A stretch of DNA of 64,000 nucleotides from an uncultured cyanobacterium (GTDB taxonomy: Bacteria; Cyanobacteriota; Cyanobacteriia; PCC-6307; Cyanobiaceae): positions 288,001 to 352,000 of the forward strand of contig CAVXWZ010000002.1 of NCBI GenBank assembly GCA_963765575.1. Direction: 5' to 3'. Shown here in pieces: positions 1 through 64,000 of this stretch; position 1 is the stretch's first letter, and each line of letters starts with the position of its first letter. A model generated the notes under the pieces. It made no database searches. It was not told the DNA's origin and saw nothing but the letters and a program-made list of their open reading frames with translations. The translations under genes were made by a program, and so were the position numbers.

Positions 1-1
1 C

Positions 2-406
2 GCCGCTGGCAGCGACGAGGACGGCAGCAGCGGGGCAGGGTGGCTGAGCGGGCCGCAGCCAAGCCTGGCCGACGTGCAGCTGTTCCCCACCCTGATCCGG
101 CTGGAGCTGGTCTACGCCCCCCTGTTCGGCGTCAGCCGCCGCCCGCTCTGGCAGCTGCCGGCCCTGTGGTCCTGGCGGTCTCGCTTCCACGCATTGCCGG
201 GGGTGGCCGCCACCTGCTCACCCCAGGCCTGGCGCCACGACTACTTCGGAGCCCTGTTCCCGCTGCACCCCTCGGGCATCACCCCGGCGGGCCCGCCCCT
301 GGCCACACTGGTGGGGAGCTGCCCAAGGCCAGGACGCGATGCAGGACACCACTCCGGAGACCCTCCACCAGGGGGTGTACGGCCCCTTCACGATCACGGC
401 GACTGA
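2..406 (+). CDS. Glutathione S-transferase / glutathionyl-hydroquinone reductase (YqjG-like), C-terminal part, truncated by window edge
   Basis: Frame open from position 2: WLSGPQPSLADVQLFPTLIRLELVYAPLF...HDYFGALFPLHPSGITPAGP resembles the Xi-class GST C-terminus. Confidence 0.8.
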   Translation, partial: AAGSDEDGSSGAGWLSGPQPSLADVQLFPTLIRLELVYAPLFGVSRRPLWQLPALWSWRSRFHALPGVAATCSPQAWRHDYFGALFPLHPSGITPAGPPLATLVGSCPRPGRDAGHHSGDPPPGGVRPLHDHGD

Positions 407-983
407 CCGCCGCGAGGTGCTGGGCTATCGGCTCAGCCTGCTGGTGGCGGCCCTGGCCCAGCTGGGCCTGTTGGCCCAGTGGCACTGGCTGGGAACCGAG
501 CACCTCTGGCCCTGGCTGCTGCCCCTGGCCGGTGGCCTGGGGCTGGCCTTGCGCTGGATTCACATCTATCTGCGGCCCCTGCACCGGGCCCTGCAGGCGT
601 TCTGGCTGCTGGGCTGCGCCGGGCTGGTGGCCCTGGCACTTCAGGCCGGCCCCGGGGCCATGGCCGCCACCCTGCAGGCCCACGGCCGCTGGCTGTGGGC
701 CATCGGCCCCCTGTTCGCCGCCCTGGCGGGAATCGGCTTCAAAGAGTTCTTCTGTTTCCAGCGCCCCGAGGCCATCGGTGTGACCCTGCTGCTGCCGGCC
801 GCCCTGCTCGGGCACCTCAGCGGCCTGCTGGCACCGGCGCTGGTGGGCCGGTTGCTGGCGCTGGAGGCGGTGCTGCTGGTGCTGCTCTGCCTGCGCAAGT
901 TCCCCATGCCGGCCGCAGCTGACGTGGGCGACAAGAGCGTCTTCGCCCACCTCGAGGCCCAGCGCCGCACCGCTGCCGCGTGA
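339..983 (+). CDS. DUF2301-like integral membrane protein
   Basis: QGVYGPFTITATDRREVLGYR, GIGFKEFFCF and DVGDKSVF motifs; several hydrophobic segments. Confidence 0.8.
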   Translation: MQDTTPETLHQGVYGPFTITATDRREVLGYRLSLLVAALAQLGLLAQWHWLGTEHLWPWLLPLAGGLGLALRWIHIYLRPLHRALQAFWLLGCAGLVALALQAGPGAMAATLQAHGRWLWAIGPLFAALAGIGFKEFFCFQRPEAIGVTLLLPAALLGHLSGLLAPALVGRLLALEAVLLVLLCLRKFPMPAAADVGDKSVFAHLEAQRRTAAA

Positions 984-2968
984 GCCTGATCAGCCTGGTG
1001 GGGGTGCGCAAGGACTTCGGCATCCGCACCCTCTTCGAGAACCTCAGCCTGCATGTGGGCGAACGGGAGCGGCTGGGGCTGATCGGCCCCAACGGCGCCG
1101 GCAAGAGCACCCTGCTGCGCATCCTGGCCGGAGAGGAGCCCCCGGGGGCAGGCAGCAGGCGCACGGCCCCCCACACCCGCATCGTGCTGGTGAGCCAGGA
1201 CCCGCAGCTGCAACCGCAACGCACGGTGCTGGAAGAGGTGTTCGCGGGCAGCGGCGAGAAGCGCGATCTGCTCGGGCGCTACACGGTGGTGAGCGAGGCC
1301 CTGGCCGAGGCCCACCGGCTCGGCAACGACGACACCGCCCTGCTGGCGGAACTGGCCGAGCTCAATGGCCGCATGGACCAGAGCCAGGCCTGGGGGCTGG
1401 AGCAGCAGATCCGGGAGGTGCTTGATCGCCTCGGCGTGCAGGACGTGCAGCGGCGGGTGGGCGAACTCTCCGGCGGCTATCAGCGCCGCCTGGCGCTGGC
1501 GGCGGCCCTGGTGGCGGAACCCGACGTGCTGCTGCTCGATGAGCCCACCAACCACCTCGACGCCGATGGCGTGCAGTGGCTGCAGGGCTACCTGGGTCGC
1601 TTCCCCGGGGCGCTGGTGCTCGTCACCCACGATCGCTACGTGCTCGACCAGCTCAGCGAGCGGATCGTGGCGGTGGATCGCGGCGAGGCCCGTGCCTATG
1701 CGGGCAATTACGCCACCTACCTGGCCCGTCAGGCCGAGGAGGAGGCCGCCGCCGCCGCCGGTGAGGCCCGGCTGCGCGGCGTGCTGAGGCGGGAGCTGGA
1801 GTGGTTGCGGCGTGGTCCCCAGGCCCGCAGCACCAAACAGAAGGCCCGCATCCAGCGCATCGAGGCCATGCAGGAGCTGCCGCAGCGCCAGCAGCGGGGG
1901 CAGCTGAGCCTGACCAGCAGCAGCCGTCGGCTGGGTCGGCGGGCGATCGAGGCCGAAGACCTCACGCTCTGGGCCAGCCCGGAGGCCCGCAGCGCCGGGG
2001 CGGATCCCCTGCTCACGGGCTTCAGCTACGACTTCAGCCCCGAGGACCGGGTGGGGATCATCGGCCCCAACGGCAGCGGCAAGAGCAGCCTGCTCAACCT
2101 GATCGCCGCGGCGGCCCGGCCCGACACCGCCGCGGCGGCGCCCCCCGGCCACAGCGGCCGACTGGAGCTGGGCAGCACCGTGAAGCTGGCCTACTTCGAC
2201 CAGCACAGCCACGTGCTCGAGAACAGCCGCGATGCGGCGGGGCGGCAGCGCCGGGTGCTGGACGTGGTGCAGGACGCAGCCAGCACGGTGGAGCTGGGCG
2301 GCAGCGTCCTCAGCGCCTCCCAGCTGCTGGAGCGGTTTCTGTTTCCGCCGGCCCAGCAGCACCAGCCGCTGAACCGGCTGTCGGGAGGGGAGCGCCGGCG
2401 GCTGCACCTCTGCCGGCTGCTGATCGGGGCACCGAATGTGTTGCTGCTGGACGAGCCCACCAACGACCTCGACGTGCAGACCCTGACGGTGCTCGAGGAT
2501 TTTCTGGAGGACTTCCGCGGCTGCGTGCTGGTGGTGTCCCACGACCGTTACTTCCTCGACCGCACGGTGGACCGGCTGTTCGTGGTTCGCAGCGGCCGGC
2601 TGGAGCGCTTCGAGGGCAACTACAGCGCCTATCTGGAGCTGCGGCGGGCCAGCGCCCAGCCCTCGCCGGCCACGGCCACGGACGCGGCCACGGCCACGGC
2701 CACGGCCAAGGCGATGGCGATGGCGGAGCCCGCCCAGTCGGGGGCGAAGCCGCGCCGACGCAGCTTCCGCGAGCAACGGGAGCTGGCCCACCTGGAGGAC
2801 CAGCTGCCCCAGTGGGAGCAACGGCGCGAGCAGCTGCAGGTCCTGCTGGCGGCCGGCAGCAGCGACTATTCCGCCCTCCAGGAGCTGACCCAGGAACTGG
2901 CCGGGCTGGGCGAGCGCATCGCGGCGGGCGAAGAGCGCTGGCTGGAACTGAGCGATCTGCCCGCGTGA
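980..2968 (+). CDS. ABC-F family ATPase (Uup-like)
   Basis: Two ABC cassettes (GPNGAGKST/LSGG/LLDEPTNHLD and GPNGSGKSS/LSGG/LLDEPTNDLD), RRGPQARSTKQKARI linker, C-terminal coiled coil ending EERWLELS. Confidence 0.95.
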   Translation: MSLISLVGVRKDFGIRTLFENLSLHVGERERLGLIGPNGAGKSTLLRILAGEEPPGAGSRRTAPHTRIVLVSQDPQLQPQRTVLEEVFAGSGEKRDLLGRYTVVSEALAEAHRLGNDDTALLAELAELNGRMDQSQAWGLEQQIREVLDRLGVQDVQRRVGELSGGYQRRLALAAALVAEPDVLLLDEPTNHLDADGVQWLQGYLGRFPGALVLVTHDRYVLDQLSERIVAVDRGEARAYAGNYATYLARQAEEEAAAAAGEARLRGVLRRELEWLRRGPQARSTKQKARIQRIEAMQELPQRQQRGQLSLTSSSRRLGRRAIEAEDLTLWASPEARSAGADPLLTGFSYDFSPEDRVGIIGPNGSGKSSLLNLIAAAARPDTAAAAPPGHSGRLELGSTVKLAYFDQHSHVLENSRDAAGRQRRVLDVVQDAASTVELGGSVLSASQLLERFLFPPAQQHQPLNRLSGGERRRLHLCRLLIGAPNVLLLDEPTNDLDVQTLTVLEDFLEDFRGCVLVVSHDRYFLDRTVDRLFVVRSGRLERFEGNYSAYLELRRASAQPSPATATDAATATATAKAMAMAEPAQSGAKPRRRSFREQRELAHLEDQLPQWEQRREQLQVLLAAGSSDYSALQELTQELAGLGERIAAGEERWLELSDLPA

Positions 2969-3104
2969 GCGGATCAACAATCAGGAGGGCTGATCTGGTC
3001 CAGTGACTGGGCCTGATCAGCAGCTGCCCAAAAAGCCCCTCATTCAGCGCACCACACCCGTATGGTGGGCCTCGACGAGCATCAACCCTCCCGGGCGCGG
3101 ACGC

Positions 3105-3338
3105 ATGAACTCCCTCGACGATCACACCATCGACGATCACATTCAGAAGGACAGGAGCGAAATCGAATCCGCTCGTGCCGCTGGAAACGATGGCAAGGTG
3201 CGCCACCTCGAAGAAGAGCTCAAGGGCCTCGAGGAGTACAAGTCGCACCACCCCGATGACAAGCACGACCCCAGCCCCCTGGAGGTCTACTGCGAGATGA
3301 ACCCGGAAGCCCCCGAGTGCCGGGTCTACGACGACTGA
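3105..3338 (+). CDS. cp12: CP12 protein, picocyanobacterial type with only the C-terminal Cys pair
   Basis: C-terminus [25 protein letters not shown] at 3105 chosen over the upstream GTG. Confidence 0.85.
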
Positions 3339-4351
3339 GCCGGCACCTCCTTCAGCTGGTCATGCTTCTGCAGCGTCTCCCAGACAACCGCAAGCAGGCT
3401 GTTGAGGTTGGCCGATGTGACCGCCGACACCGCCAGCACGGGCTGGGGGCAGTGACCCTGCAACGCTGCGATTTTGTCCGCTAATTCCTGGGGATCCAGC
3501 AGCTCGATTTTGTTGAGCACCGGGATCCGCTGACGGTCCATCAGCCCATGGCCATAGGCCTGCAGTTCCCGCTCCACCACCTGCAGGTCCTCCAGCACCG
3601 ACTCCGAGGAGGCATCCACCAGGTGGATCAGCAGCCGGGTGCGCTCAATGTGGCGCAGAAACTCGTGGCCGAGCCCCGCTCCCTGGGCCGCACCGGCGAT
3701 CAGCCCAGGGATATCGGCGAACACCGCGCCATCGCCACTGGGCCGGCGCACCACGCCGAGGTTGGGGACCAGGGTGGTGAAGGGATAGTCGGCGATCCGC
3801 GGACGGGCTGAACTGAGTACGGAGATCAGCGTGCTCTTGCCCGCATTGGGCAGCCCGATGATGCCCACCTCGGCCAGCAGCTTGAGTTCCAGTTGCAGCA
3901 GCCACTCCTCGCCCTCCCGGCCCTCGGTGAACTTCTCCGGGGCACGATTGCGGTTGCTGAGGTAGTGGGCATTGCCGAGGCCGCCACGGCCGCCGAAGGC
4001 CACCGGCAGCTCATCGCCGGGTGCGGTGAGATCGCCAAGCACGATGCCGGTGCGCGCATCGCGCACCTCAGTGCCGCAGGGCACGAGGATCAGCAGCGGC
4101 CGGCCACTGGCACCGGTGCGGCGGTTGGGCCCACCGCGCCGGCCGTCATCGGCGCCGAACAGCCGCTTGTATTTGAAGTCGAGCAGGGTCTGCAGGTTGG
4201 CGTCGGCGACCAGCACCACATCAGCTCCCCGGCCGCCATCACCGCCGGAGGGGCCACCGGCCGGGACATACTTCTCGCGTCGAAAGGCGACGATTCCGTC
4301 GCCGCCGCGGCCGGCCTTGACGGTGACGCGGGCCTGGTCGATGAACTGCAT
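3326..4351 (-). CDS. obgE: GTPase ObgE/CgtA
   Basis: MQFIDQA...[41 protein letters not shown] motifs. Confidence 0.97.
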
Positions 4352-4358
4352 TGGCCCA

Positions 4359-4368
4359 AACCTAGGAT
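4359..4368. promoter_or_regulatory. Overlapping divergent -10-like elements (TAGGAT on +, TAGGTT on -)
   Basis: AACCTAGGAT in the 47-bp gap between divergent obgE and the ABC ATPase. Confidence 0.45.
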
Positions 4369-4398
4369 CACGCCTCAGCCGTTGTCCGGGACCACACG

Positions 4399-5619
4399 TT
4401 GGCCGAGGTTCGTTTCCAGCACGTGAGCAAGACCTTCCCGCCCCGGCGCGGAGGCGCACCGGTGCAGGTGCTGCGCGACCTCAACCTGCACATTCCCGAC
4501 GGCGAATTCCTGGTGCTGGTGGGGCCCTCCGGCTGCGGCAAGAGCACCCTGCTGCGCTTGCTGGCCGGGCTTGAGCAGCCGAGCAGCGGCGAAATCGTGG
4601 TGGGGGATCGGCCGGTGACCAGGCTGCGGCCCTCGCGCCGGGATGTGGCCATGGTGTTTCAGAGCTACGCCCTCTACCCGCACCTGTCGGTGGCGGGCAA
4701 CATCGGTTTCGGGTTGCGGCGCAGCCGTCCGCGCACGGCCCTCCAGCACCTGCAGGACAGCCTGCACCTGGCCAGCCGCCGCCTGCCGTCAGTGTTGCGG
4801 GTGCCGTCGCCGCGGGAGGAGCGCATCGAGGGCCGCATCGCCGAGGTGGCGGCTGCCCTGGAGCTGGAGCCGCTGCTGGGGCGGCTGCCCAAGGAACTCT
4901 CCGGGGGCCAGAAGCAACGGGTGGCCCTGGGCCGGGCGATCGCCCGCCAGCCGGCGGTGTTCCTGATGGATGAACCCCTCAGCAACCTCGACGCCAAGCT
5001 GCGTGCCGGCACCCGGGCCCAGATCGTCGACCTGCAACGGCGCCTGGGCACCACCACCCTTTACGTCACCCACGACCAGGTGGAGGCGATGACGATGGGC
5101 CATCGCATCGCCGTGCTCAACGCCGGGCGGCTGCAGCAGCTGGGCACACCGATGCAGCTCTACCGCTGGCCCGCCAACCTGTTCGTGGCCCAGTTCATCG
5201 GCAGTCCGCCCATGAACCTGCTGCCGGTGGAGGTGATCGCCCCCGGCCAGTTGCAGCTGGGCAGCCGCCGGATGGCCATCGAGGGCCCGCTGGCCGACAG
5301 CCTGGCCGGCCGCGTCGGGCACCGGCTCAGCGGCGGACTGCGGCCCGAGCACCTGCGGCTGGCGCCAGCCACCAACCGCAACCTGCGGGCCACCGTGAGC
5401 CACAGCGAGGCCCTCGGCAACGAACAGCTGGTCACCTGTCAGCTGGAGGAGGGCGACCATCTGGTGCAGCTGCGGGTGGCACCGGAGGATCAGCTGACCC
5501 CCGGCAGCACCATCCACCTGGAGGTGGATCCCGCCGGCTGGCGTCTGTTCGATGCCGGCGGCGAGGCCCTGCCGCTGCCCAGCCACCCGGGGCAGCCGCC
5601 CCTGCTGCCTGAGCTCTGA
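4399..5619 (+). CDS. Sugar ABC transporter ATP-binding protein (MalK/GgtA-like)
   Basis: [46 protein letters not shown]-terminal TOBE-like region. Confidence 0.93.
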
Positions 5620-5633
5620 GCGCGGAACCGCCC

Positions 5634-8075
5634 TCAGCGGGGATGGACCACGCTGCAGCCGGCGCCGCCATCGGAGCGCTCGGCATCGTGCACCCGCTCC
5701 ACGTAGGGCAGGGTGTCGAGCCAGGCCCGCAGCCCGCGCTTGAGCCGGCCGGTGCCGATGCCATGGATCACCCACACCGGACCGGCGGCGGCCCGCAGCG
5801 TTTCGTCCACCGCCGCTTCCGCCTCGTGCACCCGCAGACCGCGCACGTCCACGGTGTTGCCCGCGGTGCGCACATCCGGGCCGCGGGCGGCCAGGGCCCG
5901 GCGCCCCCGCACCTGAACCCGCACCTCGGCAGGGGCCGGCTTCTCCCCCTGCAGGCCCTCGATGCCCGCCAGGGGCACGCTGAGGCGCAGCACGCCGCAC
6001 CGCACCGTGAGCTCGCGGCGGTCAGCGGCGAGCTCCAGCACCTCGGCGGCTTTGCCCAGGGAGAGCACCCGCACCCGGTCCCCCACCGCCGGCATCCAGC
6101 CCGCATGCTCCCTCCGCTCCAGCCGGGGACTGTGCTGCTGCTCGAGGTGCTTGAGCCGGCGGCCGGCCTGACGGGCCGTTTCCCCCAGCTCCGCCGGATC
6201 GACGCGGCCGCCGCCATCGCCCTGGCGCAGCCGGCGGATGATGCGCCGCACCTCATGCTGACCCTGGCGGATGGAGCGCTCCAGCTGCTGGCGGCGCTGC
6301 TCCTGCTGCTCAGCGCTCTGCTGCTGCTGCTGCTGCCAGCGGGAGAGCAGCTCTTCATGGAGCAGTTCGGTGCGGGCCAGCAGGGCCGCGGCCTCCTCGG
6401 CCGCCTCCTGCTGGCGCTGGCGCTGCTCCTCCAGGCCCGCGATCACCTGATTCACCTCGCCCTCGCCGCGGGGCGCAAGCACCAGGGCGGCCTGCTCCAG
6501 CACCGCCGCATCCAGACCCAGCCGCCGGGCGATGGCCAGGGCGTTGCTGCGGCCGGGGATCCCCCACTGCAGGTGGTAGGTGGGGGCGAGGGTCTGCTCA
6601 TCGAAGGCCACGGAGGCGTTCTCGAAGCGGGGGTCGGCGTATTTGAGGGCCTTCAGCTCTCCCAGATGGGTGGTGGCCAGGGTGAGGCGGGCCCGCTCCG
6701 CCAGATGCTGGAGCAGGGCCGTGGCCAGGGCCGCCCCCTCCACCGGATCGGTGCCCGCACCCACCTCATCCAGCAGCACCAGGGAGGCGCCGGCGGCGGC
6801 TGGTCCAGCGGCGGGCTGGGCAGCGGCGGGCAGGGCCTCGAGGATGCGGGCAATGCGGCGGATGTGGCCGCTGAAGGTGGAGAGGTTCTGCTGCAGCGAC
6901 TGCTCATCGCCGATGTCGGCCAGCACCTGGGCGCACCAGGGCAGCCGCGGCGTGCCGCGACAGGGCAGGAACAGGCCGGCCCGGGCCATCAGCGCCGCCA
7001 GACCAATGCTCTTGAGGGTCACGGTCTTGCCGCCGGTGTTGGGGCCGGTGATGGCCACCACCCGCAGCGCTGGAGCCACGCTGACGCTCACCGGCACCAC
7101 GGCCTGCCCCCCCTCCCGCTTGTGCTGCCACAGCAGCAGGGGATGGCGCAGGTCCCGCAGCTCGAAGGGGGCTTCGGGGGTGTCCGCCAACGCCGGACGC
7201 ACGGCCCCCAGCCAGGCGCCGTAACGGGCGCGGGCGAGGGCCGCGTCGAGGCGCACCAGGGCGGCCCGCAGAACGTCGAGGGGGCCGGCCTGCTCCCCCA
7301 CCGCCGCACTGAGCTCACGCAGCACGGCCTGCTCCAGCTCCCGCTCCTGGGCATCGAGATCGCGGATGCGGTTGCCCAGCGCCAGCACGGCCTGGGGCTC
7401 GATGAACAGGGTCTGGCCGGAGGCGGAACTGTCGTGCACCTGGCCCGGCAGCTGGGCGGCAGCGCCGGCCTTCACCGCCAGCACGGGCCGGCCGCCGCGC
7501 TCGGCGACCACGGAGTCCTGCAGCAGCGGGGCCGAGCGGCGCAGCAGCTCCTGGAGGCGCGCGCGGCGCTCGGCGCGGGCGGCCTGAAGCTGGCGCCGCA
7601 ACCCCGCCAGGGGAGGGCTGGCCCGATCGGCGACGCGGCCCCCCTCCTCGAGGCAGAAGCGCAGCCGCTGCTCCAGCTCCGGCAGCGTGCTCAGCCCCGA
7701 CACCACGGCGCTGGTCACCGGCCGCAGGGCCGGGTCGTCGATCTGACGCCGCAACCGCCGCGCCGCGGCCAGGGTGGCCGCCAGTTCGAGCAGGGCCTCG
7801 CCCGAGGCCACGCCGCCCTTGGCGCACAGGCCCAGGCTGGGGGCGATGTCGGCCACGCCCTGGAAGCTCAGTCCGCCCTCAAGTAACCCATCGAGGGCCA
7901 GCAGTTCAGTGGTCTCGGCCAGCAGGGTGCGGCTTGCCGCCACGGTTGCGGGCAGGGGCAGGCCGCAACAATGGCGCCCACCGGCGGCGGTGCTGGCGAA
8001 GCTGGCCAGGTGGGCGGCGAGGCGGGGCCACTCCAGCAGCTCGAGGGTCTCCTGGGCGATCGCGGCCGCACTCAC
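5634..8075 (-). CDS. mutS2: Endonuclease MutS2
   Basis: ITGPNTGGKT, DIGDEQSLQQNLSTFSGHI, LLDEVGAGTDP, C-terminal Smr domain (VIHGIGTG, GGAGCSVV). Confidence 0.95.
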   Translation of the reverse strand: MSAAAIAQETLELLEWPRLAAHLASFASTAAGGRHCCGLPLPATVAASRTLLAETTELLALDGLLEGGLSFQGVADIAPSLGLCAKGGVASGEALLELAATLAAARRLRRQIDDPALRPVTSAVVSGLSTLPELEQRLRFCLEEGGRVADRASPPLAGLRRQLQAARAERRARLQELLRRSAPLLQDSVVAERGGRPVLAVKAGAAAQLPGQVHDSSASGQTLFIEPQAVLALGNRIRDLDAQERELEQAVLRELSAAVGEQAGPLDVLRAALVRLDAALARARYGAWLGAVRPALADTPEAPFELRDLRHPLLLWQHKREGGQAVVPVSVSVAPALRVVAITGPNTGGKTVTLKSIGLAALMARAGLFLPCRGTPRLPWCAQVLADIGDEQSLQQNLSTFSGHIRRIARILEALPAAAQPAAGPAAAGASLVLLDEVGAGTDPVEGAALATALLQHLAERARLTLATTHLGELKALKYADPRFENASVAFDEQTLAPTYHLQWGIPGRSNALAIARRLGLDAAVLEQAALVLAPRGEGEVNQVIAGLEEQRQRQQEAAEEAAALLARTELLHEELLSRWQQQQQQSAEQQEQRRQQLERSIRQGQHEVRRIIRRLRQGDGGGRVDPAELGETARQAGRRLKHLEQQHSPRLERREHAGWMPAVGDRVRVLSLGKAAEVLELAADRRELTVRCGVLRLSVPLAGIEGLQGEKPAPAEVRVQVRGRRALAARGPDVRTAGNTVDVRGLRVHEAEAAVDETLRAAAGPVWVIHGIGTGRLKRGLRAWLDTLPYVERVHDAERSDGGAGCSVVHPR

Positions 8076-8500
8076 GGGGCCGGCGGCGGGATCGGTGCCT
8101 GCCCGACGATGTTGCTGGGGATGCCGGTGGCGGGCTCGTAGAGCAGTTCAAGCCAGTTGCCCTCGGGGTCCCGCAGATAGCAGCTGGCGGTGCCATCGCG
8201 GTGGTCGTGCACGGGGCCGCAGCGGTGCCCGGCGGCCACGAGCTCGGCGCGGGCGGCATCCACCTCAGCGCGGTCGCTGAAGTGCAGGGCGACGTGGGGG
8301 CCGGCGGCGCTGTAGTCGGCGCTCAGCAGGGCGATGCCGGCACCGTCACCGGGCCACTGCAGGTAGGCCCAGTCGGCCGCATCCCAGGTGAGGCGCAGGC
8401 CGAGGGCCTGGTAGAAGGCCTTGGAGCGGGCGATGTCCTGCACCCGCAGGGCCACATGGCCGAGGCGGTGGCGAACGGTGGCAACGGGATCGCTGGCCAT
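8072..8500 (-). CDS. VOC/glyoxalase family protein
   Basis: LGHVALRV, HVALHF, YLRDPEGNWLEL motifs; ATG overlaps the hemB stop. Confidence 0.85.
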   Translation of the reverse strand: MASDPVATVRHRLGHVALRVQDIARSKAFYQALGLRLTWDAADWAYLQWPGDGAGIALLSADYSAAGPHVALHFSDRAEVDAARAELVAAGHRCGPVHDHRDGTASCYLRDPEGNWLELLYEPATGIPSNIVGQAPIPPPAP

Positions 8501-9501
8501 CAGGCCTGGCGCAGCCACGTGGCCGCGTCGCAGGCGTGGTAGGTGAGGATCAGGTTGGCACCGGCGCGCTTGAAGCACAGCAAGGTTTCCAGCACCACGG
8601 CCTGCTCGTCGATCCAGCCCCGTTCCGCCGCGGCCTTCACCATCGCGTATTCACCGCTGACGTTGTAGGCGGCAATCGGCTGCTCGCTCTCAGAGCGCAG
8701 CCGGTGGATGATGTCGAGGTAGGCCAGACCGGGCTTCACCATCAGGATGTCGGCCCCTTCGCTCTCATCGAGCTGGGCCTCCAGAATCGCCTCGCGGCCA
8801 TTGGCCGGATCCATCTGATACGTGCTCTTGTCGTCGGGAATGGGCTTGCCGCTGTTGGCGCGAGGTGCTGAATCCAGGGCTTCGCGGAACGGGCCGTAGT
8901 AGGCGCTGGCGTATTTGGCGCTGTAGCTGATGATCCCCACGTGCTCGAAACCCTCCTCGTCGAGGGCTTCACGGATGGCGCCGACACGGCCGTCCATCAT
9001 GTCGCTGGGTCCGATCAGGTCGGCGCCGGCGCGGGCCTGCACCACCGCCTGCTTGCAGAGGATCGCCACCGTCTCATCGTTCAGCACCACGCCCTCGGGG
9101 CTGACGATGCCGTCATGGCCATCACAGGAGTAGGGATCGAGGGCCACGTCCGTCATGATCGCCATGCCGGGGTGGGCCTGCTTGATCCGCCGGATGGCCC
9201 GCGGAATCAGGCCGTGCTCGTTGCAGCACTCGGCCCCATCCTCCGATTTCAGACCATCGGCCACCTTGGGGAACAGCACCACGCAGCGGATGCCCAGGTC
9301 CCAGGCCCGCCCCACTTCGGCCACCAGACCCTCCTGGCTCCAGCGCTGGCAACCGGGCATGGCGGCGATCGGTTCGTTGCTGGCCCCCTCATGCACGAAC
9401 AGGGGGTAGATGAAGTCGGCTGCAGTGAGCTGATGCTCCCGCACCATCGCCCGCAGGGCCGGGGTGCGGCGCAGCCGGCGGGGGCGGTAGGAGAGCTCCA
9501 T
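8500..9501 (-). CDS. hemB: Porphobilinogen synthase (ALA dehydratase)
   Basis: RPRRLR, DVALDPYSCDGHDG, SDMMDGR, SAKYASAYYGPFREA, MVKPG, AYNVSGEYAM. Confidence 0.98.
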   Translation of the reverse strand: MELSYRPRRLRRTPALRAMVREHQLTAADFIYPLFVHEGASNEPIAAMPGCQRWSQEGLVAEVGRAWDLGIRCVVLFPKVADGLKSEDGAECCNEHGLIPRAIRRIKQAHPGMAIMTDVALDPYSCDGHDGIVSPEGVVLNDETVAILCKQAVVQARAGADLIGPSDMMDGRVGAIREALDEEGFEHVGIISYSAKYASAYYGPFREALDSAPRANSGKPIPDDKSTYQMDPANGREAILEAQLDESEGADILMVKPGLAYLDIIHRLRSESEQPIAAYNVSGEYAMVKAAAERGWIDEQAVVLETLLCFKRAGANLILTYHACDAATWLRQA

Positions 9502-9547
9502 GCAGGGCTTGAGAGGGCCCTGGATCCTACGGAGACAGGGGCGGGGC

Positions 9548-10513
9548 CTAGAGCTGGGCCAGCTGGGCCCAGCCGGCCCGGGGGTCGACGCTGCGGGCGG
9601 CCCGCAACTCCTCGAGCAGGCTGCGTTCGCGCTCGCTGAGGGGCTCCGGCAGTTTGAGCACGGGGGTGAGCAGCAGGTCGCCGCGCCCGCCCTTGAGCGG
9701 CCAGCCCTTGCCTTTCAGCCGCAGGCTGCGGCCCGGGGTGAGGCCGGGAGGCACCTGCACCGAAGCCTCGCCGTCGGGGGTTGCCACCCGCACCTGACCG
9801 CCCAGGGCGAGCTCGTCGAGACTGAGGGGGAGCTCGGCGCGGAGCTGCTCACCATCGAGCTTCCACACCGGATGCTCCTGCAGCTGGATGGTGAGGTAGA
9901 GATCACCGCGGCGGCCCGTGCCCGGCTGCAGGTTGCCCTTGCCCTTGAGCCGCAGGCGGCTGCCGGGTTTGACGCCGGCGGGGATGCGCACCGCGACCCG
10001 CTCCTCGTTGACCGCCAGGGCACGCTCGCAGCCGCGGAAGGCCTCCGCCAGGCTGAGGCGGATGGTGGCGTCGGCGTCGAGATTGGCGGCACCTGCAGGA
10101 GCGCCGCCACCGAAGCCACTGGCCCCGAAGCCACCGGGAAAGCCGCTGCTGAAACCGAAGCCGCCGCTGCCGCCAGGCTGGGGCCCACCGCCGAAGCGCC
10201 CGAGCAGGTCGTTGATGAAGTCGTCGAAGTTGCCGTAGCGGCCGAAGTCCACATCCATGCCGCCGGAGCCGGCACCGGCCTGGCTCCAGTACTGGCCGAA
10301 CTGTTCGTAGCGACGGCGCTTGTCGGGATCGGAGAGCACCTCGTAGGCCTCGCTGATCTCCTTGAAGCGCGCTTCTGACGCCTTGTCTCCGGGATTGACA
10401 TCCGGATGGAACTGCCGGGCCAGCTTGCGGAAGGAGCGCTTGATCGTGTCGGCATCGGCACTCCGCTCCACGCCCAGCACCTTGAAGTAGTCGCGGTAGC
10501 CGTTGGCGTTCAT
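9548..10513 (-). CDS. DnaJ-class chaperone lacking the zinc finger (CbpA-like)
   Basis: J domain with HPD, G/F-rich region, C-terminal LRLKGKG/GDL repeats; start MNANGYRDYF at 10513. Confidence 0.92.
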   Translation of the reverse strand: MNANGYRDYFKVLGVERSADADTIKRSFRKLARQFHPDVNPGDKASEARFKEISEAYEVLSDPDKRRRYEQFGQYWSQAGAGSGGMDVDFGRYGNFDDFINDLLGRFGGGPQPGGSGGFGFSSGFPGGFGASGFGGGAPAGAANLDADATIRLSLAEAFRGCERALAVNEERVAVRIPAGVKPGSRLRLKGKGNLQPGTGRRGDLYLTIQLQEHPVWKLDGEQLRAELPLSLDELALGGQVRVATPDGEASVQVPPGLTPGRSLRLKGKGWPLKGGRGDLLLTPVLKLPEPLSERERSLLEELRAARSVDPRAGWAQLAQL

Positions 10514-10663
10514 CGCGGGGCAGCGCTGGCGAGGATGGGACAAGGCCTCCAGTCTCTCAGCTCCCGTGGAGCCCTGCGGCCCAAGCGCCAGCGTTGGCGT
10601 CGCCAAGGATGGCGGCGGCTGGGAGCAGGCTCCCGTAGCCTGGCCGGCCCTGCTGAGACACCC

Positions 10664-11158
10664 GTGGCACGATCCGGCTGGCATCGCCCCCTGGCGCTGG
10701 TGCCGCTCACGCTCGGCCTGATGGCCTTGATGGCCTGCGCCGGTGCTGGCGCGGGGGACCGCGGCCGGGGGGACACCATCGCCAGGGAGCAGACGGGCAG
10801 TGCCGGCAGGGCTGGCTCCACGTCGCCGCGGCTGGGGGAGGCCCTCGACAAGTCCAACGACGAACAGAAGGCCCTCAGCGCCCATCTGCGCGCGCGGGGG
10901 GCGGTGTTCTACGGGGCCTGGTGGTGTCCGGCCTGCTTCCAGCAGAAGAGCCTGTTCGGCAAGCAGGCCGGCAACACCCTCCCCTATGTGGAATGCGACG
11001 AGGAGCCCGGCCGCGCCCGCTGTCAGGCGGCCGAAGTGCGCGCCTTCCCCACCTGGGAGCTGGAGGGCAAGCCGCGCCTGGAAGGCGTCCAGAGCCTGGA
11101 CGAGCTGAAGGCCTGGAGTGGGTTCGAGGCCGGTGGCGCGGCGGCGGCCCAGCCCTGA
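10664..11158 (+). CDS. Thioredoxin-like predicted lipoprotein, similar to the Trx domain of cyanobacterial VKOR/DsbAB
   Basis: Hydrophobic N-terminus ending LMAC; FYGAWWCPAC, LPYVECD, FPTW motifs; start uncertain. Confidence 0.7.
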   Translation: MARSGWHRPLALVPLTLGLMALMACAGAGAGDRGRGDTIAREQTGSAGRAGSTSPRLGEALDKSNDEQKALSAHLRARGAVFYGAWWCPACFQQKSLFGKQAGNTLPYVECDEEPGRARCQAAEVRAFPTWELEGKPRLEGVQSLDELKAWSGFEAGGAAAAQP

Positions 11159-11237
11159 GCGCCAATCCGCCAGTCGGCCTGGTCCCACCGGGCCGATCTG
11201 GGGCAGATTGGAATCTGTCCTTGCGCCAGCTGCGGCA

Positions 11238-11678
11238 ATGCCTGTCCCCCTGATTCGGGGCTCCCTGCTGGGGGGTGTCCTGGGTCTGCTCAGCTTGAGT
11301 GCCAGCAGCGCCCAGGCCCAGACCCTGCTCGATGTGATGGGGGCCGCCGCCATCCAGAACAGCCTGCAAAGCCTGCCTGCCGGGGGCGCCAGCGGCGTGA
11401 TCGAACGCAGCCGCAGCACGGTGGATCAGGCCACCCAGGCCGAGCTGCTGCGCCTGAATCTGCTGCAGCAGCTGGCCGGCAGCGGCAGGGCCCAGGGAGC
11501 ACCGGCCACCCTGAGGACGCCGCTGGTGCCCAGGGTCCAGGCCCCCGGTGCTGCCGGTACGCCTGGCCCCGCCGCCACGCCGGTGATCACGGCCCAGGTG
11601 AATGGCCAGCTCGTGCCCTACTGCTCCCACGGCGGCCTCTGCCATGGGGCCCTGCTGCGGGCCGTCCGCTACCCCTGA
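11238..11678 (+). CDS. Hypothetical secreted protein
   Basis: Signal-peptide-like N-terminus (SAQA), C-terminal CSHGGLCH; GC-rich third codon positions. Confidence 0.55.
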   Translation: MPVPLIRGSLLGGVLGLLSLSASSAQAQTLLDVMGAAAIQNSLQSLPAGGASGVIERSRSTVDQATQAELLRLNLLQQLAGSGRAQGAPATLRTPLVPRVQAPGAAGTPGPAATPVITAQVNGQLVPYCSHGGLCHGALLRAVRYP

Positions 11679-11705
11679 GGCGGCGCGGCAGCGGACCAGG
11701 CCAAA

Positions 11706-11728
11706 TAAAAAGGGCCCTTCCAGGCCCC
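11706..11728 (-). terminator. Intrinsic terminator downstream of the tmRNA coding piece
   Basis: Minus strand GGGGCC-TGGAAG-GGCCC followed by a T run. Confidence 0.65.
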
Positions 11729-12010
11729 ATGGGTCATTTGGGTGATAAGGCTGACCTCACCCCATCTCCCTTAGAGATGTCAGGCGGCCACGGGGGCGGG
11801 CTGACGGGAGAAACGAACGATGTTGTTCGCTGTTACGGGTTTGCTCTCACCGAGCAGGCTTCAGTCACTCTCCTCATGCCCCGTCGAAACCATTGCAGCC
11901 CCCTGATGGGCACCGGCGAAGACCGGGGCGGGGGGAATGGAGCTGAGCGGAATCGAACCGCTGTCCGAAACATTGGTGTAAGCCACCTAGTCCGGCCGAA
12001 ACCGGACTCC
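11729..12010 (-). ncRNA. ssrA: Permuted two-piece tmRNA
   Basis: Minus strand order: acceptor piece ...GGACAGCGGTTCGATTCCGCTCAGCTCCA (ends 11938), intervening segment 11903-11937, then GGGGCTGCAATGGTTTCGAC (from 11902) with tag ANNIVRFSRQPAPVAA* at 11830-11780; outer ends approximate. Confidence 0.95.
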
Positions 12011-12119
12011 TGCATTGTGGCAGCAAGCGTCGGGACAGGCGGGGGTGGGCATCACCGAACCGAGCCAGCGATCCAAGCCACGCAACCCCTTCTCTCCAGC
12101 CAGCAACCACAGCGAGCCG

Positions 12120-13280
12120 ATGAGCGACCTGATCAGCGCAGTGGCGGTGGTGCCACCCGGCCTGGAGCCGCCAGCGGCGGCTGAACTGGAGGCCCTGGGC
12201 TGCCGCGAGGTGATGCCCCGCCGGCGGGCGGTGGTCTTCCGCACGGATCTGGCCGGCTACTGCCGGCTGCACCTGCAGGCCCGCCTGCCCTTTCGGCTGC
12301 TGCGCGAGCTGGCCCGCTTCCCCTGCCGCAGCCGCGAGCAGCTCTACGCCGGCGTCCAGACGAGCATGCAGAGCCTCAGCCACTGGCGGCAGTGGCTGGC
12401 ACCGGAAGCCAGCCTGCGGGTCGATGCCAGCGGCACGGCCCCAGGGCTGAACCACAGCCACTACACCGCCCTGGAGGTGAAGAACGCCCTGGTGGATCTG
12501 CAGCGCCAGCAGTTCGGGCGGCGCTCCTCGGTGGATCTGGAGAATCCCGACCGCAGCTTCCACCTGCACCTGGGTGGCGGCGAGGCCGTGCTCAGCCTCG
12601 ATGGCAGCGGCACAAGCCTGCACCGGCGCGGCTATCGGGCCGCCGTGGGGCTGGCGCCCTTGAAGGAAAATCTGGCCGCCGGCCTGATCGCGCTCACGGG
12701 CTGGGATGGCTCGGTGCCCCTGGCCGATCCCCTCTGCGGCTCGGGCACCCTGCTGATCGAGGCCGCTTGCATGGTGCTGGGCCGCGCCCCGGGGCTGGGC
12801 CGCCACTTCGCCCTGGAGCGCTGGCCCGATGTCACGGCCGACCTCTGGCACCAGGAGCTGGAGGCGGCCCGGGGCCGCCACCGGGATCAGCTCGCCGATG
12901 GCCGCCCCCTGGCTCCCCTGCTGGGCCTGGAGCAGAACCCCGAGGTGCTGGAGCAGGCCCGCCACAACAGCGCCGCCGCAGGGGTGGCGCCCTGGATCAC
13001 CCTGCAGGCCGGCGACTGCCGCGACTTCCAGCCGCCCGCCGAACCCGGGGTGCTGGTGTGCAACCCGCCCTACGGCGAACGCCTCGGCGAGCCGGAGGCC
13101 CTGGAGGCGCTCTACACCGACCTCGGGGCGATGGTGAAGGAGCGCTGCTCCGGCTGGCAACTGTGGCTGCTGAGCGGCAATCCGCAGCTCAGCGGAGCCC
13201 TGCGCATGAAGGCCAGCCGGCGCATTCCGGTGAGCAACGGCGGCATCGACTGCCGCTGGCTGCTCTACGAGGTGCGCTGA
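12120..13280 (+). CDS. THUMP-domain rRNA methyltransferase (RlmL-like)
   Basis: SLHRRGYR, APLKENLAAG, DPLCGSGT, NPPYGER motifs. Confidence 0.92.
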   Translation: MSDLISAVAVVPPGLEPPAAAELEALGCREVMPRRRAVVFRTDLAGYCRLHLQARLPFRLLRELARFPCRSREQLYAGVQTSMQSLSHWRQWLAPEASLRVDASGTAPGLNHSHYTALEVKNALVDLQRQQFGRRSSVDLENPDRSFHLHLGGGEAVLSLDGSGTSLHRRGYRAAVGLAPLKENLAAGLIALTGWDGSVPLADPLCGSGTLLIEAACMVLGRAPGLGRHFALERWPDVTADLWHQELEAARGRHRDQLADGRPLAPLLGLEQNPEVLEQARHNSAAAGVAPWITLQAGDCRDFQPPAEPGVLVCNPPYGERLGEPEALEALYTDLGAMVKERCSGWQLWLLSGNPQLSGALRMKASRRIPVSNGGIDCRWLLYEVR

Positions 13281-13283
13281 AGC

Positions 13284-13694
13284 TCAGCGGCCCAGCAGGG
13301 TGCGGGTGGTCTTGGTGATACCGGCGGTGGTCTCGGGCAGGTAGGGGCCCTTGGTGAGCTGGCCGCCGATGCGCAGGAACAGGCCCGCCAGCACCAGGTT
13401 GAGGGCCGCCAGGGCCAGGGCGCTCTGGATCCAGCTCCAGCCCATGCCCCCGGGCAGCCAGAGCAACAGGGCCACCTCGGCGGCGATCAGGGCCAGCAGC
13501 AGCAGCACCAGACCACCGCTGAGCAGCAGGGCGCCACTGATCAGTCGCCGCTTCTCCCGGTCGGCCTCCTGCAGCGCGATGCGCACATGCAGGTCCATCA
13601 CCGAGGTGACCAGGGAGCCCATCTTCCCCATGGCGCCCCGGGGCTTGTTATCGCCACCGCGGCCGTGCTCGCCTCTTCCCGCCACCGCGCTCAT
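13284..13694 (-). CDS. YqjE-like / 'phage holin family' small membrane protein
   Basis: Two TM segments after DLHVRIALQEADREKRR; overlaps the upstream YqjD-like gene. Confidence 0.75.
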   Translation of the reverse strand: MSAVAGRGEHGRGGDNKPRGAMGKMGSLVTSVMDLHVRIALQEADREKRRLISGALLLSGGLVLLLLALIAAEVALLLWLPGGMGWSWIQSALALAALNLVLAGLFLRIGGQLTKGPYLPETTAGITKTTRTLLGR

Positions 13695-14227
13695 GCCGAC
13701 CGCCGGCCCGAAGCCAGCACCAGACCAATCACCACACCCACACCGGCGGCAATGCCGATGGCCATCAGCGGCCGCTCACGCACCGGCTTCTCGATGCGGG
13801 GCCGCAGGGTGGCGTTGAGCTCATCGAGCAACCCCTCCAGCTGCTGCTCCAGGGGTTCGAGCGACTCCGCCAGGCGATGGGTCTGGTCCCCCGCCACGTC
13901 GGCCAGCTCCAGCAGCTGGCGGCGCACCACGGTGGCGGTGCGGCCGCTCTGCTCGGCGATCACATGGGTGACGTCGTCAAAACTGCCGCGGGTGGCCTCG
14001 AGGGTGTGGCGTGCCACCTCCGGCCAGCGCCGCTGGATCCGGGGCAGGAGGGTCTCGAACCGCTCCCGAAAGCCCTCGGCCAGGGCCTGGGCCGCCCAGC
14101 CATCAGACCTCGATGCCGATGGCTCTGCACCAGGCGCAGGGCCATCGGCTGGGCCGTCGGGGAGGCCAGAGCCAGTGGTGGGGTGGTCGCTGCTGCTGGT
14201 CTCGTTGGCGCTGGGGTCGCTGGTCAT
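13691..14227 (-). CDS. YqjD/DUF883-like tail-anchored protein
   Basis: C-terminal VRERPLMAIGIAAGVGVVIGLVL...RR anchor; start MTSDPS inferred. Confidence 0.75.
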   Translation of the reverse strand: MTSDPSANETSSSDHPTTGSGLPDGPADGPAPGAEPSASRSDGWAAQALAEGFRERFETLLPRIQRRWPEVARHTLEATRGSFDDVTHVIAEQSGRTATVVRRQLLELADVAGDQTHRLAESLEPLEQQLEGLLDELNATLRPRIEKPVRERPLMAIGIAAGVGVVIGLVLASGRRSA

Positions 14228-14397
14228 AGGGGAGTCGCAGGCCGGTCGATCAGAGGGCGTATGGGCCCGGTGGGCGGATGGGCCCGGAGGGCGGATGGTT
14301 GGCTGCCCGTTTGGCGGGCGGCCTGTTTTCAAACTAGGCAGGGGCTTGAGCTTGCGAAACCCTCCGCTACATTTCGGCTGCTCGGCGCCCGGGCCTG

Positions 14398-17300
14398 TTG
14401 GTTCTCATCAATCAGGTCGAGCTGCATCAGTTCAAGTCGTTCGGCGGATCGCTGTCGATTCCGCTGGACAACGGCTTCACGGTGGTCACCGGCCCGAACG
14501 GGTCCGGCAAGAGCAACATCCTCGATGCGGTGCTGTTCTGCCTGGGCCTGGCCAGCAGCCGCGGCATGCGCGCCGAACGGCTGCCGGACCTGATCAACAG
14601 CTCCATGGTGCGGGCCGGTCGGGCGGCCGAAACCGTGGTCAGCGTGCGCTTCGATCTGCACGACTGGCAGCCCGATGAGGCCGAAGCCGGCCTGGATCCA
14701 GCGGAGGACGGCCCCTGGATCCGTCCGGGCCAGAAGCAATGGACCGTGAGCCGGCGGCTGCGGGTGGCGCCGGGCGGCACCTACGCCAGCAGCTACAGCG
14801 CCGACGGCGTGCCCTGCAACCTGCAGCAGCTGCAGACCCAGCTGCGCCGCCTGCGGGTGGACCCGGAGGGCAGCAACGTGGTGATGCAGGGCGATGTCAC
14901 CCGCATCGTCTCGATGGGTGCCCGCGACCGGCGCACGATCATCGATGAGCTGGCCGGGGTGGCCCTGTTCGACAGCCGCATCGAGCAGAGCCGCGCCAAA
15001 CTCGAGGAGGTGCAGGAACGCCAGGAGCGCTGCGGCATCGTCCAGCAGGAGCTGCTGGCCGCCCGCCAGAAGCTGGAGCGCGACTGCGCCAAGGCCCGCA
15101 CCTATCAGGAGTTGCGCGCCCGCCTGCAGGCGGGCCGACGGCAGGAACAGCTGCTCGGTTTTGAGGCCGCCCGCGCGGCGGTGGAGCAGCTGGAACGCCG
15201 CCGGCACGACCTGCAGAGCCGCGAGCACAGCGAGCGGGAGGCGATCAGCGCCGCCGAAGCGGCCGTCGCCGCCGCCGCCTGCGCCCTCGAGGAGCTCCAG
15301 GCGGAGGTGAAGGCCCTCGGGGAAGATCAGCTGCTGGCTGTGCAGGCGGAGCTGGCGGGCCTGGAGGCCGGCGGCCGGGAGCTGGCCCGGCAGGCCGAAC
15401 GGCACCAGCAGCAGGCGGAGAGCCTGCAGCGCCAGCGCCAGGACCTGGGCACGCGCCAGGCGGAGCTGCGCCGCCAGCAGCAGGAGCTGGAGGCCAGCGA
15501 CGACACGGCCGAGCTGGAGGCCGCTGAAGCGGCCTGCCGCGGGGCCGAAGCGGCTGTGGAGCTCTCGCGCCGCCGGCTCGGCGAAGTGGCCGGCCGCTCC
15601 GGCAGCTGGCTGGAGGAGCAGAAACGCCGCAGCCAGGAGCGCCAGGGGCTGGGAGAGCGGATCAGCCCCCTGGAGGCCGAAGGCCAGCAACTGCGCGAGC
15701 GCTGCCGCCAACACGACAGCCGCTGCGCCGAGCTCGACGCCGAGCAGCGCCAGGAGGCTGAGGCCCTGGAGCAGGCGCAGGCCCAGCTGGAGGCCCTCGA
15801 CCTGGAGCTGCGGCAGCGCGGCCAGCGCCGCAGCGGCGGCGAGGGTGAGATCCAGGCGCTGGCCGAAGCCCTGGCCCTGCAGCAGCGCACCCGCAGCCGG
15901 CTGGAGCAGGAGCAAGCTCAGCTGGAGAAGGAGATCGCCCGTCTCGACAGCCGCCGCGACACCCTGCAGGAAAGCCGCGGCACCGGCGCCCTGCGGGTGC
16001 TTCTGGAGGCCGGACTGGCCGGCATCCACGGGCCGGTGGCCCAGCTGGGCGAGGTGCAGGAGCGCTATCGCCTGGCGCTGGAGGTGGCCGCCGGCGCCCG
16101 CCTGGCCCAGGTGGTGGTGGACGACGACAGCATCGCCGCCCGGGCGATCGACGTGCTGCGCCAGCGCCGCGCTGGCCGGCTCACCTTCCTGCCGCTCAAC
16201 AAGATCCGCGGCGGCTCGGGCTCAAGCGCTGCCGCCGCCCTGCAGCGGGGCGGCCCGGCGGCCGGCGGTGCCGGACTGGTGGGCCGGGCCCTCGATCTGG
16301 TGGGGCACGAGCCCGTCTACGCCGAAGTGTTCCGCTACGTGTTCGGCGACACGCTGGTGTTCAGCGACCTGGCGAGCGCCCGCCGGGAACTCGGTCGCTG
16401 CCGGGCGGTGACCCTCGACGGCGAACTGCTGGAGCGCAGCGGTGCCATGACCGGCGGCAGCCTGCAGCAGCGCTCCGGCCAGCTGGGCTTCGGCCGTGGC
16501 CCGGAGGGTGATGAGGCCGCGCCCCTGCGGCGACGGCTGCTGGAGGTGGGCGAGAGCCTGGTGGCCTGCCGCCGCCGGGAAGCGGAGCTGGCCGGCCAGC
16601 TGGACAGCCTGCGCCCCGAACTCACCGCTCTCCAGCAGCGCCAGGCGGCACTGGAGGCGGAGTGCGGCAGCGCCCGGCGCGCCCTCGCCCCGCGCTTGCA
16701 GCACCAGCAGCAGCGCGGCCAGCGGCTGCAGCAGCTGCAGGCGGCCCTGGACGCCGATCGGCTGCGCCTGCAGGCGCTGGAAGGGGAGCTGGAGCCACTG
16801 CAGCGGCAACTGCAGGCACTGCAGCTGGCGGAGGCCCAGGCTGACGGCGGTGATGACGCCGCCCGCTGGGGTGGCCTGCAGCGGGACCTGGAAGCCGCCG
16901 ACCAGGAGCTGGGGGCGGCGCGCCTGCAACGCGACCGCTTGCTGGCCGCCCGCCGCGAGCGGGCCCTGGCCGTCGAGCGCTTGCACCAGCAGTTCGAGGC
17001 TCTGGCCGCCGAGGAACAGCGGCTGGTGGGCGCGGTGCAGGCCCTGGTGGAGGAGCGCCAGCAGTGGAAGGACCGCCAGCAGGCGGAGCAGCAGCAGCGC
17101 CAGGACCTGGAAGGGCGGCAGAGCGAGCTGCAGACCCGCTTCGGCGAGCGGCGGCGGGCCCGGGATGCGGCCGAGGCCGCGGTGGCCACCCAGCGTCAGC
17201 AGCTGCAGCAGCGGCAGTGGGAGCTGCAGCGGCTCGGGCAGGAGCTGCAGTCGCTGCTGGAGCAGCGACGCAGCGAGACCCTGCGCCTGGAGCAGCTGCA

Positions 17301-18000
17301 GCGGGAGCTGCCCAACCCCCTGCCCGAGGTTCCCGCAGAGGTGCGGGCAGCGGGGCTGGAGGCCCTGCAGGCCGAGCTGCGCAGCCTGCAGGGCCGCATG
17401 GAGGCGCTGGAGCCGGTGAACATGCTGGCCCTGGAGGAACTGGAGCAGCTCGAAGGGCGCCTGGCCGACCTGGAGCAGCGCCTGGCGGTCCTCAGCCAGG
17501 AGCGGGAGGAGCTGCTGCTGCGCATCGAAACCGTGGCCACCCTGCGTCAGGAGGCCTTCATGGAGGCCTTCAACGCGGTGGATGGCCATTTCCGCACGAT
17601 CTTCGCCGAGCTCTCCGAAGGCGAGGGCTATCTGCAGCTGGAGGATCCCGAGGCGCCCCTGGAGGGAGGACTCACCCTGGTGGCCCATCCCAAGGGCAAG
17701 GCGGTGCGGCGGCTGAACGCCATGAGCGGCGGCGAGAAGTCGCTCACGGCCCTGAGCTTCCTGTTCGCGCTGCAGCGCTTCCGCCCTTCCCCCTTCTATG
17801 CCTTCGATGAGGTGGACAGCTTCCTCGACGGGGTCAACGTGGAACGCCTGGCCGGACTGATCGCCCGCCAGGCCGAGCAGGCCCAGTTCATGGTGGTGAG
17901 CCACCGGCGGCCGATGATCGCCGCGGCCACCCGCACCATCGGCGTCACCCAGGCCCGCGGCGCCCACACGCAGGTGGTGGGTTTACCGCCAGCCGCATAA
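14398..18000 (+). CDS. smc: Chromosome segregation protein SMC
   Basis: FKSF, GPNGSGKSN, coiled coils, hinge GRLTFLPLNK/SGAMTGGS, MSGGEKS, FDEVDSFLD. Confidence 0.98.
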   Translation: MVLINQVELHQFKSFGGSLSIPLDNGFTVVTGPNGSGKSNILDAVLFCLGLASSRGMRAERLPDLINSSMVRAGRAAETVVSVRFDLHDWQPDEAEAGLDPAEDGPWIRPGQKQWTVSRRLRVAPGGTYASSYSADGVPCNLQQLQTQLRRLRVDPEGSNVVMQGDVTRIVSMGARDRRTIIDELAGVALFDSRIEQSRAKLEEVQERQERCGIVQQELLAARQKLERDCAKARTYQELRARLQAGRRQEQLLGFEAARAAVEQLERRRHDLQSREHSEREAISAAEAAVAAAACALEELQAEVKALGEDQLLAVQAELAGLEAGGRELARQAERHQQQAESLQRQRQDLGTRQAELRRQQQELEASDDTAELEAAEAACRGAEAAVELSRRRLGEVAGRSGSWLEEQKRRSQERQGLGERISPLEAEGQQLRERCRQHDSRCAELDAEQRQEAEALEQAQAQLEALDLELRQRGQRRSGGEGEIQALAEALALQQRTRSRLEQEQAQLEKEIARLDSRRDTLQESRGTGALRVLLEAGLAGIHGPVAQLGEVQERYRLALEVAAGARLAQVVVDDDSIAARAIDVLRQRRAGRLTFLPLNKIRGGSGSSAAAALQRGGPAAGGAGLVGRALDLVGHEPVYAEVFRYVFGDTLVFSDLASARRELGRCRAVTLDGELLERSGAMTGGSLQQRSGQLGFGRGPEGDEAAPLRRRLLEVGESLVACRRREAELAGQLDSLRPELTALQQRQAALEAECGSARRALAPRLQHQQQRGQRLQQLQAALDADRLRLQALEGELEPLQRQLQALQLAEAQADGGDDAARWGGLQRDLEAADQELGAARLQRDRLLAARRERALAVERLHQQFEALAAEEQRLVGAVQALVEERQQWKDRQQAEQQQRQDLEGRQSELQTRFGERRRARDAAEAAVATQRQQLQQRQWELQRLGQELQSLLEQRRSETLRLEQLQRELPNPLPEVPAEVRAAGLEALQAELRSLQGRMEALEPVNMLALEELEQLEGRLADLEQRLAVLSQEREELLLRIETVATLRQEAFMEAFNAVDGHFRTIFAELSEGEGYLQLEDPEAPLEGGLTLVAHPKGKAVRRLNAMSGGEKSLTALSFLFALQRFRPSPFYAFDEVDSFLDGVNVERLAGLIARQAEQAQFMVVSHRRPMIAAATRTIGVTQARGAHTQVVGLPPAA

Positions 18001-18027
18001 CCAATGGCTCTGGGGGAGAATGCGCCC

Positions 18028-19050
18028 ATGACCAGCACACCGCCCGGGGGCGATCGGCTCGCCCCGTCCAGTGATCCCCTGGCCGATCCCCCCAGCGACA
18101 GGCTCTGGCTGCGCTCCGAGCTGATGGGCACCCAGGTGATCACCCGCGACAGCGGTCGCCGCCTCGGCGTGGTGGGTGAAGTGGTGGTGGACATCGACCG
18201 CCGCGAAGTGGTGGCCCTGGGGCTGCGCGACAACCCGCTCACCCGCTTCCTGCCGGGCCTGCCCCGCTGGATGACACTCGACCGCATCCGCCAGGTGGGC
18301 GATGTGATCCTGGTGGACGCGGTCGATTCGCTGGCGGAGGGCTTCAACCCGGAGCGCTACAGCAAGGTGATCAACTGCCAGGTGGTCACCGAGGCGGGGG
18401 AGCAGCTGGGCAAGGTGCTCGGCTTCAGCTTCGACATCGAAACCGGTGAGCTCACCACCCTGGTGCTGGGCGCCCTGGGGGTGCCCCTGCTGGGTGAGGG
18501 CGTGCTCAGCACCTGGGAGCTGCCGGTGCAGGAAATCGTGAGCAGCGGCAGCGACCGGATCATTGTCTACGAGGGAGCTGAGGACAAGCTCAAGCAGCTG
18601 GGCAGCGGCCTGCTCGAGAAACTCGGCATCGGTGGCCCCAGCTGGGAGCAGGAGGAGCGCCAGCGCTACCGCGGTGCGATGGTGCCGGTGGAGAACCAGC
18701 TGGCCGCTGGCTTGCCCGCAGCCCAGGAGCAGCGCCGCATCCAGCCCGCCAGCGCCCGCGCCTTCGAGACCGAAGACGACTACGACTACGTCGAAGTGGC
18801 GGAGCGCCGCGAGCGCGAGCCGTTGCGCCAGCGCCGCTACCTCGACGAGGACGAGGAGCCCCGCGGGCGACCGCCCCGGGATCTGGACGAGCCCGAACCC
18901 CGGCGGCCGCGGCCACCGCAGCGTCGCCCGGCCGAGCGCGACTCAGGAGGAGAGCCGGGGCTGGAGCGCCCCCTGCGCCGCCGGCCGCCGGCACCGGCGA
19001 ACCGGGAGCCGCTGGATGTGGAGGCCGACGACCTGGCTGATCCCTGGTGA
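18028..19050 (+). CDS. PRC-barrel domain protein with low-complexity C-terminal tail
   Basis: Two PRC-like repeats (ELMGTQVITRDSGRRLGVV; VINCQVVTEAGEQLGKV); start could be 18004. Confidence 0.85.
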   Translation: MTSTPPGGDRLAPSSDPLADPPSDRLWLRSELMGTQVITRDSGRRLGVVGEVVVDIDRREVVALGLRDNPLTRFLPGLPRWMTLDRIRQVGDVILVDAVDSLAEGFNPERYSKVINCQVVTEAGEQLGKVLGFSFDIETGELTTLVLGALGVPLLGEGVLSTWELPVQEIVSSGSDRIIVYEGAEDKLKQLGSGLLEKLGIGGPSWEQEERQRYRGAMVPVENQLAAGLPAAQEQRRIQPASARAFETEDDYDYVEVAERREREPLRQRRYLDEDEEPRGRPPRDLDEPEPRRPRPPQRRPAERDSGGEPGLERPLRRRPPAPANREPLDVEADDLADPW

Positions 19051-19092
19051 CGAGGCGGCCACCAGGGCCGTAGACACCTGGGCCCGGCAGGC

Positions 19093-19563
19093 TCAGCCAG
19101 CCTTGAACTCCAGCGAAGCCGAGTTGACGCAGTAGCGCTGGCCGCTGGGGGCGGGCCCATCCCCGAACACATGGCCCAGGTGCGCTTCGCAGCTGGCGCA
19201 GCGGATCTCGGTGCGCACCATGCCGTGGCTGCTGTCCGTCAGGGTGGTGATCGCCTTGGCATCGACGCCGTCCCAGAAGCTGGGCCAACCGGTGCCGGAC
19301 TCGAACTTGGTGGTGCTGCTGAACAGGGGCGCGTCGCAGCACACGCAGTGGTAGGTGCCGCCGGCCTTGTGGTTCCAGTACTGGCCGCTGAAGGCCCGCT
19401 CCGTGCCGCCCTGGCGGGTGATGCGGAACTGCTCGGGGCTGAGCTTCTGGCGCCACACCTCCTCGCGGGCGTCGCGGCTGAGGCCGCTGTCGAGACCGCA
19501 GGCCGTGGCTGTGTTGGACGGGGCTGTGTTGGGCGGGGCGGGGTTGGGCGCGGACTCGGGCAT
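19093..19563 (-). CDS. msrB: Peptide-methionine (R)-S-oxide reductase MsrB
   Basis: GTERAF, CVCC, SGTGWPSF, HLGHVF.DGP, RYCVNS. Confidence 0.96.
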   Translation of the reverse strand: MPESAPNPAPPNTAPSNTATACGLDSGLSRDAREEVWRQKLSPEQFRITRQGGTERAFSGQYWNHKAGGTYHCVCCDAPLFSSTTKFESGTGWPSFWDGVDAKAITTLTDSSHGMVRTEIRCASCEAHLGHVFGDGPAPSGQRYCVNSASLEFKAG

Positions 19564-19592
19564 GGAGGGGGGGTCGCTTGGCTGTTCAGACC

Positions 19593-20858
19593 CTAGGAAT
19601 CGTCGCCATCCAGCGGCAGCAACTCGCACACCAGGCTGACCAGGGCAGCCACCGCTCCCCCGCCGCCAGCCTTGCCGCGCAGGCGGCGCAGGTCCTGACG
19701 CAGGGCCTCCAGCCGCTCAGGGCGGGCCAACCAGTCGGCACTCTCGGCGGCGATCTCCGCCGGGGTGATCGCCCCCACCCGCTCGGGCACCACCATCCGG
19801 CCGGCGTCGATGTTCGGCAGGGCCAGCAGGTGCCGCCGCCGCAGCCGCCAGGCGGTGACAGCCAGGCCCAGCAATTGGCCCAGCCCCGGCAGCCGCGCCA
19901 GCCAACCCACCAGCCCGTCCCAGGCCCGCATCACCTCGGGATGCTGGGTGGGCAGCAGCACCAGCATCGGCACCGCCAGGGCAGCCAGCTCAGCGGTATT
20001 GGCGCCCACCGTGGTGAGGGCAAGGGCGCACTGGCGCAGGGGCCCCTCGGCCGGGGCTGAACGCGTGAGCTCGATGCGGGTGCCGGCAGGGGTGAGCAGG
20101 GCCTGGCCCTCCTGCTCCACCAATGCCGAAGGCCGCTGCCGGGGCACCCCGGCGCCATAGGCACCGGCGATGGGATTGCCGGCCCCGGCACTGTGCAGCA
20201 GCTCGGCCAGGCTGGTGGTGGGCGCCAGGGGCAGCAGGAATCGGCAGCCCGGCCGCAGCGCCGCCAGCCGATCGGCGGTCTCCAGCAGAAAGGGCACGCC
20301 CACCACCAACTTGGCCGGTTTGGACCCCGGCAGCAGGGCGACCCACTCGCCAGAGGGCAGGGGGCCGGCGTGGCGGGCCTGGTCGCCGGTCGCCGCCGCC
20401 AGGTCGCCCACCACCGTGCAGCGGCGGCGCCAGCGCGGGGCGAGGCGCTCGCTGACCCGCGGTCCCATGGCGGCGATGCGATCGTTCCAGCGCGGCCAGC
20501 GCGCCAGCCATTCGGCATAGGTGAGGTGCCGGTAGCCCAGCCGTGCCGAGAGCAGCACGGTCCAGAGCTGGTCGCCCCCCAGAAACACCACCACCCCCCG
20601 GCGGGGCCAGGGGCCCCGGGCGCCGGGCCGCAGCAGCAGGGACCAGAAGCGGCGGGCCGGCGTGATGCGCTCAAACAGCGACCAGGCCGCCGCCACCCGG
20701 TGCTCGCGACCGGTGCCGTTGGGGCAGGGCACCAGCACCAGGTGCAACGCGCCCAGCGCCCCTGGGCAGGTGGGCCGCAGCGCCAGCCGCCGGTGCAGCG
20801 CCTGGGCCAGGGGCCGCACCCAGGTGGCGAGTTCGCCAGGGCCGTTGCTCACCAGCAC
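19593..20858 (-). CDS. Lipid-A-disaccharide synthase-like glycosyltransferase (LpxB family)
   Basis: SNGPGEL, FLGGDQ, LLPGSKPAKL, TTVGANTAEL, ALPNI..VVPE motifs; start uncertain. Confidence 0.8.
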   Translation of the reverse strand: MLVSNGPGELATWVRPLAQALHRRLALRPTCPGALGALHLVLVPCPNGTGREHRVAAAWSLFERITPARRFWSLLLRPGARGPWPRRGVVVFLGGDQLWTVLLSARLGYRHLTYAEWLARWPRWNDRIAAMGPRVSERLAPRWRRRCTVVGDLAAATGDQARHAGPLPSGEWVALLPGSKPAKLVVGVPFLLETADRLAALRPGCRFLLPLAPTTSLAELLHSAGAGNPIAGAYGAGVPRQRPSALVEQEGQALLTPAGTRIELTRSAPAEGPLRQCALALTTVGANTAELAALAVPMLVLLPTQHPEVMRAWDGLVGWLARLPGLGQLLGLAVTAWRLRRRHLLALPNIDAGRMVVPERVGAITPAEIAAESADWLARPERLEALRQDLRRLRGKAGGGGAVAALVSLVCELLPLDGDDS

Positions 20859-20904
20859 GATGGCGAACGGTTCAGGCGTGGCGGCTCAGGGCTGAAGGAA
20901 AAAG

Positions 20905-20986
20905 TGCGGATGGCGAGACTTGAACTCGCAAGGCCGAAGCCACACGCCCCTCAAACGTGCGTGTCTACCAATTCCACCACATCCGC
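20905..20986 (-). tRNA. trnL: tRNA-Leu(GAG)
   Basis: GCGGATGTGGTGGAATTGGTAGACACG, anticodon arm CACGT-TTGAGGG-GCGTG, long variable arm, GTTCAAGTC T loop; CCA not encoded. Confidence 0.96.
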
Positions 20987-21139
20987 TGGTGTACCGGGCG
21001 GGACGCGGATCCAGCACCGGTTGGCGCGCCAGGGCGCGACGCCCCGCAATATACCCATCACCCTCCCCGGCGAACCCGGGGGCTGGTGTGTCAACGCTGA
21101 TACAGTCCGCTGCGGCCTGGTTGAACAGAGACGCGCCGC

Positions 21140-22492
21140 ATGCCCATCGGCAAGTTGCTGATCGCCAACCGTGGCGAGATCGCCCTGCGCATCCTGCGCA
21201 GCTGTCGTGAACTGGGAATCCCCACCGTGGCGGTGTACAGCACGGTGGATCGCAACGCCCTGCACGTGCAGCTCGCCGATGAAACGGTGTGCGTGGGCGA
21301 GGCGCCCAGCTCCAAGAGCTACCTCAACATCCCCAACATCATGGCGGCCGCCACCTCCCGCGGCGCCGACGCCATCCATCCCGGCTACGGCTTCCTGGCG
21401 GAGAACGACAGGTTTGCCGAGATCTGCGCCGACCACGGGATCACCTTTGTGGGCCCCTCGCCCGAGGCGATCCGCTCGATGGGCGACAAGTCGACGGCCA
21501 AGGCCACGATGCAGCAGGTGGGCGTGCCCACCATCCCCGGCAGCGAGGGCCTGCTGGCTTCGGTGGGGGAGGCCCGGGAGCTGGCCGACCAGATGGGCTA
21601 CCCGGTGATGATCAAGGCCACCGCCGGCGGGGGCGGGCGCGGCATGCGCCTGGTGCCCCACCCCGACCAACTGGAGAGCCTGTTCAAGGCGGCCCAGGGG
21701 GAGGCGGAGGCGGCCTTCGGCAACCCGGGGCTGTACATGGAGAAATTCATCGACCGGCCCCGGCACGTGGAAGTGCAGGTGCTGGCCGATCGCCACGGCA
21801 ACGTGGTGCACCTGGGCGAGCGCGACTGCACGATCCAGCGCCGCCACCAGAAGCTGCTCGAGGAGGCGCCGAGTGTGGGGATCGACGCCGATCTGCGCCG
21901 CCAGATGGGCGAGGCTGCGGTGGCCGTGGCCCGGGCCATCAGCTACGAGGGCGCCGGCACCGTGGAGTTCCTGGTGGACCGCAGTGGCCACTTCTATTTC
22001 ATGGAGATGAACACCCGCATCCAGGTGGAACATCCGGTCACCGAGATGGTCACGGGGGTGGACCTGATCGCCGAGCAGCTGCGCATCGCCGGCGGCGAGC
22101 CGTTGTCCTTGAGGCAGGAGGAGGTCCGCCTCTGCGGCCATGCCATCGAGGTGCGCATCAACGCCGAAGATCCGCGCCAGAACTTCCGGCCCGCCCCCGG
22201 CAAGATCACCGGCTGGTTACCCCCCGGCGGCCCCGGCGTCCGCTTCGACAGCCACGTCTACACGGGCTATGAAATTCCCCCCTTCTACGACTCCCTGATC
22301 GGCAAGCTGATCGTGTGGGGGGTGGACCGCGACCACGCCCTGCGACGCCTGCACCGGGCCCTGTCCGAGTGCGCCGTGACCGGCATTCCCACCACCATCG
22401 ACTTCCATCTGCACCTGATCGAGCGGCCCGAGTTCCAGGCCGGCGACGTGCACACGAAGTATGTGGAGGAGGACATGCCGCCCATGACCTGA
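21140..22492 (+). CDS. accC: Acetyl-CoA carboxylase, biotin carboxylase subunit
   Basis: [50 protein letters not shown]. Confidence 0.98.
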
Positions 22493-22518
22493 ACGGCCGG
22501 GCTGCCCGTCAGGCCGGC

Positions 22519-22839
22519 TCAGGCCAGCCCCTGAGCGCGCTGCAGCACCTGGGTCACCAGGCCCTGCTGCCCCACGAGCAATTCCCGCAGCAGGCTGATC
22601 AGCCCCACCCACACCACCGGCGTCACATCCACACCGCCGATGGGCTGGATCAGGCGGCGACTCGGCGCCAGCAGGGGCTCGGTGGGCCAGGCGATCAGGC
22701 GTGGCGCGCCCCGTTGCAGATCCACCTGCGGATACCAGGTGAGCACGATGCGGAACAGGAACAGCAGTGTCCACAGCGCCAACAGCACACCCAGCAGCAG
22801 GTGGATCCAGGCCAGGGGGGAGGTGGGCAGAGCCGTCAC
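22519..22839 (-). CDS. YggT family membrane protein
   Basis: RIVLTWYP, TEPLLAP.RRLI.PIGGVDVTPVV. Confidence 0.9.
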   Translation of the reverse strand: MTALPTSPLAWIHLLLGVLLALWTLLFLFRIVLTWYPQVDLQRGAPRLIAWPTEPLLAPSRRLIQPIGGVDVTPVVWVGLISLLRELLVGQQGLVTQVLQRAQGLA

Positions 22840-22930
22840 AAACCTCTAAGCATTCGTGCGCGCAGGGTAGGAAGCCGGGGCCCCTGCCTAGGATCACCGC
22901 CATCCATGAGCGTCCTCCAGCGGCCTCCCC

Positions 22931-23053
22931 ATGACCCCTTCCCTCGCCAACTTCCTGAGCAGCCTCGTGTGGGGCGCGGTGATCGTGGTGGTGCCGATCT
23001 CCATCGCCCTGGTGCTGATCAGCCAGACCGATCAGCTGGATCGCCGCAACTGA
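22931..23053 (+). CDS. psbX: Photosystem II protein PsbX (absent from the ORF track)
   Basis: Manual translation [40 protein letters not shown]. Confidence 0.95.
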
Positions 23054-23112
23054 TCGCCAAGCCCCCCGCAGGCGCTGCCTAGAGTGGCTGCACGTTCCGC
23101 AGGGGATCGGTC

Positions 23113-24060
23113 GTGGTTAATGCCAGTCTGAACTGGGCCAGCATCGTTGGCATCGTGCTGGCGGTGGGTGGAGCGCTGCTCTACTTCATGCGCAACTTCA
23201 AGCCGGCCCTGGCGCGCGATTACGACGTGTTTTTCGCCGCGGTGGGCCTGCTCTGCGGGGGCATCCTGTTCTTTCAGGGCTGGCGCCTGGATCCGATCCT
23301 GCAGTTCGGCCAGTTTCTGCTGGCCGGCACCACCGTGTTCTTCGCCTACGAGAGCGTGCGTCTGCGCGGGGTGACCACCGAGCAGGCTCGCCGCTCCGCC
23401 TACTTCGACGACGATGAGCCGCTGCCGGCCCCGCCCCCCTACCGCCCGCGCGTGGGCGGCGGCAGTTGGGAGGGCGACGAGCCCGATCGCCTCGAGGAGC
23501 CCCAGCCCCTGCGCCGTCGCATTCCCACCCGGGGCTCCGTCGAGGAGGAGGACGACTTCTACCGCCCCCGCCGCCCCAGTCGCGCGGCCATCCCCGAACG
23601 GGCCGCCAGTCGCCGCCCCGGTGAGACCAGGGCCTCCGCCCCTGCCGGCTGGGACGACAGCGCCCGCGATTCCGCTCCTCCGTCGCCGCGCTACAGCGCT
23701 GGCCGGGCGAGCGGTCCCCCCGATTTCGGCGCCCGCCGCCGCGACCGCGCCGGCCAGGGCGAGGTGCGGCGGGGCAGCAGGCCCGTGGCCGCGGGCGACG
23801 CCATGCCCCGCTCCAGCCGCCGTGGCGGTGCCCCTGAGGAGGCCCCCGGTCCATCGCCAGCAGCGGCCGCCGCCAGGCCTGGCGTTCCCCAGGGATCGCC
23901 GATCCGCTCCCGCGCTGCCGAGGCCGGTGGCGTCAGCGACGCCGACTACACCCCGGTGAGCCGCAGCCAGGGCCAACAGGCACCGGCTTCCGGCTCTGGC
24001 GGCGCCCCTGCCCAGCGCTCCAGCAGCAGCCGCGACAATTCCTCCCGTTTCGACGACTGA
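23113..24060 (+). CDS. ycf66: Ycf66 family protein
   Basis: LARDYDVFF, GWRLDPILQFGQ, ESVRLR, then a disordered tail; follows psbX. Confidence 0.92.
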   Translation: MVNASLNWASIVGIVLAVGGALLYFMRNFKPALARDYDVFFAAVGLLCGGILFFQGWRLDPILQFGQFLLAGTTVFFAYESVRLRGVTTEQARRSAYFDDDEPLPAPPPYRPRVGGGSWEGDEPDRLEEPQPLRRRIPTRGSVEEEDDFYRPRRPSRAAIPERAASRRPGETRASAPAGWDDSARDSAPPSPRYSAGRASGPPDFGARRRDRAGQGEVRRGSRPVAAGDAMPRSSRRGGAPEEAPGPSPAAAAARPGVPQGSPIRSRAAEAGGVSDADYTPVSRSQGQQAPASGSGGAPAQRSSSSRDNSSRFDD

Positions 24061-24104
24061 TCGGCATGGACGGCGTTGACGCCTGAGTTGGGCCCAGTGG
24101 CCTG

Positions 24105-24653
24105 ATGGCGGCACGGCAGGTCGGGGCGACAGCAGCTTTTGTGCTCCTGGTGTTGGGCTTGTTAGCGGGCTGCGCCTCCGGACCTGGCCGCCAGGTGCGG
24201 GGCGGGGCTCCGGGGGGCGGCAATCGACTGGATCCGGCCCTCAGCGGCGACGGCCGCCTGCTGACCTCCGTGCAGGAGCAGGACGGGGAAAGCCGCTTGA
24301 TCCTGCAGCAGCTCCCCGACGGCGGCCGTCGGCCCCTGCGGCTGCGGCGCCGCCGGCCCCACAGCTCCCCCAGCCTGAGCTGGAATGGCCGCTACCTGGC
24401 CGTGCTGGTGCAGGAGGGCCCCCAGCGCCGGGTGGTGATTGAGGATCGCCTGCGCGGCCGCCTGCTGCGGCTGCCCCTGCCCCCCGGCAGCCAGCCCGAG
24501 CGCCTCAGCCTGGCGAGCGATGGCTCACGCCTGGCGGTGGAGCTGCTGCGCAACGGCCGCCGCGGGGTGGAGCTGTTTGATCTGCGCGGCCTGCTGGAGC
24601 CGGATCTGCCCCCTGGCCGGGTGGTGCTCGGCGGCGGAGCCGGCCAGCCATGA
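24105..24653 (+). CDS. TolB-like partial beta-propeller lipoprotein 1
   Basis: Lipobox LAGC; PD40-like repeats PALSGDGR, PSLSWNGR, LSLASDGS. Confidence 0.7.
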   Translation: MAARQVGATAAFVLLVLGLLAGCASGPGRQVRGGAPGGGNRLDPALSGDGRLLTSVQEQDGESRLILQQLPDGGRRPLRLRRRRPHSSPSLSWNGRYLAVLVQEGPQRRVVIEDRLRGRLLRLPLPPGSQPERLSLASDGSRLAVELLRNGRRGVELFDLRGLLEPDLPPGRVVLGGGAGQP

Positions 24654-25153
24654 GTCGCACCTGCGCCACCATCCGCCCCTGGCTTGGGCTGCTCAGCGCC
24701 GCGCTGCTGCTCGGGGGCAGTGGCTGCGGCGGCACCCGACCCCGGCCCCTGGTGTCCCTCAACCGGCAGCTGGCGCTGGAGGAGAGCGGCAGGGAGCCAG
24801 CCCTGGCCGGCCGCTGGCTGGCCCTGATCAGCGCGCGCCAGGGCCGGGATCGGGTGCTGCTGGTGGATGTGGAGCGGGGTGGGCAGCTACCGCTGCCGGG
24901 CCTCAACCGTCCCGATGCCCAGCCCCTGAGTGTGTCGATCGACGCGAGCGGGGAACGGCTGGCCGTGGTGCGGCAGGTGGGAGATCGCACCGAACTTGTG
25001 CTCTATCGGCGCTCCCAGGGGAGCCTGCGGCGGCTGCCGATCAACCCGGCCGGGGTGCCCGGGCGGGTGCAGCTGCGCGCTGACGGCCGCCAGCTGGCCG
25101 TGGAGGTGAGCCGCAACGGGGTCGGGCAGATCGACCTGATCAACCTGCCCTGA
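24650..25153 (+). CDS. TolB-like partial beta-propeller lipoprotein 2
   Basis: Lipobox-like GSGC; repeats PALAGR, VSIDASGE, VQLRADGR; ATGA overlap with the previous gene. Confidence 0.7.
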   Translation: MSRTCATIRPWLGLLSAALLLGGSGCGGTRPRPLVSLNRQLALEESGREPALAGRWLALISARQGRDRVLLVDVERGGQLPLPGLNRPDAQPLSVSIDASGERLAVVRQVGDRTELVLYRRSQGSLRRLPINPAGVPGRVQLRADGRQLAVEVSRNGVGQIDLINLP

Positions 25154-25156
25154 GCC

Positions 25157-25354
25157 TCACGGAACCAGCCCGGCCCAGCGCAGAAAGGTCTCGCCACTGA
25201 GGGCCTCGATCAGCAGTACGGCCGTGAACCCCACCATGGCGAAGCGTCCATTCACCCGTTCGGCGTAGGCACTCCAGCCGAAGGCGGGCACATCAGCGGT
25301 GGTGGCGCTGGTGGAGCTCAGCTCGGCCTCGGGGGAAGCGGCAGTGGAGGGCAT
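25157..25354 (-). CDS. hli: High light-inducible protein (Hli/Scp)
   Basis: FGWSAYAERVNGRFAMVGF chlorophyll-binding motif. Confidence 0.92.
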   Translation of the reverse strand: MPSTAASPEAELSSTSATTADVPAFGWSAYAERVNGRFAMVGFTAVLLIEALSGETFLRWAGLVP

Positions 25355-25358
25355 GGGA

Positions 25359-27347
25359 TCAGACATCGGCGCCGAAGACATAGCCGTCGGCCGGCAACAA
25401 CCGCCAGTGTCCCGCACCGTCGAGCTCCAGCACCGTGTTGTGGAACTCGGTGAGCGTGGGGCGGTGGCCCACACTCACAAAGGCGATGTCCCGTTGGCGC
25501 AACAGATCGTAGAGGTGGCGCTCTGTGGCCACATCGAGGGCACTGGTGGCCTCGTCGAGCACGACGATGCAGGGGGCGTTGAGCAACAGCCGCGCGAAGG
25601 CCAGGCGCTGTTGCTCCCCCAGCGAGAGCAGGCGGGGCCAGTCTTCCTTGATGCCGAGATCGGGGTAGCGGTCCACCAACTCCGGCAAACGCACCTCGCG
25701 CAGCACATGGCGGAGCTGTTCGTCACTGAAGCGGTCAGGCTGCAGGGGATAGCAGAGCTGCTCGCGCAGGCTGCCGAGCAGCATGTAGGGCTTCTGGGGG
25801 ATGAACAGCAGGTCGCCTTCGCTGGGCCGACGCACCTCCCCGGCGGCCGGGGGCCACAGGCCACTCACCAGCCGCAGGAAGGAGGTCTTGCCACAGCCCG
25901 AGGGTCCCACCACCAGCAGACGCTGATCCCGATCCACCTCCAGGCTGAGGTCGTGCACCAGCACGCGCTGGCTGCGGGGCGGCACCAGATCCACATGGCT
26001 CAGGTGGATGGAGTCGGAAGGCTCGGCGGGCAGGGACGCATTGCGACCGTTCTGCTGGGCGGCCTCGATGGAGATGGCATCCACCTTGCCCTGGAAGCCC
26101 TCCAGGCGGCTGATGGAGGCCGAGAAGGCTGCCAAGCGGTCGATGTTGTTGACGATGTAGCTCACCGAGAACAGCACCTGGGAGAAGGCGATGCTGGCCT
26201 GACCGAAGACCCCAAAATCCACCTCGCGGGCGAAGTAGATCGGTGCAATCACCAGCCACGGCAGGAAGCGGGAGAAATAATCGTAGGAGCGCTGAATCAC
26301 ACTGATCATCGCCTCCCAGATGATCAGGCGGTTGTAATTTTCGATCGCGCCGTCCAGCCGCCGCACCGCCTCCCGCGACTCCTGCTTCTCGCCCCGGTAG
26401 AAAGCAATCGATTCAGCATTGTCACGGATGTGAACGAGACCGTAACGGAAGTTGGCCTCCAGCTTGAGCTGCTCGTAGTTCAGCTTCACCAGCTTGCGAC
26501 TGGCAAACACGATCAGTGCGGTGCCACCCACCGAATAAACCAGTAGCAACAGAGCAAGCCGGGAGCTGATGCTCCACAGCACGATAATGAAGCTGAAGAA
26601 GGTGAGCAGTGCCGACAGGATCTCAACGGTGACAGTGAGGCTGAAGCCGGTGAAGCTGGCGGCGTCTTGGGAGATGCGCTGGTCGGGGTTGTCGATGTCC
26701 TCAGCTGATTCGTCGTTGGGATTGAGGATGTAATAGGCCCGGTTGCTGAGGTAGCGCCCGAGCAGGCGACCGCTGAGCCATTCGCGCCACAGCAGGCCGA
26801 GTTTGGGAATCAGATAACTCTGCAGGGCCCGGATCGGCAAGGCCAGCACCAGACAGAAGGCATAGATCCCAACGATCTTCCAGAAGCCGTCCTGGTCGAA
26901 CGCCACCAGGGAGTTGTCAACATTGCGGGCGATGAAACTGATGCCCACATTGATGCCGTTGATCACCAGGATCAGCAGCAGAATCACCCCCAGAATGGTC
27001 CAGGGCACCCAGCGACCCTGGCGCAACTTGCCCCGCATGGCCGCAAAACTGCCCAGGCCCGCCGCCATCAGCCCCATCACCACCACCCCCCAGGGGCCGC
27101 TCCAGAGGGCTGCCACCTGCTCCGGCACGCCGGGGAGGAAGCGACCACGCAGTTCCGGGATCAGGGCACCACTGAGGGCCACCACAGCGGTGAGCAGCAG
27201 CAGGGTCGCACCCACCACCACCGTCACAAGGGCGGCCACCAGCAACGGGAACTGCCACACCCTGGTGTCTTCCACCGGCAGGAAATAGGGCTGGGCCAGG
27301 CGCTGCAGCTTGCTCAGCTGGCTGCGGAGGGCCTTGAGGGGATTCAT
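25359..27347 (-). CDS. ABC transporter fused permease/ATPase (ABCD/YddA-like)
   Basis: DNPDQRISQD, AESIAFYRGE, GPSGCGKTS, LSLGEQQRLAFAR, LDEATSALD. Confidence 0.93.
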   Translation of the reverse strand: MNPLKALRSQLSKLQRLAQPYFLPVEDTRVWQFPLLVAALVTVVVGATLLLLTAVVALSGALIPELRGRFLPGVPEQVAALWSGPWGVVVMGLMAAGLGSFAAMRGKLRQGRWVPWTILGVILLLILVINGINVGISFIARNVDNSLVAFDQDGFWKIVGIYAFCLVLALPIRALQSYLIPKLGLLWREWLSGRLLGRYLSNRAYYILNPNDESAEDIDNPDQRISQDAASFTGFSLTVTVEILSALLTFFSFIIVLWSISSRLALLLLVYSVGGTALIVFASRKLVKLNYEQLKLEANFRYGLVHIRDNAESIAFYRGEKQESREAVRRLDGAIENYNRLIIWEAMISVIQRSYDYFSRFLPWLVIAPIYFAREVDFGVFGQASIAFSQVLFSVSYIVNNIDRLAAFSASISRLEGFQGKVDAISIEAAQQNGRNASLPAEPSDSIHLSHVDLVPPRSQRVLVHDLSLEVDRDQRLLVVGPSGCGKTSFLRLVSGLWPPAAGEVRRPSEGDLLFIPQKPYMLLGSLREQLCYPLQPDRFSDEQLRHVLREVRLPELVDRYPDLGIKEDWPRLLSLGEQQRLAFARLLLNAPCIVVLDEATSALDVATERHLYDLLRQRDIAFVSVGHRPTLTEFHNTVLELDGAGHWRLLPADGYVFGADV

Positions 27348-27413
27348 GGGGCAGATCTGTTAACGCCCATTCTCACCACCGCGGCGGACCCGCCGTGCCG
27401 GCCGGCCAGCCAC

Positions 27414-27779
27414 TCAACCCGGCGGCCAGGCCAGGGGGCGGCCGCCGATCAGGTGCACGTGCAGGTGAAACACGGTCTGGCCGGCCTCGGCACCGGAGTT
27501 GATCACGGTGCGGAAGCCGCTGAGACCCTGCTCCCGCGCCACCCGGGCCGCCACCAGCAGCAGATGGCCCAGCAGCGGGGCCTGCTCGGGGCCGGCCGCA
27601 TCGAGGCGGGTGATCGGTTCACGGGGAATGATCAGCACGTGCACCGGTGCCTGGGGCGCCACATCCCGGAAGGCCAGGCAGTGCGCATCGGCATACACCT
27701 GGTCGCAGGGGATCTCACCCCGCAGGATGCGCCCGAAGATCGTGTCGTTGGGGACCTGGGGCTGGTCGGGGGCTGCCAT
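27414..27779 (-). CDS. Histidine triad nucleotide-binding protein
   Basis: TIFGRILRGEIP, GQTVFHLHVHLIGGR..WPPG. Confidence 0.95.
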   Translation of the reverse strand: MAAPDQPQVPNDTIFGRILRGEIPCDQVYADAHCLAFRDVAPQAPVHVLIIPREPITRLDAAGPEQAPLLGHLLLVAARVAREQGLSGFRTVINSGAEAGQTVFHLHVHLIGGRPLAWPPG

Positions 27780-27844
27780 GGCGGCCGGGGGCAAGCGCTC
27801 TGAGGTGACGGGGGTGGCACTGGTGGAGCAGCGACCCAAAGCCG

Positions 27845-29392
27845 ATGTTGGCACGATGCAGCAGCGCTGCCCTGCTGGGGCTGGAGGCCCTCACGGTCAC
27901 CGTGGAGGTGGATCTGGGGCCCGGGCTGCCCGCCCTGCAGATGGTGGGCCTGGCCGGTGCTTCGGTGCAGGAGGCCCGCGAACGGGTGCGTTCGGCCCTG
28001 CGCCACAGCGGCTTCCGCGTGCCCCTGGGCCGCGTGGTGGTGAACCTGGCCCCCGCCGACCTGCGCAAGGAGGGCCCGGGCTTCGATCTGCCGGTGGCGC
28101 TGGGGTTGCTGATGGCCAGCGGCCAGCTGCCAGCTGAAGCCCTGCGGGGGGTGTGGAGCAGCGGTGAGCTGTGCCTCGATGGCCAGCTGCGCCCCGTGCG
28201 CGGGGTGCTGGCGGTGGCCTTGCGGGCCAGGGCCGAGGGGGCGCGGGCCCTGCTGGTGCCCGAGGCCAACGCCGCCGAGGCCGCCCTCGTGGAGGGTCTG
28301 GCGATCTGGGGGGTGGCGGATCTGGCGGCCGCCGTGGAGCAGCTGCGGCAACCGCATCACTTGCCTTACCAGGCCAGTCGCGCCGTCGAGGGCGCCAGCC
28401 AGGAGCGCAGCGGGCCCGATCTGGCGGATGTGCACGGCCAGCCCCATGGCCGCCGCGCCCTGGAGATCGCCGCGGCCGGAGGCCATCACCTGCTGCTGGT
28501 GGGGCCTCCCGGCAGCGGCAAGACGATGCTGGCCCGGCGCCTGGCGGGGCTATTGCCGCCGTTGCGCCGGCAGCAGGCCCTGGAACTCACCCGTATCCAC
28601 TCGGTGGCGGGGCTGCTGGGGGCGGGGGCAGGACTGATTGCCGAGCGGCCCTTCCGCTCACCCCACCACAGCTGCTCGGGGGCGGCGCTGATCGGCGGCG
28701 GCGCCATTCCCAGGCCGGGCGAACTGGCCCTGGCCCATCACGGCGTGCTGTTCCTCGATGAGCTCACTGAGTTCCGCAGCGGCGTGCTCGACCTGCTGCG
28801 CCAACCCCTGGAGGAGGGCGAGATCTGCATCCACCGGTGCCGTCAGCGCAGCCGCTTCCCCTGCGCCATCACCCTGGTCGGGGCCTCCAATCCCTGCGCC
28901 TGCGGCTGGTACGGCGACCCGCAACGGGACTGCCGCTGCAGCGAGGGCGAACGGCGGCGCTACTGGGGCCGCTTGTCCGGACCGCTGCTCGATCGCATCG
29001 ATCTGCAGGTGGTGATGCGGCGCCCCGAGGCCTCGGCCCTTGCCGCCCCCTACCGCCCGGGCAGCGCCGGGACAGCGGGCCTGGAAACCAGCACCCAGGT
29101 GGCCGAGCGGGTGATGGCCGCCCATCGACGCATGGAGCAGCGCAACCCCGGCGGCATCAGCAATGCCCGCCTCGCCAGCGGCGGGCTCCAACAGGTGCTC
29201 CACCTCGAGCCATCAGCCCTGGATCTGTGGGAGCAGGCGATCGGCCAGCGCAGGCTCACGGCCAGGGCAGGCGAGCGGCTGCTGCGGGTGGCGCGCACCA
29301 TCAGCGACCTCGACAACAGCGCCGGGATAAGCACAGCGGCTGTGGCCGAAGCGCTCACTTACCGCAGTTTCGACTCCCTGGACCAGGGCTGA
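27845..29392 (+). CDS. comM: YifB/ComM Mg-chelatase-like AAA+ ATPase
   Basis: NLAPADLRKEG, GPPGSGKTM, RPFRSPHHS, LAHHGVLFLDE, NPCACG, LSGPLLDRID. Confidence 0.95.
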   Translation: MLARCSSAALLGLEALTVTVEVDLGPGLPALQMVGLAGASVQEARERVRSALRHSGFRVPLGRVVVNLAPADLRKEGPGFDLPVALGLLMASGQLPAEALRGVWSSGELCLDGQLRPVRGVLAVALRARAEGARALLVPEANAAEAALVEGLAIWGVADLAAAVEQLRQPHHLPYQASRAVEGASQERSGPDLADVHGQPHGRRALEIAAAGGHHLLLVGPPGSGKTMLARRLAGLLPPLRRQQALELTRIHSVAGLLGAGAGLIAERPFRSPHHSCSGAALIGGGAIPRPGELALAHHGVLFLDELTEFRSGVLDLLRQPLEEGEICIHRCRQRSRFPCAITLVGASNPCACGWYGDPQRDCRCSEGERRRYWGRLSGPLLDRIDLQVVMRRPEASALAAPYRPGSAGTAGLETSTQVAERVMAAHRRMEQRNPGGISNARLASGGLQQVLHLEPSALDLWEQAIGQRRLTARAGERLLRVARTISDLDNSAGISTAAVAEALTYRSFDSLDQG

Positions 29393-29426
29393 GCCAAGCA
29401 GCGGCACTCAGCCGGGGAGGTGGGCT

Positions 29427-29597
29427 TCAGCGACGACGGCGGCGCTGCTGGGCCTTGCGCTTGTACTTCTCGGTGGGGGTTTCGTGGTGCCGCAGCCGCT
29501 TGAGGTCGGCAAAGATGCCGGCCCTGGACACCTGGCGCTTGAAGCGGCGCAGGGCCGACTCGATGCCTTCGTTTTCGCCAACGGTGACCTGGGTCAT
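29427..29597 (-). CDS. rpsU: 30S ribosomal protein S21 (absent from the ORF track)
   Basis: Manual translation [56 protein letters not shown]. Confidence 0.97.
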
Positions 29598-29649
29598 GAA
29601 GCTGGGTTCATCTCACGGAGCTTGCCAAGCTAGCAACCGGGCTTGCCTT

Positions 29650-30487
29650 GTCCTCAGAGGCCCGTGGGATCGGGAGCGTTGATCAGGCCGTCGCTGCCCA
29701 GCTGGCACCTCCAGTTCCACGGGGGTCTCCTCTGCTCAGTGCAGCCGGCGCCCCAAGCCGGCCTCCACCTCGTTGGGGTCAGCTCCGACCTCTACCTCTT
29801 CAAGCTCGATCTCTCAAGCTCCGCCTCTTCGAGACTCCAGCGCCTCGAGCTCGGGATCCAGGAGCTCTGGGTCCGCCTCCAGGTCGCGTGCCGGCGATCG
29901 GGGCGTTCCCCACTGGCCAGCTGTCGCGGTAAAGGTACACGTGGCCGAGGTTGCGACCGTTGTAGGCGCGGCGCTTGAGCTGCCAGCCGGGCTCCAGCAC
30001 CAGCTTGAGGAAATCCGTCCCCGGGCCGTTGGTGCGGGCCACCACCATCTCCGGGCCGATGCCGGAGCGGGTGGGCACCGCCAGCAGCATGTTGTCGTCG
30101 GCATAGCGCACCACACTCAGGCGGTAGCCGGGTGCCAGATCAGATTCGCCGATGCGCAGCGAGTAGCCATTGGCATCGAGATAGCGGCCGCAGATGCCGG
30201 TGAAGTCGAAGGTCGCCAGCAGCGGCTCCACCGCAGCCGGGGCGCCGCCATTGATGGCGAAGCAGGGGCGGCGATCGTTGAGCTGCTCATAGATGTTGAG
30301 CTGGGCGCGGGTGCCGTTGCCGATCGGGGCCGCCACCACCGCGAAGCGCTGGGGGTCGAGCTCGACGCTCTGGAACAGCGACTGCGCCCGAGCCACGTGG
30401 GCCGCTCGGAGCAGCGGCCAGGGCGGACACGCCCAGGGCGGCCAGGGCACCGGCCAAGGGGGTGCGGAGCAGCGCGAGGCAGGACAT
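29650..30487 (-). pseudogene. DUF3747-like secreted protein with apparent frameshifts (possibly assembly errors); 3' end approximate
   Basis: Signal peptide in the frame starting 30487, conserved domain (VDP/VEPLLATFDFTGICGRYLDANGYSLR, LGHVYL) in another frame, acidic tail split over further frames. Confidence 0.65.
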
Positions 30488-30597
30488 GGAGAGAGCGAGG
30501 AATCCTGGCAGGAGGCGATGGTAGGCAACCTTCCCTGACTCACCAGGGGGGCAGCGCTGCGTGGTCAGAGCATGGCGTCAGGGGAGGGACATCGCCC

Positions 30598-30795
30598 TCA
30601 GGCCGGCCTGTTGATGCGGATCGCCAGCAGCAACGTGGCCACGGTGCCGGGCAGGCTGAGCGCCAGGATCCAGCGGGTGGTGCCCAGACCCAGATCCGGA
30701 TCGCCATAGGCGAGCTCAAACACACAGCCGGTGGCGGCAATGCCGAGCACGCAGGCCAGGGCCAGGAGCAGCCCGGCCAGGGGTTTCATCGGCAT
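30598..30795 (-). CDS. Small two-TM hypothetical protein
   Basis: Hydrophobic segments around GCVFELAYGDPDLG; directly downstream of def. Confidence 0.7.
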   Translation of the reverse strand: MPMKPLAGLLLALACVLGIAATGCVFELAYGDPDLGLGTTRWILALSLPGTVATLLLAIRINRPA

Positions 30796-30802
30796 GGCCG
30801 GC

Positions 30803-31408
30803 TCAGCGGATGGACTGGACGTCGACGCGCTGGAAGCCGTGCTCCTGCAGCTCGGCGTTGAGGCTCAGCTCGTCGGTGACCCGATCCACGAACAACACGC
30901 CGTTGAGGTGGTCCATCTCGTGCTGGATGCAGCGGCCGAGCAGACCATCGGCCTTCATACGCCGGGGCCGGCCCATCTCGTCGCGGTATTGCAGCTCGAC
31001 CGTGGAGGGGCGCACCACGTTGAGGTAGACGCCGGGAATACTCAGGCAGCCTTCCTCATAGGTCTCGAGGCCGGAACCAAAGGAGCGGATCTCGGGGTTG
31101 ATCAGCACCAGGGGCGGGTTGGCGGCGTTGTCGGGATCGAGATCGAGCACCAGCAGCTGCTTGTGCACACCCACCTGGGGAGCAGCCAGACCAATGCCCT
31201 TGGAGCTGTACATGCTGCGCAGCATGTTGCGGGCCAGATCCCGCACCGATTCATCAACTTTGCCGATGCGCTTGGCGGCGGTGCGCAGCACCCGATCTCC
31301 CAGGGTGTGGATCGGCAGCGGCGGCTCGGCCAGCGCCTCCTTGGGCACCTGCACACTGCGGCCGGGTTGCTCCGCCGAGCGGGCCATCTGGGCGAAGCTG
31401 CGTGCCAA
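30803..31408 (-). CDS. def: Peptide deformylase
   Basis: GIGLAAPQVG, EEGCLSIP, QHEMDHL motifs. Confidence 0.97.
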   Translation of the reverse strand: MARSFAQMARSAEQPGRSVQVPKEALAEPPLPIHTLGDRVLRTAAKRIGKVDESVRDLARNMLRSMYSSKGIGLAAPQVGVHKQLLVLDLDPDNAANPPLVLINPEIRSFGSGLETYEEGCLSIPGVYLNVVRPSTVELQYRDEMGRPRRMKADGLLGRCIQHEMDHLNGVLFVDRVTDELSLNAELQEHGFQRVDVQSIR

Positions 31409-31475
31409 ATCCCTGACTGCTGGTGTTGTGTCAGTTTAAGGCGACTCCATTGAGAAGCGGGTCGCGGCCTCCCCC

Positions 31476-33386
31476 ATGCGGCAGTCGGACACAGCGGGGA
31501 GGGGACTGCCTCCTGAGCTGGTGGTGGGACGCAGCCCGAGTCTGCGCGAACCGCTGCTGCACGGTGGCCGGATCCACTGGCTGGAGCAGCGGCCCCATGA
31601 GGGCGGGCGCACCACCCTGCTGATGCGCTCCATTGAGGACCGCGACAGCGAACCACTGGAGCTCACCCCGTCCCCCTGGAACCTGCGCACCCGCGTGCAT
31701 GCCTACGGCGGCGGCAGTTACGCCATCGCCGGCGACACCCTGGTGTTTGTGCACGATGGCGACCGCTGCCTCTGGCGCTGCCGTCTCGACCCGAGCAGCG
31801 GCCGGGCCCAGGGCCGGCCCGAACCCCTCACCACCCCGGCGGCGCGGGCCTTCGCCGATGGCCTGATCGACAGCCCTCGCCAGCGCTGGATCGGCGTGAT
31901 GGAGGTCGATGACAGCGACCTGCTGGTGGCGGTGCCGCTGGGCGGCGGCGAGCCCGCCACGCTGCATCGGCCGGCCGACTTCTGCGGCTACGCCTGCCTC
32001 AGCCCCGACGGCAGCCAGTTGGCCTGGGTGGAGTGGCAGCAGCCCCACATGCCCTGGCAACGCAGCCAGCTGTGGCTGGCCGAGGTGGCCGCCGATGGGG
32101 CCCTGGGCGATCCCCGCGTGGTGGCCGGCTCGGACGCCAGCGATGTCCGACCGATCTCGGTGTTCCAGCCCCTCTGGCTCGGCCTAGGCGAGCTGGTGGT
32201 GGCCAGCGATGCCAGTGGCTGGTGGAACCTGCAACGGCTGCACACGCCCTCCGGCCACTGGCAGAGCCTGCTGCCGATGCGGGCCGAATTCGCCATGCCC
32301 CAGTGGGTCTACGGCATGCGCACGAGTACCTGGGATGGCCGGCAACTGATCGCCGCCGCCTGCCGGGATGGCGTCTGGGAGCTGGGCCGCGTGGCCCTGG
32401 AGCCGGAGCTGGTGGGCAGCGCCGCCGCCTGGCAGCCCCTGGCCGTGCCCTTCGACGACCTGGCCGGCCTCAGCGCCGGGGATGGGCAGCTGGTGGCGGT
32501 GGCCAGTTCCCCCACCACCCCCCAGGGGTTGCTGGCGGTGGATCTGGCCAGCGGCCACTGGCAACACTGGCCCGTGGCCCCGTGCCCGCTGGCGGCCGAG
32601 GCGATCAGCCAGCCCCAGGCCTGGTGGTTCCCGGGCCATGGCGGGGCCCGAACCCACGCCTGGTACTACCCCCCGCACGGCGGCGCCACGGCCCACTCCC
32701 CCCTGCTGGTGAAGGGTCACAGCGGCCCCACCGGCATGGCCCGCCGCGGCCTGAACCTGGCGATCCAGTTCTGGACCTCCCGGGGCTGGGGGGTGGTGGA
32801 TGTCAACTACGGCGGCTCCACCGGCTTCGGGCGTGCCTACCGGGAACGGCTGGACGGCCAGTGGGGGGTGGCGGATGTGGCCGACTGCGCCGCCGCCGCC
32901 CGCTCCCTGGTGGCGGCCGGGCACGCCAGCCGCGCCCGCATCGCCATCGAGGGCGGCAGTGCCGGCGGGTTCACCGCCCTGGCGGCGCTCTGTTTCAGCA
33001 CTGTCTTCGGCGCCGCCGCCTGCCGCTACGCCGTGAGCGATCCGGCCGGCCTGGCGGTGCACGACCATCGCTTCGAGGCCCGCTATCTCGACAGCCTGAT
33101 CGGCCCCTGGCCCGAGGCCGCCAGCACCTACGCGGCCCGATCGCCGCTGGAGCATGCGGATCGCATCCGTTGCCCGGTGATTTTCTTTCAGGGGCTTGAG
33201 GACACCGTGGTGCTGCCGGAGCAGACCGATCGCATGGCCGCGGCCCTGGCCGCCCATGGCATCGCCGTGGAGGTGCACCGGTTTGCCGGTGAAGGCCACG
33301 GCTTTCGCGACGGGGCGGTGCAGCTGCAGGTGCTCGAGGCCACCGAGGCCTTCTTCCGCCGGCACTTCGGCCTCAACAGCCCGTGA
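31476..33386 (+). CDS. S9 (prolyl oligopeptidase family) peptidase
   Basis: HSGPT, VNYGGSTGFGR, GGSAGG nucleophile, QGLEDTVV, GEGHGF. Confidence 0.92.
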   Translation: MRQSDTAGRGLPPELVVGRSPSLREPLLHGGRIHWLEQRPHEGGRTTLLMRSIEDRDSEPLELTPSPWNLRTRVHAYGGGSYAIAGDTLVFVHDGDRCLWRCRLDPSSGRAQGRPEPLTTPAARAFADGLIDSPRQRWIGVMEVDDSDLLVAVPLGGGEPATLHRPADFCGYACLSPDGSQLAWVEWQQPHMPWQRSQLWLAEVAADGALGDPRVVAGSDASDVRPISVFQPLWLGLGELVVASDASGWWNLQRLHTPSGHWQSLLPMRAEFAMPQWVYGMRTSTWDGRQLIAAACRDGVWELGRVALEPELVGSAAAWQPLAVPFDDLAGLSAGDGQLVAVASSPTTPQGLLAVDLASGHWQHWPVAPCPLAAEAISQPQAWWFPGHGGARTHAWYYPPHGGATAHSPLLVKGHSGPTGMARRGLNLAIQFWTSRGWGVVDVNYGGSTGFGRAYRERLDGQWGVADVADCAAAARSLVAAGHASRARIAIEGGSAGGFTALAALCFSTVFGAAACRYAVSDPAGLAVHDHRFEARYLDSLIGPWPEAASTYAARSPLEHADRIRCPVIFFQGLEDTVVLPEQTDRMAAALAAHGIAVEVHRFAGEGHGFRDGAVQLQVLEATEAFFRRHFGLNSP

Positions 33387-34787
33387 GCCTGCTGCCGGCC
33401 CTCGCCCTGATCGCTCGGGGCCTTGGCGACCCTGGGGTTGCTACTGGCGCTGGGTCGGGCGATCGGGCCGGCCCTGGGGCTGCAGCGACTGGGGCTGCCG
33501 GCGGCCGTGGTGGCCGGGCTGCTGGGGCTGTTGATCGGCCCCTATGGTCCCTGGCCGGTGATGCCCCCTGCGGTGGAGGAGCTCTGGGCGCGACTGCCCA
33601 CGATCCTGCTCACCCTGGTCTTCGGCACCCTGATGCTGGGACGGCCCCTGCCCGCCGTGCAGCGCTTCTGGCGCGCGGCCGCCGCCCAGACCCTGCTCGG
33701 GTTGACGCTGGGCTTCGGCCAGTACCTGATGGGCGCCCTGACGGTGCTGCTGCTGCTGGGCCCCTGGCTGGGGGTGAATCCGCTGATGGCCTGCCTGATC
33801 GAGGTGGGCTTCGAGGGGGGGCACGGCAGTGCCGCGGTGATGGGACCGATCTATGCCGACCTGGGGTTCGTGGAGGGCAGCGACCTGGGGCTGGCGATGG
33901 CCACCGTGGGCCTGCTCAGCTCCACCCTGCTGGGGGGGGTGCTGGTGGTGATCGCCCAGCGCTTTGGCTGGCTGATGGCTCTTGAGCCTGTGGCCCTTGA
34001 GCCTGCGCTGGCGGGTGGTGGCCTCGAACCTGTGGCCCCGGAGCCAGCCGCCGGCCCCCACCAGCCCAGCTGTCCCCTGCCCGATCCGGCCGCGGGCCGC
34101 GAGCTCGGGGAGGTGGCAATGCTGCTGATCAACCTGGGGCTGGTGGGCCTGGCGGTGGGCCTGGGGGTGCTGATGGAGGTTGCCCTCAACTGGGCCGCCA
34201 CGCCCCTGCATGGCGCTTGGCGCACCGTGGTGGACGCCCTACCCGTCTACCCCCTGGCCCTGGCTGGCTCGCTGCTGGTGCGTCTGGCCCTGGAGCGCAG
34301 TGGCCGCAGCGATCTGGCCTCCCCCCAGCTGCAGACCCGCCTGGGGGGCCTGGCCACCGACCTGCTGATCACCGCGGCGATGGCGGGCCTGAATCTGCCC
34401 CAGCTGGCCAAGAGCTGGCTGCCGCTCACGGTGCTCGCCAGCGCCGGCCTGGCCTGGAATCTGCTGGTGGTGCTGGTGCTGGCCCGCCGGGTGCTGCCGG
34501 TCGACTGGTTCGAGCGCGCCGTGATCGAGTTCGGCCAGGCCACCGGGGTGGCCGCCACGGGCCTGCTGCTGCTGGGCATGGCCGATCCCAGCAACCGCAG
34601 CGAAGCGCTGCCGGCCTTCTCGATCAAGCAGTTGCTGCTGCAACCGGTGCTGGCCGGTGGCGTGGTCACGGTGGCGGCACCGCTGGCCGTGAACAGCTGG
34701 GGGCTGCCGCTGTGGTGTGAGTTGTGCTTCGGTCTCACGGTTCTCTGGATCACACTGGCGCTGCTGCTGGCCCGTCAGCCGGCCTGA
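33383..34787 (+). CDS. Sodium/glutamate symporter family protein, paralogue 1 (probable indel near 33418; main ORF 33423-34787)
   Basis: IEVGFEGGHG, FGQATGVAATG motifs; many TM segments. Confidence 0.85.
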
Positions 34788-34799
34788 GCCCCGATCACC

Positions 34800-36158
34800 A
34801 TGAAGCTGTTCGATGTGCTGATCGCCTTTGTGGCGCTCAGCCTGCTGCTGCTGCTGGCCACGGCGCTGCGGCAGCGGCTGCCGCTGCTGCGCCGATCAGG
34901 CCTGCCCGAGGCCCTGGTGGCCGGCCTGCTGGGGCTGGCGATCGGGCCCTTCAGCCCCCTGCGCCTGTTTCCCGAGAGCGTCTACACGGTGTGGAGCCAG
35001 ACCCCCGGGGTGCTCATCAACGTGGTGTTCGCCAGCCTGTTTCTGGGCCAGAGCCTGCCCAGTAGGAGGGTGGTGTGGCAGCGGGCCGCCAGCCAGACGG
35101 CCTTCGGCATGGTGCTGGGCTTCGGGCAGTACCTGGTGGGTGGACTGGTGCTGCTGCTGGTGCTGCGACCGCTGTTGGGCAGCGATCCGCTGCTGGCCTG
35201 CCTGATCGAGGTGGGCTTCGAGGGCGGCCACGGCACCGCCGCCGGGATGGGGACCACCTTCAGCCGCCTGGGGCTGACCTCCGGCGAGGCCCTGGGCCTG
35301 GCGATGGCCACCTTCGGCGTGCTGGCCGGGGTGCTGGTGGGCAGCACGCTGGTGATGATCGGTCGCCGGCGCCAGTGGCTGCTGCCCTCGGATCAGCAGC
35401 AGCGTGGGGGGGAGGCGACCGGGCAGGTGGAGCGGCCGGCAGCGGCTGCGAGCTCGCCCACGATCGACGCCCTCACCCTCAATCTGGCCCTGATCGGTGC
35501 CGCGATCGGTCTGGGGGTGCTGCTGCGCCATGGCCTGGTGAGACTGGCCGGGGGCCTGGGTGGTGAGCCCACCGGCCAGCTGTTCGCAGCCCTGCCCCTG
35601 TTTCCCCTGGCGATGGTGGGCGGACTGCTGGTGCAGCGCCTGCTGCAGTGGCAGGGGCAGCCCCGCCTGGCCTCGGTGAGCGCCCAGCGCAGCATCGGCT
35701 CGTTGGCCATGGATGTGCTGATCGCCGCGGCGATGGCCAGCCTCAACCTGCCGCTGGTGGAGGAGGCCTGGCTGCCGCTGCTCGTGCTCGCCCTGGCGGG
35801 GCTGGGCTGGAACGTGGCGGTGTTCCTGTGGCTGGGACCACGGCTGTTCCGCAATGCCTGGTTCGAGCGGGCGATCGCCGATTTCGGCCAGAGCACCGGC
35901 ATCACCGCCACCGGGCTGCTGCTGCTGCGCATGGCCGACCCCTACGGCCGCAGTCCGGCGCTGGAGGGCTTCTCGTTCAAGCAGCTGGTGTATGAGCCCT
36001 TCCTGGGCGGCGGGCTGGTCACCGCCTTCGCCCCGATCGCGTTGGTGGCCCTGGGCTTGCCCCTGTGGACCCTGGTGGCCCTGGGGCTCACCCTGGCGTC
36101 CCTGGCGTTCGGAGTCGCCATGGCCCGTCAGCGACCGGCCGGTGTGGCGGCTCCGTAG
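34800..36158 (+). CDS. Sodium/glutamate symporter family protein, paralogue 2
   Basis: IEVGFEGGHGTAAG, FGQSTGITATGLLLLRMADP motifs. Confidence 0.9.
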   Translation: MKLFDVLIAFVALSLLLLLATALRQRLPLLRRSGLPEALVAGLLGLAIGPFSPLRLFPESVYTVWSQTPGVLINVVFASLFLGQSLPSRRVVWQRAASQTAFGMVLGFGQYLVGGLVLLLVLRPLLGSDPLLACLIEVGFEGGHGTAAGMGTTFSRLGLTSGEALGLAMATFGVLAGVLVGSTLVMIGRRRQWLLPSDQQQRGGEATGQVERPAAAASSPTIDALTLNLALIGAAIGLGVLLRHGLVRLAGGLGGEPTGQLFAALPLFPLAMVGGLLVQRLLQWQGQPRLASVSAQRSIGSLAMDVLIAAAMASLNLPLVEEAWLPLLVLALAGLGWNVAVFLWLGPRLFRNAWFERAIADFGQSTGITATGLLLLRMADPYGRSPALEGFSFKQLVYEPFLGGGLVTAFAPIALVALGLPLWTLVALGLTLASLAFGVAMARQRPAGVAAP

Positions 36159-36799
36159 TTCAGCGCCTGCATGCGGGCAGCCACCCGCTGCATCTCGGCG
36201 GCACTGAGCAGCGGCGGCTCACCAAGCTGCAGGGCTTCGAGATACACGTGCGCCAGGGTCTCCACCTCCAGCGCCAGAGCCACGGCCTGATCCAGATCGC
36301 CCCCCAGGGCCACCTGGCCGTGGTGGGCCAGCAGACAGGCGCGGCGATCTCGCAGGGCCGCCAGGGCCCGATCGGAGAGCTCCTGGCCGCCGAAGGTGGC
36401 GTAGGGGGCGCAGCGGATCTCGGCGCCACCGGCCACCACCACCATGTAATGGAAGGCGGGAATGGCGCGGCCGTGACAGGCCAGGGCCGTGGCGCGGATC
36501 GAGTGGCAGTGCACCACGGCCTGAATCTCGGGCCGGCTGGCCAGGATGTCGACGTGCAGGCGCCATTCCGAGGAGGCCTGACGGCCGGGGGCTGCGTGGC
36601 GGACCCGCCCCTGCCCGTCGAGCTCCACCAGATCCTCCGGGCCCATCTGCTCAGCGGGCAGGGAACTGGGGGTGATCAGCAGGCCATCGGATAGGCGCAG
36701 CGAGAGGTTGCCGGCCGTGCCCTGATTGAGGCCGAGGGCCCGGAGCCCCTTGGCGGCGGCCAGCAGCTGGCGCCGGGACTTCTCGTTCGCCAGCGGCAT
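36128..36799 (-). CDS. Class II aldolase/adducin family protein (FucA/Ald2-like)
   Basis: [37 protein letters not shown] at 36799 (the longer track ORF is an antisense shadow of intI). Confidence 0.9.
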
Positions 36800-36868
36800 G
36801 GGGGCAGGTGGGCTGCAGAGAGCGTAGGCAGCCATGGCGAGGCAACCCTGAGACAGCCCCCCAAGGCC

Positions 36869-37849
36869 ATGACCATGGCAGCAAAGGCCAAGCCTGCAGG
36901 CCTGATCCAGCGCTACCGGGAGGAGCTGGAGGTGCGCCGCTATGCGCGTCGGACGGTGGCGACCTATGAGCAATGGCTGCGGCGATACCTGCGGTTTCAC
37001 CGGATGCAGCATCCCCGGGAGATGGGAGAGGCCGAGATCAATGCCTTTCTCAGCCATCTGGCCACGGAAGAGCACGTGAGTGCCTCAACGCAGAACCAGG
37101 CCCTGGCGGCACTGCTGTTTCTCTACCGCACGGTGCTCGGGGGTGATTTGGGCAGCCTGGAGGGGGTGATCCGGGCCCGCAAGCGCCGGCGCCTGCCCGT
37201 GGTGCTCACGGTGTCGGAGGTGCGAGCCGTTATGAATGAGCTGGAAGGCACAGAGGGCCTTGTGGCCCAGCTGCTGTACGGGAGTGGGCTGCGGCTCATG
37301 GAGGCGCTGCGCCTGCGGGTCAAGGATGTGGATCTCGAACAGCGCTCCATCACCGTGCGCAGCGGCAAAGGAGACAAGGACAGACTCACGGTGCTCCCCG
37401 CCAAACTGGTGGAGCCTCTGAAAAGCCACCTTCGCGACGTGAGGCGGGTGCACCAAGCCGATCTCGCTGCGGGCTGGGGGGCGGTGGAGTTGCCCAATGC
37501 CCTCGAGAGGAAATACCGCAATGCGGCCCGGGAATGGGGCTGGCAATGGCTGTTTCCCCAGGGCCGACGCTGGCGGGATCCACGGCGGAACCTCGAGGGA
37601 AGGCACCATCTTGATCCCAGCCTTGTGCAGCGTGCCGTGCGCGGTGCTGTGCAGGCCGCGGGGATCAGCAAGCCGGCGACCTGCCACACCTTCCGCCATT
37701 CATTCGCCACGCATCTTCTGGAGCAGGGGGCCGACATCCGCACGATTCAGGAGCTGCTCGGCCACAGCGATGTGAAAACCACCATGATCTATACCCATGT
37801 GCTGAACCGAGGGCCGTCTGGGGTACGAAGCCCGGCAGACCTGCTCTGA
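36869..37849 (+). CDS. intI: Integron integrase IntI
   Basis: [45 protein letters not shown], IntI-specific patch [49 protein letters not shown]. Confidence 0.97.
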
Positions 37850-37859
37850 GGGAGGGCGG

Positions 37860-38021
37860 GATCTTCCGCGGACCGCGTAACAACCCGTGAAGCAGGTGGC
37901 GACAACCGAGAGGCGTTGCTACAGATGATTTCAGCCCAAGAGAGAAGCTGGCGATCGGTAGCTTATGCGGCAAAGCGCAGGCTGGCGGCAGCTTCTGCGG
38001 TCCGCCGAATCACTGTTAGTA
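37860..38021 (+). other. Candidate attI site; predicted crossover G/TT at 38015-38017
   Basis: GTTAGTA just before the first cassette, preceded by three imperfect (G/T)CTTnnGCGG repeats at 37862, 37961 and 37991. Confidence 0.6.
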
Positions 38022-38070
38022 CGTATCCAGCAAGCCGTTGACCGTAAGCCTCGTCTAGTACAGCCGCCTT

Positions 38071-38318
38071 ATGGTCGTGCAGAGAAGGTTCAGAAGTGGG
38101 GAAACAGCCTTGGCGTGAGGATTCCACGCGGTTTGGCAGATGAGGTGGGCTTGGGGGCTGGTACGGAAGTCAGCCTCACCGCGAAGGATGGTGAGCTGGT
38201 CTTGAGGCCCTCATTGCCTAGCCGGCTCAGGCTTGTGGATCTTCTTGCTGATATCACTCCAGAGAACATTCACGCCTCCGTTGATACGGGGGATGCCGTA
38301 GGTTCCGAAGCGTTCTGA
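38071..38318 (+). CDS. mazE: MazE/AbrB-family antitoxin (cassette 1); start anomalous
   Basis: KVQKWGNSLGVRIP and C-terminal ITPENIH...G..VGSE; ATG at 38071 is out of frame by 1 nt, the only in-frame ATG is at 37965. Confidence 0.85.
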
Positions 38319-38674
38319 TGTCTACCTACGTGCCTGATCGTGGCGATTTGGTGTGGCTGGAGTTCACGCCACAGGCCGGAAGTGAGCAGCGTGGAAGACG
38401 GCCAGCACTGGTTATATCCCCAAAGGCCTACAATGGAAAAGTAGGGCTGGCACTATTTTGTCCAATTACATCCAAGATCAAGGGTTACCCTTTTGAGGTT
38501 CTGCTGCCTGATGGATACTCCGTGAGTGGAGTTGTTCTGTCCGATCAGCTGAAGAGCCTAGACTGGCGAACGAGGAAAGCGAAGTTCATTGAGCGGATTT
38601 CTTCAGATGTAATGGAGATGGTTACTGCGAGGGTATTACCGCTTCTTGAACCTGACACTCCTGCCACTCTCTAA
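38318..38674 (+). CDS. mazF: MazF endoribonuclease toxin (cassette 1)
   Basis: YVPDRGDLVWLEFTPQAGSEQRGRRPALVISP..YN, CPITS..KGYPFEV, DQLKSLDWR; TGATG coupling to the antitoxin. Confidence 0.95.
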   Translation: MSTYVPDRGDLVWLEFTPQAGSEQRGRRPALVISPKAYNGKVGLALFCPITSKIKGYPFEVLLPDGYSVSGVVLSDQLKSLDWRTRKAKFIERISSDVMEMVTARVLPLLEPDTPATL

Positions 38675-38758
38675 CACCACCATGCACCTGAGCCGCCACC
38701 GCATGGCTATCTTCTTCGCCGTGCACTCCTTGCGGCCAGGTGATGGCGAGCGTTAGAA
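38669..38758 (+). other. attC site 1 (90 bp)
   Basis: R'' CTCTAAC containing the mazF stop; CAT(G)CACCTG(A)GCCGC pairs with GCGGCCAGGTGATG leaving two unpaired bases; R' GTTAGAA. Confidence 0.92.
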
Positions 38759-38893
38759 GGATGGGCGGGAAGCTGTCGACACATTCCCTTGGGTACACAT
38801 GCCCATGCTCCCTTTGGCAAGCCAGGGGGGAGGCTGTTCGATGATTTCCTGGCTAGGGTGGAGCACGAATACAAGGGAGATCCAAAGAAGGGA

Positions 38894-39103
38894 ATGGAAA
38901 ACCTCTATGAAGCTGTCGTTGAGCCTGACGGAAGAATACGGCTCAATACATCAGTTCACCTACAAAAGGGCCTCAAGGTCTTGGTCGCAGTGCCACGATG
39001 CCAGAAGGATTCAGCTTTCAGCGGAATTGCCTTAAGCGAACCCTCGCTTTCAAAAGATTGGCTCAATCAGGATGAAGAAGAAGCATGGGCGCACCTTCAG
39101 TAG
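38894..39103 (+). CDS. Putative antitoxin (cassette 2)
   Basis: 69 aa; N-terminal YEAVVEPDGRIRL, acidic C-terminus LSEPSLSKDWLNQDEEEAWAHLQ; purine-rich RBS; overlaps the toxin gene by 19 nt. Confidence 0.75.
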   Translation: MENLYEAVVEPDGRIRLNTSVHLQKGLKVLVAVPRCQKDSAFSGIALSEPSLSKDWLNQDEEEAWAHLQ

Positions 39104-39438
39104 GGGATGTTGTAATTATCCCTTTTCCCTATTCTAATCTATCGCAATCCAAGCGCAGACCTGCTCTGGTTCTAGCTGAAGCGGGCAGAGGTGATTTCCT
39201 GCTATGCCAGATCACCAGCAAGCAATATGGCGATCTTCATGCCTTGCCCCTCAAAGAGTCCGACTTCTTCTCCGGAGGCATCAAGCGAGACAGTTTCATC
39301 CGTGGCACCAAGCTCTTCACTGCCAATGAGACTCTCATTCTTGGAGTTGCTGGCCATCTAACCCATTTCAAGCTTTCAGAAGTTGTTTCCCAACTTATTG
39401 ATATCCTATCTGCTTGCCTGAAAGATGACACCTTCTAA
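39085..39438 (+). CDS. PemK/MazF-family toxin (cassette 2)
   Basis: GDVVIIPFPYSNLSQSKRRPALVL, LCQITS, SFIR..KLFT. Confidence 0.9.
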   Translation: MGAPSVGDVVIIPFPYSNLSQSKRRPALVLAEAGRGDFLLCQITSKQYGDLHALPLKESDFFSGGIKRDSFIRGTKLFTANETLILGVAGHLTHFKLSEVVSQLIDILSACLKDDTF

Positions 39439-39517
39439 CATCCAGGTACAGAAGGCGGGACCGATAGCTGTCTTCTATGCCGAGATTCGTGCCCGCTTCT
39501 GATCTGGAGCGTTAGCC
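39433..39517 (+). other. attC site 2 (85 bp)
   Basis: R'' TTCTAAC (contains the toxin stop; exact complement of the GTTAGAA opening this cassette); GGT(A)CAGAAG(G)CGGG pairs with CCCGCTTCTGATC; R' GTTAGCC. Confidence 0.92.
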
Positions 39518-39551
39518 GGCCGCGAAAAGCCCTTAATCCATTATTCCCACG

Positions 39552-40181
39552 ATGAGCGACATGGCCTTGCTGGACGACTTCTCGCGGCTGGCCGTGAATT
39601 CACGACTTGCGTGGCACTGCGAACCCAAGCTTTGGTCGGTTGACCCGAGCGTCCCGTGCCTTCGAGTCAGTCCAGATGCTGCGACCGACTTCTGGCAGCG
39701 AACTCACTACGGATTTGAGGCTGACAATGGACACTTCCTGCATCTCTGGGCCGAAGGCGACTTCGTCCTCACGACCAAGGTCACGTCTCGGCCAGCGCAC
39801 CAGTACGACCAAGCAGGTCTGATGGTACGCCTATCTCCTTCCTGCTGGCTCAAGACCTCCGTAGAGTTCGAGCCCGACGGAAACAATCGGCTCGGAGCGG
39901 TTGTAACCAATGCACAGTATTCCGACTGGTCTACCCAGTCGCTGGCCAAAGAAATTCGAACAGTCTGGTTCCGGATTCGCGCAGAGCACAGTGACTACAT
40001 CGTCGAGTCGTCCGTCGATGGGCGGCATTGGGAGCAGCTGCGAATGGCACGGCTTTTCGAGCGGCCGGCAGTCAAAGCTGTTCAATGCGGGCCGTATGCA
40101 TGCAGCCCCAAGGCTTCAGGGTACGAGGCACAGTTCTCCTACCTGAGGTTCGAGCCTGGCCATCTTGCCGAGACCATGTAG
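39552..40181 (+). CDS. DUF1349-like (ConA-like fold) protein (cassette 3)
   Basis: TDFWQRTHYGF..DNGH, YDQAGLMV, WLKTSVE, GAVVTN..YSDWS, YACSP; starts 35 bp after the attC2 R' box. Confidence 0.85.
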   Translation: MSDMALLDDFSRLAVNSRLAWHCEPKLWSVDPSVPCLRVSPDAATDFWQRTHYGFEADNGHFLHLWAEGDFVLTTKVTSRPAHQYDQAGLMVRLSPSCWLKTSVEFEPDGNNRLGAVVTNAQYSDWSTQSLAKEIRTVWFRIRAEHSDYIVESSVDGRHWEQLRMARLFERPAVKAVQCGPYACSPKASGYEAQFSYLRFEPGHLAETM

Positions 40182-40325
40182 CTCATCTACGGCCCCCTTG
40201 AGCCGTTGTGGTGCAGATCCCTCTGGCGGGGCCACACCGGCGGCATCCGCTCAGCTCAAGCGTGATGCCATCAAGCACCCTCAAGGTGATACGTCCTGGA
40301 TCCCAGGTTGCGCCGAGCTCGAGCG

Positions 40326-41445
40326 TTAGTCCCGCTCTCCATACAGCCCGCGCAATCCCGCCTCACTCGCCGCCGCCACACCCCGCTCGGTGATCAGGCC
40401 GCTCACCAGCCGCGCCGGTGTCACGTCGAAGGCCGGGTTGAAGGCGTCGCTGCCCTCCGGTGTGAGCCGCACGCCGGTGATCGCCCCATCGGCGCCTACG
40501 CCCTGGATATGGGTCACCTCCTCGGCGCTGCGGGCCTCGATCGGGATCTCCGCCAGCCCATCACGGATCGACCAGTCGATCGTGGAGCCCGGCAGCGCCA
40601 CATAGAAGGGCACGCCGTTGTCGTGGGCGGCCAGGGCCTTGAGGTAGGTGCCGATCTTGTTGCACACGTCGCCGCTGCGGGTGGTGCGATCGCTGCCCAC
40701 GATGACGGCGTCCACCAAGCCGTGCTGCATCAGGTGGCCGCCGGCGTTGTCGGCGATCACCGTGTGCGGCACCCCCTCCCGCCCCAGCTCCCAGGCGGTG
40801 AGGCTGGCGCCCTGGTTGCGCGGCCGCGTCTCATCCACCCACACGTGCACGGCCAGGCCGGCGCGGTGGGCCTTGTAGATCGGTGCCAGGGCCGTGCCCC
40901 AGTCCACCGTGGCGATCCAGCCGGCATTGCAGTGGGTGAGCACGTTCAGGGGCTCGCCCTGGCGCTGCGGCGGCCGCGGCGGCGGCCAGCTCCTGCAGGA
41001 TCAGGCGCAGGCCGTGCTCACCGATCGCCGCGCCCATGGCCACGTCCTCGTCGGCGATCGCTGCCGCCTCGGCCCGGGCCGCCGCGGCCCGCTGCGGCCG
41101 GTGGCAGCGGCGCCACCCGGGCGCGCACCCGCTCCAGCGCCCAGCGCAGGTTCACCGCCGTGGGGCGGGTGGCGTCGAGCTGCTCGAACGCCGCCCTGCC
41201 AGCGCAGCGTCGCAGGGGTCGGCCTGCAGCGCCAGCATCAGCCCGTAGGCGCCGGTGACACCGATCAGCGGCGCCCCCCGCACCACCATCGTGCGGATCG
41301 CCTCGGCCGCCTCGTCGCAGCTAGCGCAGGGTGCGGGTGGCGAAGCGGTGCGGCAGCAGGGTCTGGTCGATCACCCCGATCCGAGCGAAGCACGCCCCTC
41401 CGGCTCCAGCCAGATCGTGCGCCAGGGCTTGCCGTCGATGTTCAT
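40326..41445 (-). pseudogene. mtnA: S-methyl-5-thioribose-1-phosphate isomerase with about five frameshifts in the 5' half (possibly assembly errors)
   Basis: Reconstructed across frames: MNIDGKPWRTIWL / VIDQTLLPH / MVVRGAPLIG / TRPTAVNL / [41 protein letters not shown]. Confidence 0.9.
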
Positions 41446-41520
41446 GGTGAGGTGAGGTGAGCGGGGTCGCCCGCCGGGTGGGGGTTCCGATCATCTCTGG
41501 CCTGTCATCCCTGGCCCAGC

Positions 41521-42066
41521 TCAGATCGGCCGGTAGCCGAACCAGTCCGGCACCTGGGGCTGGCTGAGGCCCTGCGGGTGGGGCTCCAGCGTCACCTGCC
41601 AGCCCTCGCCACCCGCAAGCTCCAGCTGCTCCAGGGCCAAACAGTCATCCACGGCCCAGAGGTCGTCCTTGTGCTGCTGCAGCGCGCCACGCAGCCACTG
41701 GCGCTTGGCCGCCGCCTTGGCCGCCTGGGCTGAGCGGGCCACCACCAGGCCGAAGTGGTGGAGCTCCGCCAGGGAATCGGGGCGGTAGGCGCCCAGATTC
41801 ACGAACCAGAGCTGCTCGCTCCGGGGCGCGCCGGGCTGGCGCCGCAGGCTCACCGCCCAGCCGTCCACCGCCCGCACCCCCATCCAGGCGTCCAGGTGCA
41901 AACCCCCGCGCCTGCCAAACCACTGCCGCCGCAGCTCCGGGATCGCCGCCTCGATCGAGGCCGCCGCCACGAAGCGCACGTCGTGCAGCTCGATGTGGCA
42001 ACCGGGCGCGCGACCGCCCAGCACCGCCAGGAACAACAGCGGGGCTGGCGGTTCAGACGTGATCAT
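41521..42066 (-). CDS. DUF1543-like protein
   Basis: LFLAVLGG...IELHDVRF, LHLDAW, LWFVNLGAY...ELHHF, HKDD. Confidence 0.85.
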   Translation of the reverse strand: MITSEPPAPLLFLAVLGGRAPGCHIELHDVRFVAAASIEAAIPELRRQWFGRRGGLHLDAWMGVRAVDGWAVSLRRQPGAPRSEQLWFVNLGAYRPDSLAELHHFGLVVARSAQAAKAAAKRQWLRGALQQHKDDLWAVDDCLALEQLELAGGEGWQVTLEPHPQGLSQPQVPDWFGYRPI

Positions 42067-42159
42067 CGGTGGCGAGGACTCCACCCCAGCCAACCAGAAC
42101 CAGGGGCGCCGTGGGTCCGTTGGCGTCAGGCTGGGGCAGCCCCCCGCCTGCTCCAGCCC

Positions 42160-43095
42160 ATGGCCCCGCCGCTCGCCGAGATGCCCGCCCTTGGGCTGGG
42201 CACCTGGAAAGCCGCCCCCGGCGAGGTGGGCGCGGCGGTGCGCTCGGCCCTGCGCCTCGGCTATCGCCACATCGACTGCGCCGCCATCTACGGCAACGAG
42301 GTCGAGATCGGCACCGCCCTGCACAGCGCCCTCGGGCAGGGCGAGCTGCAGCGCGAGCAACTCTGGATCACCTCCAAGCTCTGGAACGACTGCCATGCCC
42401 CCGACCAGGTGCGCCCCGCCCTGGAGCGCAGCCTCGCCGATCTGCAGCTCTCCCACCTCGACCTCTACCTGATCCACTGGCCGCTGGCGCACCGCCACGG
42501 GGTGCTGATGCCCAGCGTCGCCACCGACCAGATCCCCCTCGCGCAGCTGCCGCTGCATCGCACCTGGGCCGCCCTGGAGGAGCTGGTGGATGCGGGGCTG
42601 GTGCGGCGGATCGGGGTGTCCAACTGCAGCGCCGCCAAGCTCGCCGAGCTGCTGCCCCATTGCCGCATCCGACCGGCGGTGAACCAGGTGGAACGCCACC
42701 CCTGGCTGCAGCAGCGCGAGTTGCTGGCCTTCTGCCGCCAGCAGGGCATCGCCATCACCGCCTATTCGCCCCTGGGATCACCAACCGGCAGCGCACCCGC
42801 CCCCCTGCTCAGCGATCCGGTGGTCACCGCCATCGCCGCGGCCCACGGCGTCAGCGCCGCCCAGGTGCTGCTGGCCTGGGGGATCGCCTGCGGCACCTGT
42901 GTGATTCCCAAGTCGGTGAACCCTGAGCGGCAGGCGGCCAACCTCCAGGCGGCCAGCAGCCCGCAGCTCAGCCCTGCCGAGATGGAGCGGATCGCCGGCC
43001 TCGATCGCCAGCACCGCTTCGTGGACGGCAGCTTCTGGGAGCTGCCCGGCGGCCCCTACACCCGCGCCAACATCTGGGATGAACCCGCCACCTGA
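42160..43095 (+). CDS. Aldo/keto reductase
   Basis: GLGTW, GYRHIDCAAIYGNE, SKLWN, LDLYLIHWP, IGVSN, NQVE.HP, AYSPLG, IPKS. Confidence 0.95.
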   Translation: MAPPLAEMPALGLGTWKAAPGEVGAAVRSALRLGYRHIDCAAIYGNEVEIGTALHSALGQGELQREQLWITSKLWNDCHAPDQVRPALERSLADLQLSHLDLYLIHWPLAHRHGVLMPSVATDQIPLAQLPLHRTWAALEELVDAGLVRRIGVSNCSAAKLAELLPHCRIRPAVNQVERHPWLQQRELLAFCRQQGIAITAYSPLGSPTGSAPAPLLSDPVVTAIAAAHGVSAAQVLLAWGIACGTCVIPKSVNPERQAANLQAASSPQLSPAEMERIAGLDRQHRFVDGSFWELPGGPYTRANIWDEPAT

Positions 43096-43117
43096 GCCGC
43101 CCCCCGCCACCGGCACC

Positions 43118-44338
43118 ATGCCCAGCCCCCTCCCGCTCCCAGCTGCCGCCGCCTGCGCCAGGGCCCTGGCGGCTGGGCTGGCCGCCCTGCTGCTGTTGCC
43201 GGGCTGCTCCCGCGCCCAACCACCGACCCCCGCCGCCGCCGGCGCCGACGCCGCGCCGGTGGCCGCCGCTGTGCGCCCCACCCTGGTGGTGGGCGGCCTT
43301 CAGCATCCCTGGGGCATGGCCTGGCTGCCGGATGGGGCCCTGCTGATCACGGAACGGCCCGGGCGGCTGCGGATCGTGCGCGACGGCATCCTCGACCCCA
43401 GGTCCTTGGCCGGCGTTCCGCAGGTGCTGGCCGAGGGCCAGGGCGGCCTGCTGGATGTGAGCGTGCACCCGCGCTTCGCCGCCAACCCCTTCATCTACCT
43501 CACCTACGCCGAGGGCACAGCGGCAGCCAACCGCACCGTGCTGGCCCGGGCCCGCTTCGACGGTGAGGCTCTGGTCGATCTGGAGGTGCTGTTCACGGTG
43601 CCGCAGACCAAATCGGGCACCCAGCACTTCGGCTCACGGATGCTCTGGCTGCCCGACGACACCCTGCTGGTGAGCATCGGCGATGGCGGCAACCCGCCGC
43701 TCAGCCTCGCGGGGGGCCTGATCCGCGAGCAGGCCCAAAACCCCGCCAGCGCCCTGGGCAAGATCCTGCGTGTCCATGACGACGGCAGCATCCCCGATGA
43801 CAACCCCTTCAGCGGCGACCCCGAGGCCCACCCCGCCCTCTGGAGCCTGGGGCACCGCAACATCCAGGGAATGGCCATCGATCCGGGCGGCGCTGGCCTC
43901 TGGGCCAGTGAGCACGGCGCCCGCGGCGGCGACGAGCTCAACCGGCTCCAGCCCGGGGCCAACTACGGCTGGCCCCAGGTGACCCACAGCCGCGAGTACT
44001 TCGGTCCGGCGATCTCGGCCCGGCGCAGTGCCCCGGGCTTCACGGATCCCATCCAGGTCTGGACGCCGGCGATCGCCCCCTCCGGGCTGGCCGTCGCCAG
44101 CGGCCGGCGGCAGCCCGAGTGGGCCGGCGACCTGTTCGCCGGTGGCCTGGTGTCGGCCGATGTGCGCCGCCTGCGGCTCGATGCCAGCGGCCGGGTGCTC
44201 AGCCAGGAGTCGATTGCGATCGGCGCACGGGTGCGCGATGTGCGCGAAGGGCCGGACGGGTGGATCTACGTGCTCACCGACAGCCCAAGAGATGGCCAGC
44301 TGCTGCGCCTCGAACGGATGCCGGGATCTCAGGGCTGA
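43118..44338 (+). CDS. PQQ-dependent sugar (glucose/sorbosone) dehydrogenase, predicted lipoprotein
   Basis: LPGC lipobox, GLQHPWGMAWLPDG, GQGGLLD, HFGSR, GHRNIQG, EHGARGGDELN, NYGWP. Confidence 0.92.
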   Translation: MPSPLPLPAAAACARALAAGLAALLLLPGCSRAQPPTPAAAGADAAPVAAAVRPTLVVGGLQHPWGMAWLPDGALLITERPGRLRIVRDGILDPRSLAGVPQVLAEGQGGLLDVSVHPRFAANPFIYLTYAEGTAAANRTVLARARFDGEALVDLEVLFTVPQTKSGTQHFGSRMLWLPDDTLLVSIGDGGNPPLSLAGGLIREQAQNPASALGKILRVHDDGSIPDDNPFSGDPEAHPALWSLGHRNIQGMAIDPGGAGLWASEHGARGGDELNRLQPGANYGWPQVTHSREYFGPAISARRSAPGFTDPIQVWTPAIAPSGLAVASGRRQPEWAGDLFAGGLVSADVRRLRLDASGRVLSQESIAIGARVRDVREGPDGWIYVLTDSPRDGQLLRLERMPGSQG

Positions 44339-44724
44339 AGGCGCACGGGCGTCCCCACGGAGGTGCGCTCGAACAGCCAGCGGGCGGTGGCCCGGCTGAG
44401 ACGGATGCACCCGTGGCTGCGGGGCACCCCGAAGCACTGGCCGGCATCTTCCTGCCAGGGAGCCGGGTGCAGGCAATAGAGGTCGGTGCCGAGATTGCCA
44501 CCACCGAGACACATCACGTCGGCCACCGGCGCGGTGCGGAAGTCGCTGCCGACCAGCGGGGTGCGGGCGTATTTGCTGGCGATGCGGAACTCCCCCACCG
44601 GCGTGGGCGAGGCGGCCACACCGGTGGACACCGGTGCGCTGTAGATGGGCTGGGAACCACCGGCATAGGCATGCAGCCGCTGCTCGGAGAGATCGATCAG
44701 CAGCAGGGTAATCAGCTCCAGCAC
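44329..44724 (-). CDS. Small L,D-transpeptidase (YkuD domain)
   Basis: IDLSEQRL, VSTG...TPVGEF, SHGCIRL catalytic motif. Confidence 0.85.
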   Translation of the reverse strand: MLELITLLLIDLSEQRLHAYAGGSQPIYSAPVSTGVAASPTPVGEFRIASKYARTPLVGSDFRTAPVADVMCLGGGNLGTDLYCLHPAPWQEDAGQCFGVPRSHGCIRLSRATARWLFERTSVGTPVRLQP

Positions 44725-44766
44725 AGCGCGATCAGCTCCAGCAAGGCAGGCCCACGGGCTTCCCGC

Positions 44767-46122
44767 TCAGCTGTGCTCGCGCAGGAAGCCGATGGTGCCC
44801 TCCAGCTCCTCGGCGAAGCGATCGATCTCTTCGGGGGTGGTGGTGAAGCTGAGGCTGGCCCGGGCCGAGCCGGAAAGGCCATACAGGCGGTGCAGGGGCT
44901 GGGTGCAGTGGTGGCCGCTGCGGATGCAGATGCCGGCCGAATCGAGCAGGGCGGCGATGTCGTTGGCGTGCAGCCCATCGACGGTGAAGGCGGCCAGGGC
45001 GCCGCGGTGCGGCTGCTGCTCAGGCGTGGGGCCCAGCACGTTCACCCCCTCGATGGCCTGCAGGCGCTCAAACAGACGGCGGGTGAGCCCCTGCTCCCAG
45101 GCATGGATGCGCTCCAGGCCGATGGCCTCGAGATAATCGAGGGCCGCTCCCATGCCGATCGCCTCACCAATGGCCGGGGTGCCGGCTTCAAACTTGTGGG
45201 GCAGCTCAGCCCAGCTGCTGTGGTCCAGAAACACGTCCTGAATCATTTCGCCGCCGCCCAGAAACGGCGGCATCGCCTCCAGCAGGGCCTCCCGGCCCCA
45301 GAGAAAGCCCATGCCGGTGGGGCCGCAGAGCTTGTGGGAGCTGCCCACGAGAAAATCACAGCCCAGCTCGTCCACCTTCACGGGCATGTGCGGCAGGCTC
45401 TGGCAGGCATCCACCAGCACCAGGGCACCGAGGGCGTGGGCCAGGGGTGTGATCTCGGCGATCGGATTGCGGCAGCCCAGGGTGTTGCTCACCTGCACCA
45501 GGCTCACCAGCCGGGTGCGCTCGTTGAGCTGGGCCCGCAGGTCATCGAGATCCAGTTCGCCGCTGGGGGTGAGGCCCACATGGCGCAGCACACAGCCGGT
45601 GCGGGCCGCCAACAGCTGCCAGGGCACCAGGTTGCTGTGGTGTTCCATCACCGAGAGCAGCACCTCGTCGCCCGGCCTGAGGTTGGCCTCGCCCCAGGTG
45701 CGGGCCACCAGGTTGATGGCCTCACTGGCATTGCGGGTGAAGACAATCTCGCGGGCGCTGGCGGCCCCCACGAAGCGGGCCACCTTCTCGCGTGCCCCCT
45801 CGAAGCCCTCGGTGGCCCGGGCACTGAGCTGGTGGGCGCCGCGATGGACGTTGGCGTTGTCGTGGGCGTAGTAGCGGTGCAGGGCCTCCAGCACCTGGTT
45901 GGGCTTCTGGCTGGTGGCCGCGTGATCCATGTAGATCAGCGGCTGGCCGAGGCAGGCGGTCTGCTCCAGCAGCGGGAAGTCGGGGCGGGTGAGGACCGCC
46001 AGGTTCTCCTCGCCCGCCGCCCTGCCGGCCCGCCCCAGTTGGGCCTGGGCAGCACCGGCGCCAGCTGGGGAATCCTTGCGCGGCTCGGACGGGGGGCGGA
46101 GGGCGGGAGTGGCGGCGGTCAT
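44767..46122 (-). CDS. sufS: Cysteine desulfurase SufS
   Basis: YMDHAATSQKP, MEHHSN, SSHKLCGPTG, FEAGTP, RSGHHCTQP. Confidence 0.97.
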   Translation of the reverse strand: MTAATPALRPPSEPRKDSPAGAGAAQAQLGRAGRAAGEENLAVLTRPDFPLLEQTACLGQPLIYMDHAATSQKPNQVLEALHRYYAHDNANVHRGAHQLSARATEGFEGAREKVARFVGAASAREIVFTRNASEAINLVARTWGEANLRPGDEVLLSVMEHHSNLVPWQLLAARTGCVLRHVGLTPSGELDLDDLRAQLNERTRLVSLVQVSNTLGCRNPIAEITPLAHALGALVLVDACQSLPHMPVKVDELGCDFLVGSSHKLCGPTGMGFLWGREALLEAMPPFLGGGEMIQDVFLDHSSWAELPHKFEAGTPAIGEAIGMGAALDYLEAIGLERIHAWEQGLTRRLFERLQAIEGVNVLGPTPEQQPHRGALAAFTVDGLHANDIAALLDSAGICIRSGHHCTQPLHRLYGLSGSARASLSFTTTPEEIDRFAEELEGTIGFLREHS

Positions 46123-46127
46123 GGTGA

Positions 46128-47279
46128 TCAGGCGTCCCCCAGCAGAGCGGTGATGGGATCGTGTCGACGAGCCCCGGCCGGCAACTCCTGCAGCACCTCC
46201 TCGCAGAAGGCACGCTGCAGCAGGAGCGCGGCCGTGGCGGAGTCGATCCCCCGGCTGCGAAGGTAGAAGAGTTCCTCGCTCTGCAGCTGGCTCACGGTGG
46301 CGCCGTGGGCGCATTTCACGTCGTCGGCAACGATCTCCAGCTCCGGTTTGGTGTCGATCCGGGCCCGATCCGAGAGCAGCAGGTTGCGGCTCAGCTGGGC
46401 GGCGTTGGTGCGCTGGGCGGCCCTGGGCACCTGCACGGCGCCATTGAACACGCTGCGCCCGGCACCATCAGCCACCGCCTTGTGCAGCTGATTGAGATCA
46501 CCATCGGGCCCGTCGAAGCGCACGCAGCTGTGGGTGTCGGCAATCTGGCGGCCATCCACCCGTTGCAGGGCCCGCAGCCAGGTGCTGGCGGCGCCCTGCT
46601 CCTGCACGATGCGGGGCTCGTGACGGGCCAGTGCCCAGCCGCTGGACACCGTCGTGGCCCGCAGCTCACTGCCCTCGGCCTGGCGTACCGCCAGGTGGTT
46701 GAACAGGCAGGCGTCGTCTTGAGCGATGGCCAGACAACCCAGGCGCAGCTGGGCTCCTGCCGCCAGCACCACTTCGCTCACCAAACTGAGCAGCTGCCGT
46801 TGGCCGGGAGCGGGGACGGGAACCTGCAGCAGCTCCAGCCGCGCCCCGGGCTCCAGCAGCAGCAGCAAACGCCAGGCCACCACACCAGCGCCGGCCGGAG
46901 CGGGCAGCGGCAGCTCCAGGCTGCCGGCATCACCCTCCACCTTGAGGGCCAGCAGGGCCGGCTGGGCGCCGCCATTGAGCAGCACCGGCCAGTGCTGCTG
47001 GCAGCCACAGGCAGCGAGGGCACTGCCCAGTTGGGGCTCAGAAGCGCCGAGCCGGGTGACGCCAGCGGGCAGGCTGAGCTCGGCCCAGGGATCGGCAGGC
47101 GGTCCCGAGGCAGCAGTGGCCAGCCCCGCAGGAATGGCACCCAGGGGCGAGAGGTCGGTGAAACGCCAGTCCTCCTGGCGGCGCGTGGGCAGTGGCGCGC
47201 CGGCCATGGCAGCCAGCCAGGCCAGGGCGGCCGAGCCCGACTCGGTGGCGACGGCGGTCGCGGCAGGGGCGGCCACCAT
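46128..47279 (-). CDS. sufD: Fe-S cluster assembly protein SufD
   Basis: EDWRFTDL, TKPELEIVADDVKCAHGAT, FYLRSRGI. Confidence 0.95.
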   Translation of the reverse strand: MVAAPAATAVATESGSAALAWLAAMAGAPLPTRRQEDWRFTDLSPLGAIPAGLATAASGPPADPWAELSLPAGVTRLGASEPQLGSALAACGCQQHWPVLLNGGAQPALLALKVEGDAGSLELPLPAPAGAGVVAWRLLLLLEPGARLELLQVPVPAPGQRQLLSLVSEVVLAAGAQLRLGCLAIAQDDACLFNHLAVRQAEGSELRATTVSSGWALARHEPRIVQEQGAASTWLRALQRVDGRQIADTHSCVRFDGPDGDLNQLHKAVADGAGRSVFNGAVQVPRAAQRTNAAQLSRNLLLSDRARIDTKPELEIVADDVKCAHGATVSQLQSEELFYLRSRGIDSATAALLLQRAFCEEVLQELPAGARRHDPITALLGDA

Positions 47280-48094
47280 CAGGCCACCTCCGCCGGCTGG
47301 CGTCCGGGCTTGCCCTCAAGCCTGGCGACCTCCTCATCCACCCAGTCGTAGCCACTGCGCTCGAGCTCCAGGGCCAGCTCCTTGCCGCCGCTGCGCAGGA
47401 TGCGACCGGCCGCCATCACATGCACGTAGTCGGGCGTGATCAGATCGAGCAGTCGTTGGTAGTGGGTGATCAGCAGGGTGGCGTTGTCGGGGCCGGAGAG
47501 ATGGTTCACACCGGCGGCCACCACCCGCAGGGCGTCGATATCAAGACCGGAATCGGTTTCATCGAGAATCGCCACCAGGGGCTCAAGCAGGGCCATCTGC
47601 AGAATCTCGTTGCGCTTTTTCTCACCACCGCTGAAGCCCTCGTTCACCGAGCGCTCCAGAAAGGCGGGATCCATCTGCACCAAGGCAAGGCGCTCGCGCA
47701 CCAGATCCTCGAAGGCAAAGGTGTCGAGTTCCTCCTCTCCGCGTTCGCCGCGGCGAGCATTGGTGGCCACCCGCAGGAATTCCAGGTTGCTGACACCGGG
47801 GATCTCCACGGGATACTGGAAACCGAGAAAGAGTCCGATCCGTGAGCGTTGTTCGGGTTCGAGCTCCAGCAGGTTGTCACCCCTGTACAGCACCCTGCCA
47901 CCGGTGACGGCATAGGCGGGGTGGCCCGCGAGCACTTTGGACAAGGTGCTCTTGCCGCTGCCATTGCGACCCATCACGGCATGGATCTCGCCGGCGCGAA
48001 TGCTGAGGTTCACCCCCTTGAGGATGGGCTGCTCCTCCACGCAGGCATGCAGGTCATGAATCTCGAGCAGAACCGGTGCGTCCGGACGTATCAC
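47279..48094 (-). CDS. sufC: Fe-S cluster assembly ATPase SufC
   Basis: [46 protein letters not shown] start inferred. Confidence 0.97.
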
Positions 48095-48200
48095 GGCAGA
48101 AAGGGATGGGGAACGAAAAAGCGGGCCAGTGGTCTGGGCAGGGCTGAACGGGGCTGGGTCGATGATCTGGAGGCCGGCGCAGCGGCAAGCGGCGGGACGC

Positions 48201-49643
48201 TCAGCCCACGGAACCCTCGAGCTTGAGGGCGAGCAACTTGTCGGCCTCGGCGGCGAACTCCATGGGCAGTTGGTTGAAGACGTCACGGCAGAAACCGCTG
48301 ACCATCATCGAAATCGCCTCTTCAAAGCCGATGCCGCGGCTCTGCAGATAGAAGAGCTGATCGGCGGAAATGCGGCAGGTGCTGGCCTCATGCTCGACGC
48401 TGGCCTGGGGCTGCTGCGAGCGAATGTAGGGATAGGTGTTGGCCGCAGCCTGATCACCGATCAGCATCGAGTCGCACTGGCTGTAGTTGCGGGCACCCAC
48501 CGCCTTGGGGCCGATCTGCACCAGGCCGCGGTAGCTGTTGGCTGAGTGACCGGCGCTGATTCCCTTGCTCACGATCGTGGAGCGGGTGCGGGGGCCCACA
48601 TGCACCATCTTGGTGCCCGTATCAGCCTGCTGGCGGTTGTTGGTGAGGGCTACGGAGTAGAACTCACCCACTGAATCAGCCCCCTGAAGCACGCAGCTGG
48701 GGTATTTCCAGGTGATGGCCGAACCGGTTTCCACCTGGGTCCAGCTGATCCGGCTGCGGTCGCCACGACAGTGGCCGCGTTTGGTCACGAAATTGTAGAT
48801 ACCACCGACACCATTTTCATCACCGGCGTACCAGTTCTGAACAGTGGAGTACTTGATCGAGGCATCCTCCAAGGCCACCAGTTCCACCACGGCCGCATGC
48901 AGCTGGTTGGTATCGAACATCGGTGCTGTGCAACCCTCGAGATAGCTCACCGTGGAGCCCTCTTCAGCAATGATGAGCGTGCGCTCAAACTGACCGGTAT
49001 CGCCAGAATTGATGCGGAAGTAGGTGGAGAGCTCCATCGGGCAGGCCACGCCCTTGGGGATGAAGACGAAGGAGCCGTCGCTGAACACGGCGGAATTGAG
49101 CGCCGAAAAATAGTTGTCGTTTCCCGGCACCACGCTGCCCAGATAACGCTCCACCAGCTCCGGATAGTCCTTCACGGCTTCGCTGATGGAGCAGAAGATC
49201 ACGCCATGCTCCGCCAGCTGTTCACGGAAGGTGGTGGCAATGGAAACACTGTCGAACACCGCATCAACGGCCACATTGGAGAGCCGCTTCTGCTCATTCA
49301 GCGGGATGCCGAGCTTGTCGAAGGTTTCCAGCAGTTTGGGATCAACTTCATCCAGGCTGGTCTTTTTCTCCTGCTGCTTGGGTGCTGCGTAATAGATGAT
49401 CTCCTGATAATCAATGGCCGGATAGCCCAGGGTGGCCCAGTCGGGTTCCTCCATCTGGAGCCATTGCCGGTAGGCCCGCAGGCGGAAATCGAGCAGGAAG
49501 GCCGGTTCATCCTTCATGGAGGAGATGAGGCGAACGACCTCCTCACTCAGCCCCTTGGCGATCTTGTCTGTTTCGATGTCGGTGACAAAGCCGTACTTGT
49601 ACGGCTGGGAAACCAGATCACTAACGGTGGCTGTGCTGCTCAT
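48201..49643 (-). CDS. sufB: Fe-S cluster assembly protein SufB
   Basis: [48 protein letters not shown]. Confidence 0.98.
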
Positions 49644-49683
49644 GGTGGAGGGGTGAAGCGGTGATGGAGGGCGCAAAAGAGGC

Positions 49684-50085
49684 TCAGCCGCCGGCAATGG
49701 CGGCCTGGATCTCTTCGTCGGTGATGGTCTGCTTCTCGCCGCGGAAAGGGTTGTCCTCGGTGAGGAAGAGCATGCAGTGGCATTCCTTGCGCTCCCGCAT
49801 GGGCACACAGGGGCAGTTCCAGAAAGCTTGAGAGACCTCGGCCTCCTTGTCCTCGTAGTGGCGGCAGGGGCATAGGGCTCCTCCGAGCTCCTCCTTGTGC
49901 CGCGCCAACCCTTCGAGCACCACCGCCGTGACGCCGGGATCACTGCAGAAGTACGTGCCCGTGCGCTGGGCATAGGTCTCGGCGAACTTCTTGATCACCG
50001 CGAGACTTTCAGCGCTCGGCGAGGAACTGGCGGCAGCTCCGGCGTCGCTGGTGGAATTGGCGCTGGTGGCGTTGGTGTCGGGCAT
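49684..50085 (-). CDS. ftrC: Ferredoxin-thioredoxin reductase catalytic subunit
   Basis: [23 protein letters not shown]. Confidence 0.96.
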
Positions 50086-50382
50086 AGCGGCTGGAGATCG
50101 GCACAGCAGTGGGAAAAACCAACCCTGAGCGCTGCTGGACACCGATCATGGACCGGAAGCCGGGCTGGTTGGCGGGTGGCGACGGCGGTCCGGGACGGGC
50201 GGCAGAGGGGTCGCGATCCGGCGGCTCTTGATCCGTCAGCGTTGGCACAAGCTTCACAGCAGCGGCGGCACTGAGGTCCGTACTGAAGGGAGAGAGCCTT
50301 TACGGGCGGCGCCCGAAAGCGCGTCGCCGATGCAGCCGATGGGTCATGGATCGAGTCGCGCTGGCTCGCGCTGGTCGAGTTG

Positions 50383-50400
50383 CGAAACCATGGGGTTTCG
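50383..50400. promoter_or_regulatory. Inverted repeat, candidate SufR operator
   Basis: CGAAACC-ATGG-GGTTTCG (AAAC-N6-GTTT, resembling the CAAC-N6-GTTG SufR site) between divergent sufR and ftrC-sufBCDS, next to a minus-strand TAGGGT at 50415-50410. Confidence 0.6.
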
Positions 50401-50572
50401 TTATTGACAACCCTAGGGCAAGGGTCCCGGAGTTGGGTCTGCGATCATTGTGGCGCTCCAGCCCCGGGCCGGCCGCCGCCGGCCCCTCGGGCCGCGGGGC
50501 CAGTCGCCGCCGCGGCAACGAATCCCCAACGGCCGCACCCGCGTGGCATGGTGAATTGGCCAGATTCGGGCC

Positions 50573-51412
50573 ATGGGTACGCACTCCGCCACTCTTGCGA
50601 GCGACCTTGTGGCCGCCCCCGCTGCTGAGGCCGCTGCCGCCCCCGCTGCTGAGACCCCGGCCGCCCATGGTGCTGCCGGTGCGCCGGTTGCCCCTGCTCA
50701 GCCGGCTGCTCCCGCTCAGCCAGCTGCAGCCCCCAGTCCCGCCAAGTCTGCCGCCCACGCCACCCCCACCCGCGAGGCGGTGCTCTCGCTGTTGCTGCGC
50801 CGCGGTGACATCACCGCGGCCGAGCTCTCGCAGTCGCTCGGCGTGTCGGTGCAGGCCATGCGCCGCCATCTCCGCAGCCTCGAGGATGCCGGCCTCGTCG
50901 AAGCCAGCAGTGCCACCCAGGGCCCTGGCCGGCCCAGCAACCGCTGGCAACTCACCGCCAAAGCCCAGGACCAGTTCCCGGACGGCAGCGAGGACTTCGC
51001 CCTCGGCCTGCTCGAATCCATGGTCGGCGTGCTGCCGGCGGACACCATCCAGCAGCTGCTCACCCAGCAGGCCCACCAGAAAGCAGTCACCTATCAGACA
51101 CACATCGGCCCGGGCACCCTGCACCAGCGCCTGCAGCGGCTCGTGGAGTTGCGCTGCCTCGAGGGCTTCGTGTCCGAATGCAGCCCGGATCCGCAGGGCA
51201 ACGGCTGGCTGCTGCGTGAATTTCACTGCTCGGTGATGCGCATCGCCGAGCAGTTCCCCTGTGTCTGTGACCAGGAGCTCCGGCTCATTCGTCAGACCTT
51301 TCCCGACTGCCAGGTGGACCGGGTGCATTGGCGGCTGGAGAAGGGCCATTCCTGCGGCTTCCAGTTGCGGCCCATCGCCGCTGCCGCTGGTCCCGAGCCA
51401 GCGTCCGTCTGA
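50573..51412 (+). CDS. sufR: Fe-S cluster biosynthesis transcriptional regulator SufR
   Basis: HTH AMRRHLRSLE..GRP...W.LT, Cys cluster EFHC...VCDQEL...SCGF; divergent from the suf operon; start uncertain. Confidence 0.93.
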   Translation: MGTHSATLASDLVAAPAAEAAAAPAAETPAAHGAAGAPVAPAQPAAPAQPAAAPSPAKSAAHATPTREAVLSLLLRRGDITAAELSQSLGVSVQAMRRHLRSLEDAGLVEASSATQGPGRPSNRWQLTAKAQDQFPDGSEDFALGLLESMVGVLPADTIQQLLTQQAHQKAVTYQTHIGPGTLHQRLQRLVELRCLEGFVSECSPDPQGNGWLLREFHCSVMRIAEQFPCVCDQELRLIRQTFPDCQVDRVHWRLEKGHSCGFQLRPIAAAAGPEPASV

Positions 51413-51416
51413 GGCG

Positions 51417-51800
51417 ATGCAGGCTGATCCCCCGGCAGGCGCCGAGCCCCTGGCAGGCCCTCTCACCCCGGCCGAAGTACAGGAGCTCGACTCCATTCTG
51501 CTGCCGGCCCTGGAGCGTCACCACCTGCGGCTTCTGGCCCATGGCCTGCGCAGCCTGCAGTCGGCCGCCGGCCGCCGCCATGGCGCCCTGCCCGAGCAGG
51601 AGCAACTGCAGGGCTGGGTGCTGAGCCAGCCGCAGGCCGCCGGCGCGCCGGATTTCGCCCAGGCGTTCCTGGTTCAATTGCAGAGCCTGGCCGCCCAGCT
51701 GGAGGCCATCGCCGCCACCCAACCGTGCGCCCCCCTGGCCTTGCGCCTCGATCAGTTGACCCAATGGGCCCGCAGCCAGGCCGATCAGCGACTCGGCTGA
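51417..51800 (+). CDS. Hypothetical protein
   Basis: LLPALERHHLRLLAHGLRS; starts 4 bp after sufR; host-like codon usage. Confidence 0.7.
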   Translation: MQADPPAGAEPLAGPLTPAEVQELDSILLPALERHHLRLLAHGLRSLQSAAGRRHGALPEQEQLQGWVLSQPQAAGAPDFAQAFLVQLQSLAAQLEAIAATQPCAPLALRLDQLTQWARSQADQRLG

Positions 51801-51832
51801 GCGGGCGGCCGTGGGCGTTCCGGCGCTGGCCA

Positions 51833-52735
51833 TCAGCGCACCAGCAGCACCACCCCCAGCAGCCCCAGACAGGCCGCCAGCCACCCCCGCGGGCCAGGGC
51901 GGTCCCCTTCCAACGGTGCCAGCAGCACGGCCATCAAGGGGGCCGTGGCGAGCAGTGACACCGCCAGGCCCACCGGCAGGCGCAGCAGGGCGAGCTGCTG
52001 CAGGGCAATCCCTGCGGTGGTGCCCAGCAGGGTGGCGGCAAGCACCAGCGGCCATCGGCGGCCGACGGGGCTGGGGCCGACGCGCCGCAGGGCCGGGGTG
52101 AGCAGGCTGGGCAGCAGCGGCAGCAACACCAGGCAAGCCCCCACCAGCCGCAGGCTGGAGGCCTGCAGGGGCGAGATTGGCTGCAGGCGCAGCGCCGCCC
52201 GGGCCAGCAGGGCCCCCGCGCTGCCACAGACCAGGGCCAGCAGCGCCAGCACCAGCCCCTGGCCCTGGCGACCGGGCGCGTCCAGGCCGGCGGGCGCGCC
52301 GGGAGGGGCGAGCCGGGGTGGCGGCTGCAGCGCCACCAGCAGCAGCGCCAGGCTCACCAGCACCATGCCCGCCCATTGCCGGGCTGACGGCAGCTCCGCC
52401 AGCAGCAGCGCACCGGCAGCACTGGTCAGCGCCGGTCCGCCAGCCTCAACGGTGAGGGTGCGGCGGGTACCCAGCCGGCGCAGCGCGGCGAAGTAGAAGC
52501 TGTCCCCGGCGGCGATCCCCGCCACCCCGCTCACCAGCAACAGGGCCAACGGCAGGGGTGCCACGGCCGGCAGGGCGAGGGCCAGCAGCGGCAGCTGCAA
52601 GGTCAGGGCGATGAGGTTCTTGAGCAGGTTCAGCTGGGCCGGCCCCAGGGAGGTGGGCAGTCGCCGCCAAAGGCCGCTGGCCAGGGTCCAGCCCAGGGCA
52701 GCCAGCAGGGCCGCCGCCACCCCCGTCGCCACCAC
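51833..52735 (-). CDS. DMT/EamA family transporter
   Basis: About ten TM segments in two repeats; SGVAGIAAGDSFYFAALRRLG. Confidence 0.9.
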   Translation of the reverse strand: MVATGVAAALLAALGWTLASGLWRRLPTSLGPAQLNLLKNLIALTLQLPLLALALPAVAPLPLALLLVSGVAGIAAGDSFYFAALRRLGTRRTLTVEAGGPALTSAAGALLLAELPSARQWAGMVLVSLALLLVALQPPPRLAPPGAPAGLDAPGRQGQGLVLALLALVCGSAGALLARAALRLQPISPLQASSLRLVGACLVLLPLLPSLLTPALRRVGPSPVGRRWPLVLAATLLGTTAGIALQQLALLRLPVGLAVSLLATAPLMAVLLAPLEGDRPGPRGWLAACLGLLGVVLLVR

Positions 52736-52781
52736 AAACCCCCCAGCGCCCTGCGATCATCGCCATAGACGCCCCCCTGCC

Positions 52782-53393
52782 GTGTCCGAGCCGATCGCCG
52801 ACGCCATCAGCTTCTTCCGGCTCAGCTGCGGTCGCTGGCGGTCCCAGCGCAGCAGCCACCATCTGCTGCACCGCCGGGCCGAGGCCGGCGGCTCCTGGAT
52901 TGAGGTGGTGGAACTGGGCGCGGACGATCCCCGCCTGACCGCCATCGCCGCGCTGCATGGCCAGGATCCGGCGGCCATGGTGGGCGGCTGCCGGGTCACC
53001 TGGAGTGCCTCGATGGCCTGGGACAAGGCGGGGGAGGCTCACCAGGGCGACAGCGTGTTCGCCCTGATCCCCACCGATGGGGCGGGCCGGGAGGGCCTGC
53101 TGCTGCGCGACCGGGGCTACGCCGAAACCGCACCGGTGGCCGGGCACTTCGCCATGGATGAGCGCGACGGACTGCTGCTCACCACCAGCTACGAAACCAT
53201 GAACAGCCTGGAGCGCTTCAGCTTCGCCGGACCCGACGTGCGCCTGCGCACCAGCACCGTCGAGGGCCTCTCGAACACGGCCTCGTTCTGCGTCGAGACC
53301 CGGGTGCTGGAGGGGCAGGCGGCCGGGGACGGGCGCCCCCCAAGCCAGGCTGCGGCCGAGGGCGGAGCAGCGCTGTCGCCCCTGGGCTGGTGA
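52782..53393 (+). CDS. cpcS: CpcS/CpeS-type phycobiliprotein lyase
   Basis: FF..S.GRWRSQRSSHHL, LLRDRGYAE, ERFSF...RLRTS, ASFCVETR; upstream of cpcG. Confidence 0.88.
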   Translation: MSEPIADAISFFRLSCGRWRSQRSSHHLLHRRAEAGGSWIEVVELGADDPRLTAIAALHGQDPAAMVGGCRVTWSASMAWDKAGEAHQGDSVFALIPTDGAGREGLLLRDRGYAETAPVAGHFAMDERDGLLLTTSYETMNSLERFSFAGPDVRLRTSTVEGLSNTASFCVETRVLEGQAAGDGRPPSQAAAEGGAALSPLGW

Positions 53394-53500
53394 GTCCAGG
53401 ACGTTGGTGGCGAACGTTACGGACTGTGAGCCCTGCCGCCAAGCCGTCTGTGGCGCCCAGGCCACACTTCTACGATCCCTGCGACGGATGCTGAAGACGT

Positions 53501-54259
53501 GTGGCCCTGCCTCTCCTGAAGTACGCCCCCATCACCCAGAACGCCAGGGTTGACGCCCTGCGGGTGGGCTCGGATGAGGACCCCAAGGCCTCGTCCATGG
53601 ACAAGGCCATGGACCGGGAAGATCAGAACTTTGTGATTGAAGCGGCTTACCGCCAGATCTTCTTCCACGCGTTCAAGGTTGACCGCGACCGCACCCTGGA
53701 GTCGCAGCTGCGCGACGGGCAGATCAGCGTGCGGGATTTCATCCGCTCCCTCTGCCTGTCGGACACCTTCAACCGCAGCTTCTACAACCTCAACAGCAAC
53801 TACAAGGTGGCCCGCCACCTGGTGGAAAAGCTGCTTGGTCGCAAGACCCACGGCAAAGCCGAGGAGATCGCCTGGTCCGCCGTGCTGATGACCCGCGGGG
53901 TCAAGGGCATGGTCGACGACATCCTCGACAGCGAGGAGTACCTCGGGGCCTTCGGCTACGACACCGTGCCCTTCCACCGCAATCGGGTGGTGGGCAGCCG
54001 GGATCTCGGTGACACCCCCTTCAACATCACCAGCCCCCGCTACGACGCCTACTTCCGCAACATCCTGGGCTTCCCCCAGGTGGTGTACACCGGCTCCGCC
54101 CGCAAGTTCCCGGAGCGGGCCCGCCAGCGCCGTGGCGGCGCCCCCGAGGACTATCTCGACTGGGTGCGCGCCATGCCCGCCATGCGCGCCAGCAGTGCCT
54201 CCTCCAGTGCCAACGTCGACTACATGGCCCGGGTGCCCTATCGCAGCATCGGCCGCTGA
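53501..54259 (+). CDS. cpcG: Phycobilisome rod-core linker CpcG
   Basis: MALPLLKYAP.TQNARV, AAYRQIF, LESQLR.G.I.VRDFIR, PFNITSPRY. Confidence 0.95.
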   Translation: MALPLLKYAPITQNARVDALRVGSDEDPKASSMDKAMDREDQNFVIEAAYRQIFFHAFKVDRDRTLESQLRDGQISVRDFIRSLCLSDTFNRSFYNLNSNYKVARHLVEKLLGRKTHGKAEEIAWSAVLMTRGVKGMVDDILDSEEYLGAFGYDTVPFHRNRVVGSRDLGDTPFNITSPRYDAYFRNILGFPQVVYTGSARKFPERARQRRGGAPEDYLDWVRAMPAMRASSASSSANVDYMARVPYRSIGR

Positions 54260-54284
54260 ACCCCAGCACAGCCCAAAACCCCGC

Positions 54285-54309
54285 AGGCGACCCTGAGGTC
54301 GCCTTTTTT
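54285..54309 (+). terminator. Intrinsic terminator after cpcG
   Basis: AGGCGACC-CTGA-GGTCGCCT followed by TTTTT. Confidence 0.85.
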
Positions 54310-54419
54310 CATGCCGTCTGCGCCCCCGGTCGGCGTCAGTGCTTGCTGACCACCCGAGCCCGCCACCGCGCCAGGGGTGACAAAGTCATGCGCCCTGATC
54401 CCAAAGGAAAAGTTTCGCC

Positions 54420-55537
54420 GTGGCTAAGTCACTCGGATCGTTGGCACGCATGACCCTGCGGCAGCTGCGTCAGGTTGCCAGCGATCTCGGTGTGGGCCTG
54501 TACAGCCGCAAATCGAAGGACCAGCTGGTCGCCGCGATCGGGGATCGCAACGAGGAGGAGATCAGCCAGCCGACCCTCCAGGCCCCAAACCTCCAGGCCA
54601 TGGAGACGGAGATGGAGCCTGCCCCCAGGCCGGAGGCCGAAACCAACGTGGTGTTCCTGCCCCGCGATCCCCAGTGGGCCTACGTGTTCTGGGAGATCTC
54701 CGAAGACGACCGCGCTTCCGCCCAGTCCGCCGGGGCCACCCAGCTCTGCCTGCGGGTGGCCGACGTCACCGGACTGCCCGAGCGGCTCCGTTCACCCCCA
54801 CACCCTGCAGGAGGTGATCGTCGACAGCCATGCCACCGAGTGGTACCTGCCCGTACCGCTCAGCGACCGCGACTACCGAGTGGAACTGGGCTATCGCAAG
54901 GGCAGCTCCGGGGGCTGGATCACCCTCGCGTTCTCCTCGGTGGCCCGGGTGCCTGCCCTCCACCCCAGCGAGCAGATCCTCGATCAGTTCGTGCCCTTCT
55001 CCCTCGACAGCACGCCCGTCACCATCCCGGCCGCTGGGTCGGCTGCGGTTGCTTCCCCACCCACCGCAGCCGGGGATACGGGGCTCCACGAGCGCCTCTA
55101 CCAGACCGCAACGGCCCAGTGGCGGCGCATCAGCCGCGGGTCGGAGGCCTTCCACGAACTTGAAGGGGCCGGTCGCGACTCCACCAGTGAGCTGCACGCC
55201 TCCGGCATGCGGCCTCTGGGCCAGTGGCCGCGACTCCGGCATCGGCGGGGTTGAAGCCCGCCAGCGCTCCTTCTGGCTGGTGGCCGATGCCGAGCTGATC
55301 GTCTACGGGGCCACCGATCCCTCGGCCCGCCTCAGCATCGGCGGAGAGGACGTGCCCCTGTCGGCTGATGGCACCTTCCGGGTCCAGGTGCCGTTCCGCG
55401 ATGGCAAGCAGCTCTACCCGATCGAAGCGTTGGCCGCCGATGGTGTCCAGAAGCGCTCGATCACCCTGGAATTCAGCCGCACCACCCCTGAGGACAACAG
55501 CAACCCGGCGGAGAAGGCCGCCAGCGAGTGGTTCTGA
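54420..55537 (+). pseudogene. DUF4912-like protein with Rho-N-like N-terminus, two apparent +1 frameshifts (possibly assembly errors)
   Basis: TLRQLRQVA...SRKSKDQL and PRDPQWAYVFWE / EWYLPVP...YRVELGY / FWLVADAELIVYGATDP lie in three successive frames. Confidence 0.8.
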
Positions 55538-55538
55538 G

Positions 55539-55721
55539 ATGGGTCTCAAGCGAATCCTGGTGGCGGCCACCCCCCTTGCTGGTGCCCTGGCCTTCCCCCT
55601 TGCAGTGCCCCTGGTGATGCGCTCAGCCGGCTTGCCTGCCGCCGTGCTCACCGCCGTGGTGCTGGGCAGCGTCTGGTTTGCGGTGATGCTGCGCAGCGCC
55701 GAGATGCCCTCGCACAACTGA
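55539..55721 (+). CDS. Small two-TM hypothetical protein
   Basis: 60 aa hydrophobic ORF starting 1 nt after the DUF4912 stop. Confidence 0.7.
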   Translation: MGLKRILVAATPLAGALAFPLAVPLVMRSAGLPAAVLTAVVLGSVWFAVMLRSAEMPSHN

Positions 55722-55772
55722 GCCCAGGCGGCGTGGCAATGCTGTAGCCGCCCCCTGCCTGCAGCCACCGCC

Positions 55773-57140
55773 GTGGCCCTCAGTCGATCTCCCCTGGCCG
55801 GCATCCTGGCCCTGCTGCTCGCCAGCGGCTGCAGTGCCGAGGCCCGGCTTGAGGGCTCTCCGCCCGCCCGGCTGCCCCTGCCGGAGGGCATCGACGTGGC
55901 CTTCAACCACAACCCGGCCACGCGCTACCGCAGCCCCGTCCATGGCCGCTGGCGTCAGGGCGACAACCTGGAGGCCTTCCTGCTCTCGGCAATCTCTCAA
56001 GCCGAGCTGGAGATCCTGGTGGCCGTGCAGGATCTCAGCCTCAGCGAGGTCGCACGGGCCCTCGTGGCACGCCACCGCCAGGGCCTGCGCGTGCGGGTGG
56101 TGCTGGAGAACACTTACAGCACCCCGTGGAGCGATCTGCACCCAGCCGACCTCACCCCGCGGCAGCGGCAGCGGCGGCAGCAGCTTCAGGCCCTGGGGGG
56201 AGGGGATGCGGTGGCCATCCTCCGGGACGGCGGGGTGCCGATGATCGATGACACGGCCGATGGCAGCGCCGGCAGCGGCCTGATGCACCACAAGTTTGTG
56301 GTCATCGATGGGCGCGAGGTGATCACCGGCTCCAGCAACTTCACGGCCTCCGGCATGCACGGCGACCCCGATGACGCCAGCACGCGGGGCAACGTGAACC
56401 ACCTGCTACGGCTGCAGAGCCGCGAGCTGGCCGAGCTCTTCCGCCAGGAGTTCGAGCGGCTCTGGGGCGATGGCCCGGGGGGCGCCATGGACAGCCGTTT
56501 CGGCCTGGCCAAACAGAGCCAGGGGGTGCGCTGGGTGCGGGTGGGCAGCACCAGGGTGGGTGTGCTGTTCTCGCCCCACCGCTCCAGCGACGAACGCAAC
56601 GGCCTGCGGCTGCTGGAGCAGCTGCTCGAGGACGCCGGCAACCAGCTCGATCTGGCCCTGTTCGTGTTCTCCGACCAGCGCCTGGGCAACCTGGTGGGCG
56701 ACCTGCACGACCGGGGCGTGGACGTGCGCCTGCTCGCCGACCCCGGCTTCGCCAACCGTTTCTTCAGCGAGGTGCTCGACCTGCAGGGCCTGGAGCTGCC
56801 CGACCATCGCTGCATCGTCCAGGCCGGGAATCGTCCGCGGCGCCAGCCCCTGCCAGGGGTGGGCACGCCACGGCTTTCGGGCGGCGACAAGCTGCACCAC
56901 AAGCTGGCCGTGATCGATCGCCGCCGGGTGGTCACCGGCTCCTTCAACTGGAGCCCTTCTGCAGCACACACCAACGACGAAACCCTGTTGGTGATCGATT
57001 CCGCCACGCTGGCAGCCCACTTCGAAGCCGAGGTGGATCGGCTCTGGAGGGGGGCGGAACTGGGCATCACCGACCGCCTGCAGCGCAAGCAGGAGCGGAT
57101 GCGGGAGCGCTGCGGCAGTGGCCGCCGGGCAGCCTCCTAA
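55773..57140 (+). CDS. Phospholipase D-family protein (two HKD motifs), predicted lipoprotein; similar to cyanobacterial ComA-type competence proteins
   Basis: ASGC lipobox; MHHKFVVID...GSSN and LHHKLAVID...GSFN. Confidence 0.88.
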   Translation: MALSRSPLAGILALLLASGCSAEARLEGSPPARLPLPEGIDVAFNHNPATRYRSPVHGRWRQGDNLEAFLLSAISQAELEILVAVQDLSLSEVARALVARHRQGLRVRVVLENTYSTPWSDLHPADLTPRQRQRRQQLQALGGGDAVAILRDGGVPMIDDTADGSAGSGLMHHKFVVIDGREVITGSSNFTASGMHGDPDDASTRGNVNHLLRLQSRELAELFRQEFERLWGDGPGGAMDSRFGLAKQSQGVRWVRVGSTRVGVLFSPHRSSDERNGLRLLEQLLEDAGNQLDLALFVFSDQRLGNLVGDLHDRGVDVRLLADPGFANRFFSEVLDLQGLELPDHRCIVQAGNRPRRQPLPGVGTPRLSGGDKLHHKLAVIDRRRVVTGSFNWSPSAAHTNDETLLVIDSATLAAHFEAEVDRLWRGAELGITDRLQRKQERMRERCGSGRRAAS

Positions 57141-57166
57141 GATCCTCAATAGGGACCCCTGCACCG

Positions 57167-57409
57167 ATGCCCGCTCCGTCCGGATCCCACGAGCAGCTCG
57201 CCACGCTGGACGCGATTCAGCTGATGCTGCGCGATCTGCACACACGCCACGACGACATTCGCCACCGGGCCGCGTTCCGGGGCTGCACCAGCGAACTCCT
57301 CGACGTGCAGCAGGAGTTGGTGGACTACCTGCTGGCGAAAAAGGGTGAGCTGATGGGTCAGAACTGCCGCGACGGCCAGTCGCTCCCCAGCTACAGCGCC
57401 TATCTCTGA
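57167..57409 (+). CDS. Small hypothetical protein
   Basis: 80 aa helical ORF with host-like codon usage filling the intergenic gap. Confidence 0.55.
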   Translation: MPAPSGSHEQLATLDAIQLMLRDLHTRHDDIRHRAAFRGCTSELLDVQQELVDYLLAKKGELMGQNCRDGQSLPSYSAYL

Positions 57410-57452
57410 ATCGGCTCAGGACCACCAAGCAGCCGGCTCCGGCCTGCCGGTC

Positions 57453-58724
57453 GTGATCGTTGGCGCCGGCCCGGCCGGCGCCAGCCTGGCCCTGCGGCTG
57501 GCCCGCGCCGGGCGGGCCGTGACCCTGGTGGAGGCCGCAGACCTAGACGGTCTGGAACGCCAGTTCCGTGGCGAGGCCCTGATGCCCCATGGCCTCGCGG
57601 CCCTGGACGCCATGGGGCTGCTCCCCCTGCCGGCCGCCGTGCCCCAGCGCCCCCTGGCCGGCTGGCGGTTCGTGCTGGACAGGCGCGAGCTGTTCCGACT
57701 GGCCGAACCCCTGGAGCCATCGCCGGCAGCGTTGCCCTGCACCCTGATCAGCCAGCCAGCCCTGCTGCGCCACTGGCTCGAGGAGCTGGCGGAGCTGCCC
57801 TCGGCCCGGCTGCTGCTGGGCCAGCGGGTCACCGGCCTGCTGTGGGGCGATGGCCGGGTGCGGGGTGTGCAGCTGGCCGATGGACAGGACCTGGCCGCCC
57901 GCCTGGTGGTGGCGGCCGATGGCAGGGGGTCGCGGCTGCGGCAGCTGGCCGCACTGCCGTTGCTGCGGGCCGGCAGCCCCATCGACCTGCTCTGGTTCCG
58001 GCTGGAGGACCACGACCCCAGCCCCCTGGAGGGCTGGTTCACCACCGTGGTGGGCCCCGCAGGACTGTTCAGCGCCTTTGACAGTGCCGGCGGCGGCCTG
58101 CAGCTGGGCTGGGTGCTCGACCGCAGCACCAGCGGTGCCGGCCGCCAGGGGGCCGCGCCCGACCCGCAAGCCAGCCCCTGGGCCGAGCGCTTCGCCGCCC
58201 TCAGTCCGCCGCCGCTGGCCCGCTGGCTGCGCGCCTCAGCCGGGGGGCTGCAGGCGCCGGTGCCGCTGCGGGTGGAGGTGGGGCAGGCGGAGCGCTGGTG
58301 GCGACCGGGCCTGCTACTGCTGGGGGATGCCGCCCACCCCATGAGCCCGGTGCGGGCCCAGGGCATCAACCTGGCGCTGCGCGATGCCTGCAGCGCGGGG
58401 GAGGCCCTGGTGGCGGCGCTGCCCGCGGCGGGGCAGGGAGTGGCGGGGTTGGCAGGGCAGGCCCTCGACCGGGTGCTGGCGGAGATCGAAGCGCGCCGGA
58501 GGCCGGAGAGCGAAACACTCCAGCGGCTGCAGGCGGAGGAAACCCGGCGCGGCACGCTGCTGCGGCACCAGGGCTGGCTGCGGCGGGGGCTGGCCATGGC
58601 CGCGCCCTGGCTGGGGCCGCTGGTGGCCCAGCGCTGGCGCCGGCAGCAGGCCCCCCTGCGCCTCGGCATCACATCCCTGGCCGGGGACAGCGGCTCAGCT
58701 GGCTCTCCTGCCCAGCGGCAATGA
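57453..58724 (+). CDS. FAD-dependent oxidoreductase/monooxygenase
   Basis: GAGPAG, ADGRGS, LGDAAHPMSPVRAQGINLALRD. Confidence 0.92.
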   Translation: MIVGAGPAGASLALRLARAGRAVTLVEAADLDGLERQFRGEALMPHGLAALDAMGLLPLPAAVPQRPLAGWRFVLDRRELFRLAEPLEPSPAALPCTLISQPALLRHWLEELAELPSARLLLGQRVTGLLWGDGRVRGVQLADGQDLAARLVVAADGRGSRLRQLAALPLLRAGSPIDLLWFRLEDHDPSPLEGWFTTVVGPAGLFSAFDSAGGGLQLGWVLDRSTSGAGRQGAAPDPQASPWAERFAALSPPPLARWLRASAGGLQAPVPLRVEVGQAERWWRPGLLLLGDAAHPMSPVRAQGINLALRDACSAGEALVAALPAAGQGVAGLAGQALDRVLAEIEARRRPESETLQRLQAEETRRGTLLRHQGWLRRGLAMAAPWLGPLVAQRWRRQQAPLRLGITSLAGDSGSAGSPAQRQ

Positions 58725-59245
58725 TGGGCTGCACCGCCAGGCCCGCCGCCGTCATGCACCGATCGTCCCCCCCAACGGCGCCCCGCGGCAGCAGCCAGGG
58801 CCCGGCGGCCCGCCCTGGCCGCCAGCTCAGCGGCGCTCTGCTGAGCTGGGCCGTTGTGCTGGGGATGGTGGCGGTGCCGGCGAGCCGGGCCGCCGAACCG
58901 GCCCATCCCAGCCGCGAGCAGCTGCGCGAGCTGCAACTCACCACGTTCAACTGCGCCCGCGACAACCAGGCCGACGACTGTGACCGCGCCCAGCGCGAGG
59001 CAGACACGTTGCTCGACCATCCGCGCCTGTCGGGGACCTGCAAGGACACCCTCTGGACCATCAGCCAGGAGGCCGTGATCGCCCCCCAGAACAGCTTTGA
59101 GCGCCGCGACCGACTCGATCAGGCCGGCGATGATCTGATGCGCTTCTGCCCCCGCAACCTCCAGCCAGCCCGAGGCAGCGGCGGCGCCGGTGGTGCTCCG
59201 GCCAACCCACCGGCGGGCGGCCTCAGGGGGTTGTTTGGACGTTGA
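58721..59245 (+). CDS. Hypothetical secreted protein with a Cys-containing helical domain
   Basis: Signal-like segment ending ASRA; C...C..LLDHPRL...CKD.LW...C; start uncertain (58721 or 58754). Confidence 0.65.
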   Translation: MMGCTARPAAVMHRSSPPTAPRGSSQGPAARPGRQLSGALLSWAVVLGMVAVPASRAAEPAHPSREQLRELQLTTFNCARDNQADDCDRAQREADTLLDHPRLSGTCKDTLWTISQEAVIAPQNSFERRDRLDQAGDDLMRFCPRNLQPARGSGGAGGAPANPPAGGLRGLFGR

Positions 59246-59657
59246 TCAGGTCCAGCAGCTCGCTTGAGGTGGTCTCCATGAAGGCGAACGACCAGGTGGG
59301 CTGAACCACCGCCCGGTTGGACAGTTCACAGAGGGCGTTGGTCGTGGCAGCCGCTTCGCAGCTGGCCACCATCCCCAGCAGCGCATTGGTGAGCTTGCCC
59401 CGCAGGCAGCTCTCGGTGCCGCTGCGGGCGAGCACGGCCTTGGCGGCGGTCCTGGTGCGGCCCAGGGCCTGGTCGTAGGGCAACGCCCGGGCCCCACCCA
59501 TGACAGCGGCAGCCGTGGGCTGCGCCCCAGCGCAGGCCGCCAGCAGCACGGCAGCCGCGGCGACCGCCCGCAGCCCAGCTCCCGGCCGGGGCAGGCCGGC
59601 GCTGCGGGGGGTGCCAACAGGACGGGATGCCTGACGGGCCAGCGGGGAGTGGATCAC
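59223..59657 (-). CDS. Hypothetical secreted protein
   Basis: Hydrophobic LLAAC segment; ESCLRGKLTNALL...SC.......LC; start uncertain. Confidence 0.6.
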   Translation of the reverse strand: MIHSPLARQASRPVGTPRSAGLPRPGAGLRAVAAAAVLLAACAGAQPTAAAVMGGARALPYDQALGRTRTAAKAVLARSGTESCLRGKLTNALLGMVASCEAAATTNALCELSNRAVVQPTWSFAFMETTSSELLDLINVQTTP

Positions 59658-59706
59658 GGGGCGACGGAGTGGGAGGAGGGCAGGCAAAGGTGCGGCAGCC
59701 TTCTGA

Positions 59707-61476
<1,770 letters not shown>

Positions 61477-61510
61477 GCCTGCCAGGGGTCAGGTGATCAC
61501 CTCATCCGTC

Positions 61511-61864
61511 TCAGCGATCCGGCGAATCCGAAGGCTTGCTCTCGTCCTGCGGGGTGGCAGCCGAGGCATCCACGGGCGGGCCAGCTTGGGAGCCGTCGGG
61601 CACGACAGGCCTGCGGGGATTCCTCAGGGGTGACGGCCGGTACCCCTGGATCTCCTCGAGTTGCTTCATGGTGTGGGTGGCCACACCCCACAGCGCTCCT
61701 GCAGCCGTCAGCAACACGAACCACCAGTAGAAGGTGGTGGGTTTGACCTGGGCCGGCGTGTTCACAATCAGCGAACGCAGGAACAGGGCGACAGAAAATC
61801 CAATGGCCCCACCCGCCAGGGTGGCAAGAGTGGCAGCGACGCCGCTGAAACGGGAGCGGGCCAT
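61511..61864 (-). CDS. Hypothetical two-TM membrane protein coupled to the RND gene
   Basis: ATG overlaps the RND stop; two hydrophobic segments. Confidence 0.65.
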   Translation of the reverse strand: MARSRFSGVAATLATLAGGAIGFSVALFLRSLIVNTPAQVKPTTFYWWFVLLTAAGALWGVATHTMKQLEEIQGYRPSPLRNPRRPVVPDGSQAGPPVDASAATPQDESKPSDSPDR

Positions 61865-64000
61865 CAGCTGTCGGCCACCGATGCCTGATCTGCTGGCTGG
61901 TCGTCGTCTCGCCCTCGAGCGAAGAACTGCTTCATCACCACATAGAACACCGGCACCACCAGCAGGGACAGCACGGTGGCCACCAACAGCCCCCCGAAAA
62001 CCACCGTTCCCAGCGAGGACTGACTACGGGCCCCTGCACCGGAAGCCAGCACCAGTGGCAGGAAACCGAACAGCGACGAGATCGCGGTCATCAGGATCGG
62101 CCGCAGGCGCGTCTGGGCCGCCTCGCGGGCCGCGACGACGGCTGTCGCCCCAAGAGCCATGCGCTGGTTGGCTAGGTCCACGATCAGGATCCCATTCTTG
62201 GCGGCCAGACCGATGAGCATCACCAAACCCACCTGTGCGTAAACGTTCAGCACCTCACCGCGGATGGCCAGGAAGATCAGGGCACCCAGCATGGCCGTGG
62301 GCACCGTCATCAAGATGATCAGGGGATCAGAGTAGCTTTCATACTGCGCTGAAAGCACAAGAAAGACCACCAGAATTCCAAGCGCAAAAATCACGATTGC
62401 CAGGGCTCCAGCCTTCACCTCTTCACGCGAGATACCAGTCCAGTCATACCCGAGACCCTGGACATTCAGCTGATCAAACTGTGCGCGGATGGTGTTGATG
62501 GCATCGCCAGAACTGTTACCGGGCGCAGCGGAACCCTCCACTTTGATGCCGCGGTACAGGTTGAATCGGGGGATGATCGAAGGGCCGGTGGTGGGGCGAA
62601 CAGTAAAAATCTCTGCCAGCGGGACCTGGCCACCGGAATCATTCCGAACGAAGAGTTCTGAAAGAGACTCAGGGGTTGCCCTGTAGGCATCATCAGCCTG
62701 GATATAAACCCTGCGGGCCTTCCCCTCTTCAAAGGTATCATTCACATAGGATCCTCCAAAGTAAATGCTGAAGGTGCTCATCGCATCCCCGTAGTCGATG
62801 CCAAGTGCCGCCATACGATCGCGATCCACGGTCACCTCAAGCTGTGGCGCCTCTGGCGAGAACTGGGTGAAGACACGGCTGAACACCCCCGTCTGGGTAG
62901 CATTTCGAATCAACGTATTGGCCTGCTCGGCAAGCTGGCTCAACGAGAACGCACCTCCACTCTGATCAAGAAGCTGCAGTTCAAAGCCTCCACCGGTGCC
63001 ATAGCCGGGAACCGCTGGAGGCTCCACAACGAAAACCCTGGCATCCTCAACTGACTGGAGCTTGCGGTTCAAGCGCTCGACAATGGCCCCGACACTGCGC
63101 TGCGGATCTTGTCGCTGATCCCAGTTTTCAGTGCCGACGAAGAAGATTCCTTTATTCGGTGAGTTACCGTCGAGGCTAGCACCACTGAAAATCGCAGCGT
63201 TTCTCAAACCATTGTCTTTCTCAGTTCGCATAATTTCGGCGACCTTCTGATTGATGGCTTGGGTTCGCTCCAAAGAAACCCCATCGGATGCCTGCACGAA
63301 TCCAATCGCATAGCCCTGATCTTCGATCGGAACAAAGCCCGAAGGCATGGCATTGAAGGCAACCCCGGTCAGGGTCACACCTCCCACCAGAATCCCCATC
63401 ACAATGCGACGATGCTCAAGCGCCCAGCTCAGCAGACTCTTGTAACCACCTTCGACGCGTTCATAGACCCGATTGAAGCCGGCAAAGATCGGCTCCACGA
63501 ACAAACCGAGCCCCAGGCCAATGGCTGTGAACAGCACGACCGGAAAAAGGTTGGGCACACCGCCAAACACAAGGCCCAGAGCCGCCCCACCGATGGTGAA
63601 GGGAAGCCGCAACGGCAATTGGGTGATCAGCTTGAGAGCGAAGCCCAGAAGCAGTCCAACCAAGGTGGCGATCAGCACCGAAATAGTGCCGCCTCCGGCA
63701 GAGAGCAGGCCGTAGACAAAACCGACAAAGCCACCGGCGATGGCGTAGGTGCGTCTGCTGGGCTTGCCCGTATCCAAGCCCAGCAGGAGGCCTGAGAGCA
63801 TGGGCGAGAACGTGAGGGCGTTGAAGGTGGAGACCGAGATCGAAAAAATGATCGTGGCCGCGAATTGCTTGTAAATCGTGCCAGTGGCGCCAGGAAAGAA
63901 AAGAACCGGTATAAACACCGCAAAAAGCACAAGCGACGTGGCGATAACTGCAGAGAAGAGCTCATCCATCGTGGCCTTAGCAGCACCCACTGCCGTCATG
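61864..64000 (-). CDS. RND efflux permease (AcrB/HAE1 family), 3' part, truncated by window edge
   Basis: LFAVFIP, FVPIEDQG, LSAQYES, GLAAKNGILIV, RLRPILMT, VFGGL. Confidence 0.96.
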   Translation of the reverse strand, partial: MTAVGAAKATMDELFSAVIATSLVLFAVFIPVLFFPGATGTIYKQFAATIIFSISVSTFNALTFSPMLSGLLLGLDTGKPSRRTYAIAGGFVGFVYGLLSAGGGTISVLIATLVGLLLGFALKLITQLPLRLPFTIGGAALGLVFGGVPNLFPVVLFTAIGLGLGLFVEPIFAGFNRVYERVEGGYKSLLSWALEHRRIVMGILVGGVTLTGVAFNAMPSGFVPIEDQGYAIGFVQASDGVSLERTQAINQKVAEIMRTEKDNGLRNAAIFSGASLDGNSPNKGIFFVGTENWDQRQDPQRSVGAIVERLNRKLQSVEDARVFVVEPPAVPGYGTGGGFELQLLDQSGGAFSLSQLAEQANTLIRNATQTGVFSRVFTQFSPEAPQLEVTVDRDRMAALGIDYGDAMSTFSIYFGGSYVNDTFEEGKARRVYIQADDAYRATPESLSELFVRNDSGGQVPLAEIFTVRPTTGPSIIPRFNLYRGIKVEGSAAPGNSSGDAINTIRAQFDQLNVQGLGYDWTGISREEVKAGALAIVIFALGILVVFLVLSAQYESYSDPLIILMTVPTAMLGALIFLAIRGEVLNVYAQVGLVMLIGLAAKNGILIVDLANQRMALGATAVVAAREAAQTRLRPILMTAISSLFGFLPLVLASGAGARSQSSLGTVVFGGLLVATVLSLLVVPVFYVVMKQFFARGRDDDQPADQASVADS

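Follow-up and report, generated by a model that had tools for sequence, protein, structure and literature searches.

The gap between mtnA and the class II aldolase gene of this Cyanobium-type picocyanobacterium is a long-standing variable slot that holds htpX, PAP2, other cargo or an integron. In the window (the whole 64,000-nt stretch of DNA analysed) it is occupied by a chromosomal integron that is complete, looks functional to judge from its parts and belongs to the co-oriented (“inverted integrase”) type; its array ends at the mtnA stop codon with an orphan attC right arm. This stop-codon junction is probably the product of late trimming of the far end of the array, marking a worn end rather than the point of entry.

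Architecture of the locus

The aldolase and mtnA are both on the minus strand, and nothing separates them but intI, attI, three cassettes and a tail of 144 nt (Table 1). The coordinates and letters that the first-pass annotation gave for this arrangement were confirmed, and its suggestion that no transposon is involved is supported, no transposase being found among the ORFs inside the integron. An IntI of the integron subfamily, an attI with a G/TT crossover, and cassettes bounded by attC sites with R'', L'', L' and R' boxes make up a complete integron, in which intI, attI and all cassette genes share the plus strand. The intI gene is the only one in the genome at E<=1e-60. Read by eye, a motif like G(G)(C/G)AA-NN-CTG precedes most of 20 intI genes that were compared, irrespective of their locus.

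Table 1. Features of the mtnA–aldolase locus (positions in the window)
Feature	Position	Strand	Support
Class II aldolase (Ald2/FucA-like), 223 aa	36128..36799	-	PF00596 E 8.5e-50; closest known structures: fuculose-phosphate aldolases
-10-like hexamer TACGCT upstream of aldolase, putative own promoter	36821..36826	-	TA(S)(S)NT motif
Probable promoter element of intI (conserved motif), at the left edge of the platform	36841..36851	+	
Integron integrase IntI, intact, 326 aa, co-oriented with cassettes	36869..37849	+	TIGR02249 464 bits, cut-off 265
attI region; crossover G/TT at 38015/38016	37850..38021	+	identity with G008, G011, G007 stops at GTT
Cassette 1: mazE-mazF toxin-antitoxin pair	38016..38752	+	PF04014, PF02452, NF007386 over cut-off
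attC1, complete	38669..38758	+	covariance model 78.8 bits; bottom-strand hairpin z -4.8
Cassette 2: small ORF of no assigned family and PemK-like toxin	38753..39511	+	PF02452 31.4 bits
attC2, complete	39433..39517	+	covariance model 72.5 bits; hairpin z -2.8
Cassette 3 gene, DUF1349	39552..40181	+	PF07081 E 3.1e-57; begins 40 nt past attC2
Decayed tail; neither a complete attC nor a homologue in relatives was found	40182..40311	+	
Orphan attC right arm: L' 40312-40318, spacer, R' GTTAGTC 40325-40331; TTA 40326-40328 is the mtnA stop	40312..40331	+	
mtnA (methylthioribose-1-phosphate isomerase), frameshifted in assembly	40326..41445	-	TIGR00512 over cut-off

Relatives carry different first cassettes beyond the attI GTT (38015-38017), where homology ends. 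Cassette 1 is also present in the G008 and G145 arrays, cassette 2 has other neighbours on public contigs, and the two occur in other orders in relatives and public contigs. The start of cassette 2, GTTAGAAGG, is complementary to the left end of attC2. Both attC1 and attC2 belonged to the training set of the covariance model that scores them, while their fold z-scores are independent of training. For cassette 3 the model recognised no attC; a relative of this cassette with an attC was not found either, the ten DUF1349 homologues (57-63%) not being cassettes, and viral contigs contained no homologue.

The aldolase falls below all NCBIfam cut-offs, and its closest structures are FucA. A TA(S)(S)NT motif, which was defined after the upstream alignment had been inspected, is present in 27 of 34 genomes in which the genes are spaced, compared to 5.0 expected, and in 0 of 3 in which they are directly adjacent; a sigma-70 scan gave 0 matches and no full promoter. 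These -10-like boxes point to a promoter of the aldolase's own and speak against the idea that the integron split an operon. The aldolase would remain expressed from this putative promoter, so the insertion would not break the pathway. At the family level the genes of the DHAP shunt are there, namely mtnA and the class II aldolase, with a phosphorylase-family gene elsewhere in the genome, mtnA being frameshifted here.

The frameshifts in the 5' half of mtnA come from six small insertions (16 nt in total, between ~40975 and 41390), which bring its length to 1120 nt versus 1104 in the alignment with G008, G011 and G019; the 3' half beside the junction aligns without gaps. The six insertions are probably assembly errors, and base 41322 is missing from the contigs of two public runs. 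A crude genome-wide survey flagged frameshifts in 9 of 114 binned regions, 3 of the 9 being mtnA, and most of five further surveyed regions inspected had no clear error, so the assembly is not generally error-ridden. No listed contig piece from four public runs bridges the mtnA junction, and its letters are therefore those of this assembly only. Depth over 39880-40307 is zero or near zero in the public runs, which says nothing about absence.

The slot between mtnA and the aldolase in relatives

As the first-pass annotation presumed, the two genes standing side by side is the usual state of the family: 47 of 76 other-genus genomes have them adjacent (both genes among the matches listed). Among the congeners adjacency is seen in 5 of 28 (among the matches listed); 35 mtnA matches, 18 low-scoring aldolase rows and about 23 weaker intI rows lie outside these counts. 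In 16 of 29 congeners the neighbour at the mtnA stop is an htpX/M48 gene. At least 8 of 28 (among the matches listed) carry an integron in the slot, on one contig in G000 (the window's genome), G008, G019, G009 and G007, cut by contig ends in G011 and G027, and with a broken intI in G002; two other genera have slot integrons too (G327, G138, G210). Occurring at a conserved locus in at least 8 of 28 congeners, with no transposase in the element, the integron resembles a sedentary chromosomal one in its address, but not in the descent of its IntI. There is a second slot, located behind a gene of the glutamine-synthetase family. Within the genus attC sites are common, 29 of 32 genomes having them.

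The orientation in the slot is constant: intI is directed away from the aldolase, and the array extends towards the 3' end of mtnA. From the array end to the mtnA stop the distance elsewhere ranges from ~55 nt (G008) up to 10.7 kb (G002), and G008 and G007, which belong to the same IntI clade, have in common a native spacer of ~57 nt between array and stop (p=0.001).

We compared the integrases in trees that comprise family members only, are midpoint-rooted and leave out the fragmented G002 intI and the too-short G138 and G027 intI; the mtnA tree is weakly resolved. The slot IntIs fall into at least three clades, and a single clade is rejected (p-AU 0.00032 with eight rows, 0.00041 with six congeners). 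On these trees the slot integrases are polyphyletic, and vertical inheritance of IntI at the slot holds within G000/G008/G011 only. The IntI identity between G000 and G019/G009 is 70-71%. G008, whose IntI is 93% identical to that of G000, has the same left border and a different right end, and the platform of the window is common to G008 and G011.

Following up where close intI homologues sit, as had been suggested, we located them in the same slot in G008, in G011 (cut by a contig end) and in G007, there with donor-type flanks. In G007 an integron with an IntI of this clade lies between an aldolase 5' remnant and a G008-type mtnA 3' remnant, inside a PAP2...htpX slot. Orphan mtnA 3' remnants occur in 4 of 35 genomes (G007, G027, G010, G015), two of them without intI in the slot, which suggests that modules arrive by recombination anchored in mtnA. 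Whole modules may be brought in by DNA that undergoes homologous recombination in the genes on either side; alternatively, recombination could be homologous in mtnA and illegitimate at the other end, which would leave orphan mtnA 3' pieces. Arrival in the slot would need no transposase step and no IntI step. One ancient insertion with subsequent replacement of intI explains the polyphyly of the integrases as well as repeated arrivals do.

The array end at the mtnA stop codon

The array ends in AGCT (40316-40319), CGAGC (40320-40324) and GTTAGTC (40325-40331), and the TTA at 40326-40328 is the TAA that closes the C-terminal ORF of mtnA; in both respects the earlier reading of the letters was correct. 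It had also likened this end to the right arms of attC1 and attC2, and the likeness goes beyond chance. Using a weight matrix built from 31 attC right arms, two of which are attC1 and attC2 themselves, the terminal 18-mer scores 18.2 bits, a score equalled or exceeded at 10 of 5,419,434 genome positions: the terminal site itself, six attC sites confirmed by the covariance model, and three occurrences of a single further 18-mer. In 42 other genomes the best right-arm score found within 120 nt of the mtnA stop is 6.8.

On the cassette strand the terminal element (40312-40331) has an R' box, a spacer and an L' box; complementary R'' and L'' boxes were not found for it, nor was a single bottom-strand hairpin in which AAC pairs with GTT. 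An L''-like match (6 of 7) at 40186-40193 comes without an R''. The covariance model detected no full attC at the array end, its best scores being 2.1 bits (40185-40268) and -2.3 bits (40273-40331), compared to 78.8 for attC1 and 72.5 for attC2. The terminal site is an attC right arm only, without a recognisable left half.

Other candidates for the array end gained no firm support. Degenerate full attC sites at 40185-40268, 40242-40331 and 40182-40331 had covariance scores that were not significant; the two longer stretches (40242-40331 and 40182-40331) fold better than shuffled sequences (z -3.2 and -2.8), but not as an attC hairpin. A transaldolase 3' remnant at 40226-40270, with E 1.4e-5 in 1 of 301 genomes, was not accepted: a profile containing the suggesting sequence gave E 0.04-0.1, compared to 0.09-0.95 in the unbiased search without it. 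A search for direct and inverted repeats over 34000-43000 returned GC-rich noise only, and the tail (40182..40311) had no real match in plasmids or congeners.

Of the eight other slot arrays that are readable, none ends at the mtnA stop, and in 0 of 66 complete attC sites (loci examined) is the TTA of R' the stop of a host-like convergent ORF. The stop-codon junction is unique to the genome of the window, and the event behind it was probably late and confined to this lineage. Exact searches with the junction and with a degenerate mtnA 3' pattern gave no match in metagenome or viral contigs and three genome records only, so no empty conspecific site was found. Conservation in relatives of the DNA left of 40325, which the first-pass annotation had named as an observation that would count against it, was not seen. 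Five of six spacer comparisons gave p>=0.5 and that with G009 gave p=0.028, uncorrected; spacer homology between G000 and G011 was rejected (p=0.53 and 0.38).

The mtnA stop is TAA here versus the usual TGA, and it sits at the ancestral codon position (Y-G-E-x-x-stop). The 28 congener stops are TGA (25) or TAG (3), never TAA; in the window's genome TAA ends 57 of 1371 long GC3-rich ORFs, and TAAC just 17 of 1371 long ORFs. The last mtnA codons differ widely among relatives, with G030 and G138 ending in GAC-TGA, one transition from the observed letters. Cassettes starting with GTTAGT exist, as in cassette 1 of the window, in G008 and in G138. A public contig from a close strain, ~98% identical to mtnA, matches from 40331 onward only and is preceded there by 82 unlike letters (one record, depth 4), which would place the break to the right of GTTAGT and not at G/TT.

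Origin of the junction

To a variable-slot history in which a plain deletion made the mtnA junction we give an even chance. The far end of the array would have decayed in this lineage only, and a deletion would then have joined the first bases after the attC crossover (GTTAG...) to the last mtnA codons. Through this joining the attC R' box would have come to supply the mtnA stop, TAA replacing TGA at the ancestral codon position.

Several points weigh against this reading. A deletion must hit both the post-crossover position and the old stop register, the first of which IntI explains for free. A native TTAGTC is not far-fetched, given the GAC-TGA ends in G030 and G138. The loss of the attC left arm remains without explanation under any model.

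Possible, at a probability clearly short of even, is the same slot history with the junction made by IntI, an attC x attG excision having cut out all the DNA from a distal attC up to the stop. The 3' end of mtnA would have drifted to ...GAC TAA C, presenting GTT as an attG on the other strand, and the attC left arm would have decayed later; the junction would then represent a natural attG scar, as near to a needed gene as could be tolerated. The G/TT crossover lies exactly at the outer edge of a stop codon that is itself in the ancestral position, the GTT now present there fits the GWT consensus, IntI is intact, attC sites are abundant in the genus, and GAC is the last codon in G030 and G138. 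Excision at nearby sites with deletion of genome sequence is known in E. coli (10.1101/2022.09.11.507474). On the other hand, a prior change from TGA to TAA is required, in a genome that seldom ends genes in TAAC and a genus in which TAA is absent from 28 of 28 mtnA genes; the close-strain match ends at 40331 and not at 40326; an intact attC substrate is no longer present; and the arrangement is not repeated at any of the 66 other attC sites. The first-pass annotation had the integron entering or being reshaped by IntI at the stop codon: reshaping survives with this lesser probability, while entry is not borne out.

That the terminal motif is not derived from an attC at all, being a chance look-alike or an erroneous consensus where the assembly is poor, we regard as unlikely. 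A convergent ORF in decay, for example, might close here with ...AELER-stop, its TAG overlapping the TAA of mtnA, and a short transaldolase-like reading does lie in the same frame; yet that match is not significant without the sequence that suggested it, and among the listed transaldolase coordinates, compared by eye, none adjoins mtnA. The missing left arm, the three of the ten top-scoring sites that lack attC confirmation, and the 7,546 genome positions at which the 13 bases left of the crossover taken alone are equalled or exceeded would fit a look-alike. The full 18-mer, however, is one of the ten best among 5.4 million positions; it lies on the correct strand and at the end of a real array, with nothing similar near 42 other mtnA stops. 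For an error, the insertions in the adjoining mtnA and the uncovered junction can be held against the gapless alignment of the 3' half.

It is most improbable that the whole integron entered as a unit by IntI action at the mtnA stop, splitting an mtnA–aldolase operon: ancestral adjacency in the family, the G/TT form of the right junction, the absence of a transposase and the fact that platforms do move between loci would suit it, but the slot was already open in most congeners, at least eight of which carry integrons there, G008 has the same left border and a different right end with a native spacer like that of the G007 remnant, and an inserted circle leaves G/WT at the left as well, where no GWT occurs between the aldolase and intI start codons (36800-36868). 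An apparent left-hand IntI scar at GCG-TAGGCAG was rejected as native because TAGGCAG is kept in the integron-free G010. In this strong form, entry is largely refuted by G008, G011 and G007.

Implications and comparison with known systems

The integron is an element of a known kind, and what interest it has, a modest one, lies in the history of its slot. Its ingredients (co-oriented chromosomal integrons, replacement of intI at a fixed locus, IntI recombination at GWT secondary sites) were already known, and the unusual mobility route envisaged by the first-pass annotation is, in its attC x secondary-site form, already described by Loot et al. (bioRxiv 10.1101/2022.09.11.507474). What the locus adds is a natural, testable series, with one slot, several integrase lineages and donor-flank remnants that can still be read in G007. 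The series is relevant to the question of how chromosomal integrons pass to new hosts and new addresses when no transposon carries them. One candidate natural attG junction comes in addition, the stop-codon overlap alone being a one-off curiosity. As a tentative generalization, which we consider rather doubtful, Cyanobium-type integrons may be sedentary in address only: intI-attI-array platforms of several lineages would be traded among a few fixed slots by a transformation-type recombination that has its anchor in housekeeping genes and involves no transposase, IntI would trim array ends at secondary sites, and the window would hold a natural attC x attG scar at a needed stop. We found no literature on these Cyanobium integrons in a search whose scope excluded most subscription journals and bioRxiv supplements.

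MtnA and a class II aldolase, encoded as the pair mtnA-ald2, belong to the DHAP shunt (MtnP/MtnK, MtnA, Ald2), in which the aldolase cleaves methylthio- or 5-deoxy-ribulose-1-phosphate (PMC8102628; bioRxiv 10.1101/2023.08.10.552779). The genes here are similarly adjacent in most family members, with the phosphorylase-family gene elsewhere; they differ in that mtnB is also present in the window's genome, in that they lie apart in most congeners, and possibly in the substrate of the aldolase.

Treponema-type chromosomal integrons go back to one gain with vertical descent (Wu et al. 2013, PMC3607928), and the “inverted integrase” group was named in PMC3575428; in the IntI tree of PMC3607928 a Synechococcus integrase stands beside the Treponema clade. 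Like them, the present integron has intI transcribed towards attI and the cassettes and no surrounding transposon, a class assignment made by orientation and not by tree. In contrast to the one gain in Treponema, the cyanobacterial slot houses several IntI lineages. The ilvD-locus integron of Xanthomonas has a fixed address across species, frequent intI decay and CALINs elsewhere, and in X. arboricola intI was replaced at the same locus by a divergent variant of 68% identity (bioRxiv 10.1101/2025.06.18.660453). The cyanobacterial integrons have these traits too, and the integrases of G000 and G019/G009 point to a comparable replacement at a fixed locus. However, intI is found at ilvD in nearly all Xanthomonas genomes, whereas the slot described here is used by at least 8 of 28 congeners, is accompanied by a second slot, and takes up non-integron modules too.

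For attC x attG recombination and the resulting SALINs and CALINs, Loot et al. describe a GWT core, and insertion and excision at genomic sites with neighbouring deletion. Those events concern cassettes with IntI1-3 in E. coli and not whole platforms; here the event is deduced, and the attC is incomplete. A parallel to the arrival of modules may be the T6SS effector-immunity arrays of Vibrio cholerae, for which sequential displacement by homology-facilitated illegitimate recombination was proposed (PMC5361080). In both cases a module is anchored in a conserved gene, older modules are shifted along and orphan gene ends remain, the mechanism being deduced in both; in the cyanobacterial slot, however, a metabolic gene provides the anchor, and integron platforms are part of the cargo.

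Layout of the integron and state of mtnA

The integron lies between two genes of the minus strand, and the GC content of its cassettes is 49-61%, as against 67-80% in the flanks. The starts of the aldolase and intI are 69 nt apart. Two tandem GltS-type sodium/glutamate symporter genes follow downstream of the aldolase, an arrangement kept by many relatives; 31 nt at the 3' end of the aldolase are shared with the second of them.

Features of the integron and its flanks (window coordinates)
Feature	Position	Strand	Remarks
Tandem GltS-type genes	33423-36158		
Class II aldolase	36128-36799	-	PF00596
Aldolase -10-like box	36821-36826		
Intact integron integrase (intI)	36869-37849	+	TIGR02249, 464 bits (cut-off 265)
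attI	crossover at G38015		identity with relatives ends at this base
Cassette 1 (mazE-mazF), attC1	attC1 at 38669-38758		covariance model 78.8 bits
Cassette 2 (small ORF, PemK-like toxin), attC2	attC2 at 39433-39517		covariance model 72.5 bits
Cassette 3 (DUF1349)	39552-40181		
Tail			144 nt, between cassette 3 and mtnA
mtnA	stop 40326-40328, start 41445	-	

Compared with three relatives, the 5' half of mtnA carries six insertions between 40975 and 41390 (8, 1, 2, 1, 3 and 1 nt, 16 nt in total). These are probably consensus or assembly errors, because mtnA is single-copy, mtnB is also present in the genome, and one extra base is absent from the contigs of two public runs; otherwise this single-copy salvage gene would be a pseudogene.

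The array very likely ends in half an attC

In the labelling of attC arms (R'', L'', L', R'), it is the TTA of R' that doubles as the mtnA stop, and the letters that the first-pass annotation gave for this array end are confirmed. A weight matrix was built from the right arms of 31 aligned attC sites, taken from the window and from relatives, and by it the terminal 18-mer scores 18.2 bits. At least this score is reached at 10 of 5,419,434 genome positions, namely the terminal site itself, six that are confirmed as attC and three that all carry one other 18-mer, and the top right-arm score around 42 other mtnA stops is 6.8; the arm is therefore very likely to be real. Since the covariance model, whose training set includes attC1 and attC2, finds no complete attC in the tail (best 2.1 bits) and fold prediction shows no attC hairpin there, the terminal site is, on these predictions, half an attC only. 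No complete attC in the loci examined (66 sites) has an R' TTA that ends a host-like convergent ORF, so the stop overlap is a one-off. The contig pieces listed from public runs include none that bridges the junction. A frame at 40226-40270 resembles the C-terminus of a transaldolase family absent from this genome; the reading fails significance in an unbiased test.

Origin of the junction

The 70 nt left of the mtnA stop have no convincing match in relatives (best p = 0.028, uncorrected, in the congener G009); judged by sequence comparison, the junction is specific to this genome (G000). The stop position is identical in G000 and three congeners (G008, G011, G019), and the codon is TAA in G000 as against TGA in 25 and TAG in three of 28 congeners. 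TAA ends 57 of 1371 long GC3-rich ORFs in G000, and TAAC ends 17.

Four explanations were weighed, with probabilities set by judgement. The foremost, at about an even chance, is a plain deletion, which would have brought the final codons of mtnA up against the first bases beyond an attC crossover and so let R' supply the stop; the left arm would have been lost afterwards. The rarity of TAA and a public contig about 98% identical to mtnA, matching from 40331 onward only, support a deletion, but its in-register landing is a coincidence unless guided by microhomology. Appreciably less probable is excision of distal DNA by IntI at a native GTT, a reaction demonstrated in E. coli. It accounts for a junction lying precisely at G|TT, and the GAC-TGA endings seen in relatives place the precursor one transition away; however, it requires the rare stop codon, fits the contig match more poorly than a deletion does, and needs the same later loss of the left arm. 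We consider it improbable that the motif reflects chance or an assembly error. Entry of the integron through IntI at the stop codon, which the first pass held possible, is very unlikely: a circle inserted through attC x attG recombination (genomic secondary sites with GWT consensus, 10.1101/2022.09.11.507474) should, by the crossover chemistry, be bordered by G|WT on either side, but the 69 nt between aldolase and intI contain no GWT, the sole look-alike at the left border is native, being present in the integron-free G010, and G008 and G011, whose IntI is 93-94% identical, have this left border too but different right ends.

The mtnA-aldolase slot across relatives

Adjacency of mtnA and aldolase is indeed usual in the family, with matches at most 200 bp apart in 47 of 76 other-genus genomes versus five of 28 congeners (counting genomes with both genes among the matches listed, some low-ranking ones left out); within the genus the pair is mostly apart through something other than an integron. 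In 16 of 29 congeners the gene facing the mtnA stop encodes an M48 peptidase, and we take it to be htpX; a PAP2 gene occupies that place in others; G000 has no M48 gene.

TAnnnT is a -10 box. Of the 34 genomes in which the genes are spaced, 27 have a TA(S)(S)NT motif before the aldolase, where 5.0 would be expected, versus none of three directly adjacent ones; the motif was picked after the upstream sequences had been viewed. With its own box in G000, the aldolase is presumably transcribed independently, so the integron would cut no working operon, contrary to the earlier suggestion.

An integron of the same orientation occupies the slot in eight of 28 congeners (G000, G008, G019, G009, G007, G011, G027, G002), with those of G011 and G027 at contig ends and intI of G002 broken, and in three genomes of two other genera (G327, G138, G210), G210 having no aldolase match. 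Measured from the mtnA stop, the last attC is at about 5.1 kb in G019, 3.1 kb in G009, 10.7 kb in G002, 1.1 kb in G007, 0.5 kb in G138, 3.4 kb in G327 and 6.2 kb in G210, and G008 has a truncated attC left half, then a spacer of about 55 nt; in none of these eight does the array end at the stop.

The slot integrases do not form one clade in our trees (p-AU 0.00032; 20 DNA rows, group set by position beforehand). Those of G000, G008, G011 and G007 group with integrases of G145 and G321, which sit on contigs other than their mtnA's; those of G019 and G009 group with one from a second slot, and those of G327 and G210 fall apart from the other groups. Because the trees are unrooted, they fit equally with integrons having arrived repeatedly and with an ancient arrival after which intI was exchanged, the latter being reported at a fixed locus in Xanthomonas (10.1101/2025.06.18.660453). 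The second slot recurs directly behind a glutamine-synthetase-family gene, as the DNA upstream of intI in six loci (L062-L066, L070) shows, and likewise has integrases of two clades.

Proposed route of modules into the slot

G007 has the order aldolase, PAP2, internally deleted mtnA 3' piece, aldolase 5' piece, frameshifted intI, array, spacer with mtnA 3' piece, htpX and mtnA; the remnant-flanked module between PAP2 and htpX spans 2900-10700 of locus L035 (G007:C3:25500-38500, oriented). Its aldolase piece carries G000-type upstream DNA, its left junction is common to G027, and its spacer with mtnA piece matches the G008 type at 79% over 151 nt. The spacer that G008 shares with this remnant (p = 0.001) shows that, within this IntI clade, the end of the array formerly lay about 60 nt from a TGA stop. 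Four of 35 genomes have orphan mtnA 3' pieces, and two of the four lack intI in the slot. Such pieces are the footprint expected if incoming DNA were anchored by homology in mtnA and joined illegitimately at its other end, an arrival step that we infer.

Cassettes elsewhere

G000 also has cassettes in clusters, and one isolated attC, at a distance from its intI (CALIN/SALIN-like; C11:394465-395162, C11:664751-664840, C2:556783-557900); ORFs at C11:394000-395060 look by eye like small toxin-antitoxin pairs. Of 32 congeners, 29 have attC sites (E <= 0.001), many of them clustered and with as many as 38 in one genome; intI is found in 24 of 32 congeners and 77 of 301 family genomes. The first cassette of G008 (L031, 6069-7091) holds a putative SMODS-type nucleotidyltransferase gene (weak Pfam match, score under the cut-off) with a membrane protein gene behind it, and is possibly a CBASS-like defence cassette. 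In G145, whose IntI is 83% identical to that of the window, the first cassette is a flavodoxin gene (L092, 11506-12021).

Relation to known systems

Cyanobacterial integrons are on record (10.1101/030866, PMC8618304), Synechococcus IntI is included in PMC3108266 and PMC3607928, and PMC5101192 mentions them in a reference only. We found no paper on this locus in a search of literature other than bioRxiv supplements. The DHAP shunt (PMC8102628, 10.1101/2023.08.10.552779) is the context suggested for the aldolase by family membership, its substrate being putative. We find a slot with exchanged integron platforms more interesting than the stop-codon overlap. The transcription of intI towards its own cassettes is a layout known from Treponema integrons (PMC3607928), integron movement through homologous recombination has been reviewed (PMC3575428), and the orphan-piece footprint resembles the mechanism proposed for Vibrio T6SS arrays (PMC5361080).
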